From Squalus acanthias (Eukaryota), in contig CM059429.1 in NCBI GenBank assembly GCA_030390025.1, positions 138,198,001-138,262,000 of the forward strand: a stretch of 64,000 bases of DNA, written 5' to 3'. This document shows, in pieces, positions 1 to 64,000 of this stretch. The notes under the pieces were generated by a model, which was given only the letters and a program-made list of their open reading frames with translations, searched no databases and was not told where the DNA came from. Made by a program: the position numbers and the translations under genes. Numbering within the stretch: position 1 is the stretch's first letter; each line of letters opens with the position of its first letter.

Positions 1-1052
1 TTGCATTCTGAGAGGGATGAAACTCTATTATGTCACCAGCTTCCTCTAGTGTGCCCGTCTCTCCATCGCCCACTTCCAGGTCCTCGCCACCTCTAACAAT
101 CTTGTATGCAGCCTCCTCAGCACTGGTCAATGTTGCTAGGGTAGGTGTTCCTCCTCCAGTCATTGCTCTCTCGCTCTTATTGTGGGCTATCTTTTCCTGC
201 AAGGAGGGACACAAGCGGTGTTTCAGCCACAGTGATGGAGTGAGGGTCAATAATCCCTACCATAGAAGCTTTGAGGGAGACGAAGATGGGGTAAGGTGCC
301 AAGAGGAAGCGAGCTCCCTGTGCGTTGTTAGTTGTTGTCACTGCATGACAGTGAGAGCGAGTCTAATGGGTGCATAGGCAGGATGCTGAAGTGATTCAGT
401 GCAGAGACAGAGATGGATAGGTAAGGGTGCAAGGGAAGTAAGGGTAAGGTGGGATGTGGAGGAGGAGGCTTACAACGCAGAGTGCTGGTGATGAGAAGAG
501 AAGGGAAGCAGATTGAAGGCAAGTGTGATGGGATACTCACTTTTGATGTTCGCACAAGATCATTAAACCTTTTTCGGCACTGGATCCATGAGCGTGCATA
601 TATGGACCTTGCACTAATCTCCTCAGCAATGCGCAGCCAGGTTGCCTTGGTCTACTGAGGAGGCTTCCTCCAGCCATCAGGAGGGAAGAGAATCTCCCTG
701 CGCCGTCTTACAACATCCACAAGAGCATGGAGGGACTCATCATTAAATCAAGGAGCTGCCTTGCCTCTGGAAGAAGTCGTTGTGGATGGATCAAGCTCAC
801 CTGAGTATCAGAATCCACAAGAGAAAGGCTTAGGCTGAATGGCAGCTTTTAAAACAGCTGCTTTGATGGCGTCATCAAAGGCGGCCAGCCGACCCGATCA
901 CACTCATTGGACCGGCCAGCGCGCCCCACTGAAATCAACAAGCTCATTAAATCAAAATCGGACATCAGCAGCTGATCCCGCCGGAAGCAGCTCCGGAACC
1001 CGCCCACCAGGCAACCCGATTGCAACCCGCCTCGGAAATAAAAATCGAGCCC
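1..1052 (-). mobile_element. PIF/Harbinger DNA transposon (element A), cut by window start; carries Myb/SANT gene
   Basis: Terminal AAAATCGAGCCC (1041-1052; rc GGGCTCGATTTT) matches the TIR consensus of the other Harbingers here. Internal Myb-like gene is homologous to those at 29.3 kb and 41.2 kb. Confidence 0.8.
37..780 (-). pseudogene. Harbinger Myb/SANT-like (NAIF1/MSANTD-type) gene, exons 1-2, decayed
   Basis: Exon 1 780-541 (240 nt): (M>T)TSSRGKAAP*FNDESLHALVD...WLRIAEEISARS...SWIQCRKRFNDL, followed by a GTGAGT donor. Intron 540-197. Exon 2 196-37 (EKIAHNKSERAMTGGG...) followed by a GTGACA donor. ATG changed to ACG, two stops. Confidence 0.8.
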
Positions 1053-2392
1053 TTGAAGTCTGAGAAAGGGGAATGGGAGACTGGCACTGAAAGGATGGTA
1101 GTGGGAGACACACTGGAGAATGGGAGACTAGTTCTGAAGAGTCAAGAACAAAAAGGAGAGCAGGTGTAGGCTAGGAGCAGATGAGTGCAGCGCCCCAGAG
1201 TGAGCTATGTGTCGTCCATGGCAATGAGTGACTGATGAGAACCCAACCCCCCCCACTCTCAACTCACAAACAGTGACTTTAAGTTCTTCTCTTGTTTGTT
1301 TGTTTGTTTGTATGTATGTATGTATGTATATAGGTACAAAAAACACAAGCATTCGATTTAGATACTTTGATTGCAATCCCATATTTCCACAATATGTTGA
1401 TCTGAAAAAAGTAAAATTCAGATGTAAGTAAAATTTTCTTTGGCAATTTTTAGAATGCAAAAAAAGAAAATGTAAAGCAATAATGACATTTCACAAAGAT
1501 GTGAGATGGGTCTGTGATTGCCAGCTATTCCTGGAACAGGGTGTGATGTACTGCCTTGCAAAGTGTTAAGATTAGATTTCCCTGCACAATCTTGTTATAC
1601 TGGCTGCACAGCAACTATAGTGAGATAGGAATCTGCTACTGTTTCATCGACTTTGCTTTTGTTGTTTTTCTTCAAATAAGGAAGCTTGTAAGAAACTCAA
1701 ACTATCCAACCAGCCTGCAAACAGCAGTCCATCTAAAGCATAATTAACACTAGTGAGCTAGAATTTTAACATGTTGATGCGTTTCAGAAAAGCATCCCCT
1801 ACTGGACCAGTGTGAATTTATTCATTTCTCAGAGCACCTACATTTGTGGCTTCTTTGAGTGAGATTGCCAATTTGGGTCTGTTTATGGATAGTTATGTGA
1901 TGTTGACTAATGCCAATGAGCAGCTGGGTGATATTGCCCCAACCTATTTCATAGAGGATTCTTCTAGCCAGCAGAGTGAGGAGACTTTCATCTTATTATT
2001 CTAGACTGGATTTGAACTCTGGGTTGTGCCAGTTACCTCTCCGTCCAGTTGCACTTTAAAGGATCCATGCAGGCATGTGTTGCATGCACGCACACGCACA
2101 CTTGAAAAAGTTACAAAAGCTAACTACTGATAGATTAGTGGAGAGCTGCCCACTGTTGGAACCCATAATAACTAGAGCAGCTCCTTTAACCCTCCCTCAA
2201 TGGTTCAGTTATACTGAGCCTGGATTATGGCGCTGAGCCTCAATGTAAGCAAATAAATAGAGTTGGCACTATATCCTCTTTTCAACATGAGTAGCAGGGA
2301 GCTATCGCCAGGGTTTGGCAGGGAATGATCTGCAGCCTGCAGACCTTGGCCTAATTTGCTTTACAGTTCTATGGTGCTGGTACTGTTGGTGA

Positions 2393-2870
2393 GGGTAAGC
2401 TGTGGCTCAGTGGGTAGCACTCTCGCCTCTGAGTCAGAAGGTTGGGGGTTCAAGTCCCACTCCAGGGACTTGAGCACATAAAGCTAGGCTGACACTCTCA
2501 GTGCAGTGCTGAGGGAGTGCTGCACTGTCGGAGGTGCCTGTCTTTCGGATGAAACATTAAACCGAAGCCCTGTCTGCTTTCTCAGGTGGACGTAAAAGAT
2601 CCCATGGCACTATTTCGAAGAAGAGCAGGGAGTTATCCCTGGTGTCCTGGCCAATATTTATCCCTCAATCAACAATACAAAAAACAGATTATCTGGTCAT
2701 TATCACATTGCTGTTTGTGAGAGCTTGCTGTGTGCAAATTGGCTGCCGCGTTTCCCACATTACAACAGTGACTACACTTCAAAAGTACTTTCATTGGCTG
2801 TAAAGCGCTTTGAGACGTCCGGTGGTTGTGAAAAGCGCTATATAAATGCAAGTCCTTCATTCTTTTTTCT
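2393..2870 (+). mobile_element. tRNA-derived DeuSINE (SacSINE1/AmnSINE1-like), near full length
   Basis: Pol III A box TGGCTCAGTGG and B box GGTTCAAGTCC; Deu core (gtcctggccaatatttatccctcaa...cagattatctggtcattatcacattgctg); L2-like tail (gcgctatataaatgcaagt). Several other copies in the window. Confidence 0.85.
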
Positions 2871-3395
2871 TTTAAGACCAGATTAAAGATAGTCTTTTCT
2901 CTATCATGATATGTTGTGGCTCCTTTCGGAGTTTATCAGCTGCCATATTGTCCTTAGCAGCACCAACTTAATAATTGTATTTTGCATGGCCTGCACTGAC
3001 AGAAAAGAAGTGATTTTTTTTGACAGATATATGTAAATTCTAAGTAAAAATTATTTCAGCCCTGCCTAAATAAGAATAGCTGTCAGATTCCCAGATCAAA
3101 ATGACACTTTATTTATTGTAGATTTTTTGCAGCTGCCTTCTGTTAGTCATCGTCTACCCTGCTGCTGCCAGATGTCCTGTAGGGCTGCCCATCACTGCTT
3201 GGCTTGTACAGGCTACTGTCAATTAATCTTATAAGGAAACCAGTCACATTTTTTGCTTGTGCTGTTAATGGTTTGTCCTGATTGTAAGGCCTAGTCACTG
3301 GTTTTGCATAGTATTGCTGCTGACTTGCCTTGTGTGTGGGAACCAGGTCACCATTTTACAAAAATCCTAATACTGTTGTATATTATATCACATAC

Positions 3396-3608
3396 TTTTT
3401 TTTAATCATTCATGGGATGTGGGCATCATTGGCAAGGCCAGCATTTATTACCCATCACTAATTGCCCTTGAGAAGGTGGTGGTGAGCTGCCTTCTTGAAC
3501 TGCTGCAGTCCGTGTGGTGAAGGTACTCCCACAATGCTGTTAGGTAGGGAGTTCCAGGATTTTGACCCAGGAACGATGATATATTTTCAAATCAGGATGG
3601 TGTGTGAT
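3396..3608 (-). mobile_element. 3' fragment of the poly(A)-tailed CR1-group LINE family also at 29.7, 52.5 and 58.3 kb
   Basis: Poly(T) then tgggatgtgggc...gccagcatttatt..ccatc.ctaattgcccttgagaaggtgg, the same motif as the other copies. Confidence 0.8.
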
Positions 3609-4140
3609 GATGCTTGTTGCTTGTTCTGTGTGTATGACCAATTGTTGTTTCTCTTGTACCATATGCTGTTACCTATTCTGAATGCTCCACCATATGCTGG
3701 TCCCATGTTTATGGATTAGTCACTGTGTTTTTTGCATCATATTCTTTTGGGGCTGTTTGCTAATCTTAGCTTGGAAAAAAAAAGTCAGCATGAGTATAAA
3801 GTGGCGAAGCCAAATGTTTAGTTGTGCTGCTTGTTTTCTAATGGGAGCGGGTGGAAGAAAATACACCTGTAGGCGGCATAACAGCATGCAGCAGCCTGCA
3901 GCAACTATAGGAAAAACAGATGTCCCATAATTTTGATTCTCGTGGTTGTTGGGAGCAGAAAAACATTTGGAAATTTGTCCTCTGCTGCTGATAGTGTTTA
4001 AATACAAGGGACAGAGTTACTCTGAGATCCCCCTTAGAGAGCGAGCCACAAGCAAGAGAAATGGTCAGTGGACTTCTTGTTTGGTACAGAATATTGAACT
4101 CCTGGCATAAATATGGAGGTCTGGCTTAATCACTAGCTAT

Positions 4141-5026
4141 GAATACTGTTCTCTGCAGCCGCGAGAGTCCCGAAGGCTGTGTTGCGTGCCCGGTGCCAGG
4201 GTTAAGGATATCTCCTCGCGGCTGGAGAAGAACTTGGAGTGGGAGGGGGAGGATCTAGTAGTCGTGGTCCATGTAGGAACCAACAACCTAGGTAGAACTA
4301 AGAATGAGGTTCTGCTGAGGGAGTTTGAGGAGCTAGGATCTAAATTAATAAGTAGAACCACAAGGGTAACAATCTCTGGATTACTACCTGAGCTACGCGC
4401 AAATTGGCATAGGGTCAAGTAGGTCAGAGAGTTAAATGCGTGGCTCAAAGAATGGTGTGGGAAAATGGGGTTTCAATTCATGGGGCTCTGGCACCAGTAC
4501 TGTGGAAAGAGGGAGCTGTTCCATCGGGACGGGCTCCACTTAAACCGGGCTGGGACCAGCGTCCTGGCGAATTGAATAACTAGAGCTGTAGATAGGGCTT
4601 TAAACTAAAAAAAGGGGGGGAGGGGTCAGGCGAGGGGAAATTTAGAAATGAAGCGAAAGGTCAAGGCAATAAAGCAGTGTAGCGATTTGGGTAAAAATAA
4701 GCAGAGTGTGACAGGAAGGGACAGAGAGTTTAATGGTAGTAGTGCAGCAGAGAATAAGGTCAAAGCAGGGAATAATGGTAAAAAAATTAAATTAAAGGCT
4801 CTCTATCTGAATGCACGAGGCATTTGTAACCAGACAGATGAACTAGTGGCACAAATAGAGATAAATGGGTTTGATCTAATAGCCATTACAGAGACATAGG
4901 TGCAAGGTGTCCAAGGTTGGGAACTAAATGTTCCAGGGTACTTGACGTTTCGAAAAGACAGGCAGAATGGAAAAGGAGGGGGAGTAGCCCTGATAATAAA
5001 GGATGACATAAGGACAGTAGCGAGAA
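4141..5026 (+). mobile_element. Older 5'-truncated CR1 LINE, left part (ORF1 esterase end and start of ORF2 endonuclease)
   Basis: PGARVKDI...HVGTNN esterase segment and LYLNARGI...IAITET endonuclease segment, with stops. Continues in register at 9914. Confidence 0.9.
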
Positions 5027-5265
5027 CATAAGAACATAAGAACATAAGAAATAGGAGCAGGAGTAGGCCAATCGGCCCCTCGAGCCTGCTCCGCCATTCA
5101 ATAAGATCATGGCTGATCTGATCCTAACCGCCAATCTACTATCTATCACAGAACCATCTCCTGCATCTAACAGAATTGCACACACGAAATAGGAGCAGAA
5201 TCAGGCTACACAGTCCCTGGGCCCGCTCCACTACCCACAGGGCCATGACCGATCCGAACCTAGAC

Positions 5266-8217
5266 TCATGTCCAAATTCCTGCCCGCTCCCCGTAACCCT
5301 TAATGCCCTTTACTTCTAGGAAACTGTCTATTTCTGTTTTAAATTTAATTAATGTTGTAGCTTCTACAGCTTTTTGTGGCAGCATATTCCATGGACCTAC
5401 CACCCTCTGAGTGAAGTAGTTCCTCCTCATCTCAGTTTTGAAAGAGCAGCCCCTTATTCTAAGACTATGTCCCCTAGTTCTCGTCTCACCCGTCATCGGG
5501 AACATCCTCCCCGCATCCACCCGATCCAACCCCTTCACAATCTTATATGTTTCAATAAGATCGCCTCTCATTCTTCTGAACTCCAATGAGTAGAGTCCCA
5601 ATCTACCCAACCTCTCCTCATATGACCACCCCCTCATCCCCGGGATTAACCGAGTGAACCTTTTTTGCACTGCCTCGAGAGCAAGGATGTCTTTCCTTAA
5701 GTAAGGACACCAAAACTGTATGCAGTATTCCAGGTGCGGTCTCACCAATACCTTGTACAACTGAAGCAATACCTCCCTATTTTTATATTCTATCCCCCTA
5801 GCAATGAAAGCCAACATTCCATTTGCCTTCTTAATCACTTGCTGCACCTGCATACTAACCTTTTGAGTTTCGTGCACCAGGACCCCCAGATCCCTTTGCA
5901 CTTCAGTACTCTCCAGTTTCTTGCCATTAAGATAATAAATTGCTCTAGGATTTTTCCTGCCAAAGTGCATCACCTCACACTTTCCAGTGTTGTATTCCAT
6001 CTGCCAAATCTCTGCCCACTTACTTAGCCTGTCTATGTCCCCTTGCAGGTTTTTTATGTCCTCCTCACTCACTACTTTCCCTCCCATCTTTGTATCATCT
6101 GCAAATTTTGATATGTTACACTTGGTCCCTTCCTCCAAATCGTTAATATAGATTGTGAAGAGTTGGGGACCCAGCACTGACCCCTGTGGAACACCACTAG
6201 TTACTGATTGCCAGTCTGAGAATGAACCATTTATCCCAACTCTTTGCTTTCTGTTAGATAGCCAATCCTCTATCCATGCCAGAATATTACCCCCAATCCC
6301 GTGATTTTTTACCTTAAGCAATAATCTTTTGTGTGGCACCTTGTCAAATGCCTTTTGGAAGTCTAAATACACTACGTCCACTGGTTCCCCTTTATCCACT
6401 CTATATGTTACTTCCTCAAAGAACTCCAGCAAATTTGTCAAACATGACTTCCCCTTCGTAAAACCATGCTGACTTTGTCCTATTAAATTATGATTATCCA
6501 AATGTCCTGTTACTGTTTCCTTAATAATGGACTCCAAAATGTTACCTACCACAGATGTTAGGCTAACCGGTCTATAGTTACCAGCCTTCTGTCTACTGCC
6601 CTTTTTAAATAAGGGTGTTACATTAGCAGTTTTCCAGTCTGCCGGGACCTTAGCGGAATCCAGGGAGTTTTGAAAAATTATTACCAATGCATCTACAATC
6701 CCTACCGCCACTTCCTTCAAGACTCTAGGATGTAAGCCATCAGGTCCAGGTGATTTATCCACCTTGAGTCCCATTATTTTACCGAGTACCACTTCCTTAG
6801 TGATTTTGATCGTGTTTAGCTCCTCTCCCCCTATAGCCCCCTGTTTGTCCAGTGTTGGGATATTCTTAGTGTCCTCTACTGTAAAGACTGATACAAAATA
6901 TTCATTCAGTGTTTTTGCCATCTCCATATTTCCCACCATTAATTTCCCGGTCTCATCCTCTAAGGGACCAACATTTACTTTAGCCACCCTTTTTCTTTTT
7001 ATATAACTATAAAAACTCTTACTATCTGTTTTTATATTTTTTGCTAATTTACTTTCATAATCTATCTTCCCTTTCTTAATCAATCTTTTTGTTATTTTTT
7101 GCTGCCTTTTAAAGTTTTCCCAATCCTCTGTCCTCCCACTAGATTTCGCTACCTTATATGCCCTTGTTTTTAGTCGAATACTATCCTTAATTTCTTTACT
7201 TAGCCACGGATGACTGTCCTTTCTTTTACACCCTTTTCTTTTCAGTGGAATATATTTTTTTTGGAAGTTGTAAAATAACTCCTTGAATGTACACCACTGA
7301 TCATGTGTCGTCTTACCCTTTAATCTATTTTCCCAATCCACTCTACTCAATTCCGCTCGCATACCTTCATAGTCTCCTTTATTCAAGCTTAGCACGCTTG
7401 TTTGAGATCCAACCTTCTCACCCTCTAATTGAATATGGAATTCAACCATGTTATGGTCACTCATTCCAAGGGGATCCTTTACTAGGACATTTTTAATTAA
7501 TCCTGTCTCGTTACACAGGACCAGATCTAAGGTTGCTTGCCCCCTGGTCGGTTCAGTTACATACTGCTCAAGAAACCCATCCCTAATACACTCAATGAAC
7601 TCATCCTCAAGGCAGCCCTGCCCCATTTGATTTGTCCAATTAATATGATAGTTAAAATCCCCCATAATTATAGATGTTCCCTTATTACATGCCTCAACTA
7701 TTTCCTGATTGATACTCCGTCCAATAGAGTTGCAACTGTTCGGAGGCCTATAGACTACGCCCACTAATGTTTTTTTCCCCTTATTATTCCTTATCTCCAC
7801 CCAAACTGTTTCATTATCATGATTTTTTGACCCAATATCATTACTCTGTATTACAGTGATTCCTTCCTTTATTAACATAGCCACCCCACCTCCCCTTCCT
7901 TCCTGCCTGTCCTTCCTGATCGTTAAATAACCTGGTATGTTTAATTCCCAGGCATTGTCACCCTGCAGCCATGTTTCTGTAATGGCCACAATATCATAAC
8001 CATATGTAGTTATTTGTGCCATTAACTCGTCTATTTTGTTACGAATGCTACGTGCATTCAGATAGAGAACTTTCAAATATGCTTTGTGGCACTTAGTTCC
8101 TGCTTTTTCACTTTTTACCAGTTTACCTTTTACTCCACACACTCTGTCCCTTCCTGCCACGCTCTGATTTGTGATTCCCCTACTGCTACCTATGTCTATG
8201 ACCCTCTCTGTTGTCAT
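5266..8217 (-). CDS. CR1 ORF2: AP endonuclease + reverse transcriptase, 983 aa, uninterrupted
   Basis: APE motifs YLNARSI, ITETWL, VYRPP, GDFN, LDLVL, SDH. RT motifs NYRPVSLTS, YLDFQKAFDKVPH, GVPQGSVLGP, FADD. Confidence 0.97.
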   Translation of the reverse strand: MTTERVIDIGSSRGITNQSVAGRDRVCGVKGKLVKSEKAGTKCHKAYLKVLYLNARSIRNKIDELMAQITTYGYDIVAITETWLQGDNAWELNIPGYLTIRKDRQEGRGGGVAMLIKEGITVIQSNDIGSKNHDNETVWVEIRNNKGKKTLVGVVYRPPNSCNSIGRSINQEIVEACNKGTSIIMGDFNYHINWTNQMGQGCLEDEFIECIRDGFLEQYVTEPTRGQATLDLVLCNETGLIKNVLVKDPLGMSDHNMVEFHIQLEGEKVGSQTSVLSLNKGDYEGMRAELSRVDWENRLKGKTTHDQWCTFKELFYNFQKKYIPLKRKGCKRKDSHPWLSKEIKDSIRLKTRAYKVAKSSGRTEDWENFKRQQKITKRLIKKGKIDYESKLAKNIKTDSKSFYSYIKRKRVAKVNVGPLEDETGKLMVGNMEMAKTLNEYFVSVFTVEDTKNIPTLDKQGAIGGEELNTIKITKEVVLGKIMGLKVDKSPGPDGLHPRVLKEVAVGIVDALVIIFQNSLDSAKVPADWKTANVTPLFKKGSRQKAGNYRPVSLTSVVGNILESIIKETVTGHLDNHNLIGQSQHGFTKGKSCLTNLLEFFEEVTYRVDKGEPVDVVYLDFQKAFDKVPHKRLLLKVKNHGIGGNILAWIEDWLSNRKQRVGINGSFSDWQSVTSGVPQGSVLGPQLFTIYINDLEEGTKCNISKFADDTKMGGKVVSEEDIKNLQGDIDRLSKWAEIWQMEYNTGKCEVMHFGRKNPRAIYYLNGKKLESTEVQRDLGVLVHETQKVSMQVQQVIKKANGMLAFIARGIEYKNREVLLQLYKVLVRPHLEYCIQFWCPYLRKDILALEAVQKRFTRLIPGMRGWSYEERLGRLGLYSLEFRRMRGDLIETYKIVKGLDRVDAGRMFPMTGETRTRGHSLRIRGCSFKTEMRRNYFTQRVVGPWNMLPQKAVEATTLIKFKTEIDSFLEVKGIKGYGERAGIWT

Positions 8218-8255
8218 TTTTATTTTTTGCTCTCTTGAAACCTCCCCCCCACTAA

Positions 8256-9212
8256 TTAGTTTAAAGCCCTCTCCACAGCCCTAGTTATTCGATTCGCCAG
8301 GACACTAGTCCCAGCACTGGCCAAGTGAAGTCCGTCCCAACGGAACAGCTCTCTCCTGCCCCAGTACTGGTGCCAGTGTCCCAAGAAGCAAAACCCATTT
8401 TTCCCACACCAGTCTTTGAGCCACGCATTCAACTCCCTGATTTTATTTACCCTAGCCAAATTTGCTCGTGGCTCAGGTAGTAATCCAGAGATTATTACCC
8501 TCGAGGTTCTGCTTTTTAATTTGGCCCCTAGCTGCTCAAACTCCCTCAGCAGAACCTCTTTCCTTGTCCTATCTATGTCATTGGTACCAACATGGACCAC
8601 GACAACTGGATCCTCCCCCTCCCACTCCAAGTTTCTCTCCAGCCCAGAGGAGATGTCCTTAACCCTGGCACCGGGCAGGCAACACAGCCTTCGGGACTCT
8701 CGCTCTTGGCTGCAAAGAACCCTATCTATCCCCCTAATGATACTATCCCCTACCACTACAACATTTCTTTTTACTCCCCCCACTTGAATGGCCCCCCTTA
8801 CCACGGTGCTGTGGCCAGGTTGCTCATCCTCCTTGCAGTCCCCGCTCCTATCCACACAGGGAGTAAGAGCCTCGAACCTGTTGGACAAGAGCAAGGGCTG
8901 CGGCTCCTCCAACACTACCTCCTGGATCCCTGTACCTGCCTCACTCGTAGTCACACCTTCCTGTCCCTGACCACGGGCTACTTCTGAATTAGTTACTCTA
9001 ATTGGTGTGACTACCTCCTGAAACACGGAGTCCAGGTAACTCTCCCCCTCCCTGATGTGTCGCAGTGTTTGAAGCTCGGACTCCAGCTCATCAACACGGA
9101 GCCGGAGTTCCTCGAGCAGCCAACACTTACTGCAAATGTGTTCACCGTGAACATCAATGGTGTCCACCAGCTCCCACATATTGCAGCAGTAACACATCAC
9201 CTGCTCTCCCAT
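8256..9212 (-). CDS. CR1 ORF1: N-terminal Cys/His zinc finger, coiled coil, SGNH/GDSL esterase, 318 aa, uninterrupted
   Basis: CYCC..W...HICSKC, heptad LEELRLRVDELESELQTL, esterase blocks VVGDSII, HVGTND, DGLH. Confidence 0.93.
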   Translation of the reverse strand: MGEQVMCYCCNMWELVDTIDVHGEHICSKCWLLEELRLRVDELESELQTLRHIREGESYLDSVFQEVVTPIRVTNSEVARGQGQEGVTTSEAGTGIQEVVLEEPQPLLLSNRFEALTPCVDRSGDCKEDEQPGHSTVVRGAIQVGGVKRNVVVVGDSIIRGIDRVLCSQERESRRLCCLPGARVKDISSGLERNLEWEGEDPVVVVHVGTNDIDRTRKEVLLREFEQLGAKLKSRTSRVIISGLLPEPRANLARVNKIRELNAWLKDWCGKNGFCFLGHWHQYWGRRELFRWDGLHLASAGTSVLANRITRAVERALN

Positions 9213-9335
9213 TCTATGTAATTAATTAAAAATGTATTATTTACCCTTCAGTTAATTTATGCCAGCAGTCTCTGCTACACCACAGATACCCGAGAAACAA
9301 TAAAATTGAAGTTTTGTATAAAAAAAAAGAGAAAT

Positions 9336-9376
9336 ACTCACCAACCAATCACTTACCTGCTTTCTGGTGACGTCAC
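9336..9376 (-). promoter_or_regulatory. CR1 5'UTR promoter/splice module: CRE, CCAAT box, two splice donors
   Basis: Palindromic GTGACGTCAC 9367-9376; CAG|GTAAGT (9359-9351); CCAAT 9345-9349; TTG|GTGAGT (9344-9336). Confidence 0.5.
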
Positions 9377-9421
9377 ACTTCGATTATTTTTTACCTCTCT
9401 CCTGCTCTCGGCTTGGTGAAA

Positions 9422-9913
9422 GCCTACCTGGTCGCTGCCGCCTTTTACCGCCGCCGCCTCGCCGCTGTTGCTCCACCCAGGTCCGCCGCCTCTGTGGGCC
9501 TACCTGGTCGCTGCCGCCTTTTACCGCCGCCGCCTCGCCGCTGTTGCTCCACCCAGGTCCGCCGCCTCTGTGGGCCTACCTGGTCGCTGCCGCCTCGCCG
9601 CTGTTGCTCCACCCAGGTCCGCCGCCTCTGTGGGCCTACCTGGTCGCTGCCGCCTTTTACCGCCGCCGCCTCGCCGCTGTTGCTCCACCCAGGTCCGCCG
9701 CCTCTGTGGGCCTACCTGGTCGCTGCCGCCTTTTACCGCCGCCGCCTCGCCGCTGTTGCTCCACCCAGGTCCGCCGCCTCTGTGGGCCTACCTGGTCGCT
9801 GCCGCCTCGCCGCTGTTGCTCCACCCAGGTCCGCCGCCTCTGTGGGCCTACCTGGTCGCTGCCGCCTTTTACCGCCGCCGCCTCGCCGCTGTTGCTCCAC
9901 CCAGGTCCGCCGC
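9422..9913 (-). repeat. GC-rich tandem 5' monomers of the CR1 (76/76/60 bp higher-order pattern)
   Basis: Units start at 9422, 9498, 9574, 9634, 9710, 9786, 9846, giving lengths 76,76,60,76,76,60 and a truncated last unit. Units look identical apart from a 16-bp deletion in the short form. Confidence 0.95.
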
Positions 9914-12098
9914 CGAGAAAGGATCTCGGCTCGGAAGATCAGGAAGTAGAATCAGTATGGGTGGAGATTGTAAGAGTTTCTACAAGTATGTAAAAAGGAA
10001 AAGAGTAGCAAAAGTAAACGTTGGTCCCTTAGAGGCTGAGACAGGAGAAATTATTATGGGGATTAAGGAAATGGCAGAAATGTTAAACAAATATTTTGTA
10101 TCGGTCTTCACAGTAGAAGACACAAAAAGCATACCAAAAATGGTGGGGGACCAAGGGTCTAATGAGGGTGAGGAACTTAACGTAATTAATATAAGTAGAG
10201 AAAAAGTACTAGAGAAACTAATGGGACTAAAAGCCGACCAATCCCCATGACCTGACGGCCTACATCCTAGGGTTCTAAAAGAGGTGGCTGAAGAGATAGT
10301 GGATGCATTGGTTTTGATCTTCCAAAATTCCCTAGATTCTGGAATGGTCCCAGCAGATTGGAAGGTCACAAATGTAACACCGCTATTCAAGAAAGGAGGG
10401 AGAGAAAAAACAGAGAACTACAAGCCAGTTAGCCTAACATCAGTTGTCGGGGAAAATGCTGGAATCCATTGTTAAGGAAGTGGTATCAAGTCACTTAGAA
10501 AATCATAACCTGATTAGGCAGAGTCAACATGGTTTTATGAAAGGGAAAACGTGTTTGACAAATTTATTAGAGTTTTTTGAGGATGTAACTAGCAGGGTAA
10601 ATAAAGGGTAACCAATGGATGTAGTATATTTGGATTTCCAAAAGGCATTCGATAAGGTGCCACATAAAAGGTTATTACACAAGATAAGGGCTCATGGGGT
10701 TGGGGGTAATATAGTAGCATGGATAGAGGATTGGTTAACGGACAGAAAACAGAGAGTAGGGATAAACAGATCTTTTTCAGGTTGGCAGGCTGTAACTAGT
10801 GGGGTGCCGCAAGGATCAGTGTTGGGTACTCCGCTATTTGCAATCTATATATTAATGACCTAGATGAAGGGACCGAGTGTAATGTATCCAAGTTTGCTGA
10901 TGATACAAAGTTAGGTGGGACAGTAAGTTGTGAGGGGAACACAAAGAGTCTGCAGAGGGATATAGATAGACTAAGTGAGTGGACAGTAAGGTGACAGATG
11001 AAGTATAATGTAGGGAAATGTGAGGTTATTCACTTTGGTAGGAAGAATAGAAAACAGAATATTTTTTAAATGGTGAAAACTTTCAAATGTTGGTGTTGAG
11101 AGAGATTTGGGTGTCCTCGTGCAAGAAACACAGAAAGCTAGCATGCAGGTACAGCAAGCAATAAGGAAGGCAAATGGCATGTTGGCCTTTATTGCAAGGG
11201 GTTGGAGTATAAGAGTAAGGAAGTCTTGCTACAATTGTACAGGGCCTTGGTGATACCACACCTGGAGTACTGTGCTCAGTTTTGGTCTCCTTATCTAAGG
11301 AAGGATATACTTGCCTTGGAGGCGGTGCAACAAAGGTTCACTAGATTGATTGCTGGGATGAGAGGGCTGTCCTATGATGAGAGATTGTGTAGAATGGGCC
11401 TATACTCTCTGGAGTTTAGAAGAATAAGAGGTGATCTCATTGAAACATACAAGATTCTGAAGGGGATTGACAGAGTAGATGCTGAGAGGTAGTTTCCCCA
11501 GGTTGGAGTGTCTAGAACTAGGGGGCATAGTCTCAGGATAAGGGGTAGGCCATTTAAGACTGAGATGAGGAGGAATTTCTTCACTCGGGGTTGTGAATCT
11601 TTGGAATTCTCTGCCCCAGAGGACTGTGGATGCTGAGTCTTTGAGTATATTCAAGGCTGAGATAGATAGATATTTGGACTCTGAGGGAATCAAGGGATAT
11701 GGAGATCGGGCGGGAAAGTGGAGTTGAGGTCGATGATCAGCCATGATCTTATTGAATGGCGGAGCAGGCTCGAGGGGGCCGTATAGAAACATAGAAACAT
11801 AGAATCTAGGAGCAGGAGTAGGCCATTCGGCCCGTCGAGCCTGCTCCACCATTCAATACGATCATGGCTGATCATCCAAATCCAGTACCCTGTCCCTGCT
11901 TTAATCCCCACAGTACACATATCCCACCCTACCCCCGTAACCCCACGTATTTAATTCCCCCTAACATATCCCATCCTATCCCCATAACCCCACATATTTA
12001 ATCCCCCCCTAACACTAAGGGTCAATTTATCATAGCCAAATCAACCTAACCCGCACATTTTTGGCCTACTCCTGCTCCTATTTCTTATGTTCTTATGT
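9914..12098 (+). mobile_element. Older CR1, right part (internally deleted, frameshifted RT, 3' tail)
   Basis: Jump from VWVEI straight to CKSFYKYVKRKR (internal deletion relative to the intact ORF2). RT fragments YLDFQKAFDKVPH and GVPQGSVLG. Tail ...ctcctatttcttatgttcttatgt ends at 12098. Confidence 0.9.
11783..12061 (-). mobile_element. 5'-truncated HE1/V-SINE-like element with CR1 tail, inserted in the old CR1 3'UTR
   Basis: (ATAGAAAC)n tail plus CR1 3' stem. Minus strand tgtgcgggttaggttgatttggctatgataaattgacccttagtg resembles the HE1 central region. It splits host ggggccgtat|ggcctactcc. Confidence 0.65.
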
Positions 12099-13613
12099 GG
12101 TGTGAGTCCAGCCATAATCTTATGGAGGACTGGCAGTCCAGCCACATTTTTTCAGTGTTGTAGAAGGTGACCTGTAAAATGGAGGAGGTTAATCTCATCA
12201 AGTCTACCACTCTGCATTGCTTTAAACTGTTGAGAATCCTTGTTGAGAATCCAAGAGCAAGATTTAGATTTTCTCTACCACCAGTCAAAGCTACAGTATT
12301 TCACAATGAACTGATATAGGCTTTGTACTGACACTTAACTTACTTTGGTGAGAAAGAGGGTAATGAGATTAACAAGTTGTCAAATTATCTTTGCCGCTTG
12401 CCTTGTTCTTTGCATATGGACCAATCACTGTTTTGCTTTTATTCTATGGTATGTTGTCATAGTCTTGTGTGTTTTGACTATTCAATGGTTTGCTTGTTCT
12501 GTCTGTCCTAGTCACTGCTTTTCTTGTACGTTATACTATCCGGGCTTGTTCTTTGTATATGGAACAGTCATTGCTTTTCCTGTACATTATGTAGTTAGGA
12601 CTTGTTCTTTGTGTGAAGGAGTCACTGTTTGCTTGTGCAGCATGCTACTGACTTGTCCTATCCAGATTCCAGATTCCTTTGAAAGCAAATAAATAATCGC
12701 TAAGTGCAGGTAATTGTACTACCAGTCAGGAACAAAGATCATCTTTTGTGTTGCCTGTAAACACAATAGTAACACAGCTAGACACGCAAGGCTTTGATGT
12801 ATGTACAAAAGGGCTTTGTTGCCAATTCTTAGAAGGCCGGCCTTATCTCCCATTGTTGCATTGAGAAGTAACACAATCACAATACAATATTCTTTCAGTC
12901 AAAGCCCAAGCTTTATTGTTTATGGTTGTTGACACAACGCTTTGTCTGCTCTCACTTGACAGAATTTGATTCTGCCCAGCAGTGAGCGCAGGTGAAATTC
13001 AGAGCTCCAGAGGCCTCGCTACATACTGCCTTAAATTTTACTTCTGTGGATTTGTAACAGAAAACGGAACATATCTGGAAGCAAAAGACGAGACATTGTA
13101 TAAGTGGGGTTAAAAATCAGAACATGTATGCATGAGGAAGCATTTTAAATTGGGGAAAGTTAAGTGAGTGGATCAAGGCCCATAGTTCAGGGTCCAAAAA
13201 ACATAGAGGAGAGGGAAATCAAGAAGCAGTGATCGAGTGACACCATGTTTGAGTTTTAAAGTGTAGGAGGATGGGAAGACTGAGGGAGATAAGGCCAGAT
13301 GTTTTCAGGTCCTGGGAATGATTGATTTAGCGTAGGAAACAGTGCAGTGAGTCTTGATTTCAACTCGGTGAGGAAGCCGGACGGAGGAAAAATACGAAGG
13401 GCACTGTATTTGTAGTTTAGGCTAATAGGAAAATTCATAGAAGCATTCACCACTGTAGCATATTGATAAAAATTAAAGGGAGAGAGAGAGGGGGAGGGAG
13501 GAAAGTGGAAGGGAAAGGCTCAGAGAGCATTATTTATCAGATAGTAAGCTTTTGTATTTATCCTGTCCAGGAAAATGAGAGAGATGTTAACATGGTAAAT
13601 TATCTTATTATTG

Positions 13614-14243
13614 GCAAGGTACAAAAAGTAATCAGAAAGGCTAATGGATTGTTGGTCTTTATCTCAAGGGGGTTGGAATACACAAGTGGGAAATGATGCT
13701 TCAGTTGTCCAGAGTCATGGTCAGACCCGATCTGGCACACTGCGCTCAGTTTTGGGCACCGAACCTCAGGAAAGAGGTTTGGAGTGGATACAGTGCATAT
13801 TCACCAGAATGATGGTTTGAGCCCAAGATCAGCCATGATCTTATTGAATGGCGGAGCAGGCTTAAGGGGCCAAGTGGCCTATTCCTGCTCCTATTTCTTA
13901 TGTTCTTATGATAGCAGGGTTTAATGGTTTAAATTATGAGGACAGGTTGCATTAACTTGGTTTGTATTCCCTTGAGTTTAGACGGTTGAGGTATGATCTC
14001 TTCGAGGTGTTTAAAATGATAAAGAAATACAGAGAAACAATTTCCTCTGGTGGAGGAATCCAAAACAAGGGGGCATAATCTTGTAAATAGCCTAGCTCTA
14101 ATTTTAAGTGAAATCAGGAAGAACTTTATCAGGGGATTTGGAGCAAAGGTGGGTAAATGGAGTTGAGGTACAGATCAGCCATGATCTAATTCAATGGCGG
14201 AACAGCTCAAGGGGCTGAATGGCCGACTCCTGTTCCTATGTCC
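13614..14243 (+). mobile_element. Degraded CR1 3' fragment containing a ~100-bp CR1 tail insertion (13814-13910)
   Basis: KVQKVIRKANGLLVFISRGLEY homology; two CR1 3' ends; ATGAT duplication flanks the inner one. Confidence 0.75.
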
Positions 14244-15232
14244 TCCCCAGACACAAGAACAACATTCAAATCTTGGACTGGCTTGGTTTTGAAAGAGTTA
14301 CAGAGGAAAGTGTTTGACATGAATAAGGATACTGACCTCCTTGGAGACAGCTTTACAATGGAGGAGATTTGGGAGATCCGTTTGAGATCAAAGGAGATAG
14401 TGAGACAAAGATGAAGGACTAGAGGCGGAGACTAAAGTAAGAGAATGTAGCTAGTTATTTGACTTGCATTAACATGAAAGAACTGTGGCTCAGATCTTCT
14501 GATTGGTGTTATTTTAATACCAGTATTAATGCCGATTAGAAAACGTAGACTTATGTCAAAATAACTTAGAAACAATATTTATATTGCTTTATAGTTAGGC
14601 GTGGGGAGATCAAAATGTAGTCCACAAACCCATGTGAGTTACAATCAACACTCACTATTCTGCTTCAGCCTGGGCATTCCCAGAGCTTAATCGGAATATT
14701 TCTGCACACCATGAGGATTAGAGAAGTTTTTTAAGACTGCAATTGGTATTAATGACGACCTCACTGATTTGAGTTTTATCAAGTCCTGTCACATACAAGT
14801 AATCAAACTGTTACAATGGTGCATCTAACCACAGAGTTTTATTGTTGATAGTTTCAATCATAGAGTGTTAATTTACCATAATGATTTCCATGAGTGATTT
14901 ACTTTGTATTACACTATTTTGTGCTCAAAATATTCAGGCACATAATCTCAAGATCTCCAGTAACCAGCAGTTAACAGGTTATTGTTTCAGCATCTTGGCA
15001 TGGCAAATACATTTATATTTCGAGCATTATGCAGCCTTTATTTTTTACAGGGGTGTTTCAAAAGACAAAACTACCTTCAGAGACAATCCTATAAAGTTAA
15101 CAAACAGTACTTTTACATTTAGCAAATGGCATACATTTGGGGGTGGGGGGGTGGTCTATAATTCTGCTACCGGGATAAGGGAGACAAATAAATACAGGGA
15201 TATGGTGCATGGATGTCAAACTGAAGGAAATA

Positions 15233-15475
15233 ATTGTTTGCATTTATATAGCAGCTTATCGTGTCTCTCTAAGAAACATCTAACAATTCTTCACCAATGA
15301 GATGAATGACCAGTTAATCTGATTTTTCTTTTGGTGGTGTTTGTTGAGGGAGAAATGTTGGCCAGGACATTGGGAGAAATCCTTGCTCTTCTTTAAATAA
15401 CGTTCCTGAACAAGTAAACGGAGTTTCAATTTAATATCTGACCGTACTGCACTGAAGTGTCAGCATAAATTATAT
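15233..15475 (-). mobile_element. Degraded DeuSINE
   Basis: Reverse complement of the Deu core and tail (ttgcatttatatagc...gttgaggg...ttggccaggaca). Confidence 0.6.
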
Positions 15476-15766
15476 GGCAACTGAGCCAAGCAATGACCTC
15501 ATTTGAAAGTGGCGCCATTGCTGTAGGAAGCATCAAAACGCCAGTTGGTTATCTCTGATTTCGACGTGCCGCTGGTGGCAAATATAAATGGCTGCTAATG
15601 GGTCGCCCTTAGTTTGCCATTTTGGGTGACCAAGCTGCACATTTAGCACTGTCGTGATGCAAAAGATTGTGTTGTACCAATGCCAAATATGCAGAATAAC
15701 TGGGCCATTAGTGCTAAAATAGATTGGGCTTATCTTAATTTGGCATCAAATTTAATTATGTGCTCC

Positions 15767-16175
15767 AGTCCCACTCCAGGGACTTGAGCACATAAAGCTA
15801 GGCTGACACTCCAGTGCAGTGCTGAGGGAGCGCTGCACTGTCAGAGGTACCGTCGTTCGGATGAGACGTTAAACCGAGGCCCCGTCTGCTCTCTCAGGTG
15901 GACGTAAAAGATCCCATGGCCCTATTTCGAAGAAGAGCAGGGGAGTTATCCCCGGTGTCCTGGTCAATATTTATCCCTCAACCAACATAACAAAAACAGA
16001 TTATCTGGTCATTATCACATTGCTGTTTGTGGGAGCTTGCTGTGCGCAAATTGGCTGCTGCATTTCCCACATTACAACAGTGACTTCACTTCAAAATACT
16101 TCATTGGCTGTAAAGCGCTTTGAGACGTACGGTGGTCGTGAAAGGCGCTATATAAATGCAAGTCTTTTTTTTCTT
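15767..16175 (+). mobile_element. 5'-truncated DeuSINE
   Basis: Closely similar to 2455-2870. Confidence 0.85.
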
Positions 16176-18451
16176 TACCTGTTTACCTGCAGTTTGGAGT
16201 TGGTGATAAAATCACCTTGAGGGGGTGGTTGTCTACTCAATAGTCTTTTAAGTTTCTAATGGTAGAAGAAAACTAACTACCCTCTCTGCATATTTATAAT
16301 GTTGAAAATTTCATGGCATTTGGAGCCCGGTGAGCAGAGTTGTATTTATACATTTTAAATATAAGAATGACATTATCCTTTTCCTGATTAGTGAGCAGTT
16401 TATGAATCCACCCTATTTATTTCGCAGGGTTGTTTCATGAACCAACCAATGGGGGCAAAGACATGGTCACCACTAGCTGACTGCTCCAGCCCTCCCTCAC
16501 AATGGTTTTCTCCAACTTCCCTTCAATAGGCAAAGTCTGAAGTATGAATACAGGCATATACGTGTACTCTGCCTGCAGAGATTTTTTTTAAAACCACATT
16601 TGCTCTTTCCTTTTAACTTATTTCACCCACAGATCCTGATGGGTTGGACAAGATAAGTAGGCGAGAAAGCAGTGTATGCGAGAGTAAGTTTCCCACAGAA
16701 AGGCAGGAGCAGTCAAAGTAATGACTGTCATGTTTTGGAATGCGTGAGTTCCGAAGCTATTCCTATCTCATTGTATGTATCTCGCACCAAAAGTTGAGGT
16801 GGGTTCCAGCCAGTTTGGTGTTTGAAAGTTTGACAGGTTTAGCGAACAAAACAAGTGTTAATTTAATTCTAATTTACTCATGAATCCAATGTCCATTTTT
16901 AAATTAAAATTACCTGCAGCATATAGCAAACAGGGCCTGTACTTTGATTAAATTCAGACTCTACTGCATTACTTTGTTATATAAATGAGCTCACATTCTC
17001 GTCCTACTCTCTCATCAGTGAATATTACGCACCAATTTTAACAAGTTTGGGCTGATTTAGTTCCAACATATACAGCATTTACACTGTGAGGCAAAAAGGA
17101 CACATAAGCTCACAAGGGATCATGTATTATATTTCTTTACAAATTATGTTTCCACTGTATGCTTACTCATAGTTGTGAAATGTAATCTTGTTCTGATTCA
17201 GTCTTTCTGACACAAGTCCAATTGCTTTATATTTTACGTAGATTAAAAATATATTATGCAAAAGAAAATTAAGGAGTCGTCAAGATTCCATTCACTTATT
17301 AACAAGCCAGTAGGCAGCAGTCTCCTTCATAAAATCAGTAAGTTTAACATTGGATCCATGTGAAAATCGAAGTGGGGAATGAAGATTACAATACACAAAG
17401 CAGCTGAAGCATCAAGGGATAATTCGGTAACTGGAAGTCGACCTTGTATTGTTGCTGTTGCAGTTGTCTCTGCAGATGACTCAACAGCTGCACCAGCAGC
17501 AACCAGAGATAGAACTTCGACACTGAGATGCAATACAATGTCAGTGCTGTAACCCTGATTAAATTATGTACTGTGCGTCTTCTATATTAGATCATTTATC
17601 ATCTTAAATCAAACCTTCCCCTTGTACTTAATTGCTTTCTTGCTTTAACTCCCCTGGTGTGCTAAGCGTCTTCTGCTTTATAGAAACAAACGATTGTGTT
17701 TGTCATCGACCAGCCAACTGGATAAATTGTGCCTTGTTTATGATTGGGGATTGAACCCGGTTATGAGCAATGGGAGACCAGCTAAATCCAACGTTTCTGG
17801 GATATTTACGCAGCAGGATTCTCGGAACTGGGAATGTATATCCGATGGTATCAAATCCCAAATTTGACGTGCTGTAAATGATCCTGCAGCCAACAATAAA
17901 GGAGCAGAACTATCAAAGCAGAAATTCCTGTTTACAAAACTGAATTTTTTACATTGTTCAGCTTGGTGAGCAGCCACGGTTTTTAATATCAAATATGGTG
18001 GCAGACCATTGGTGCAGCTCACTGTGATTCTTAACTGTTTGTCTGACAGCAAGATCCTGAGCAGAATTGTCATCATATATGATTTTTGTGATTGTGAGCT
18101 TGAGGCTTACATGTCCCAGAGTCTCAAAGACATATAGGCCTAGGGTTGCACCCATTTTACAAGTGTAAAACTGGCACCTAAGGGTCCAATACATCACCCT
18201 TCCCGTGTCAGTAGTGCACTGCCCGCCATATTGGACCAGACTGCTCCGTAGATATCCAGGGCATGTACTGGAAGTATTAAAACACCTCATCATAATAAAA
18301 TAAGGCTCCTACACTTGTTGTAGAACCCTTTTGGGAAATAGGTCTGTCTCCGTGCCTGACTTGTCAAATGATAAACTCGCCCAGCAAAATATGGTTCTAA
18401 TAGTTAGCAAGGACCCCACAGCAGCGCTATTCATTCATCCACTCCATTACA

Positions 18452-18866
18452 GATTAGTTGCCTCGATTTTAAAATTCTCATCCTTCTTTTTAAATCCCTC
18501 CATGGCCTCTCCTCTCACTGTCTCTGTAACCTTCTCTAGTCCTGCAACCCTTCGAGATATCTGCGCTCCTCCACTTCTGGCCTCTTGTGCATCCCTGATT
18601 TTAATTGCTCCACCATTGGCGGCCGTGCCTTCGGCGGCCGTGCCTTCAGCTGCCTAGGCCTTAAGCTCTGGATTTTCCCTCCCTAAACTTCTCTGCCCCT
18701 CTACCTTGCTTTCCTCCTTTTAAGAGGCTCCTTAAAACCTACCTCTTTTCTGCACTAATATCTCCTTATGTGGCTCGGTGTCAAATTTTGTTTGATAACG
18801 CTCCTGTGAAGCGCCTTGGGATGTTTTACTACGTTAAAGGCGCTATATAAATGCAAGTTGTTGTTG
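18452..18866 (+). mobile_element. L2 LINE 3' end
   Basis: cctcgattttaaaattctc...gcgccttgggatgttttactacgttaaaggcgctatataaatgcaagttgttgttg, homologous to 46590-47320. Confidence 0.8.
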
Positions 18867-19009
18867 GTTTGACCTTTTAGGCTGCTAGTTAATTTCTGGA
18901 CCCTTTTTTGTCTCTTTTCCCCAATTCCACAAGTGATTCTGACTCTGGGAGCAATGTTGTGCTGCTGCTGGATTGCTTTTGTTTGCTTTGGAAAAAGCTT
19001 ATTCCAGTC

Positions 19010-20200
19010 ATGGATGGACTGGTAGGTTTGCCTTTGGGGCTGGAGGAGGTGGAGCAGGGAAGAAGACAGGAGAGAGCAGGAGCAGCTAGGAGAAGGGGAG
19101 GAACCGGGCGCTGTGCAGGAGGCCATCCCCACAGCGGGTATTCAGGCAGCATTTATAGCTCAACCTCGCTGAGGAGCAATGTGTCGGGTACCTGCGCGTC
19201 ACAAAGGAGGCGGTCACCGAGCTATGTCACAAAGGAGGCTGTCACCGAGCTATGTCACAAAGGAGGCTGTCACCGAGCTATGTCACAAAGGAGGCTGTCA
19301 CCGAGCTATGTCACAAAGGAGGCTGTCACCGAGCTATGTCACAAAGGAGGCTGTCACCGAGCTATGTCACAAAGGAGGCTGTCACCGAGCTATGTCACCT
19401 GCCGCAGCCACAACTGGAACTCCAAGTCCGGGCTTGGACAGCACTGCCTGTGGCTGTCAAGCTCACCGTGACCCTTAACCTTTACACCACGGGGTCCTTC
19501 CAGGCTGCAGCAGGTGACGTCAGCGACATCTTCCAGTTTGCTGTGCTGTTACTATATCAGAGAGGTGTCCCAAACTCTACTCCAGGGGGAACACATACTT
19601 CGCATTCCTCATGGTCAGAACAAAGCATTGCAGGCTTCTCTAGGGTTCAAGGTGCCATAGATTGCACGCACATTGCCTTGCGTACTCCCTATTACCATCC
19701 TGGCATCTTTCTCAATAGAAACGGCTACCACTCCCAGAAGCAGCGCACCATGTAGATCTGTGCCGGGTTTCACGGCAGCAGTCATGATTCATTCAGCCTG
19801 CGCCAGTCCTATGTGATGCCTTTATTCCAACCAGGCTTCCAGGTTACAAACTGGCTACTGGATGACTAGGGATATCCCCTCAGGGCATGGGTATGACTCC
19901 TGTCAGGAACCCGGGCACAGCAGCAGAGCTGGCTTACAACGAGAGCCATGCTGGCACCAGAAATATCATTTAGCAGACAATTGGTGTGCTCAAGCAATGC
20001 TTCCGCTGCCGGGACCATTCGGAAGGAGCCCTGCCTGTGTTTCTGGATTTGTGGTAGTGTGCTGCATAACTTCGCTATACTGAGGGACTAGCACTGGGGC
20101 AGCATGAAGTGGAGGAGGAGGAAGCGAAGGGCAAAGAGTAGGAAAATCAGGAGCAGTATTGATACACGTGCCCTGGCTACAGCCTGCAGCATCTTGGTGT
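19010..20200 (+). pseudogene. Harbinger (HARBI1-like) DDE transposase, decayed
   Basis: ALPVAVKLTVTLNLYTTGSFQAAAGD, AGFSRVQGAIDCTHIAL, FLNRNGYHS, GSSHDSF, WLLDD*GYP; stops and frameshifts. Confidence 0.85.
19198..19398 (+). repeat. 28-bp minisatellite x7 inside the transposase
   Basis: GTCACAAAGGAGGCTGTCACCGAGCTAT at 19198, 19226, 19254, 19282, 19310, 19338, 19366 plus 5 bp; one mismatch in the first copy. Confidence 0.95.
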
Positions 20201-21439
20201 GGGCTGGGGCAGTTTGGCCCAGCTGGCTGTGTGGCACTAAGAAGGGCACTGGCAGATTGCGTAGTGGAAATGCAGGCATGCTGCTGCCCTGAGAGCGGAC
20301 AGCAGGTACCTCCTGGGGCTGTGCCTCAGCATTCTTGCCTCTCTGCGCGACAACAGAGTGTAGGAGTGATGTGACACTCCAGAAGCACCTGTCAACACTG
20401 TCTTCTGGACCCAAGGTGGCAGCAGTCTGAGCTTCAATGCAGCTGGGAGCTAAGCTTCTCGCATTGACCTCTTCAACCACGTCTTCCCACTAGCGGCGGA
20501 AGTGTTGCCTGGACAGCTTTCTGCTCTCTGGTGGGGTAACAGGATCGCCCTCCTCCTGCACACCGTCTGGACCAGGGCCATCCAGCAGTGCATCAGAGAA
20601 CCTAGGAACCCTCTCGGGACCTCTTGCAGCCACTTTGCACCTTTCAACGTTTCCTGCTGTCTACAGTCAGAGTGTAGCTCCCCTGTAAGCGTTGCTGGCT
20701 GCATGCCTGACACATGATAATGAGTTCCCAACATGGATTTCACATAGTCCCTGTGCACACATGATCAGGCAAGTCAGCGCGTGTACCACCCCCTGCACGT
20801 CCCTTTTCGGGCGCGATCAAATTTCTAGGCCCTAGTGCATTTAAACTGCCTATAACAACCCAACAAATCAAGTTACTACAGATGTGCCACCGGCAAGTGG
20901 TAGGATCTAGTGGAGAATGAAATCCAATTTAAATACATTCAAACCACTTAGATGGAAACTTTTCCTCTACACAGTTGGAAATTTTACAATTAGTATGCAA
21001 TTTGCTTATACGTATAACAGTCCTGTAGTTCAAAAATAATTTATTGTGTGAAGTGCTTTGAGATGTTTCAACATGATATGATATATAAATGCAAGTGTTA
21101 ATATTATAATTTCAGCTTCCAGGCAATTGGGGTTTAGTTCTATAAAATAATTTTAAAGCGATAATGACTGCATGCTTCTTGAATTGGAGATAAGCAAACC
21201 TTCTGGTTAGGTTTTTGAGATATTGGACAAAGTAGCTTTTGGTTTGCTAAAGATATTTACTTGAGTGAAAAGTCATTTAACTATTTAACTCTGGGCGCAT
21301 CATTCTGTCCTCTGACAACATCCACACACAAGCACTTTCCAATAGGTGCCATTGGATAGTGATCGGAAGCAGGAATCCTGGCTCTTTCTCGCTCTACCTC
21401 AAGGACACTGAAGCAAATTGTAATCTCATGAGCCCATGA

Positions 21440-21803
21440 CTTAGGCTGCCACTCCAGCGCAGTACTGAGGGAGTGCAGCACTGTTGGAGGTGCTGTCTTT
21501 TGGATGAGACGTTAAACCGAGGCCCCGTCTGCACTCTCAGGTGGATGTAAAAGATCCCATGGCACAATTCAAAGAAGAGCAGGGGCGTCCTGGCCAATAT
21601 TTATCTCTCAACCAACATCACGAAAGCAGATTATCTGATCATTATCTCAATGCTGTTTGAGGGACCTTGCTGTGCGCAAATCGGCTGTTGCGTTTCCCTG
21701 CATTATAACCGTGTCTACACTTCAAAAGTACTTTGTTGTTTGTAAAGCGCTTTGGGATGTCCTGAGGTAGTGAAAGGCGTTCTATAAACGCAAGTTCTTT
21801 CTT
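21440..21803 (+). mobile_element. DeuSINE, 5'-truncated
   Basis: Deu core and gcgttctataaacgcaagttctttc tail. Confidence 0.8.
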
Positions 21804-23754
21804 TAGCTCACCCTTTCTGGTCTCTGTGGCTCAGTTTCACACTATGCAGCACTAATCCTCATGTAAGTCACGGTCGTGGTTCAGGACCTCCGCTGCACCT
21901 GAGGTTGCCTCTTACTGGATGATACTGTTGCGAAATAGTGCTGGCTAACATGTTACTCAGTAAGTCTTTATTGTCATGAGTTCACAGACCATATATGTGG
22001 TAACAGCAACATGTATGTTCCTGTAGTCAGGAACTTATTAATTGGAAGAAAATAGTACTTGGAGTAGCCCAACGGGTTTACAAATCTTTGCAAAAGCAAA
22101 AAAAAAAATCTGTGCAGGTCTACAATTGGTTACTTGTACATTAGGAAAGTGAACCTACCTGTGTATAGCCATGGGGCTAATAATGTACTGCGAGGTAGAT
22201 TGGGGAGGATTAAGGAAGATATTCCACTTCAACGCTCCTGACATGCCAGGAGTACATACTGGGAAACTGCACGCTCCCAGCCCTGAATTCTTCTTCCATT
22301 AATCACTGAAAATTATGGGGTGCACAATTTCATAATACCTGCCAGGATTACCAAAGCAGATAATTCCCCCTATTGTCCCAAGATGTTTGGTTTACCTATT
22401 ACTCTTTGTGTTTAGTTGCTTGGGATCATTACTGTTATGAGCAGAATTGATAGTTTATTATTTCTGAAGGGTGGTGACACCAGCAGCAGAGTACTCACCT
22501 AAAAATGCATTGGGGTGTCCTTTTTTCGGAATGACTTACAGTCCCCAAAGTGGAGCCGAACGGGCAGTTCAAGAGCTACTGAAGACATTGCCCAGGCAGT
22601 GTTGTTAATAGAATGAAATCTTCATACTGTGTTCACTTGAACTGAAAATAGCCGGCAGCATAGTTATAGATTTTTGTCCTTCAAAACTTAGGCTGTGTCT
22701 CGAGAGAATATTTTAAACTATATAACATTAGGGTGAAGTACTGGTAGTCATGTTGCAAGCAATTTGAGGTAATTTAGTATATCACATAAGCTGTATATTA
22801 AAGCATATTGGATTACGTGAAAATTTATTGGTTCCCAAATCAGTAGATAAGGCTAATGATGACGCTACCAGGGCAATTAAGGGCAAATATAGTGCCCCTC
22901 TTGGCACCTTAGCTGAGATCAGCTAACTCTGCAAAGACAGGGGATTGAATTGTGGACCTTTCTACTCGATGGCTGCACCACATTCAATGGGCTTATTAAA
23001 AAATGTAATAATCTATGAACAGAAAAAGAAATTCAGCTGCTAAAGAGTTAAATAGCCCGAGTAACAAATGATGCATCAGTAGCAAGCTCCACAGAGCAGA
23101 ATTTTGGTGCTATTAAACTTACAAATACGGTACCTTGATTTTTCCTCAGCCAAATGTTGAATTAATAATACAGTACAAAGTCAAGAAACACATCAAAATA
23201 GTGCAATAAATGCAGAACTATTCAAATAGCAAGCACGGATGATGAATAATTCTCAGCACCTAAAATTATTCAGGGCTAAGGGCTCCATAAATTAGTTTGG
23301 TTTTAGCACTGGAATTACCTACTGGCACCATTTTATGAAATCAGTAAAATACAGCGTTGGCAGCGCCGATAAAATTATGTGATTTGTGGGTGTGTTGTTC
23401 CATGTACATGAAAAGATTCTCGCACAGTACTTTTTGACGTACAAATAACAGAGACCCAGCACAATCCAAGGTTGGGGCGATATTATGATGGGCATATTTT
23501 TATAGCTTCTTTCACGTTTTGCAGCTTTAGTCAAATGTGGAAAGCCGGGCATGTAGTAAGCATGGTCTGATAAGTATTGCACGCACAAATTGGACCCAAT
23601 CAGCCATTGGAAACCCTGCTTTCCTTGAAGCAGTCGGATAATGTCAGTGTTGAATCTGTGGATAGATTCCACCTGTATTCCTTGCCCAGTACCTGCCAAA
23701 CCTACATCTATGACTCTTCTGACTCCCCCCTGCCACTTAAACAAATTCCAGTTT

Positions 23755-25112
23755 TCTGGACCTAACGATCTTCGCTTCACTGTGAACATACAATCCTTCT
23801 ACAATTCATCTTTCACCAGGACAGCCTCCACTTCTCCGCCAACAGCGTCCCAACCAGTCTCATCCACCAGCACCCTCCTTCGTCTGGCTGAATTTTTTCT
23901 CACTTTAAAGAACTTTTCCTTTAACTCTACTCATTTCCTCCAGATAAAAGGTGTTGGGAACCTATGGGAACCTGCAAAGGTCCTAGTTATGCCTGCTTTC
24001 ATAGGATATGTTGAACACTCTTTGTTACAATCCAACTCGGGTCCCATCCCTGACCTTTTTTCATTACATTGATGGCTGTATCGGTGCTGCTTCCTGTTCG
24101 CGCCCTGATCTAGAGAATTTCATTAATTTGCCTTCAAATTTCCATCCCTCCCTTACCATGGTCCATCTCTGATTTTTCCCTTCCCTTCCTGGACTTTATC
24201 TCTGTCTCTCTCTCTATCTGGGGATGGGCTTTTCACTCACATCTATTATAAGCCCACTGTCTCCCACACCTGCCTGGATTATACTTCTTCCCACCCCACT
24301 TCCTATAAGGACTCCATTCCCTTCTCCCAGTTTCGCCAACTCCATTGCTTTTGGTCTGATGATGCTACTTTCCACACCAGAGCTTCAAAAGTGTCCTCCT
24401 TTCTCCTCGGATGAGAATTGATCTCTCTGTGTTAGACAGGACCCTTGACCGAGTCTGTCCCATTTCCTGTACCTCTGTCCTCACCCCTTTCCCAGCATCT
24501 CAAAACCATGGTAGGGTCCTCCTTGTTCACATTTTCCACCCCAGCAGCTTTCATGTGCAATAGATCATCTTCCACCATTTCTGCGACCTCCAATGTGATC
24601 CAAACACATCTTCCCTTTACCTTTCCATTTTCCAAAGGGATTGTTCTTTCCATTACGTTCTGGTTAACTCTTTCACCGCCCTACTACCTGCCTCCTTCCG
24701 CTGGCACCTACCTGTGCAAGTGCAGGAGATGCAACACCTAGATATTCATCTCCTCCCACACTACTGTCCAGGGCCTCAAACACTCCTTCAAGTGAAACAG
24801 CATTTTACTTGTATTTCTTCCAACCTATTATACTGTATTAGTTGCTCACAATGCAGTCTCCTCTACATCAAGACAACTAAACAGATATGGTGACCTTTTT
24901 GTTGAAAACCTACACTCCAGCCACAAGTTTGACCACAAGGTCCTAGTCATTTGCCACTTCAATTCCCTGTCCCACTCCCACTCTGACCTCCGTCTTTGAC
25001 CATCTACACTACTCTAATGAAGCTCCACACAACTGGAGGAGCAGCATCTCATCTCTTGACTCGGCACTTTGCAGCCTTCTGGCCATAATATTGACTTTAA
25101 TAAGTTCAGACC
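23755..25112 (+). mobile_element. Degraded Penelope-like element (RT + GIY-YIG endonuclease)
   Basis: LLRLAEFFLTLKNFSFNSTHFLQIKGV, GYVEHSL, YID, LPFLD, YYKPT.SH, CKCRRCNT, FTCISSNLLYCI.CSQC, EEQHLI..LGTLQP motifs spread across frames. Confidence 0.8.
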
Positions 25113-26922
25113 TTATTTATAGTGCCCATTTTCTCTCTGGCAAGAAGTGCTGGTAATGTGACATGGGTCTGTCCAGGATGGGGCAGGGGGAGGGGAGGGA
25201 AGGAGCAGGTTACTGCTTGGAATGGGGACCCTCTGTTGGAACACTGTGTTGGCAAGATGGTCTGCACCCAGTCAACCAGTTTGTTCCTTCTATCAGGCTA
25301 CTGGGCTGCTGACACCGGCTCCGTTTTGCCATTTTTTCATGATCCCTTTCTAGCTGCCTATCTCCCACTTCTCGAGCTATTCACATGCTCTGTGTATCTT
25401 ATTTACATATGAGGCTGATAAAATTGAATAAAATATGGTAGCTTGCCTCGTCTCCTCACTATCCAGTGACTACTGCTGGAAAATTCATGGGTGGGAACGG
25501 GATTGGGCTCCGCTGTGATGCTCCCATGGTCAGATAGATTGCCAACATGCACTGCTTTGGTTCACATGTGGACAGTTGGCCATTGGGTGAGGTACTGAAG
25601 GGCTGGTGACATTCACAGCATGAGTTAGCTCCTTCAGGAACAATGGGAGAAAAGTGGAGAAGTGGAAAAACATCACATGAAAAGACCAGTTACTCTAGAT
25701 CAACATCACCCTGCTTATTTTAAGACATGACGTGCACGCTGCCAAGCTAGTTGACTTTGACTTTGGTGGCTGACTCATTGTGGTTGTTGATATGAATCAA
25801 AAAGGAGTGAACGGATCTGATATCAGTCCAGAGCAAAATCTTTGTGATTGTTCACTTTCTGTTATCAAATTTCTATTGCTGTGAATGATGTCACTAAAAC
25901 AGCTGGACTGCTTAAAACTTCACACTGATAGCTGTGATAACATATTTAGGTAGAATGCTCATTACCAGTCCCAAGGTGCTCATTACCTATTTCACTTTAG
26001 TCAGGCTAAAAATGGGGACCTGACGGCCATAATGCAAAAAACGAGAACATGACGCGAAGCTGAAGAGAGTAGGAAGAAATGTACTGAATAAATCTTGGCT
26101 ACGTTTACAGACAAATGTAAACGCAAATTAATTTAGTGCCTTGAAGCTTAATTGTGCATTTAAACAACTCTTCTGACTGCTTTGGTTTAAGCTAAAATTA
26201 ATCTACAGCTTGACACCCACAAAACGTCTGCCCGATTTGGAACAACTGGGTCATGTGATGATTTGTTTGGTTGCTTTACAGACGTGAATTTGTCGGATTT
26301 ATCAAGAACTAGATTGTGGGAAAGGCGATTACTCGCCATTGAAATTTCAATTGATATAAATTGAATGATGCAGAAAACCTTTTGTCTGTTATCCACACTG
26401 ACAATTATCTGAAGTGTCCATCGTATTTTGAACAGTAGAATGTAGGTTGTACTGTGGTGCAAGGGATGTGATTAAAGCGAACTGGACAATATTAAGATTT
26501 TTTTCTTTCCCATCCTCTTGAGGTAGAATGCCATTTTGTATTATGCTTCTGTCCAGCTCAGCAGCAGAGAGCTGACAAAATTCAATCAAATAAAATGAGA
26601 ATATTTCTGTAAGTAGCTGTATTGGGGTTTGATTTCATCAGTCAGGTGTCAAGTGATTGACTTGTTCAGTTACTAGAGCCTCGATTTTTCTGATACAGGC
26701 ACAGTTCAGACCTGAAGATAAAGAGTGGATTTAGGGAGACTCAAATGGAAGTGTACTGTTGGCACACAGATTTCAGTGGGTGTAGAGAGCACATAAACGA
26801 TGGAAGCAGAAAATTGCATGCAAGTGAAATTTAAAGAGAAAGGGACAATTAAAAGGGGGCGTCAGATTAGGGGGAGCAAAATTCTGAAGGCCTCTGGAAA
26901 GGTTGAGGATCTATCTCAACCC

Positions 26923-27123
26923 ATTAACATACATTACAACAGTGACTACACTTCAACAACAACAACTTGCATTTATATAGCACCTTTAATGTAGTAAAAC
27001 ATTCCAAGGCTCTTCACAGGAGTGTTATCAAACAAAAATCAAGAACAAAAAGTACTTAATTGACTGGAAAGCGCTTTGGGACGTCGTGAGGTTGTGAAAG
27101 GTGCTATATAAATGCAAGTCTTT
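26923..27123 (+). mobile_element. DeuSINE 3' part interrupted by an inverted L2 tail (~26954-27040)
   Basis: acattacaacagtgactacacttcaa | caacaacaacttgcatttatatagc...ttatcaaacaaaa | aaagtacttaattgactgg...aatgcaagtc. Confidence 0.6.
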
Positions 27124-27764
27124 GGGGGGAAAATTGAGTTGCGCCCCCTTTGGGGCAGCGCCCTGAAAAAAAAGTAGCGCCTCCGTGGCCGAAATTGAAT
27201 GGTAGCACCCCAAGAGGGAAGCGGGGTGCTACTGGAAGCGCCCCGCCTCCCTCCCTCTTGGGGCGCTGCGAGGGAATATCGCAGCACTATGTGCAGCGGT
27301 ACTGCAGGCCTTCCTCCCCTTCTTAAAGAGGAGGGGTCTGGCGCAGCGCGTCCCGGCGTCCAGCTGGGCCACCAGGGATCGGAGTGCCGGCAAAAGAGCC
27401 CGGCACTGAAGAGAAGTGCCGGGCTCATGGAGCGCAGCCGGCACTCTGCGGGGGGGGGCTTCTCGGACGGCAGAGCGGGCAGGTGCTGGCAGGCGGCCAG
27501 CAACAAAAATGGCCGCCCAGCACCTCGCCTTTAATTAGCGCTGTCCCAGCCGCAGGTAGGCCCCCACTAACCCCGTCGTATATAGCACCCAGCGGTAAGT
27601 CGGGGCGCTACCGAAGATCACGGCTGGGGCGCGAGCGGGCGCTGCGCACGGCGATGACGTCATTGCCTGCGGCGCAGCACCGCGGGGCGCTAACGGTTAC
27701 CGCCGCCGCTAACCTCCCTCTTAGGGCGCTAACAGGAGGCGCAAAGCAACCGAATTTTTCCCCC
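27124..27764. mobile_element. CpG-rich Harbinger/Tourist-like MITE, 641 bp
   Basis: TIRs GGGGGGAAAATT / AATTTTTCCCCC, TTT TSD on both sides, inserted in a SINE tail; CpGs largely undecayed. Confidence 0.8.
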
Positions 27765-29281
27765 TTTCTTAACCTTGGCCGCAGGTGTCCATGCGGCAGA
27801 TGGCACAGCTTTACATCTGGCTTTCTGCTGTCCTGGACCCTGAGAGATAAGTTGCCCGTGGTCGTTGTCAGCTAGGTGTGACAATACCTTCAGATATTGT
27901 TGGTGGCATCTTGGTGGGTGAAGCCAATCGGGGCGAGCTGGCTGTTGATTGCCCTGGCAAACCTCTCGTACAATGCCACTGAGTGTGTGACACATACAGT
28001 TATTCTGGAATTCATTTGTCAATGTTGAGACTCCAGAGGAATGGAACTTCCACACATTTTCTGCTCCAGGCGGCCTGATTTATACTAGTAGAATATCCAG
28101 GCTTGTGTGGTTTGGATTTATTTTCAATTTTATTTATATCTTTAGTGGAACAAAGAAGAAACACAGAAACCAGCGCCCATGCAGATAAGGATATCTGAGT
28201 AGAAGGGAAGGAGGGTGTGTTCATTTGAAAAACATTTTGACTCTCCACTTTCAACTGTTGGATTAAACTGTGTTACAATTCAAGTTTCTTCCAATACTTT
28301 ACTCATGGTCACAGCAACATGGCAGTTATCATCCACAGGCCCACACATCCAGTGACGTGCTGGGACCTCAGCTGGTTGTCCTATGACAGCCTGCAACATG
28401 CAAATACCAGCGGGGCCCAGATTCTTAGCCACTTTCCCTCCTGTCTGCCCTGCTTAGCGATGTTCCATGGGACCATCAGGTGAAGTCAAGTGATAGTCTG
28501 TGGGCTAGTGGCTGGCAGACCCTGAACTGTGAGAATCGGGGGGGTGCGGGGGGGGGGGGGGTGCTTTGTAGTGGTCTCTTTTCCCTCCAATTTCCCCCAA
28601 ACACCTACCGTGGTAGGCCTCGGTTAACTGCATCTTCGGGGAGGGGACCCTCTGCCCTTTTACATGCCCTGGTTCTTTGGGTGCTGCAGTAGCAGTCGTG
28701 CTGCAGCACCGCCTAATTTTCTTGGGTGACACTGCTGGTGGCAACCTCCTCAGGAGCCCATGTTACATTATGACTCCTGACCCAGGAAAATGGACCGGGG
28801 GCCTGGCGGGGTGGGATTAGCGACTAGAAGTCCCGCCCAACTCTAAGGGAGGGAAAAAGAAAATCCGCCCCTACATATTTCAGGATAATTTGTAAGATGT
28901 ATATTCACTGAGAACCAAAATAAATCAACAGATAAAACAGCAATACAGTATCTAATTTTCACAGATACTTTAAACCAGTTTTTAAAAATCAAAATAATAA
29001 AGTGCTTCAGAATTCTTAGGCCGCGACTTTGCCATAGGAGGCGGGTTCGCATCGGGTCGGCTGGTCGGCGGTTTCCAGTCCCGCTGCCGGTTTCAGCCGC
29101 ACTGAAATAACTATTTTGCCTTAACTGGGCTGATTACGTGCTCGTTACCCGGCCCAATCAGTGGGTTCGGGTCTGCTGCTCGCCTCTGCTGACGTCTTCG
29201 ATTCGGCTGCATTAAGGGGTCCGTGCAGCCTTGTGGTGTTTCATTCACATTCTGATGCTTCTCAGTGTTACTGATAGCGAG

Positions 29282-32182
29282 ATGACTGCTTCAAGAGCCA
29301 AGGCTTCTCCCAGATTCGATGATGACTCCATCCATGCTCTCGTGGAGGGAGTGAGAGGGCGCAAGGAGGTTCTGTTCCCCTCCAATGAACGTAGGAAACC
29401 TCCTCGGCAAACCAAGGCAGCCTGGCTGCAAATTGCTGAGGAGGTTAGCGCCAGGTCTTTGTGTGCACGCACATGGGTTCAGTGCAGGAAAAGGTTCAAT
29501 GATCCGCTACGCTCAGGAAAAGTGAGTATAACATCACACTTGCCTTCAATCTGCTCCCCATCTCTTCTCATCACCAGCACTCTGCATTGTCAATCTACTC
29601 CTCCACATCCCAACTCACCCGTGCATCCCTTGCACCCTTAACCATCCCTCTCTCTCTCTGTACAGACTCACTCCACCGTTCTACTATTTTTTTTATTTAT
29701 TCGTTTATGGGATGTGGGCGTCGCTGGCAAGGCCAGCATTTATTGCCCATCCCTAATTGCCCTTGAGAAGGTGGTGGTGAGCCGCCTTCTTGAACCGCTG
29801 CAGTCTGTGTGATGAAGGTACTCCCACAGTGCTGTTAGGGAGAGAGTTCCAGGATTTTGACCCAGCGACAATGAAGGATCGGCGATATACTTCTAAGTCA
29901 GGATGATGTGTGACTTGGAGGGGGAACAAGAGGTGGTGGTGTTCCCATGTGTCTGCTGCCCTTGTCCTTCTAGGTGAAAGAGATCGTGGGTTTGGGAGGT
30001 GCTGCCGAAGAACCTTGGCGAGTTGCTGCAGTGCATCTTGTAGATGGTACACACTGCAGTCACGGTACGCCGGTGGTGGAGGGAGTGGATGTTTAAGGTG
30101 GTAGAGGGGGTGCCAATCAAGTGGGCTGCTTTGTCCTGGATGGTGTCGAGCTTCTTGAGTGTTGTTGGAGCTGCACTCATCCAGGCAAGTGGAGAGTATT
30201 CCATCACACTCCTTACTTGTGCCTTGTAGATGGTAGAAAGGCTTTGGGGAATCAGGAGGTGAGACACTTGCCGCAGAATACCCAGCCTCTGACCTGCTCT
30301 TGTTGCCACAGTATTTATGTGGCTGGTCCAGTTAAGTTTCTGGTCAATGGTGACCCCAGGATGTTGATGGTGGGGGATTCGGTGATGGTATTGACATTGA
30401 ATGTCAAGGGGCGGTGTTTAGACTCTCGCTTGTTGGAGATAGTCATTGCCTGGCACTTGTGTGGCGCGAATGTTACTTGCCACTTATCAGCCCAAGCCTG
30501 AACGTCGTCCAGGTCTTGCATGCGGGCATGGACTGAGGAGTTGCGAATGGCGCTGAACACTGGCAGTCATCAGCGAACATCCCTACTTCTGACCTTATGT
30601 TGGAGGGAAGGACATTGATTAAGCAGCTGAAGATGGTTGGGCCTAGAACACTGCCCTGAGGAACTCCTGCAGCGATGTCCTGGGGCTGTGATGGTACTAT
30701 GCACCCCTCACACTCGTTCTCACTGTTATGCAATGGCAACACCTAACAACGCACAGGGAGTGCCCTTGGTATTGGCACCTCACTCTATCTTTGTCTCCCT
30801 CTAAGCATCTATGCTATGGATTCTCTACATTCACTCCAACATTCTCGCTCAAACTGCACCTGTGTCCCTCATTGCAGGAAAAGGGAGCCCACAATAAGAG
30901 GGAGAGGTGGAGGACAGGAGGAGGGCCACCTTCCATGGCGCTCTTAACCACCGCTGAGGAGGCTGCTATTGAGATTGTCGGACGTGCAGAGGAGCTGGAA
31001 GTGGGGGACGGAGAGACGGGCACAGTAGAGCAAGCTGGTGACAGAATAGATTAGATTTCATGAGTGACTGATATGGCATCTGATGTTCATACAGATTGAG
31101 TTCTGATCATCTACCCAATGGGATGTGTCTGCTACGTTAATATCACATGCCTAACTCATGCCTTTACTCCCCCACAAGACCATCGAGAGCCCCCCTCCCC
31201 ACTGTCCAGGAGGAAGAGCTGGAAGTCTCCTCGGAGGAAGCTGCAGCCTCTGAGGGAGCAGCATCAGCAGAACTGAGCGCACCCAGCACCAGCGCAGAGA
31301 CACACACCTCGGTGGGTCATTCGCGAGATATAGTAGTGATGTCACCTGGTGTATCACAGCTCACAAGTGAGCATCAGCAGATGGTGGAGACAGGGACAGC
31401 AGTGGAGAGTCCTCGTCGGAGGGCGCTGAATGCTCCTAGCTCTGCTCAGCTGCATGTAGATGCTGTGCCTCTGGAGCCATCCAGAAAGAGAGCGGTGCTG
31501 GAACTTCAGGATCAAGTGCCGGAGTCTCTGACAGGGTTTGCAACAACTGTAACTGTGAGTGTTCAGAGAATGGAGGAGTCCATCTCAAACATGAGCAATG
31601 CCGTGGTACACGCAATGGAGAATGTAGGTCCCGCCATGGAAAGGATGGCAACCTCCATGGAGGACATAAATCGCCAGACACAAATTAACATGGTGACTCT
31701 TCTAAATAGATGGTCTGCTATGGAGGATAGATGGGCATCTATTGAGGAGAGGAACCAGAGGTACATGGACATCCTCGTTATGAGGACTGTCAGTACAGTG
31801 ACGGGTTCTCATGGCCCCACTGATGTGTAGCAAGGTACTCTCCATCTACTTGCTAGCAGTGAAGTGCGGGTGACCCATGAGAGGGATGTTGGTGGTCGAC
31901 AACAAGGAAGTGTTGGCTCCTCTCCAAGTGCTCACACTGCGGAGTCCTCGGTCAGAGCCCCAGATTCCTCACCCAACTGAGATGGCCATCTCAGCCCCTG
32001 CACAGCTGCAGGAGGAGCAGACTGTTGCGGAGCCCTCCCAGGCTCCCAAAGCGAAAGGACGCCCGCCAAAGGCGTCGAAGCAGGTGCAGCATTAAAGTGA
32101 GCAAGGTGTCTCTACATTTGCTGAAGCCACAGGGGAAGTACCACGTAGAAGCACGCGTAAGAGAAAGTCTACACACAAATAG
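29282..32182 (+). pseudogene. Three-exon Harbinger Myb/SANT protein gene (Myb DBD, acidic/disordered region, coiled coil, AT-hook-like KGRPPK, basic RRSTRKRK)
   Basis: Exon 1 29282-29521, exon 2 30878-31037, exon 3 31178-32182. Exon-3 acceptor AG changed to AA, premature stops at 31828 and 32093, frameshift near 31945. Confidence 0.85.
29688..30694 (-). mobile_element. 5'-truncated CR1-group LINE in Myb intron 1
   Basis: GVPQGSVLGP, FADD, ATRAGQRLGILR...VRSVMEYSPLAW; poly(A) tail; TSD TACTAT at 29682-29687 and 30695-30700. Confidence 0.9.
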
Positions 32183-32950
32183 TCACTAAGGTAGTCACTT
32201 GGGTGTTTTGATCGAATACAAAGTTACGTTTCTTATCGTTATTTCAATTGTATTAAAGAAATGCGATGGCAAAGATTCAAAGAGTTGGCCTATGTGTGCT
32301 CAAAAATGGAAGTTGCACAGTGAGGGGTCAGGGCACCTTTCATCTGTAATGATGGTGGTGAGAGTGACAGGAAACCACAGTTTATTGTACAGATGCTGTA
32401 TAGTGTGTTAAGAAGGTCACTTACAAGCTCAATAGACCGGCAGAATGTGTTCCAAAACCTCAGAACAGAAAGTTCTGGCATCTGAAAGTCGGCCATGTTA
32501 AAGGTCCGCTTTTATGCTGCAGGAGCAGCTGTCAAGTATTCAGCTAGTTGCTGAACCCGGCACAATCAGCTGGCGTGTTTGTCGCACGATGTGCAACACG
32601 CTGAAAATGTAACAAAATGGGAAGAGCCTCTTAAAATCGGATTATCTCTCCCACCGCTTGGTGTCGGGTTTGATCGGAACTCGCAGACCCGACACTTTGT
32701 AAAGTTGTGTGGAGGCGGGATGGTGGCGTGTTCGCAACCCACCGTCAATCATTTTGATTTTAAGTCCCGACCCACCTCCAAACCCACCCTCTGAGCGCTG
32801 GCAAAATCGCGGCCTTCATCTTTTTTCAGAGTCGTTAACTGGTTATTGGATTGATATTACATCAGCACTTCAACTACATAGAATTCTGCCTTGTTGCCAT
32901 GACATAATTCCAGTTCCACTAAATGAGCTAAAAATATTGCTAATAGCTAC

Positions 32951-33374
32951 AGGTGTCAGCATTGGCTCAGTGGTAGCACTCTCGCCTCTCTAAGTCAGAA
33001 GGTTGTGGGTTCAAGTCCCACTGCAGAGACCTCAGCACATAACCTTGGCTGATATTTCATTACATGAGGGAGTGTTGCACTGTTAGAGGTCCTGTCTTTT
33101 GCAGGACGTAAAAAATCCCATGGCACTATTCGAAAAAGAGCAGGGCAGTTCTGTCTGGTGTCCTGGCCAATATTTATCCCTCAACCAACATTGCTAAAAC
33201 AGATTATCTGGTCATTTATCTCATTGCTGTTGCTTGGACCTTGCTGTGTTGGCTGCCACGTTTCACTACGTTACAACAGCGACTATACTTCAAAAGTACT
33301 TCATTGGCTGTAAAGCAGCTTGGGATGTCCTGCGGTCATGAAAGGTGCTATATAAATGCAAGTTCTTTCTTTCT
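32951..33374 (+). mobile_element. DeuSINE, near full length
   Basis: A box TGGCTCAGTGG, B box GGTTCAAGTCC, Deu core, tail. Confidence 0.85.
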
Positions 33375-35402
33375 ATTTACCCCTGGTCTATCTGTAGCTG
33401 CTGACACCTCAAAAACCAAAGGAAACTTGTCGCAATCAGCAAGTGCCTTTGAAATAAACCCAAACTCTTTTCTCAACAGGTTGGTAATCAATACTAATAA
33501 TTTCTATCACTGGGAACTGTTTTAAAAAAAAACACTGCTGACTGACTGACTAATTTATTTATTACATCAGACTCAAGACAAAGCCAATTGGAATTTTATG
33601 TTTGCGCAGGCCACTCCCTTCCCCTTTGTGGAAACCTTATGATCAACAAGCTATCAAATCTTATATCTACAGAAGAGAATTTCTATACTACTTACACATA
33701 ATGCCTCCAGATAGAAGTATAGATTTGCACTGTGTACAGGGTCTCGAGATCCTTAGCAGAAACAACAGCCATGGCTTCCATTTTAAAAAATCCTAGTGCC
33801 CTGGCCTAGTTACAATTTAAATTAAAAGTATGATATAGAGATATTTATTAACACGACGCAGAATGGAACATGTGTTCAAATGTGAATTGTTTGTTGTTTT
33901 TCAGTTTAAAACAAGATATTCAATAGACATTCACACAAACACGGTATGAGGTGAGCTGTTGATAAATATTTTGAAAGGTGTCCAACAGTTTCCACCTTAT
34001 TGCATCGTACTTACTACATGCAAATGTCATGGTTTTGTTTCTTGATTAGACATATCCGTTGCTAATCAGAACTCCCATGAATTTGCTCTCTGGAGAGCTC
34101 CGTGCCATTTGGGTTGACTGCTTGCTTTTATCTATCCTCTCCTTTTCACTAATGAGAAGGCCTAATTATAAATTTGATGCTGGATGGCTGTCAGCTATGG
34201 TTTACTGTATAGTACAGTGTAAGGGAGATACCGAGTCATTTTCAGGCAGCAGCTGTCATACAGCTGTTCGAAGCAATATTAAAGGCTCTTTTATCTGTTT
34301 CATTTTGGAATTCTCGCACTTCATTAAACAAGACAACTGCCATCAAACTGCTGCCTTTTTTTAGTTACAGGATGTGAAAGACCTACCACTCGTGACCTGT
34401 CTCTTGTTAATAAAAGTGTTGTTTTGAGGGGCTGTCTTACAGCAGACCGGCAAGTCCGTCATTGGTGCTGTTGACTTGCAGCTGTCTTAGTCCCAAGATG
34501 ATCGTGTTTGTTTATCCTTTCTATTCCCAATAATATGACAGCACATAAAAATGGCTTCTGAGGGTCAAAGGTAAATGAATGCTAAGCATGTTGTGAGTGC
34601 AGTGAAAGCATCTGACTTCATTACACTGAACAGCTCTTTACCTTTAAGTTAGAATGGCCTCTGAGTTGAGGGGTCATGAATAGCATTGACAGTACAGTAC
34701 TACACTAAATCACCAATGTTTCAAGTGAATATAGGTAACTGGTTGACACAGTAATTAAAACATTCAAGCCCCGATTTTAATTCGGACTGAGAATCAGGGG
34801 TGCAGAGGCTGAAGTGGGTGGCGATCTGTTCAGTTCCCCCGAAGTGTGAGGCCCAGGCGATTTGAACTCCCCAGGCCTCATTTATATCGCCTTCACTGAC
34901 TCCTGCCCGAAGCCGGCAGGGATGAATAAAATAGTCCACGTAAATTAAGTCCTAGTCAGGGTTATCATCCTCACTTGGAGTTTTTATTTTCATCATGTAA
35001 GCAAGTATCCTGCTGATGCAGATAATGCAAGTCCCAGGGAGATGTGTATTGCTTTCAGGGTCTTGGAAAGAAGCACCTTGTGGGGATTATGTCGCAGATT
35101 GTTCTTATTACATGTTTCAGTATCAATATCAGCATGTGATTGAATGACAGAATCTGCACACCTATTACTTTCATCCTCCCCTCTCCCTGAAATGGAGGCC
35201 TGTTCTACTGCAGCCAATGATTGATAAGGCCCTCGCATTGATGGCAAGGAAGATGTAAGATGAGGCTGGCTCTGAGCTCATCAATTTTTGGGTTTGGAGT
35301 TCTTCAACTTGTGTTGAAACTATTGGTTTCCCCACGACTCATGTTTTATAAAGGAATGTGTTCATTTTATTTGATCGCTCACTATCGCTGCATTCACTTA
35401 GA

Positions 35403-35615
35403 TTGAGCCTTGGCTCAATGGTAGCACTCTTGCCTCTAGAGTCAAAAGGTCATGTGTTCAAGCACCACTCACATAATCTAATTTCAAATAAAGCTGTTGG
35501 ACTATAACCTGGTGTTGTGCGACTTCTCACTATAATCTAGGTTGACACTTTAGTGCTGCACTGTCAAAAGTGCTATCTTTTGACTGGGACGTTGGACCAA
35601 GGTCCAATCTGCTCT
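35403..35615 (+). mobile_element. Degraded DeuSINE 5' part hosting a 51-bp Penelope insertion
   Basis: tggctcaatggtagcactcttgcctct...gttcaagcaccactc; SINE sequence resumes after the insert. Confidence 0.65.
35481..35531 (+). mobile_element. 51-bp Penelope terminal fragment
   Basis: Identical to 56482-56532; TSD ATAATCTA at 35473-35480 and 35532-35539. Confidence 0.85.
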
Positions 35616-36079
35616 CTGGTCACCAAGCTCAGATGACCATTGGGATCCAGATTTCATGAGTTCCTGCTTTAGTTTTCTGTGCAGATACTCCTTTTCATAT
35701 GACATTTAAAGATTATCAAGTAGAATGTGCTTTTATACAGTGGGGAAAAAACCAATGGTAAACAGATTGTTCCTATACCCAAGATTTATTGATCTAGCTT
35801 TCAATTTCATTTGTCACAAATTGCATGTTGTTATCAAATGTAAGTTATGATGAATAACATAAGGTGAGAGGGTGATGATATCAGAATGTGGGCAGTGTCC
35901 TACATTTGGCAGAGTATGGAACTGTGATGGCCTGGAGCGCTCTCGATCTGCCACCCAGTCCAAGAATGGAAATGTGGCACATTTATCCACAGTCCTAAAT
36001 TGATGAAACCTGCTGGGAGACAAGAGCACGTGAGGGAGAGGTTTTGTTAAACATGTGTTTAAAGTCTTATTTGGCTTAT

Positions 36080-36410
36080 GCAGACTTGGCATGTAATTCC
36101 AGCCATCTTGGAGCATTGTCATCACCAGTATGCAAAGTGTGCAGTCCACCAGATAGTTTAGTTAGTGGATTCAGCGATGTGCGACGTGGTTGATATTTCT
36201 CCACATGGACATTTGTCATCGTCACAAAGGCCCCATTGGTGCAGATTTGAGGCGCACTCTCCCTGTCTAATTTGAAAGTGGTTGAGAGTGCCCAGCAACG
36301 ACGTGGCCAGTTGAGTCCTGCTCTGTAGGGTCGGAGATGACATGGTGATTTGTAGGAGCATCTGCTGTCTACTCTTCCCGCCAGCGAGTTGAGAAGGAAA
36401 AGTCAAAGGA
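36080..36410 (-). mobile_element. Old non-LTR retrotransposon C-terminal fragment with CCHC-type knuckle (clade uncertain)
   Basis: TLNHFQIRQGECASNLHQWGLCDDDKCPCGEISTTSHIAES resembles the LNRFRTG.GRC...WG....C.CG..QT..HI motif. Confidence 0.55.
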
Positions 36411-36606
36411 ATCAGGAAAGATTGACCATATTGAGTATCTCAAAGAGAGCCCACACTGTTGGTGGATACAACAATATGAAGTCTGATAGAGTTATCCAGT
36501 ATTGCAGTGACTCCTCACTGTCTCATTGCTTATTCCTATAATTGTCTTCTCATTCTGCATAGGCTATTCCTCATTTTTATTATGTTTTTCCCCTCTGAAA
36601 GACCTT

Positions 36607-37237
36607 GGAGTTGAAATTGTTATACATTGCACTCATATTTTGGCATAAAACAGGTGCAAAGCATACCAATTTAGCAGTGGGGGGGCCTGTACTCAATGTG
36701 CGCAAACGTTGGTCCCATTGCTAAATTCATGGGACCCTTTTTTTTTTAAGGAGTCTCCGGGCGGATGCACGGAACAGAAGTTGGGCTCCTTAACTATGTA
36801 AATTAGGGACATACGTCTGTCTAAGGACCCCATCAAGAAATTTGTCGGCTTATTTTTTCTTCAGCGACCCCACGGCCACCAACGAAAGGTCAATGACATT
36901 CTTTTTTAAAACGCCCCCAGTGGAGCCGGAGAGCAGGTTGTGCTCCCCCTGACTCCACAGGTAACGCAATTGCCCCACCTCCCGTAGCCCGTTCCGACCC
37001 CCGCCCCCTCCTGGGACTTACCTGAGGGCCACTGCCGGTGGGCAAGTGGCCTGACATTGATGTCTTTGATTGGGCGAGCTGTCTGTGGAGTAACCAGCGC
37101 TGGCAGCTTGTGCCGAGTAGGCCGATGAGGCCCAAGAACCAATTTCCATTGATCCACGGGCCACTCGGTTTAGGTGGGCAATGGGTGTTCAGCAGCGAGT
37201 GTGGGCCCATGAAGGGACCTAGATCAAAATCTACCCC
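36607..37237. mobile_element. Harbinger-like MITE
   Basis: Imperfect TIRs GGAGTTGAAATT / AAAATCTACCCC with CTT on both flanks; GC-rich interior. Confidence 0.55.
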
Positions 37238-38782
37238 CTTGAATGTATCTGTGCAAAACCCATTTTTTTCCACCCCTCTAAATAATTTTCCCTTTTAGCG
37301 CAGAGCTCTGATTTAATGCCAGTTGATTCATAAAACAGTGGTGAACTTTTCATTGTTGCCCTTTGGCTTCTCACCTAAGTTTTTTTTTGAGAGTCATATT
37401 CACAATCCTGCATCTCAGTGTTAATATTTTCCATTTGCTATTGCCTGGTGAGGCATCTCCTGTTTCATTCTGATTTATGTTTGCTTGTCACTCTGAAAGT
37501 ATATAGCACCATTCAAGCTCTAACCTTGGAAGCACTGTTTAAGTTTCGGCTTTCAAAATATACTAGTGCACTAGTGGACCTCGCATGGCATTGCTCACGG
37601 TGAGTCCATGCTGTTTTGTAACTGGGCTAGTCAAGCTCTGATAACAACCCTTCTTCTATTTCCCAGTAGAGGTACAGACGAGTGAGGTGATCGCTATTAA
37701 TGGAAAACTGCTCACCTCTGAAAACCCAGCATTAGATGACAAGATATGTCAGTGGGGAATGAAAGAAATAGAGAGCGCTTTCTAACCCTGCTACCGCCCC
37801 CCCCAGTGACTACTGGTCAGGAATAAAGCAGACAAACTAACAGTGCTATCAGCTCTCTCATCAGGTACGCATATGACTGCGGCTGCTTCCAGTTTACTCT
37901 CTCTCCCGCCGCCCCCCCACCCCCCCTTGCCGTTTAGGACCTACTGAACCTGATTACAGAGAATTTATTTTAAATTATGAAAAGAATTTCCAGTCCTTGT
38001 AGGCAGTGTTTAAGTGTATCGTTTTCTCGGGGACCGTACACTTTCAGTGACACTAACAATCTAAATAAAAATTAAACTAAGATGGATCTTCAGGCTGCGG
38101 TCATTGTAGAAGATTGACGCGAAGGTTTAGTTAAGCAGGGTGATGTGAGGCAGGTGTAAGAGGGAGAATTTTGTCTTGTAAAATGTTATTGATGATTTTT
38201 TGTAGAGCGTGACTGCATAAGTGTTAACCAATGAAAAAGAAGAAAAATGACGTGAGACTGTTACAGAGACATAAAGGGCAGAATTTTCATTGACCCTTGG
38301 AGGCGTGTGGGGGGTTAAAATTGTGAAAACTGGCGGGCGGGCACACTCCCGCCTCCACGCAATTTTCATTAAATCGTGTCTGCTGGTCCCGACTCCGTCC
38401 CGCCTCCAAGAGGCGGGATAGGCCGTTAAGGCCCTTAACAAGCACTAAATTGCCTCTATAATGCCATTTTGAAAGGCCTTTGTGATTTTAACCCTTTTTC
38501 CACGTGAAGCACGCCTGTTCTGAACCACGAATGTGAAACCTGGCGGTAGCACATTTGTATTGCTGACTATCAGCTGCAGCTCAACCATGAAATAGGAGAT
38601 GTGATCAGCCATCATTTGCAGTTGGCAGGACTTTGTTGTCTGAGGTCTGGCGGAACTTTTATATGGCATAACCACAGCTGTGGAAGTTTGGAGCCTGACA
38701 CCCATCTCCAGTGTGACCTCCTGGGAAACCCCTCTCGCCACCTTGACTGAGCGCTTCCTCAGCTGAGGCATATACCAGAAGC

Positions 38783-39004
38783 ATGGGAACCATTTATTTC
38801 CTTTCCTCCTGGACATCAGATTCAGACAAGGACCAGCCGTGGCAGCAGCAGAACCATGAACAACAGCACCACCAGCAGCAGCAGCATCAACAGGAGTGCC
38901 AAGCTGCTCCTCACCCACCTGAAGCTGCACAGGCCAGAAGGCGCCAGTGCGCGACCACATTGCTGCCCGAGATGCAAGGGACGCACTTGACCAGATTTGC
39001 TTAG
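38783..39004 (+). pseudogene. Internally deleted Harbinger transposase (poly-Q N-terminus joined to C-terminal remnant)
   Basis: MGTIYFLSSWTSDSD..QQQ matches the element E N-terminus (GATYAALPWTSDEDQDEQQQQ). It is followed directly by IAARDARDAL, which resembles Harbinger transposase C-termini. Confidence 0.65.
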
Positions 39005-39254
39005 CCTGCACAATCAAACACTTTTGCCTCGCACCTTCTTATCAGACCATCGACAATGGCCAGGAACCTGCAGATTCCTATCACTCTGACCACCATACTG
39101 ACAATTGCAAGTCATCCTCAGCCCTCAATGTGGAAGTCCCATTTGCGAAATGACAGACGCCACAAGTTTGCCAGCAGAATTTTTAATCACACCAAGCAAG
39201 TGCTGGCATTTCAAGATTAAACACAACATTACACCCAAGTGACTACCCTTGTGA

Positions 39255-41206
39255 CTACTTGTGCATTATTTTTCTTTTACACGTGCTCCTACGTGGTGCT
39301 TCCCCTGTGGCTTCAGCAGATGTGGAGGCCCCTTGCTCACTTTCTTGCTGCTCCTGCCTGTGAGGGCTCGGCAACAGTCTGCTGCTCCTGCGGCTGTGCA
39401 GGGGTTGAGACGCCGATCTCAGTTGGGTGAGGACTCTGGTGGGGCTCTGACCAAGGGCATTGCAGTGGTTTGGTCGTGTGAGCGCTTGGAGAGGAGCCCC
39501 CACTTCCTTGTTGTCTGCCACCAACATCCCTCTCGTGGGTCAGCCCCACCTCAGCGCTTGCAAGTGGATTGAGAGCACCTTGCTGCACATCAGGGGGGCC
39601 ATGGGGACCTGTATCTGCACTGGAAGTCCTACTCAGAAGGACTTCCATGAAGGCCTGGTTTCTCTGTTCAATAGATGACCATCGCTCCTCCAGAGATGCC
39701 AGTCTATTCTGAACAATGACCATGTTTTCTACACTCTGGCGACTTATCTGCTCCATAGCTATCCTCTCCTACTGTAGCCATCCTTTCCACAGAGGTTGCC
39801 ATCCTTTCCGTGGTGATGCGTTTATGCGCCAATGACTCCACAAAGGCGCTGCTCATGTTCGCTATGGACTCCTCCATTCGCTCCACACTCGCAGCGGCCC
39901 TGGAGACAAAACCTGCCAGAGACTCCTGCATCTGTTCCTGGAGTTCCAGCACCGCTGATCTTATGGATGGACCCAGAGGCAGAGGGTCGACATGCAGCTA
40001 AGCCGAGCTAGGAGAGTCCTGCGCCCTCCGACTAGGACTCTCCACTGCTGTCCCTGTCTCCACTATCTGCTGATGCTCACTTGTGAGCTGTGATACACCA
40101 GGTGACAACACTTGTGAGCTGTGATACACCAGGTGACAACACTACTCTATCTCGCGATGTTCCCTCCGAGGTGTGAGTGTCTGCGCTGGTGCTGGGTGCG
40201 TTGAATTCTGCTGACGCGGCGCCCTCAGAGGTTGCAGCTTCCTCCTGAGGAGTGGTGAGGCTCATGCTCTTCCTCCTGGATGGTGGGGATGGCTGCTCGC
40301 GATGGTCCTGGGGGGGAGTAAAGGAAAGAGTCAGAGATATGAGTCCAAGGTTACATGCACATTGCATATTGCAGATGATCATAAGTCAGTCTGCTGGAGC
40401 ATCAGAATCATTATCAGTGACTCATGCAATGTCAATGAGAGAGATGATAAACTATTCTGTCACTAGGTTGCTCTGATGCACCCATCTGTCCGTCCCCCAC
40501 TTGCGCATCCTCCTCCACTCCCATGATCTCCAGGACCACCTCCTCCCAGGTGGTGAGCTGGGCTACTGAGGGTGGCCCTCCTCCTGTCCTCGCTCTTTCC
40601 CTCTTATTGTGAGCTCTCTTTTCTTGCAATGAGGGAGACAAGTGGAGTTTGAGTGAGAATGAAGGAGTGAGTGTAGAGAATCTATATCATTGATGGTTAG
40701 AAGGAGACAAATTCGGAGTGAGGTGGCAAGACCAAGGGCCCTCCCTGTGTGTTGTAAGTTGTTTTCATAGCATCACAGTGATAGGGAGTGTGAGGGCTGC
40801 ATAGTCGAATAGTTAGGTGAATGTGACCATACAGAGAGAGGGAATGGGTAAGGGTGCAGGGATGTCAGTGTCAAGTGGGATGTGGAGGAAGAGGTTGTCA
40901 AAGCTGAGTGCTGGTGAAGAGAGGCAATGGGAATCAGAATGAGGGTGATGGGAAATTCATACTCACTTTTCCAGTGCGCAGCAGGTCATGAAACCTCTTC
41001 CTGCACTGAAGCCAGGTTCTGCGGGTTATGGACAACGAGTTGACCTCCTCTTCCACCTGGATCCACACAGCCTTGGTTTGATGGGAAGGCTTCTTCCTCC
41101 CTGAAGAAGGGAAGAGCACCTCCTTATTAGCTCTGGCTCCCTCAATTAAAGCTTGCAGGGCGACGTCATCAAATCGAGGTGCAGACCTAGGTCTCTGGCT
41201 GGCCAT
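39255..41206 (-). pseudogene. Three-exon Harbinger Myb/SANT protein gene, decayed
   Basis: Exon 1 41206-40967 (240 nt), exon 2 40623-40464 (160 nt, acceptor AG changed to AA), exon 3 from 40307 with a 31-bp tandem duplication (~40078-40140) and frameshifts; ends ...EAPRRSTCKRKIMHK*. Confidence 0.85.
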
Positions 41207-41677
41207 TCTTCCTGCAGGTGCCTCTAACATGCAAAGGCAGAAGCTTGGCAGTCTGCAGAGGAAGCAAGGCTTGTTGCAGACCTTAAATGCTGCAGCAATG
41301 ATGACGTCATCGGAAGCGACTTTCAGACTGGAAAAACTCACTGGCCATGGGTTCCCACACGTTGGAACTCAATTGGCCAATTATGTTAAAATCGCATCAA
41401 TCTCCCACATCGATTTAGATTCGGGTGGCTAACACGAAATGCGGATTACACGACCCCAGCCCGCCCCTGAATCAAAATCCAGCCCAAAATGTTATATAGA
41501 TTTAAGCCAAGCAGAGTGTCTTTTTGTACATTTCTTATAAAAAATCTTTTTTAAAGCTTTTTTATTTATTCTGATACAACTACTTCCATCCCCCAAGGAT
41601 CAAAGTTTTAGGATTTCACCACCTATTTTCCTCTTGTATTTGGTGATGAATGCCCATGATAGGAGTGAAATATTCTC

Positions 41678-42131
41678 TGGGGTAATTTTAACCCCCAAAT
41701 ATGGATGGGTTTGGGTTGGGCGGGATGTTAAATGTTTTAAATCTCAAACCCGAACCCAAGCCACCTCAACACGCCCACTTCTGGTTTTAACTGAGGCAGG
41801 ACTGTGGTGGGCGACCAACCCACTCCCAGGAGGCGGGCCGCTCATTAAAATATTTTAATGAGTCAGCGTGCCTCAAATGTTATCTCGTTTCCAGCTTTAA
41901 CGCTGCATGGATGAGGTACGTGCTTTTCCAGCACTGCCTGTGGGCCACAAGGAGCTTCCTCCCCCCGGCCCCCTCGAGCTAACCTGCTTCCCTCCCCACT
42001 ATCGGAACCCCCATGATCTCCGATCCTACCACCACCCCTTGACTTCCCAATACGCTGTCAATTTCAGTGCATTTTACCACCCACCCGCTCCCAAATCCAC
42101 TCACTCTTTGATGTTAAGATTTCCCCCCCCC
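41678..42131. mobile_element. Harbinger-like MITE/remnant
   Basis: tggggtaattttaac ... gttaagatttcccccc ends; GC-rich subterminal motifs like those of elements C and E. Confidence 0.5.
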
Positions 42132-42552
42132 CAGTGTCTGTATTAAGTATTCCAAGATAATGGTCATGGGTTAAATGCAGAGTAAAGATCCCTCAGCACA
42201 AACAGTACACCTTTACCCTAATCTCATAAGAGCAACTCCTATTTTACTAATGTGACATTTCCTTTTCCCACACCCGTCATGCTTGTTAACTTTATAAATG
42301 AGACTGTTTTGGAATTTAAGCAGTTTTAGATATGGACTCCGCCTAGTAGGAAGACTGAGATTGCTCAAACCCCATTTCACATGGAACCCTCCAAATGGTA
42401 AAGAGAGGAGACTTTCAGTGCAGTCTTTGATGGATTCAAACCCAGGCCCCAAAGGGTCTGAGTTTTTACAATTATTTTCAGATGAAGATTACATTTTTGT
42501 AAAGTAGTTGTCATAACATTAACATTAATTTTATTTTTACATAGTTACTTAT

Positions 42553-42843
42553 CTTGAGCATCCCTGATTTTAATCGCTCAACCATTGGTGGCCGTGCCTT
42601 CAGCTACCAAGGCGCTAAGCTCAGGAATTCCCTCCCTAAATCTCTCTGCCTCTCTACCTCTCTTTCCTCCTTTAAGATGCTCCTTAAAACCTACCTCTTT
42701 GACCAAGCTTTTGGTCACCTGCCCTAATTTCTCTTATGTGGCTTGGTGTCAAATTTTTTGTCTTTTGATACTCCTGTGAAGCGCCGTGGGACGTTTTACT
42801 ACGTTAAAGGTGCTATATAAATACAAGTTGTTGTTATTATTAT
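42553..42843 (+). mobile_element. L2 LINE 3' end
   Basis: Same tail as 18600-18866. Confidence 0.8.
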
Positions 42844-45439
42844 TTGGATGAATATTATTTATTTCTGCCAGACACATTACAGAAGAAGTGCGGTGGAACT
42901 GGGTTTCCTCCCCATTTCCAGAAAAGATATGGTGGTGGAGTGGGAGTAGCTCTGAGGAAATTCTGGGTCTAGTCTTTTTTAAAACATTTTTCCCCTCCAG
43001 GTCTCTTCCCGTTACCCTACTTTTCCTGAAAGCGGTAACTTTTCATGGGCACTTGTAGTCCTCTGATACCATACCACTCCAAGGGACCATTCTTTAGGTA
43101 TAAGTCTGGATCAGCAGGTCATTCCACTGTGGGGAGAAGAGCTTTTCCAATGGCTATTAGTGCATCCGGGTGGATGATTTAATGCAATGTTGTCATAAAC
43201 TGATAGAAGTATCTGCTAAAATAGCCCTCCACTCTACAACATGGAGACTTCCCCGTCTCACAGTTTATTGCAAACAACCTTATTTGCCCTCGTTCAAACA
43301 TTTACCGGAATACATTGATGATTTCCAGGGATACCTTAGGTTTAGATAAAACATTGGCTTTAAGATGCCCCATCTCTAGCTGGTGGTCTTCTGATGTGTT
43401 TCATTGATTTGTACCTATTGCAATGGAATAATGTTTTCTACTAAATATTGTTTGCCAGTAAATTTCTATTCTATTTTCCATTTCATCACCACAACCTTTT
43501 TATAGCTCCATCTGCTCCTTGGTGATCTCTCTCATGACACGCTGCCAGGAGAGTTGTTTTAGTAAAGAGCATTTATGATGAGCTATTTCATTGTTGGTCG
43601 AAAAAATGTTTTAAATCATTCTCAGTCATTGAGTAAGCCCAGCTACTTTCATAGAGAATAGTTCTATTTTGGCTTGTGTTGAAATCAGCAGAGTAACATC
43701 CTGTTCACCCCCTGCTTATGTTTGTAGGTTTTGTGCTATTTGATAATTATTAAAGGCACATTCTATTAAAGCCCCAACGCTGCTGAATCGATGAGTATTA
43801 GATGATGTGAAAACTATGTTGCAATTAATTCTGTTGAGTAATTGTGGTTTCTGAGTTAACAATATCTGCGTACACGGAGAGATCCATTACTGATCATTTT
43901 AAGTATGTGTAACACAGCAGGAGAAGGTTTTCTCTTGGTCTGTCTGACTGTTTAATGCACATCCTTGTCTGTAATCCAAATATTCTGGCTTTGTGCTTAC
44001 AGAACTCTAGTCCCAGTTTTCCAACCTAGCAGCAGGACACCCTCTTCAGCATGCGGTGACTGTGTTGTTAGCACTGTAAAAGATTACTTAGTGTTGGTAC
44101 CGGGGGGATTTTAATAACGCCGTAAGCAAAATGTTAAAAACTTCTCAAGAACCTCTATTATTTTAATTTAAAAAAAAAACAGGTCTCCCTCAGTTAACCT
44201 GAAAAGAACAAATGATCTTTTGTATGTGTAGATTAAAGTAGAGATTTAAAAAAAAAGTAAAACCACCATTACTGGAAATCTGAAGTAAAAACATTACGGG
44301 AAATAGACAGCAGGCCTGTTAGTGTCTGAAAGAGAAATAGGTTAATGTTTCAGGTGGGATTCTGGTTGGCATGAGCTTGGCTCATCTAGATCAGGAAGAT
44401 CCCAATAATGTCCTGTGATTCATTGTAAGCAAGAACACTTCTTGCTTTGATTCCTGTGGGGGGTTGGGGCGGGGGTGAGGGGGGACTTAGAGGCCTCCTG
44501 CTCGACAGAAATGGGGCTGTAGGCCCCCCTGAAATTTGTTGGTTATGTTCCCGATTTACATATTAAAAAGGCCTAACTGCCTGACTCAGATGGGCAGTCT
44601 GGCTGCCCAGTGGTTGGCCTTTGGGAAGTTAGCGTCACCTGCACTGTCAGCAGGAACACTAATCTGCCCCTCCCAAAACAAGCAGCATTTCAACCACACC
44701 CGCTCCCCTCCCCACACAGAGAAGCATTTCCCTGCGCTCCACTCCCCAATTAGTGCCATTTTCTCCCCCACCACCTCGCTGATCCAGCATTTTCAGCCTC
44801 GGCACCCACGTCACCTGAACCCTACATTTGATCTTGACTCCTTATGTGCAATGCCACAGGAGATCAACTAATATATTTTAAATGCACTTGGTGCCAACCT
44901 TTACCATTATAAATTCCTATGTCCACACTTATAATGGGAACTGCCGATGTAAGCTTGCTGTCATGTAATTGTACTTTCCCACCAATGGTGACATTGTAGC
45001 AGCTTATTTTTTTGCATCTCCCACCTCCTCAACCGGCACTGCAGATAAACTCCTGTGCTCCAACCAACTCTGCTTTTACAGTAGTGTGTGCTTGGGATGT
45101 GTGGGTGGGTCTGGCGGTGTAGGGGAAAGGAGGTAAGATGATGTTTGGGGTGTAGACTCTTCATCAGAAAACAGCACTGGTGAGGCTCTGTGCCCATCGT
45201 GTTGACTGCTTTTTTTCCCCCTTCTCTTCTCAGGACTGGATGACCAAGTGCATTTTGCCAACATTTTCTGTTTTAAATTCAGATCTGCTACATTTAAGAC
45301 TCCATGCTTTTTTTTTGTCTTTTCACACTCCACTATTTACACATTCTTTTGTCATTTATATGTATCTGCCTCACCTCAATGATTGTATTTTAAATCAACT
45401 AACAGGTGTCTATTTAGCAATTTGCAGGTCATTCCACCC

Positions 45440-47320
45440 ATATTGATATTGTTAACAGTTCTCTCTCCTCAGGTACTGACCCCCTCTCCTTCAAATCTGC
45501 CGTTATCACACCTTTCCTCAAAAATAAACCCTTGACCCCTCCATCCTTGCAAACTACCGCCCCATCTCCAACCTCCCTTTCCTCTCCAAAGCCCTTGAAT
45601 GTGTTGTCGCCTCCAAAATCCGTGCCCATCTTTCCCGCAACTCCATGTTTGAATCCCTCCAATCAGGTTTCCGCCCCTGCCACAGCACTGAAACGGCTCT
45701 CATCAAAGTCACAAATGACATCCTTTGTGACTGTGATAAAGGTGAACTATCCCTCCTCGTCCTTCTCGACCTGTCTGCAGCCTTTGACATGGTTGACCAC
45801 TCCATCCTCCTCCAACGTCTCTCCACCGTCGTCCAGCTGGGTGTGACTACACTTCCCTGGTTCCATTCTTATCTATCTAATCGTAGCCATAGAATCACCT
45901 GCAATGGCTTCTCTTCCTGCTCCTGCATCGTAACCTCTGGTGTCCCCCAAGGATCTATCCTTGGTCCCCTCCTACTTCTCATCTACATGTTGCCCCTTGG
46001 CGACATCATCCGAAAACACAGCGTCAGTTTCCACATGTACGCTGACGACACCCAGTTCTACCTCACTACCTCTTCTCTCGACCCCTCCACGGTCTATAAA
46101 TTGTCAGACTTCTTGTCCGACATCCTGTACTGGATGAGCAGAAATTTCCTCCAACTAAATATTGTGAAGACCGAAGCCATTGTCTTCGGTCCCCGTCACA
46201 ATCTCCGTTCCCTAGCCACTGACTCCATCCCTCTCCTTAGCATCAGTCTGATGCTGAACCAGACTGTTCGCGACCTTGGTGTCATATTTGACCCTGAAAT
46301 GCGCTTCCAACCACATATCTGCCATCACTAAGACTACCTATTTCCACCTCCGTAACATCGCCCGTCTCCACCCCTGCCTCAGCTCATCTGCTGCTGAAAC
46401 CCTCATCCATGCCTGTGTTACCTCTAGACGTGACTATTCCAATATACTCCTGGCTGGCCTCCCACGTTCTACCCTACGTAAACTTAAGGTCATCCAAAAC
46501 TCAGCTGCCCATGTCCTAACTCGCATCAAGTCCCATTCGCCCATCACCCCTATGCTCGCTGACCTACATTAGCTCCCGGTTAAGCAACGCCTCGATTTTA
46601 AAATTCTCAACCTTGTTTTGAAATCCCTCCATGGCCTCGCCGCTCCCTGTAATCTGTAATAATCTCCAGCCCCACAGCCTCCCGAGATATCGGTGCTCCT
46701 ATAATTTTGGCCTCTTGAGCAGCCCTGATCTAATCGCTCCACCATTGGTGGCCGTGCCTTCAGTTGCCAAGACCCTAAGCTCTGGAATTCCCTCCCTAAA
46801 CCTCTCTACCTCTCTTTCCTCCTTTAAGATGCTCCTTAAAATCTACCTCTTTGACCACGCTTTTGATCATAGAAACATAGAAACATAGAAAATAGGTACA
46901 GGAGTAGACCATTCGGTCCTTTGAGCCTGCACCACCATTCAATGCGTTCATGGCTGAACATGCTACCTCAGTACCCCATTCCTGCTTTCTCGCCATACCC
47001 CTTGATCCCCCTAGTTGTGAGTGTTATATCTAACTCCCTTTTGAATATATTTAGCGAACTGGCCTCAACAACCTTCTGTGGAAGAGAATTCCATAGATTC
47101 ACCACTCTCTGGGTGAAGAAGTTCCTCCTCAGCTGTCTTAAATGGCTTCCCCTTAATCCTTAGACTGTGACCCCTGGTTCTAGTTTTCCCTAACATTGGG
47201 AACATTCAGCCTTAATTTCTCTTTACGTGGCTTGGCGTCAAATTTTGTTTAATACAACTCCTGTGAAGCGCCTTGGGATGTTTTGCTGTGTTAAATAAAA
47301 CGATATAAGTCCAAGTTATT
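45440..47320 (+). mobile_element. 5'-truncated L2 LINE (RT to 3' end), interrupted by a CR1 fragment
   Basis: LQSGFRPCHSTETAL, LLDLSAAFDMVDH, GVPQGSILGP, YADDTQ, LIHACVTSRRDYSN. Confidence 0.92.
46868..47207 (-). mobile_element. CR1 3' fragment nested in the L2
   Basis: (ATAGAAAC)n tail and CR1 3' stem; L2 sequence resumes after it. Confidence 0.8.
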
Positions 47321-47424
47321 GATGTTTTTGTATTTACTCTTTTTTATAGACATATCTGTTGATTCTCTCCCTCTTCCCACTTTTCACTTTTATTCCAATT
47401 TACTAACTTGTCTGTTTATCTTTC

Positions 47425-47555
47425 AGTCTTCATTTCTGAGGAAATGTTACACATGCAAAACATTAATAACCTGTCTTTTCTCTCTACTGATGCTGACTGA
47501 TCTGTGTATTTCCAGTATTTTCTGCTGTTATTTCAGATTTCCATCATTTGCTGCT
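47425..47555 (+). mobile_element. Degraded Penelope terminal fragment
   Basis: Homologous to 61808-61915 and 62123-62213. Confidence 0.5.
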
Positions 47556-50386
47556 GTTTTTTTTCCTCCCGTTTTTATATATTTTTATTGCAGGATACCA
47601 TAGAGGTTTAAAATCAGCAGAAGAGAAAACAAAGATAAATCAGAAAGTAGTCATTAAGTGTGGATTTTAAAAACCTGAAAATTGTAAGAGGGAGGAAAGA
47701 TCGAGGGGTGCAAGGTGTTCCAGTTTTGGAGTCCTGGGAAAGAATGAGTGGGTACACATTGGAAGATATCTGGGCAGGGCAGAGTATCATTACGGCCCAA
47801 TTGCGCTTCGTCCTGACATGTTCGTGCTATAGTGGGGACTGCTGCTTTATGTCTCTAAGAGATGCTAATCACCTTATCGTGCAAAGGACTGCCAAATACC
47901 CAGGCTGCAATCATAATGCCGTCATTCTGCGGTAGTCCTCTATTCCATCCTTGCTAACAGATTGGCACTTGCTCACAAACAGCGCTGCCTTTCGCTCCTG
48001 GTCTTACTGCAGCAGCAGTTTAATGGCCATCAGCTGAAAGCAGGGTGTCCGCTTCTTCCTCAACTGTTGCCAGACAACCGGCATAACCGGCTATATCACT
48101 GACAAAGACAGAACTTACACTTATAAAGCATCTTTCACGACCTGGGGATGCCCCAATGCACTTCACAACCAGTGAAGTATTTTTGAGGGGTAGTGACTGT
48201 TATAATGTGGGGAAACTCAGCGGCTAATTTGCGCACAGCAAATTCACAAGTGACAACCGGAACCAGACAATACAAATAAAGAGGCCGAATGCTGCAAGAC
48301 AATAAAATCACAGATCAATTATAGCTAGTCAGAAACCGAAGTGGAGATATTGCAGCTAGCCCATCGTGATAGCAGCCAGGCACAAAAACAATGTGCCTTC
48401 AATCTGCTGTAAGTCTTTAAGATCTCCTCCAGCAATTCCTGGCCCTGAAATTGCTTCCTCTGGAGAGTGGGCTTGTGCCCAACAGCAAGACACCATATAC
48501 AGCAGGCACCCGGCCGCTCCACTCAGATGTGACCCGAGAGAGGAAATGTGTATGCATTGGGGAAACGGCCTGATAGAGCACGCCTTCTCTGCTCTGCCTG
48601 CTGCGAGCTCGGGCACAGGCCACAAAGGAAAATCAGCCCTGTAATGTTCTGAGTGACGCACCTGGTTTTTTTTTACGGATAAATGTGTAAATGAGCAGCA
48701 GGCTTCCGTATAAAGATCGCTGTTCTCAAAAGAATCCTTTTGGTATTTGCACTGAGCCTGCTGACAATTGGCAGTGTTGCCGGGTCAGCTAATTTATACC
48801 AGTTGCACACTCCCGTCAAGCATTTAAAATGAAGTAGAATGTAGCTTTGATACAATGTAGAGCTTCCCTTACATTGTACTGATCAAATACCAGAAGAGCA
48901 CACTTTTTGATATCCAAGCTGATTATCATTATCACTTTTGTGCATTTGGCAAATTAATAGCGATGTGCTGAATTTGAGAGCATTACTTCAGGCTCCAGTT
49001 TCCGTGTCAGCGACGGCAAGGATGGGTTCCTCTTGATGAATGAGGTCTGCAGCACTTTGTTCAGGATCAGATTAAGGTTACTAAATTTATCCATCCCAAA
49101 ATACTGCCGTCACTCCTGCTACCCCGCTGCTGCGCACCACTGCGGGTATCAGCAGAGCTTTTAATTGGTTTTTGGCTCACAAGTCAGGTTTTGAAATGTA
49201 CTGGTCCTTATCCCCAAACTCTGCCCATCCAGCTTCAGGCTTTGACTAGGTTCACAGGGCTACAGTCGGCTGTGCCAGTGTTTCAACTTAATTACACAGT
49301 TCACGCCAACTTTGAACAGATGGTCTGATTAAAAATAAAATGTGCAAATGAGCCATCTTTCTCTAATGAGCTTTTGTATTTCATCAATCTATAGCAAGCT
49401 CCAGAAGTTTATACAAATGTTATTTTGTTCTCAGTTTTTAAACCCTGTAAATTAGTAAAGACTGTCAGGAAGTTGGGTTGGCTCCTTTTTGAAGATCAAT
49501 ATTATTTGTGCCTCTCACAATATGCACATTTTCTAATCTATAATATTTGTAAAATGGATTTTCTATAACATTTTAATGCTGATTTTTAAGTTTATTTAAA
49601 AGATTTGAAGAGATATTATTTTGCAGAGTCTCTGAATATAAAAAAAATACATTTTAGAAGAGTTGCTACTTTGTGACTCAACCTCCTGCTCTTCCCTTCC
49701 CCCCACGACAAATGCCTCTTATAAGCTCAACACATTATTAGTTGAGAATTTGCAAGAATTCCCAAAACTTTCCAAACAAAAGTATATTTCATGAGCACCA
49801 GAAATATTATTGATGCAAATCACTTGCATCTCCTCTCCTATGTATGATTTTTCAAGAAAGATTTCCCCCCACATATGAACTTACGATGAGGAAGTTGATT
49901 ATTGACTCCTGAAAGAGGAGTTGGAGGGGTATAGGTTTGGGGAGGGAAGAAACTGTTCAAGTGGGTCACTGTGTAAACTGGATGGGATCAAAGGCCTTTT
50001 GTTGTTCCTCTATTTTTCTGTTCTTTATCCATTTAATTTATTTTGTTTTGCCGTTCCTTTGTAAAGCACCGAGCAACGTTTTCTGTGTTAAAGGCTCTTT
50101 ATAAATGCAATTTGCTGTTCTTCCGACTTTCAGGAAAACATCATGGGGGTGAAATTGGATAATACCAGTCCGCTGGCATGCATTGGGTGCAGGGAACGAT
50201 CCCTGTGTCTCAACGGGTAGGTCTAAGGCACTTCTATTAGACTGGTGAGCTGCAGACGCCTGCTACGTGTCCCGAGGCAGTTGCCAGCGAGGTGGATTTA
50301 AACAATTTTGCCCGAGGGGGAGGTGATCGGGAGGGTGCCGACTGGAGGCCAACAGTAGTCTTCGAACATCTGCTCCTCCCGGCTCC

Positions 50387-51446
50387 ACATAAGAACATAA
50401 GAATTAGGAGCAGGAGTAGGCCATACGGCCCCTCGAGCCTGCTCTGCCATTCAATAAGATCACGGCTGATCTTTGACCTCAACTCCACTTTCCCGCACCG
50501 ATCCCCATATCCCTTGACTCTCTTAAAGATTCCAAAAATCTGTCAATCTCTGTCTTGAATATACTCAACAACTGAGCATCCACAGCTCTCTGGGGTAGAG
50601 AATTCCAAAGATTCACAACCCTCTGCACAAAGAAATTTCTCCTCATCTCAGTGCTAAATGGCTGACCCCTTATCCTAAGACTATGGCCCCTAGTTCAAGA
50701 CTCTGCAGCCAGGGGAAACAGTCTTTCAGCATCTACCCTGTCAAGCCCTCTCAGAATCTTGTATGTTTCAATGAGATCACCTCACATTTCCCAGTCTCTC
50801 ACCTTTTTAAAAAATATTCTGGTTTTCTATTCTTGCTACCAAACTGAATAACCTTGCATTTCCCACATTATACTCCATCTGCACCTTCTTGCCTACTCAC
50901 TTAACCTGTTTATATCCTTTGCAGACTCTTTGTGTCCTCCTCACAGCTTACTTTCCCACCTAGCTTTGTATCATCTGCAAACTTGGATACATTACACTTG
51001 GTCCCTTCATCTAAGTCATTAATATAGATTGTAAATAGCTGAGGCCCCAACACTGATCCTGCGGCACCCCATTAGTAACAGCCTGCCTACCTGATAATGA
51101 CCCGTTTAGCCCTATTCTCTGTTTTCTGTCCTTTAACCAATGCTCTATCCATGCTAATATATTACATCCGACCCCATGAGCCCTTATCTTGTGTAACAAC
51201 CTTTCAAGTGGCACCTTATCGAATGCCTTTTGAAAATCCAAATATACTACATTCACTGGTTCCCCTTTATTTATCCTGCTAGTTACATCCTCAAAAAACT
51301 CGAATAAATTTGTCAAACACGATTTCCCTTTCATAAAACCATGTTGACTCTGCCTAATCCTATTATGATTTTCTAAGTGCCCTGTTGCCACTTCCTTAAT
51401 AATGGATTCCAACATTTTCCCGACGACTGATGTCAGGCTAACTGGC
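50387..51446 (-). mobile_element. CR1 3' portion with internal deletion
   Basis: PVSLTSVVGKMLE...YLDFQKAFDKVP...GVPQ; (ATAAGAAC)n tail at 50387. Confidence 0.88.
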
Positions 51447-52114
51447 ATTAGCATTCAGGAAAGTTTTTTTTTTTAAATGTACCTTTTTGGTGATGGTCCC
51501 AGCAGTCTCTTTAAGGACCGCTGGTTAGGCCGCATGTAGACTTGGTTATCATGAGGCAGAATACCCGTACAGACCAGCCCCATTTCGTAAGAGGTCTTGA
51601 AACAGGCGTTCAGCCCTCTAGTTGCATATGCAAAAAGACTTAATGCCTATTATTGGCATTAGCCCTGGACTCCTATACTTCAGCCTTTACCAATGGCGAA
51701 CTGCCACCAGCCCTATTGGATGCTTAGGCACCAGTTTTACGCCTGTAAAATGGGTGCGACCTCAATGAATTTCTCGGTCCATGAGTTTTCTAACACAAGA
51801 AAACATGAACACAAAAAAACGTTTGGTCCATCAAGCTTGTTCCTCACACAAAACATGTACAATTTCCCTATCTTGGGCACTAACCAGCCCATCATATCTC
51901 CTAACACCCTCAGAAGTAAATCCCAAAACATGCACAAAGAATTTATATAGGCTGGTGGATTTATATTCTGTATAACACTATGGGGTAAATTTTACAATTT
52001 AGCGGCGCTGGTGCGGTTTTGCATATGATGGAAAATTGCGCAGGTTGTGATCGGGCACTGTGACTACCACGCCCATGCTCCTGAGAAGCCATCGATCACT
52101 ATTGGCCAAGCTGA

Positions 52115-52375
52115 ATTGAATGCAATCAAGGAGTCTTGGAAGCATATGATCTGATGATGCAAGGATCGAAAAGGAAGTGATGGCTTGCATACAGAGAGCA
52201 AACATGTCCTTTGGTAGACCGTCCAAGCATGTCTGGAATCAGTGCAATATCAAAGTTGCCATTAATCTGAAGGTTTATGAGGCAGGTGTCCTTATCAATC
52301 TCCTGTATGGATGCAGAACACACACACTCTCTATAGACGGCACACTCAACAGCTAGAAAGGTTTCACCAAAGATA
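52115..52375 (+). mobile_element. RTE-clade LINE fragment
   Basis: KVYEAGVLINLLYGC...TLYRRHTQQLERFHQR resembles the RTE/BovB-type C-terminal region. Confidence 0.6.
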
Positions 52376-52515
52376 CATTTATATAGTGAAACCTAAAGTC
52401 ACATTCCAAATACTTTGCATTATGATGCTGGTAGTAGGGAATTTTACTCTTGATGAGAGTGGCCTGTGGGTTTATTATGAAGTTCAAAATATAAAGGTAT
52501 TTTAACAACCTATAA

Positions 52516-54883
52516 TTTTTTTTTATTCGTTTATGGGTTGTGGGTGTCACTAGCAAGGCCAGCATTTATTGCCCATCCCTAATTGCCCTTGAGAAGGTGG
52601 TGATGAGCTACCTTCTTGAACCACTGCAGTCCACGTGGTGAAGGTACTCCCACAGTGCGGTTAGGGAGGGAGTTCCAGTATTTTGACCCAGCGACGATGA
52701 AGGATCGGCGATATACTTCTCAGTCAGGATGGTGTGTGACTTGGAGGGAAACTTGGAGGTGGAGGTGTTCCCATGCGCCTGCTGCCCTTGTCCTTCTAGG
52801 TGGAAGAGGTCGCGGGTTTGGGAGGTGCTGCTGAAGAAGCCTTGGCGAGATGCTGCAGTGCATCTTGTAGATGGTACACACTGCAGCCGCGGTGCGCAGG
52901 TGGTGGAGGGAGTGAATGTTTAAGGTGGTGGATGGGGTGCCAATCAAGCGGGCTGCTTTGTCCTGGATGGTGTCGAACTTCTTGAGTGTTGTTGGAGCAG
53001 CATTCATCCAGGCAAGTGGAGAGTATTCCATCACACTCCTGACTTGTGCCTTGTAGATGGTGGAAAGGCTTTGGAGAGTCAGGAGCTGAGACACTCGCCG
53101 CAGAATACCTAGCCTCTGACCTGCTCTTGTTGCCACAGTATTTATGTGGCTGGTCCAGTTAAGTTTCTGGTCAATGGTGTAAGGGATACTCTCCTGACCC
53201 TGCGTGTCTCGTAACCTGTGAGGTTCACGCGGCTCTGTGCAGCCTGGATGTCAGTGCGGGTCTAGGCCTGGTCTCCAGCCAGTCTGGGAACACTAGACAC
53301 CCCTGTGAGTGGTTCGAATCACTCTCCCTTACGGTTCTAGACACTGGACTTAGATGCGAGAGCAGTAATGGAGATAAAACTCATGTAGACTTGGTTTGAA
53401 CGGTACGAAATGGAAAATCTTTATTGCATGATACTTAAAATTATGAAATACATGTCATATGCACAGATTAATGACAGTACAATCTTACAAACAGTTATAA
53501 TCACTCTTAGGGAAACGAGGAACGACCAGCACAACGTAAATAGGGCACACATTACAAATATCCTTAAACTTTAAACCCTCCCCTATCAATAACTATCCTA
53601 AAACTAGCTTCGTAGGACCTCGAGACTCATGCTCACCACTCGTAATAACTCGGAGAAATCCCGAATAGCTGATCGGATGTTTTTCACCGCAGCACCCACG
53701 TGTTGGTCAGGAGATCTCCTAGTCCCACTTGTTTACTGCTTCTGCTGCTCGGTCAGTCGGCTGGACCGTCCGCTGTAGTGAAGACCTCTGTTGGTTGGAT
53801 ACAGGGTATGGTGGAGCACCGTTGTCAATATTGCTGATACGATGTGTTTGCACAGTCCAGTTATCATCGATGCAATATGTCTTGTTAAAGAAGAAAACTT
53901 CCTGTCGAGAAGACTTGGCTGATCGACCTACAGGCGCGGTCGGGATTTACTGACCGTGGCGATGGATAAGGTCTTCTTCTCTTCTCCTCTCATCTCATCT
54001 CATCTCATCTCATCTCATCCCGGGCCTTCGGTTCCGCTGCCAGCTACCAACATAGGTCTTTGCAACAGTCTTTTACCCAGGAGCAGCCACGATGATAACA
54101 GCAACAAGCGGCAAGAGTCAAGAACACGAGGCAAGAGCAAGAGGCCAGAGCAAGAATCAAGAGAGCGAATGGACGGTTTGGGGCCTGCAATTATAGTGCA
54201 CAGTTCTTCCGTTTCCCGCCCAACTACAATGTCCATTCTTTTGTTTAAGGTTTGGCGCCCAAAAAGTCCTGTATGGGTGATCTCTGTCCTTAATGGGTTT
54301 CGGGGCTACTCCTGAATGTTTGAGTACCTGTTAATATTTCTCCCATTGTTAAATCGGTCGGTGTTCCCCCTGGAGGGGTTTGGGGCTTCCAAGTGTCCTG
54401 TATAACTACCTGCTAACGGCTCTCTCATCGTAGAGCCGTTGGGAGTTTACATACTAATGTCCTTTGGATGGGCCCTTGATGGCTTTCCTTTGTACCTGGG
54501 AGACCGATTCCAGTATCGATGTTTATACTGTAAACCCATAATGTCCTGTGTATTGTCTTCACTGTGCTGAATCGTTATCGATCTTGCAAGAAAATGTTTA
54601 TTGGAACGCCATCTTGTCTGCCTGCTGAAAAGTCTAGAATATTCTGTCACGCGGTGCGGCGGCCATTTTACAGGCTGCTTGTGTCCAATTTAAACCTGAC
54701 AGCATTCCGCTGAAATAAAAGCTGTTTTGAACGAAACTTTGTGTTTTCTCCTTATTAAAAATGAAATCGCGATAATTGCGAATTCTACAATGGTGCCCCC
54801 CCAGGATGTTGATGGTGGGGGATTTGGCGATGGTAATGCTATTGAATGTCAAGGGGCGATGGTTAGACTCTCGCTTGTTGGAG
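52516..54883 (-). mobile_element. CR1-group LINE 3' fragment (52516-53177 and 54790-54883) split by a solo LTR
   Basis: ATRAGQRLGILRRV...; tggtcaatgg|tg.cccc continuity across the insert. Confidence 0.88.
53178..54789 (-). mobile_element. Solo LTR, 1612 bp (Gypsy or ERV)
   Basis: TG...CA termini (TGTAAG / TTCTACA); ATGG TSD at 53174-53177 and 54790-54793. Minus-strand TATAAT 54195-54190 and AATAAA 53425-53420. Confidence 0.88.
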
Positions 54884-56311
54884 TAAATATGAAATAATGA
54901 AAGTCCTGATGTAAATATGAAATAATGGTTTCCTTTGATATTGGGAATTATAATAAGTAATCCCTGGCACATTTGGTAATGTACTGCTCAAAGCCCCAAA
55001 CTGTCGAGATCCAGGGAGGTCCCGGGTTTGACCTGCAGTCTTTGCTGAGTTAGCTGATCTCAGCCGGGGAGGCTGTAAAGGAGACCTCAGTGGGCATCAC
55101 TTCTCCCAATCTAGTGAGCAGCCAGGATTCCCACTCTTGAGCTGGAAATTTCACTGTCCGACGCGCTGGCAGTGGGGGAGTCCTGGAGCCCATGGGGAAC
55201 CCGGATATTTCAGCAGTGCGTTTGTCAGTAGCTTTTTAACCCAGCCACTGCATTAGCACCTGACTTCCGGGTTTCCCGACCAATTAACGCGAGCGGGTGC
55301 GATGATGTCATGCATGGGTCTGTTTCAGCTGAACTATTTAAAGGGACCCTGCAAAGATAAAAGTTGAAGGATTGTCCAGGTGGGGCAACAGAGGAAACAA
55401 CTGCATTAATGGAGTCCCAATGTGGCATGGCTGCACCTCACTGAACTGATGCTTCCCTAGAGCTGATGCTGCGTTCTGTAAGGGCCCACAGGGAGATTCT
55501 CTTCCCAAGCCGACTCCAGCACATCACTCCTCTTACATACTTAACCTTGCAGGTGCACCCATTCCTATCTGTCCAGGCTCCTAAAGTGCATCTTCAGCAT
55601 TCCGATTGCTTGCTCGATGGCAGTTCGTGTGGTCATGTGGCTTTAATTGTATCTCTCCTGCGCCTCATTGTTTGGGCTCCTAACGAGTGTCATCAGCCAC
55701 GTCTCCAAGGAGCCAGCCAATAACTCTGCTTTGAGGTCCGAAGAGCTCTGGGAGGCTGGACTGGCACAGGATGAAAGCATCGTGGCAGCTGCCTGGGAAT
55801 GTTGCACATACCTGCATGATGATCTTTTTCTGGTTGCATACGAGCTGAACATTGGAGTAGAAGCCCTTGTGTTTGATAAAGACTCCAGGGTGATCTGGGG
55901 GCGCCTTGATTGCCACATATGTTTAATCGTTGACTCTCTGGACCTGTGGGAAGCCAGCCAGAGCCACAAAGCCGAGCAATCGCTCATTCGGACTGGCCTC
56001 ATCGGTTGCACATAATTGCCCACCCTGACAAACATGGCATCGGTCACCTGAGTGATGCATTTGTGGGCAGCAGATTGCGAGATTCTGCCGATATCTCCTG
56101 CAGACCCCTGGAAGGAGCCAGAGGCGAAGAAATTGAGGGCGGTGGTGACTTTAACAGCCACTGGCAAAGCGTGCCCACCAGTTCCGCTTGGCAGGAGGTC
56201 TTCTTCCAGGAGGCCGCAAATGTCTGTGACCACCTGGCGCGATACTCTGAGCCTCCTGAGGCACTGGTATTCCGACATGGCCAGGAAGCTGATCCTCTGC
56301 CTATATACTAG

Positions 56312-56532
56312 ATATGATGTGGAGATGCCGGTGTTGGACTGGGGTGGACAAAAGTGAGAAGTCGCACAACACCAGGTTATAGTCCAACAGTCGTCTGGCA
56401 TTGTTCTCTGACTATTTATGCTGTGCCCATATGTATTTCTTCACTTCACCTGACGAAGGAGCAGCGCTCCGAAAGCTTGTGATTTCAAATAAAGCTGTTG
56501 GACTATAACCTGGTGTTGTGCGACTTCTCACT
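56312..56532 (+). mobile_element. Penelope terminal fragment with inverted 5' part
   Basis: 38-bp perfect inverted repeat (agtgagaagtcgcacaacaccaggttatagtccaacag, 56353-56390 vs 56495-56532); target duplication TATATACTAG. Confidence 0.82.
56446..56482 (+). ncRNA. Minimal type-I hammerhead ribozyme motif
   Basis: UCAC-CUGACGA-A-GGAGC(AGC)GCUCC-GAAA-GCUU-GUGA: stem I UCAC/GUGA, 5-bp stem II, intact core, palindromic AAGCUU in place of stem III. Confidence 0.75.
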
Positions 56533-58079
56533 TATATACTAGGTGTGGGGGGTATATACTAGGTGTGGGGGGTATCGCCTCCTGCGAGCTGCACCCCTGT
56601 GCTCATCCCCTCTCTCCTGTGGAGCGGCAGGTCGGTGAGGAGAAGGCTGCTGCTGCTCCTGCTGGTGCTTCTCTGCTGCTGGTGCTGTTGCTGCTGCTGC
56701 TCATCTTGGTCCTCATCTGAGGTCCAAGGTAAAGCTGCATAAGTGGCACCCACGCTGAACTGATGCTTGACAGATGGGAAGTGTAGATCAGACTCACAAA
56801 AATCCAAGGTAACAGAAATGACCTCAAGTCGTGGAAATCAGCTGCGAAGTAGTGACAGCTCACTCTCTGAACAAGTCCTGTGAGCAAAAGCCTTTCACTT
56901 CGGCAAGGAAGCAGGTGTGAGGTCTGAGTAATTATAGGATTGTTTGCCTGTCATTTGGTCAGCCCCCTCAATTCGCACTGTCATCGCGCCTTGTTTTCAC
57001 TGGCGAGTTCCAGGAAGCCCGGAAAACCTGTGCACTCAGAGTTAAAGCCCAAATCTGCTGTTAAAACAGCTCCTAATTGCCTCTTAATATCTTTCAATTG
57101 CCAACCGGCCTCTCCCATGGGGGTTTCTCGCAAACAGCCAAAAGCGCTGCAGTTAAAAGCGGAAGTCGGCGGATGCGAGTCGGCTTCCCGACCCGCTGCC
57201 GGTTTCTTCCCTTTTAACCACCCGCCCGCTCCCAAACACTTTTTTTAGGTAAAAATTCCTCCCTTGATCACAATCCACTGCTGTGGGAATGTGCAGGACA
57301 GGATCAAACTCTGCTGTGATGTCAATAATCCCTGTCTACTATATGAAGAATGTTCACATGGGTGAGATACTGCAGTGCTGTGAGTAACCTTGGAACTCGA
57401 CCCCCTCCCCCAGCATGAGACAAGGGGAGACAATTACAAGAATAAATAGAATCAAGTTCAAGGAAAATGATTTCTATCAGAACTGTCAAGAGAGCTCAGT
57501 TGGTGAGAACAGTTTTGCTTAATAATTTAACTTTTGGGGGCACGGACCAGGAATATTTAATTCTTGCTGGCTGATTTATTTGTTTATTTCAACAGTAAGT
57601 TCAAATAGTGAGCTTGATGTGTTTCTTAAATCAATCCTTTGATAAATTTTCAGTTCTGTCTTGCTTTGGAAAATGCAGGATGAATAATGACTTCAGTGTT
57701 TATTTAAGCAATAACAAGTCACCAAGGATTGAGTGCACATAGCAATAAATGTTCAGGTACAGTGAAATGATTCTCCATCTATTCTTTGGTATTGTGCTTT
57801 GTGCAGTTGTATTCATATTTGTAGCTTAGAAAAAGAGGGAATAAAATGACTGCCATATCAGCAAGCTGCATGGGCATGGGAATATATACATGGTTTTCTT
57901 TTACGAGTAAGGTTTCTACATATAGTTCTTGTAGAATAAAATGTGAATTTGGTAGCAGTTAACTCTTTCCTTTGAAATTCATGTTGAGGATATAACTGAA
58001 ACCTCTGACAGAAATTTAACCTAGAAACTTGAGTCTATATTCCCTGCTCGGGCACAGCCTGACTTTCTGATTCACATCA

Positions 58080-58251
58080 TCTCAGTCCCCAGACCCTAAA
58101 TCACCACCTCGTTCCCAGACCCTAAATCACCTCGGTCCCCAGACCCTAAATCACCTCGGTCCCCAGACCCTAAATCACCTCGGTCCACAGACTCTAAATC
58201 ACCTCGGGTCCCCAGACCCTAAATCACTTCGGGCCCCAGACCCTAAATCAC
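58080..58251 (+). repeat. 24-bp minisatellite, left block
   Basis: About 7 copies of CCTCGGTCCCCAGACCCTAAATCA. Confidence 0.9.
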
Positions 58252-60819
58252 TTTTTTTTAAATTATTCATCCTGGGATGTGGGTGTCGCTGGCAAAGCCA
58301 GCATTTATTGCCCATCCCTAGTTGCCCTTGAGAAGGTGGTGGTGAGCCGCCGCCTTGAACCGCTGCAGTCCACGTGGTGAAGGTACTCCCACAGTATCTG
58401 TTAGAGAGGAAGTTCCAGGGTTTTGTCCCAGCGATTATGAAGGAATGGCAATATATTTCCAAGTCAGGATGGTGTGTGACTTGGAGGGGAATTTGGAGGT
58501 GATGGTGTTCCCATGCGTCTGCTGCCCTTGTCCTTCTAGGTGGTAGAGGTCGTGGGTTTGGGAGGTGCTGTTGAAGAAGCCTTGGCGAGTTGCTGCATTG
58601 CATCTTGTAGATGGTACACACTGCGGCCACGTTGCGCCGGTGGTGGAGGGAGTGAATGTTTAAGGTGGTGGATGAGATGCTAGCCAAGTGTGCTGTTTTG
58701 TCCTGGATGGTGTCTGGCTTCTTGTGTTGGAGCTGCACTCATCCAGGCAAGTGGAGAGTATTCCATCACACTCCTGTGCCTTGTAGATGGTGGAAAGCCT
58801 TTGGGGAGTCCGGAGGTGAGACACTCGCCGCAGAATACCCAGCCTCTGACCTGCTCTTGTAGCCACAGTATTTATGTGGCTGGTCCAGTTAAGTTTCTGG
58901 TCAGTGGTGACCCCCAGGATGTTGATGGGGGATTCGGCGATAGTAATGCCATTGAATGTCGAGAGGCGGTGGTTAGACGCTCTCTTGTTGGAGATAGTCA
59001 TTTCCTGGCACTTAAGTGGCAAGTAAATTTCGCGCCACACATCAGCTCAAGCCTGAATGTCATCCAGGTTTTGTTGCATGCGGGCATGGACTGCTTCATT
59101 ATCTGAGGAGTTGCGAATGGAACTGAACGCTGTGCAATTATCAGTGATCGTCCCCACTTCTGACCTTATGATTGAGGGAAGGTCATTGATGAAGCAGCTG
59201 AAGATGGTTGGGCCTAGGACACTGCCCTGAGGAACTCCTGTAGCGATGTCCTGGGGCTGTGATGATTGGCATCCAACCACCACAACCATCTTACTTTATG
59301 CTAAGTATGACTCCAGCCAGTGGAGAGTTTTCCCCCTGATTCCCACTGACTTCAGTTTTACTAGGGCTCCTTGATGCCACACTCAGTCAAATACTGCCTT
59401 GATGTCAAGGGCAGTCACTCTCACCTCACCTCTGGAATTCAGCTCTTTTGTCCATATTTGGACCAAGGCTGTAATGAGGTCGGGAGCCGAGTGGTCCTGG
59501 CGGAACCCAAACTGAGCATCGGTGAGCAGGTTATTGGTGAGTAAGTGCTGCTTGATAGCACTGTCAACGACACCTTCCATCACTTTGCTGATGATTGAGA
59601 GTAGACTGATTGGGCGGTAATTGGCCGGATTGGATTTGTCCTGCTTTTTCTGGACTGGTCATGCCTGGGCAGTTTTCCACATTGTCGGGTAGAAGCCAGT
59701 GTTGTAGCCGTACTGGAACAGCTTGGCTAGAGGTGCGGCTAGTTCTGGAGCGCAAGCCTTTAGCACGACAGCCGGTTATTGTCGGGGCCCATAACCTTTG
59801 CTGTATCCAATGCGTTCAGCCGTCTCTTGATATCACGTGGACTGAATCGAATTGGGTGAAGACTGGCTTCTGTGATGATGAGGACCTCAGGAGGAGGCCG
59901 AGATGGATCATCCACTCGGCACTTCTGGCTGAAAATGGTTGTCTTTTGCACTCGTGCTGTGCTGGGCTCCGCCATCTTGAGGATGGGGATGTTCATGGAG
60001 CCTCCTCCTCCCATCAGTTTAATTGTCCACCACCATTCACGACAGGACTGCAGAGCTTTGATCTGATCCGTTGGTTGTGGGATCACTTAGCTCTGTCTAT
60101 AGCATGCTGCTTCTGTTGTTTAGCATGTATGTAGTCTTGTGTTGCAGTTTTCCCAGGTTGGCACCTCATTTTTAGGCATGCCTGGTGCTGCTCCTGGCAT
60201 GTTCTACTACACTCTTCATTGATCCAGGGTTGGTCACCTGGCTTGATGTTAATGGTAGAGTGAGGGATATGCAGGGCCATGAGGTTACAGATTGTGGTGG
60301 AACACAATTCTGCTGCTGCGGAAGGCCCACCGCGCCTCATGGATGTCCAGTTTTGAGCTGCTAGATCTGTTCTGAATCTATCCCATTTAGCACGGTGGTA
60401 GTGCCACACAACACGATGGAGGGTGTCCTCTGTGTGAGGACGGGACTTCCTCTCCTCAAGGACTGCGGTGGTCACTGCTACCAGTACTGTCATGGATAGA
60501 TGCATCTGCGACAGGTAGATTGGTGAGGACGAGGTCAAGTAGGTTTTTCCCTCGTGTTGGTTCTCTCACCACCTGCCACAGGCCCAGACTGGCAGCTATG
60601 TCCTTCAAGACTCGGCCAGCTCGGTCAGTAGTGATAATCAGCAGGATGTTTCCTTGCCCATGTTTGACCTGATGCCATTAGACTTCATGGGGTCCGGAGT
60701 CAATGTTGAGGACTCCCAGGGCCACTCCCTCCTGATTGTATACCACTGTGCCGCCACCTCTGGTGGGTCTGTCCTGCCGGTGGGACAGGACATACCCAGG
60801 GATAGTGATGGAGGAGTCT
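58252..60819 (-). mobile_element. CR1-group LINE (endonuclease to 3' end, decayed) inserted in the minisatellite
   Basis: WHYHRAKWDRFRTDL, QFGFRQDHSAPDL, ALDIKAVFD, GVPQGSVLGP; poly(A) end at 58252. Confidence 0.9.
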
Positions 60820-61050
60820 GGTCCCCAGGCCCTAAATCACCTCGGTCCCCAGACCCTAAATCACCTTATTCCCCAGGCCCGAAATCACCTTATTCTCCAG
60901 GCCCGAAATCACCTCAGTCCCCAGGCCAGAAATCACCTTATTCCCCAGATCCTGCTCAGGCTCACCCTGACTCTCTGATTCACATCACCTCAAGCCCAGA
61001 CCCTGCTCAGGCTTAGCCCAACACAGTGATTCACATTATCTCAGCCCCAG
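60820..61050 (+). repeat. 24-bp minisatellite, right block, grading into longer ~50-bp units
   Basis: ggtccccaggccctaaatcac / ccttattccccaggcccgaaatca variants. Confidence 0.85.
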
Positions 61051-61699
61051 CACGATTCAATTTTTAAATTCAGGATGCCACGCTTTCTTTAAATAATATT
61101 TTTTCCTTTTACCCTTTCTTTGCTATCTCCACACCACACACCATCATCAGCGAAGAATCAGTGAGCCATCGCGCATTGTGAATAACTGGAATTTTAATGT
61201 TATTTAAAGCAAGGATTAAAATTTAGGTTCCCAGAATGAGAGTTGAAGCCATTAGTTCTCCATTTACTCCTCTCACCTCTTTAGGTTTGTGATATGAGTT
61301 TTATTTGTATTACTTAGCATGAATAAAATTATCTTCTGATATTTGGGCACTCTCACTCCATGTGGAGAGCTCTTTCTATTTACACTTTAACCAATGCAAG
61401 ACAAATCTCAATCATTTTTGTCTCATGTAGTTCCTGAAATCACACTTTAATTGCTGTCTGTTTAGCCTGTCGTTTAGAAAATTCCAATCACAATGTTGAT
61501 TGAGACAGGAGAGTAAGTGGGCAGTGTCGGACATTTGTTATCATGCATTCCTCACTAAAGCTCCTGTAGTTGCTCAGTGAGTTTGACCAATGAATAGCAG
61601 AGCCACACAGACCCATTTGATCCTCATCTGAACTAATTGATGATGCATTTATACCACAAGTTTTCACACTGACTCTAAACTTGTGCAGTGTAAATTGGA

Positions 61700-61934
61700 T
61701 ATTAAGGCCCAAATAACAACAGAAAACGCTGGAAAAACTCAGCAGGCCAGGCAACATCCGTGGAGAGAGAAACAGAATTAACGTTTCAGATCGGAACTGA
61801 TTTCGTCCTGAAACGTTAACTCTGTTTCTCCCTCCACGGATGTTGCCTGGCCTGCTGAGTTTTTCCAGCGTTTTCTGTTGTTATTTCGGATTTCCAGCAT
61901 CCGCAGTATTTTGCTATCGTATTAAGGCCCAAAT
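61700..61934. mobile_element. Palindromic Penelope-derived insertion with 15-bp TSD
   Basis: TATTAAGGCCCAAAT at 61700-61714 and 61920-61934; ~79-bp inverted arms 61711-61789 and 61808-61886. Confidence 0.85.
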
Positions 61935-62122
61935 TGACTCCGGATGCAAAATTGAATGAGACACCCTCGTCTCACTCTGCTTGATCCTGACTTTCGATTT
62001 AAGCGGTATTTCTAATTGTAGTGTCAGTGCGAAGCGAAACCAGTTATAACTAGAAATCAGGCTGTTGTAGTGTGAATGCACCCGTGGCAGATTTCAACCA
62101 GGGTTGATGTAGGGATATCACA

Positions 62123-62213
62123 ACCGACGAAAGGTCATCGACCTGAAACGTGAACTCTGTTTCTCGCTCCACAGATGCTGCCTGAACTGCTGAGTATTTC
62201 CAGCATTTTCTGC
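62123..62213 (+). mobile_element. Penelope terminal fragment with degenerate hammerhead
   Basis: ccgacga-a-aggtc(atc)gacct-gaaacgtg; core and cleavage triplet mutated. Confidence 0.65.
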
Positions 62214-62642
62214 CGTTAAGACCCTTGGTTTACCCAGTGGCCCTTGCTAGAAGTATTTGTGCGTGCACGTGCTCATGTGTGTGTGCATGAGAGACAGGTT
62301 AGGACAGGATTGAACTTGGTTGCAGTGCTGCCCACAGTCAGTGTTCACAGTGAGTGTTCACACATGAATAACAATCACTTAGTCGAGGCACTGGATGCCA
62401 GCAGCCATGGAACAGCTCTCCAGCAGGGTGTTAGCACCTTCAGGAGAAGAGAGAGGAGAAAATTGGACAGAGGAAAAAATGTGTATTCCTCACCACCTTT
62501 TAAGTCAACTACTTGAAGACAGAATCTGATATTAGATTGAAGTAATATTTACATCAGGGAGAAACTGTGCATCACTCACGAAGTTTGAATGGGCAGAATT
62601 TTATATCTTTTTTTAAAGCCTGCATCAAAATTTGTATTGATA

Positions 62643-62749
62643 GGGGTTGAGTTTCTGTGGGGATTTTCCCAATCACCTGCCGTAACTTTGGCGGAAGATC
62701 CCCAGAAACCCCGGAGAAACAACGTAAACTCCCACAGAAATTCAGCCAC
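62643..62749. mobile_element. Small hairpin MITE
   Basis: ggggttgagtttctgtggg ... cccacagaaattcagccac inverted ends. Confidence 0.55.
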
Positions 62750-63044
62750 AGTGTTCTTACTGTCATCTTCACCAAGTTGATCATCATGCACCATTCCTCC
62801 TCTTAACAAAATAACAGCTACCTCAATCCAATTGCCAGTGAGCCATGGGCAAAGTTGCACAAAATAAAGCGTCAATTATCAACAAATTGAAAGTCTACCT
62901 TTTATAGTAGCACTTCATATACTTCGATTGATTTATCAACTGGTGATAAAATAGTCTTAACTCCTCAAATAAACCAGTCTTCAAAAAATTATGCTAGCTG
63001 ACTTCTAGTTAAGATCAGTCCTGTGTACTGGTTAAAAATCGTAA

Positions 63045-63480
63045 TCCTATCTCTCCAATGGCTTGGTGGTAAGTGCACTCCGGGTGTGGCATCAAGCTGT
63101 ACAGAGCAGAAAGTCCCAGGTTCCTGGTCTGTGCAGTTAGGTGACCTCAGCCAGGACTCCATGCAGAGCACTACAGCTAGCCTTATGTCCCTGGGTTATG
63201 GAGGAAAACTTCCAACCAGCATTCCTATTCCTAATTGTTGTGCAGTGACTGCTGGATAGTGCGAGACTATGGACCTGGGGTAAGGACAGAATCAGGCTCT
63301 GCTGTAACGACTCCTCATGGTTAAATGGTGCACCAACACTTGCTGTCTAGATTGAGATATGAAGAATGCCCCATTGGGTGAGGTCTCAGATGGTGGTTGG
63401 TGTTGATGGAATCCTACCCCAACAAGAATCAGTGTTATCAGGAAAGGAGAATGAAAAAATTGGGAGGGAAAGAGGGAGGG
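63045..63480 (+). mobile_element. Old tRNA-derived SINE (AmnSINE2/Nin-like from memory); related copies near 22.9, 25.5, 55.0/57.3 and 62.3 kb
   Basis: Shared gtcccaggtt...ggtctgtgc.g.gttag.tga.ctcagcc and ggacagaatcaggctc.gctgt motifs among the copies. Confidence 0.5.
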
Positions 63481-63573
63481 AAGCAGAATTCTGAATTAAG
63501 TGTTTGGATTGTATGTTTTTGAGAAATATCCTGTCTTCTAACTATATACATATATATAAATTCATTTTTGCAG

Positions 63574-63951
63574 GCATGTGTGCTGCTCAGAGACATGTCC
63601 AGATACAGGAAGGCCCCCTGGTCAGAGCAGAAGGATACCACATAACCATTTGGTGTAACGTGTCCGGGTACTCGGGTTCCACACAGCAGAACTTTGAGTG
63701 GTCAATCTATCTGCCTTCTGCACCTGAAAGACAAATCCAGATAGTCAGCACAAATGATCCCGACTACCCCTACGCTGTATATGGAAGCAGAGTACGGAAT
63801 AAGGAGGTCTACGTTGAGAGAATTGATGGGGACTCGGCGCTGTTGCACATTACTAATCTACAACTGGGAGATACAGGGGAATACGAATGTCACACTCCTA
63901 ACACAGAATCAACCTACTGGGGATCCTACAATGCCAAGGGGAATCTGACAG
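63574..63951 (+). CDS. IGSF3: IGSF3 (EWI-3) internal exon: end of signal peptide and first Ig V-set domain
   Basis: Acceptor tttttgcag| and donor |gtaagt; 378 nt, phase 1-1. AQRHVQIQEGPLVRAEGYHITIWCNVSGY...QNFEWSIYLPSAPERQIQIVST...D.GEYECHTP matches IGSF3 domain 1 as I recall it, better than IGSF8, CD101 or PTGFRN. Confidence 0.9.
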
Positions 63952-64000
63952 GTAAGTGATTCTTGGCTTTACAGTGATTGCCTTTGTTAATGTGGTGTGC

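Follow-up and report, generated by a model that had tools for sequence, protein, structure and literature searches.

The Harbinger3_DR/Harbinger3N_DR and Ping/Pong/mPing systems encode a DDE transposase together with a protein that is Myb-like, duplicate 3 bp of target sequence and move non-autonomous elements in trans, according to the available parts of the reports (PMC2836001, PMC9392472). Harbingers that lack the transposase and keep the Myb gene have already been published from a nematode and from sea kraits. In Caenorhabditis inopinata, Harbinger-1M_cIno and Harbinger-2M_cIno are MADF/Myb-bearing, transposase-less and amplified; the functions are split there, 19 copies having MADF only and a single locus having an intact transposase. 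Trans supply of transposase was inferred there (PMC13668399, in part). In Laticauda sea kraits, Harbinger-Snek has solo-ORF variants that encode only the DNA-binding protein, 452 of them intact in one species, and large deletions were blamed for their origin (PMC8437027, in part). Outside the Harbingers, the non-autonomous wheat lineages RLC_Angela and Wilma/Sabrina/WHAM switch autonomous partners by sequence exchange, and the semi-autonomous ones keep one gene (PMC9744471, in part).

Two Harbinger elements, C and D, lie in a window of 64,000 nucleotides from Squalus acanthias (GCA_030390025.1, contig CM059429.1, positions 138,198,001 to 138,262,000), to which all coordinates below refer. Their families match Harbinger3_DR and Ping/Pong/mPing in having two genes, a 3-bp duplication and derivatives that are likely moved in trans. 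The usual non-autonomous elements of the Harbinger3N_DR and mPing type encode nothing, whereas D keeps a whole Myb gene (PMC2836001, PMC9392472, in part). D, itself decayed, belongs to a real, amplified and abundant transposase-less lineage, the young subfamily N1, whose consensus Myb gene is intact. N1 resembles Harbinger-1M/2M_cIno in being transposase-less, Myb-bearing and amplified, with a trans supply that is likewise inferred (PMC13668399), and resembles Harbinger-Snek as a multi-copy vertebrate Harbinger encoding only the DNA-binding protein (PMC8437027). The shark case differs from the nematode one in its numbers, with no fewer than 794 copies of the junction and complete two-gene elements in the hundreds, and in that one scar has been mapped and the ancestry is mosaic. 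Harbinger-Snek differs in having both solo types, the transposase-only one being commoner, and the available parts of that report contain neither a junction history nor a selection test (PMC8437027). The wheat partnerships involve LTR retrotransposons exchanging LTRs and N1 is a cut-and-paste DNA transposon, so that the likeness is one of analogy, not kinship (PMC9744471).

Element D (38276..41485, reverse strand; N1 consensus 3244 bp) is flanked by AAA target-site duplications (38273..38275 and 41486..41488). Its TIRs, on the transposase side (38276..38290, forward) and the Myb side (41471..41485, reverse), match at 12 of 15 positions and start with the GG(G/C)C motif of PIF/Harbinger. The Myb gene, on the reverse strand, consists of a 240-nt exon 1 (40967..41206) that scores above the cut-off for Pfam PF13873, Myb_DNA-bind_5 (E 5e-09), a 160-nt exon 2 (40464..40623) whose acceptor is mutated in D, and an exon 3 (39255..40307) that is frameshifted in D and open in the subfamily consensus. 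As the initial annotation had described, the transposase survives as a fused remnant (38783..39004, forward), made of the N-terminal ~56 codons and the C-terminal end (the last ~19 codons). The two parts are joined at 38945..38948 (forward), a deletion junction with 4-nt microhomology at which ~1.0 kb was lost and which is common to the copies. The remnant frame is 73 aa long and reaches the native stop owing to an additional 5-bp deletion.

The proposal that D stands for a family with a recurring deletion was borne out. The junction has 794 exact matches in the genome and the control has 0. Of 46 full-length N1 copies, each at a different site, 37 have identical 3-bp flanks. The N1 consensus has an intact Myb frame of 488 codons, the full 2.2-kb Myb region is retained in most junction carriers, and the Myb gene is still intact in 5 of 53 complete N1 copies.

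Element C (29019..32814, forward strand) had also been put forward as a Myb-only family. Its TIRs (29019..29033, forward, flank TTA; 32800..32814, reverse, flank TTC) match at 14 of 15 positions and have the same PIF/Harbinger start; the TIRs and 3-bp flanks reported for both elements held, except that the TTA/TTC pair of C is imperfect. The three-exon Myb gene reported for both elements was recovered, C having the same 240-nt exon 1 (29282..29521; PF13873, E 5.4e-10, above the cut-off) and 160-nt exon 2 (30878..31037) as D. A LINE fragment of ~1 kb (29687..30693), not present in the fetched relatives, lies within intron 1. Exon 3 (31178..32182) has a mutated acceptor, an in-frame stop and frameshifts; with mutated splice acceptors, frameshifts and stops, both window copies are decayed, as had been stated. 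No match to the transposase core of its own family was found anywhere in C, in agreement with the annotation. The status of a Myb-only family was refuted, however, by the deletion junction at 32417..32418, where 1387 bp (family consensus 2422-3808) and with them the whole transposase gene are gone. This junction has 1 match in the genome, the window itself; of 11698 candidates, 40 were scored, and again the window alone spanned it. The transposase region is spanned in 17 of 20 fetched relatives, and the family consensus (4241 bp) has a 425-codon transposase frame. With a unique junction and most fetched relatives spanning the transposase region, a transposase-less C family was ruled out: C belongs to a Harbinger family of ~4.24 kb that is autonomous, and its ~1.39-kb deletion is private decay.

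N1 has three autonomous sister subfamilies, A0a, A0b and A00, which encode a DDE_Tnp_4 transposase (E 4e-36; PF13359 in copy L103, E 4.2e-36); transposase frames in autonomous members are 425-431 codons long. Their median divergence from consensus is 1.8% (A0a), 1.5% (A0b) and about 1.9% (A00), against 1.7-1.8% for N1, and their ends and Myb are near-identical to those of N1. Being of equal age and having near-identical ends, these sisters are the likely transposase source for N1 in trans, which agrees with the earlier idea of borrowing. The N1 flank consensus is palindromic, reflects an extended target preference and is common to the autonomous sisters. It was dropped as a donor marker, being similar in all groups including the C family. 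The further idea, that the family supplies a specificity adaptor of its own, is not supported by the sequence comparison: the target consensus is common, the N1 Myb domain differs from that of the A0 sisters at 4-5 of 80 residues, residues 63-80 are identical to those of older autonomous subfamilies, and the donor subfamilies encode a Myb of their own.

The 794 junction matches carry a derived base beside the junction and only 8 others carry the autonomous letter, which points to essentially one deletion origin. N1 and A0 are 4-5% apart at the 5' end, in the introns and in the transposase promoter. In the 3' UTR adjoining the junction, however, they differ by 13%, whereas N1 and an older junction carrier differ there by 1.6%. 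Monophyly of the junction carriers over positions 1-2200 (the Myb gene) was rejected (AU p 7e-78), and in the tree around the junction the carriers form one side of a branch with weak support (65/89, not starred), the small subfamilies in these comparisons having 1-6 copies each. Since the carriers are not one clade over Myb and yet group at the junction, recombination has likely moved the scar onto one autonomous backbone after another. Single chimeric copies exist: L174, a one-off with intact flanks, has an N1 5' part on an A00 backbone, whereas that part occurs in 0 of 20 A00 copies. Among 59 checked carriers of the N1 exon 1 variant, 57 have the junction, 1 is truncated and 1 is the chimera. 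A search for an autonomous subfamily with N1 exon 1 found none, the sole such carrier being the chimera. The changes of this variant, essentially without autonomous carriers, must therefore have appeared, or become fixed, after the transposase was gone.

With a probability of roughly 60%, D is an N1 copy mobilised in trans by sisters of the same age, its Myb kept fresh mainly through recombination of the scar onto autonomous backbones, and C is a private deletion. One old ~1.0-kb scar would have formed in the transposase of an autonomous Harbinger and would have been recombined repeatedly onto new autonomous backbones, gaining fresh ends and a fresh Myb; N1 would then have amplified with transposase borrowed from its sisters. 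The Myb carried by N1 may be expressed and weakly constrained, with its full length not needed in cis. Recombination with autonomous elements would be a simpler reason for the intact Myb frame than selection. Truncated-Myb derivatives have also spread: a second deletion, with a loss of ~185 C-terminal Myb codons, was found in 3 of 20 sampled junction copies and in one nested copy, and a stop at Myb codon 432 is common to 5 of 61 N1 copies. Against this reading stand the Myb changes of N1, which lean synonymous under every definition, the lack of a stop codon in any subfamily Myb consensus, the near restriction of N1 exon 1 to junction carriers, the retention of the full Myb region in most of them, the weak clade support at the junction, and the few copies behind the small subfamilies.

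Several of these observations would suit a semi-autonomous partner, in which N1's own Myb raises mobilisation through more adaptor or a local supply and is for that reason maintained under purifying selection, only the transposase being borrowed. The N1-specific Myb changes have dN/dS 0.27-0.44 against a neutral 0.87, with p values of 0.002, 0.04, 0.10 and 0.19 depending on the definition, in several uncorrected tests. Non-synonymous density is below the combined density of intron and synonymous changes (p 0.064; 0.034; 0.003 with promoters). This synonymous excess, the open consensus frames, the intact genes in N1 and its nearly private exon 1 all favour such a partner. So do 2 of 8 RNA runs, both from one study, in which intron 1 (343 nt, GT..AG) is spliced out exactly. 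The strictest definition, however, leaves 5 synonymous and 7 non-synonymous changes (p 0.19), and the pooled strict counts for N1, N3, N4 and N5, noisy for the small groups, are 8 synonymous and 20 non-synonymous, which is neutral-like. The spliced contigs, whose shorter arms beyond the joint measure 30 and 20 letters, may come from N1 or from autonomous sisters; no joints were seen in runs X1-X4 against the window copy or in X5/X9 against L002, a result of no evidential weight. A joined empty-site form in the RNA comparison was set aside, as the flank may be a repeat. The amplified truncated derivatives also speak against the semi-autonomous partner, and a diffusible protein gives only a weak advantage in cis. 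The signs that purifying selection acted on Myb once the transposase had been lost are suggestive only, and the semi-autonomous partner is considered rather doubtful. Pairwise dN/dS between subfamily consensuses (0.31-0.53) was rejected as proof of post-loss selection, because those branches pass through autonomous elements. A combination, in which one scar hopped through several waves onto newly active backbones and the N1 Myb is expressed under its own purifying selection, would make split two-component partners, and the 73-aa peptide could compete for Myb binding; this is judged unlikely.

If the same microhomology-mediated deletion had instead recurred in each autonomous subfamily, look-alikes would arise without recombination. 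The 4-nt microhomology, the autonomous sister that every junction subfamily has in the Myb tree and the 8 copies with the autonomous letter would fit such recurrence; it is largely refuted by the derived base of the other 794 and by the junction surroundings, which group the carriers and part N1 from its Myb sister A0, and it is very improbable. A role of the N1 Myb as a putative anti-silencing or host-co-opted factor has a precedent in the Harbinger-derived anti-silencing proteins of Arabidopsis (PMC5339849, in part), and from one subfamily to the next the promoter and 5' regions diverge rapidly. No locus-specific conservation was seen for such a factor, however, the decay of copies is close to neutral, with a pN/pS of 0.87 for singletons, and N1 and the autonomous sisters encode almost the same protein, so this role too has a very small chance of being right.

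Recombination of the scar would provide a route to an intact Myb without selection on the gene, in which a deletion allele spreads between subfamilies and inherits fresh ends and Myb each time. Consensus frames that are intact, and pairwise dN/dS values that are low, can then be donor-inherited and call for caution. Young copies number in the hundreds here, the sisters are identified and there are diagnostic sites such as N1 Myb codons 21, 41 and 42, so that it becomes directly testable whether a non-autonomous DNA transposon gains anything by encoding just one of the two proteins it requires. The main text of PMC13668399 uses none of the words purifying, synonymous, recombination or gene conversion. 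A search of the literature, mostly at title level, found no title that deals with a deletion junction passing by recombination from one Harbinger subfamily to another, or with tests for selection in Myb-only elements, which leaves the absence of such work unproven.

Two further elements, B and E, had been described as the reverse of C and D, with most of the transposase and only a Myb stub. This held in part: no Myb stub was found for E, and a weak one lies at 20448-20606 (E-value 0.035). Transposase fragments are present at 19093-20033 (forward strand) and 55568-56308 (reverse strand).

The two Myb-bearing Harbinger elements of the window, C (29019-32814) and D (38276-41485), have the anatomy described in the initial annotation; their terminal inverted repeats (TIRs), flanks and Myb exons were all located. 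The window covers G000:C5:138198001-138262000 of what appears to be a cartilaginous-fish genome. The TIRs agree at 14 of 15 positions in C and 12 of 15 in D, and the flanks are TTA/TTC and AAA/AAA, respectively. In both elements the 240-nt exon 1 passes the Pfam Myb_DNA-bind_5 model and exon 2 is 160 nt, and across the Myb region the two are ~73% alike. Both window copies are dead, carrying mutated acceptors, frameshifts and stops.

D belongs to an amplified family. Most of its transposase was removed by a ~1.0 kb deletion at a 4-nt microhomology, leaving a junction at 38945-38948. All 40 scored matches (of 6358 candidates) to the left kilobase of D span this junction, and a 31-mer over it has 794 exact matches in the 3.71 Gb genome searched, with none for the control; the corresponding transposase start without the deletion occurs 547 times. 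Autonomous copies of the D lineage have a 4261-bp consensus with a 426-codon transposase frame. Twenty of the 794 junction copies, taken in genome order, are 84-98% similar to D and fall into D's own subfamily N1 (4) and subfamilies N2 (1), N3 (2), N4 (5) and N5 (6), with two unplaced. N1 is the youngest junction subfamily, with a median distance of 1.7% from its consensus (42 copies; 1.8% in 21 copies not picked by likeness to D), and two exon 1 motifs specific to N1 occur 347 and 331 times. Each of 46 full-length N1 copies lies at a different site, 37 with identical 3-bp flanks, and the target consensus is palindromic. The spliced Myb frame of 488 codons is stop-free in all 12 consensuses and still intact in 5 of 53 complete N1 copies. 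The proposal that D stands for a family sharing one deletion junction at distinct sites is thus upheld, and D represents a real Myb-only family of a kind already published. It resembles the Myb/MADF-only Harbingers of C. inopinata (PMC13668399) and of sea kraits (PMC8437027); families that multiplied following a single deletion are described in PMC4423477, and PMC9179366 reports no Harbingers in elephant shark. The fused transposase remnant of D (38783-39004, + strand) carries an N1-lineage 5-bp deletion that restores the frame to the native stop. The resulting 73-aa frame, which is open in 33 of 49 copies, keeps the transposase N-terminal part, the end to which Myb reportedly binds (PMC9392472); the reframing may be chance.

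The same claim for C failed. Among 40 scored of 11698 candidate matches to the right end of C, the window alone gave an unbroken match, and the other 39 break at or before query position 670. A consensus built from 20 fetched of these 39 relatives is a 4241-bp element with an open Myb gene and a 425-codon stop-to-stop transposase frame, of which window C lacks consensus 2422-3808. Seventeen of the 20 relatives span this region, two have other deletions and one is uninformative. A 21-mer over the C breakpoint, with one mismatch allowed, matches the genome once, in the window. The loss in C is private, ordinary decay.

Matches to an N1 promoter motif lead into the junction in 250 cases and into transposase in three. 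The latter three pointed to A0a and A0b as autonomous sister subfamilies, of which 38 further copies were fetched from 40 matches, and later to A00 (20 of 40); these sisters possess a DDE_Tnp_4 transposase and ends close to those of N1. They are of the same age as N1, with median divergences of 1.8 and 1.5% for A0a and A0b and values of 1.1-2.9% for A00. Because of this shared age and likeness, and on the two-protein, trans-acting mechanism as outlined in PMC2836001 and PMC9392472, these sisters likely mobilised N1.

How N1 came by an intact Myb gene is best explained by a history of recombination. Compared with A0a, N1 has 12 differences among 279 sites of the 5' UTR, 17 among 340 of intron 1 and 22 among 496 of the transposase promoter, but 34 among 253 of the 3' UTR adjoining the junction; in that last segment 4 of 253 sites separate it from N2, an older junction carrier. 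In trees of 15 consensus rows (three of them single copies), a clade of the six junction groups is rejected over positions 1-2200 (AU p 7e-78); over 2400-2730 these groups fall together on one side of a branch with support 65/89 and are neither shown nor rejected as a clade. The base adjoining the junction is derived in 794 copies and autonomous in 8, which argues for one origin of the deletion. The chimera L174 (G000:C2:116957684-116962384) joins at least the first 1.2 kb of N1 to an A00 backbone between matching flanks; this N1 part is absent from all 20 A00 copies, one of which lacks the region. N1 terminal sites are present in the chimeras L129 and L191, and L150 is a further chimera of the class with N1 ends or 5' part on an autonomous backbone. 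The scar would have moved between subfamilies by recombination. Wheat retrotransposons are described as switching partners through exchange of sequence (PMC9744471), and rare recombination between sublineages of Harbinger is reported at family level (PMC9179366). Given the scar mosaicism and the single chimeras, junction families can have inherited their intact Myb from donors.

Alternatively, Myb may be kept as a working partner in transposase-less elements, which we consider unlikely, though well short of negligible. In its favor, the N1 exon 1 variant belongs to the transposase-less state, since nearly all 59 motif matches on C1-C2 carry the junction: 39 coincide in position with listed junction copies (judged visually, two at a longer spacing), and fetching the remaining 20 gave 18 junction copies, one truncated copy and one chimera. 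Against a need in cis, a stop at codon 432 is common to 5 of 61 N1 copies, and three of the 20 copies taken in genome order, along with one nested copy, share a second deletion that removed ~185 C-terminal Myb codons. This doubly deleted sub-lineage (L086, L088, L096 and the copy nested in L042) lacks consensus 1681-2254, the C-terminal half of Myb, and its target duplications match.

Tests of selection, all with nominal p values across several tests, took as neutral baseline a pN/pS of 0.87, from 170 synonymous and 472 non-synonymous or nonsense changes each confined to a single one of 61 N1 copies. N1-specific changes absent from all 13 other groups number 5 synonymous and 7 non-synonymous (0.44, p 0.19). 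With fewer outgroups the counts are 7/9, 9/10 and 15/13 (0.40, 0.35 and 0.27; p 0.10, 0.04 and 0.002), the loosest definition also counting states that are ancestral or imported. Tests on density returned p values of 0.064, 0.034 and 0.003. The autonomous control A00 gave 15 and 13 (p 0.002), A0a, A0b, A1 and A2 were not significant, and N3, N4 and N5 gave 0/5, 2/8 and 1/0 on 2-6 copies each. A separate DNA-binding specificity of the transposase-less Myb, as had been proposed, is not supported by its sequence. The 80-residue N1 domain differs from A0b at four residues and from A0a at five, and residues 63-80, which presumably hold the recognition helix, are those of the older autonomous subfamilies.

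Exon 1 synonymous divergence between D-lineage subfamilies (0.2-0.8) is far above that of the adjoining intron (1-8%), and the promoters change fast (consensus positions 1-520 and 2850-3244). Module swapping, a conserved intron or escape from silencing may account for this excess. Contigs from two runs of one study (X7 and X8, presumed RNA) lack precisely the predicted intron 1 (343 nt, GT..AG), the short side of the joint being 30 and 20 letters; six other runs searched showed no comparable joint. These contigs back the exon model weakly and fit N1 and its sisters alike.

A third Myb-bearing Harbinger end (1-1052, - strand), with exons 1 and 2 and a TIR at 1052, is cut by the window start. 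The transposase fragments of elements B and E (19093-20606 and 55568-56308) come from more distant Harbinger families, with 34-60% identity to the D-lineage enzyme. A 1004-codon open frame (5269-8280, - strand), with a 321-codon frame upstream, appears to resemble a LINE endonuclease/reverse-transcriptase protein, and the region is possibly a young LINE. An open frame at 63495-63956 (+ strand) looks like a host-gene exon coding for an immunoglobulin domain.
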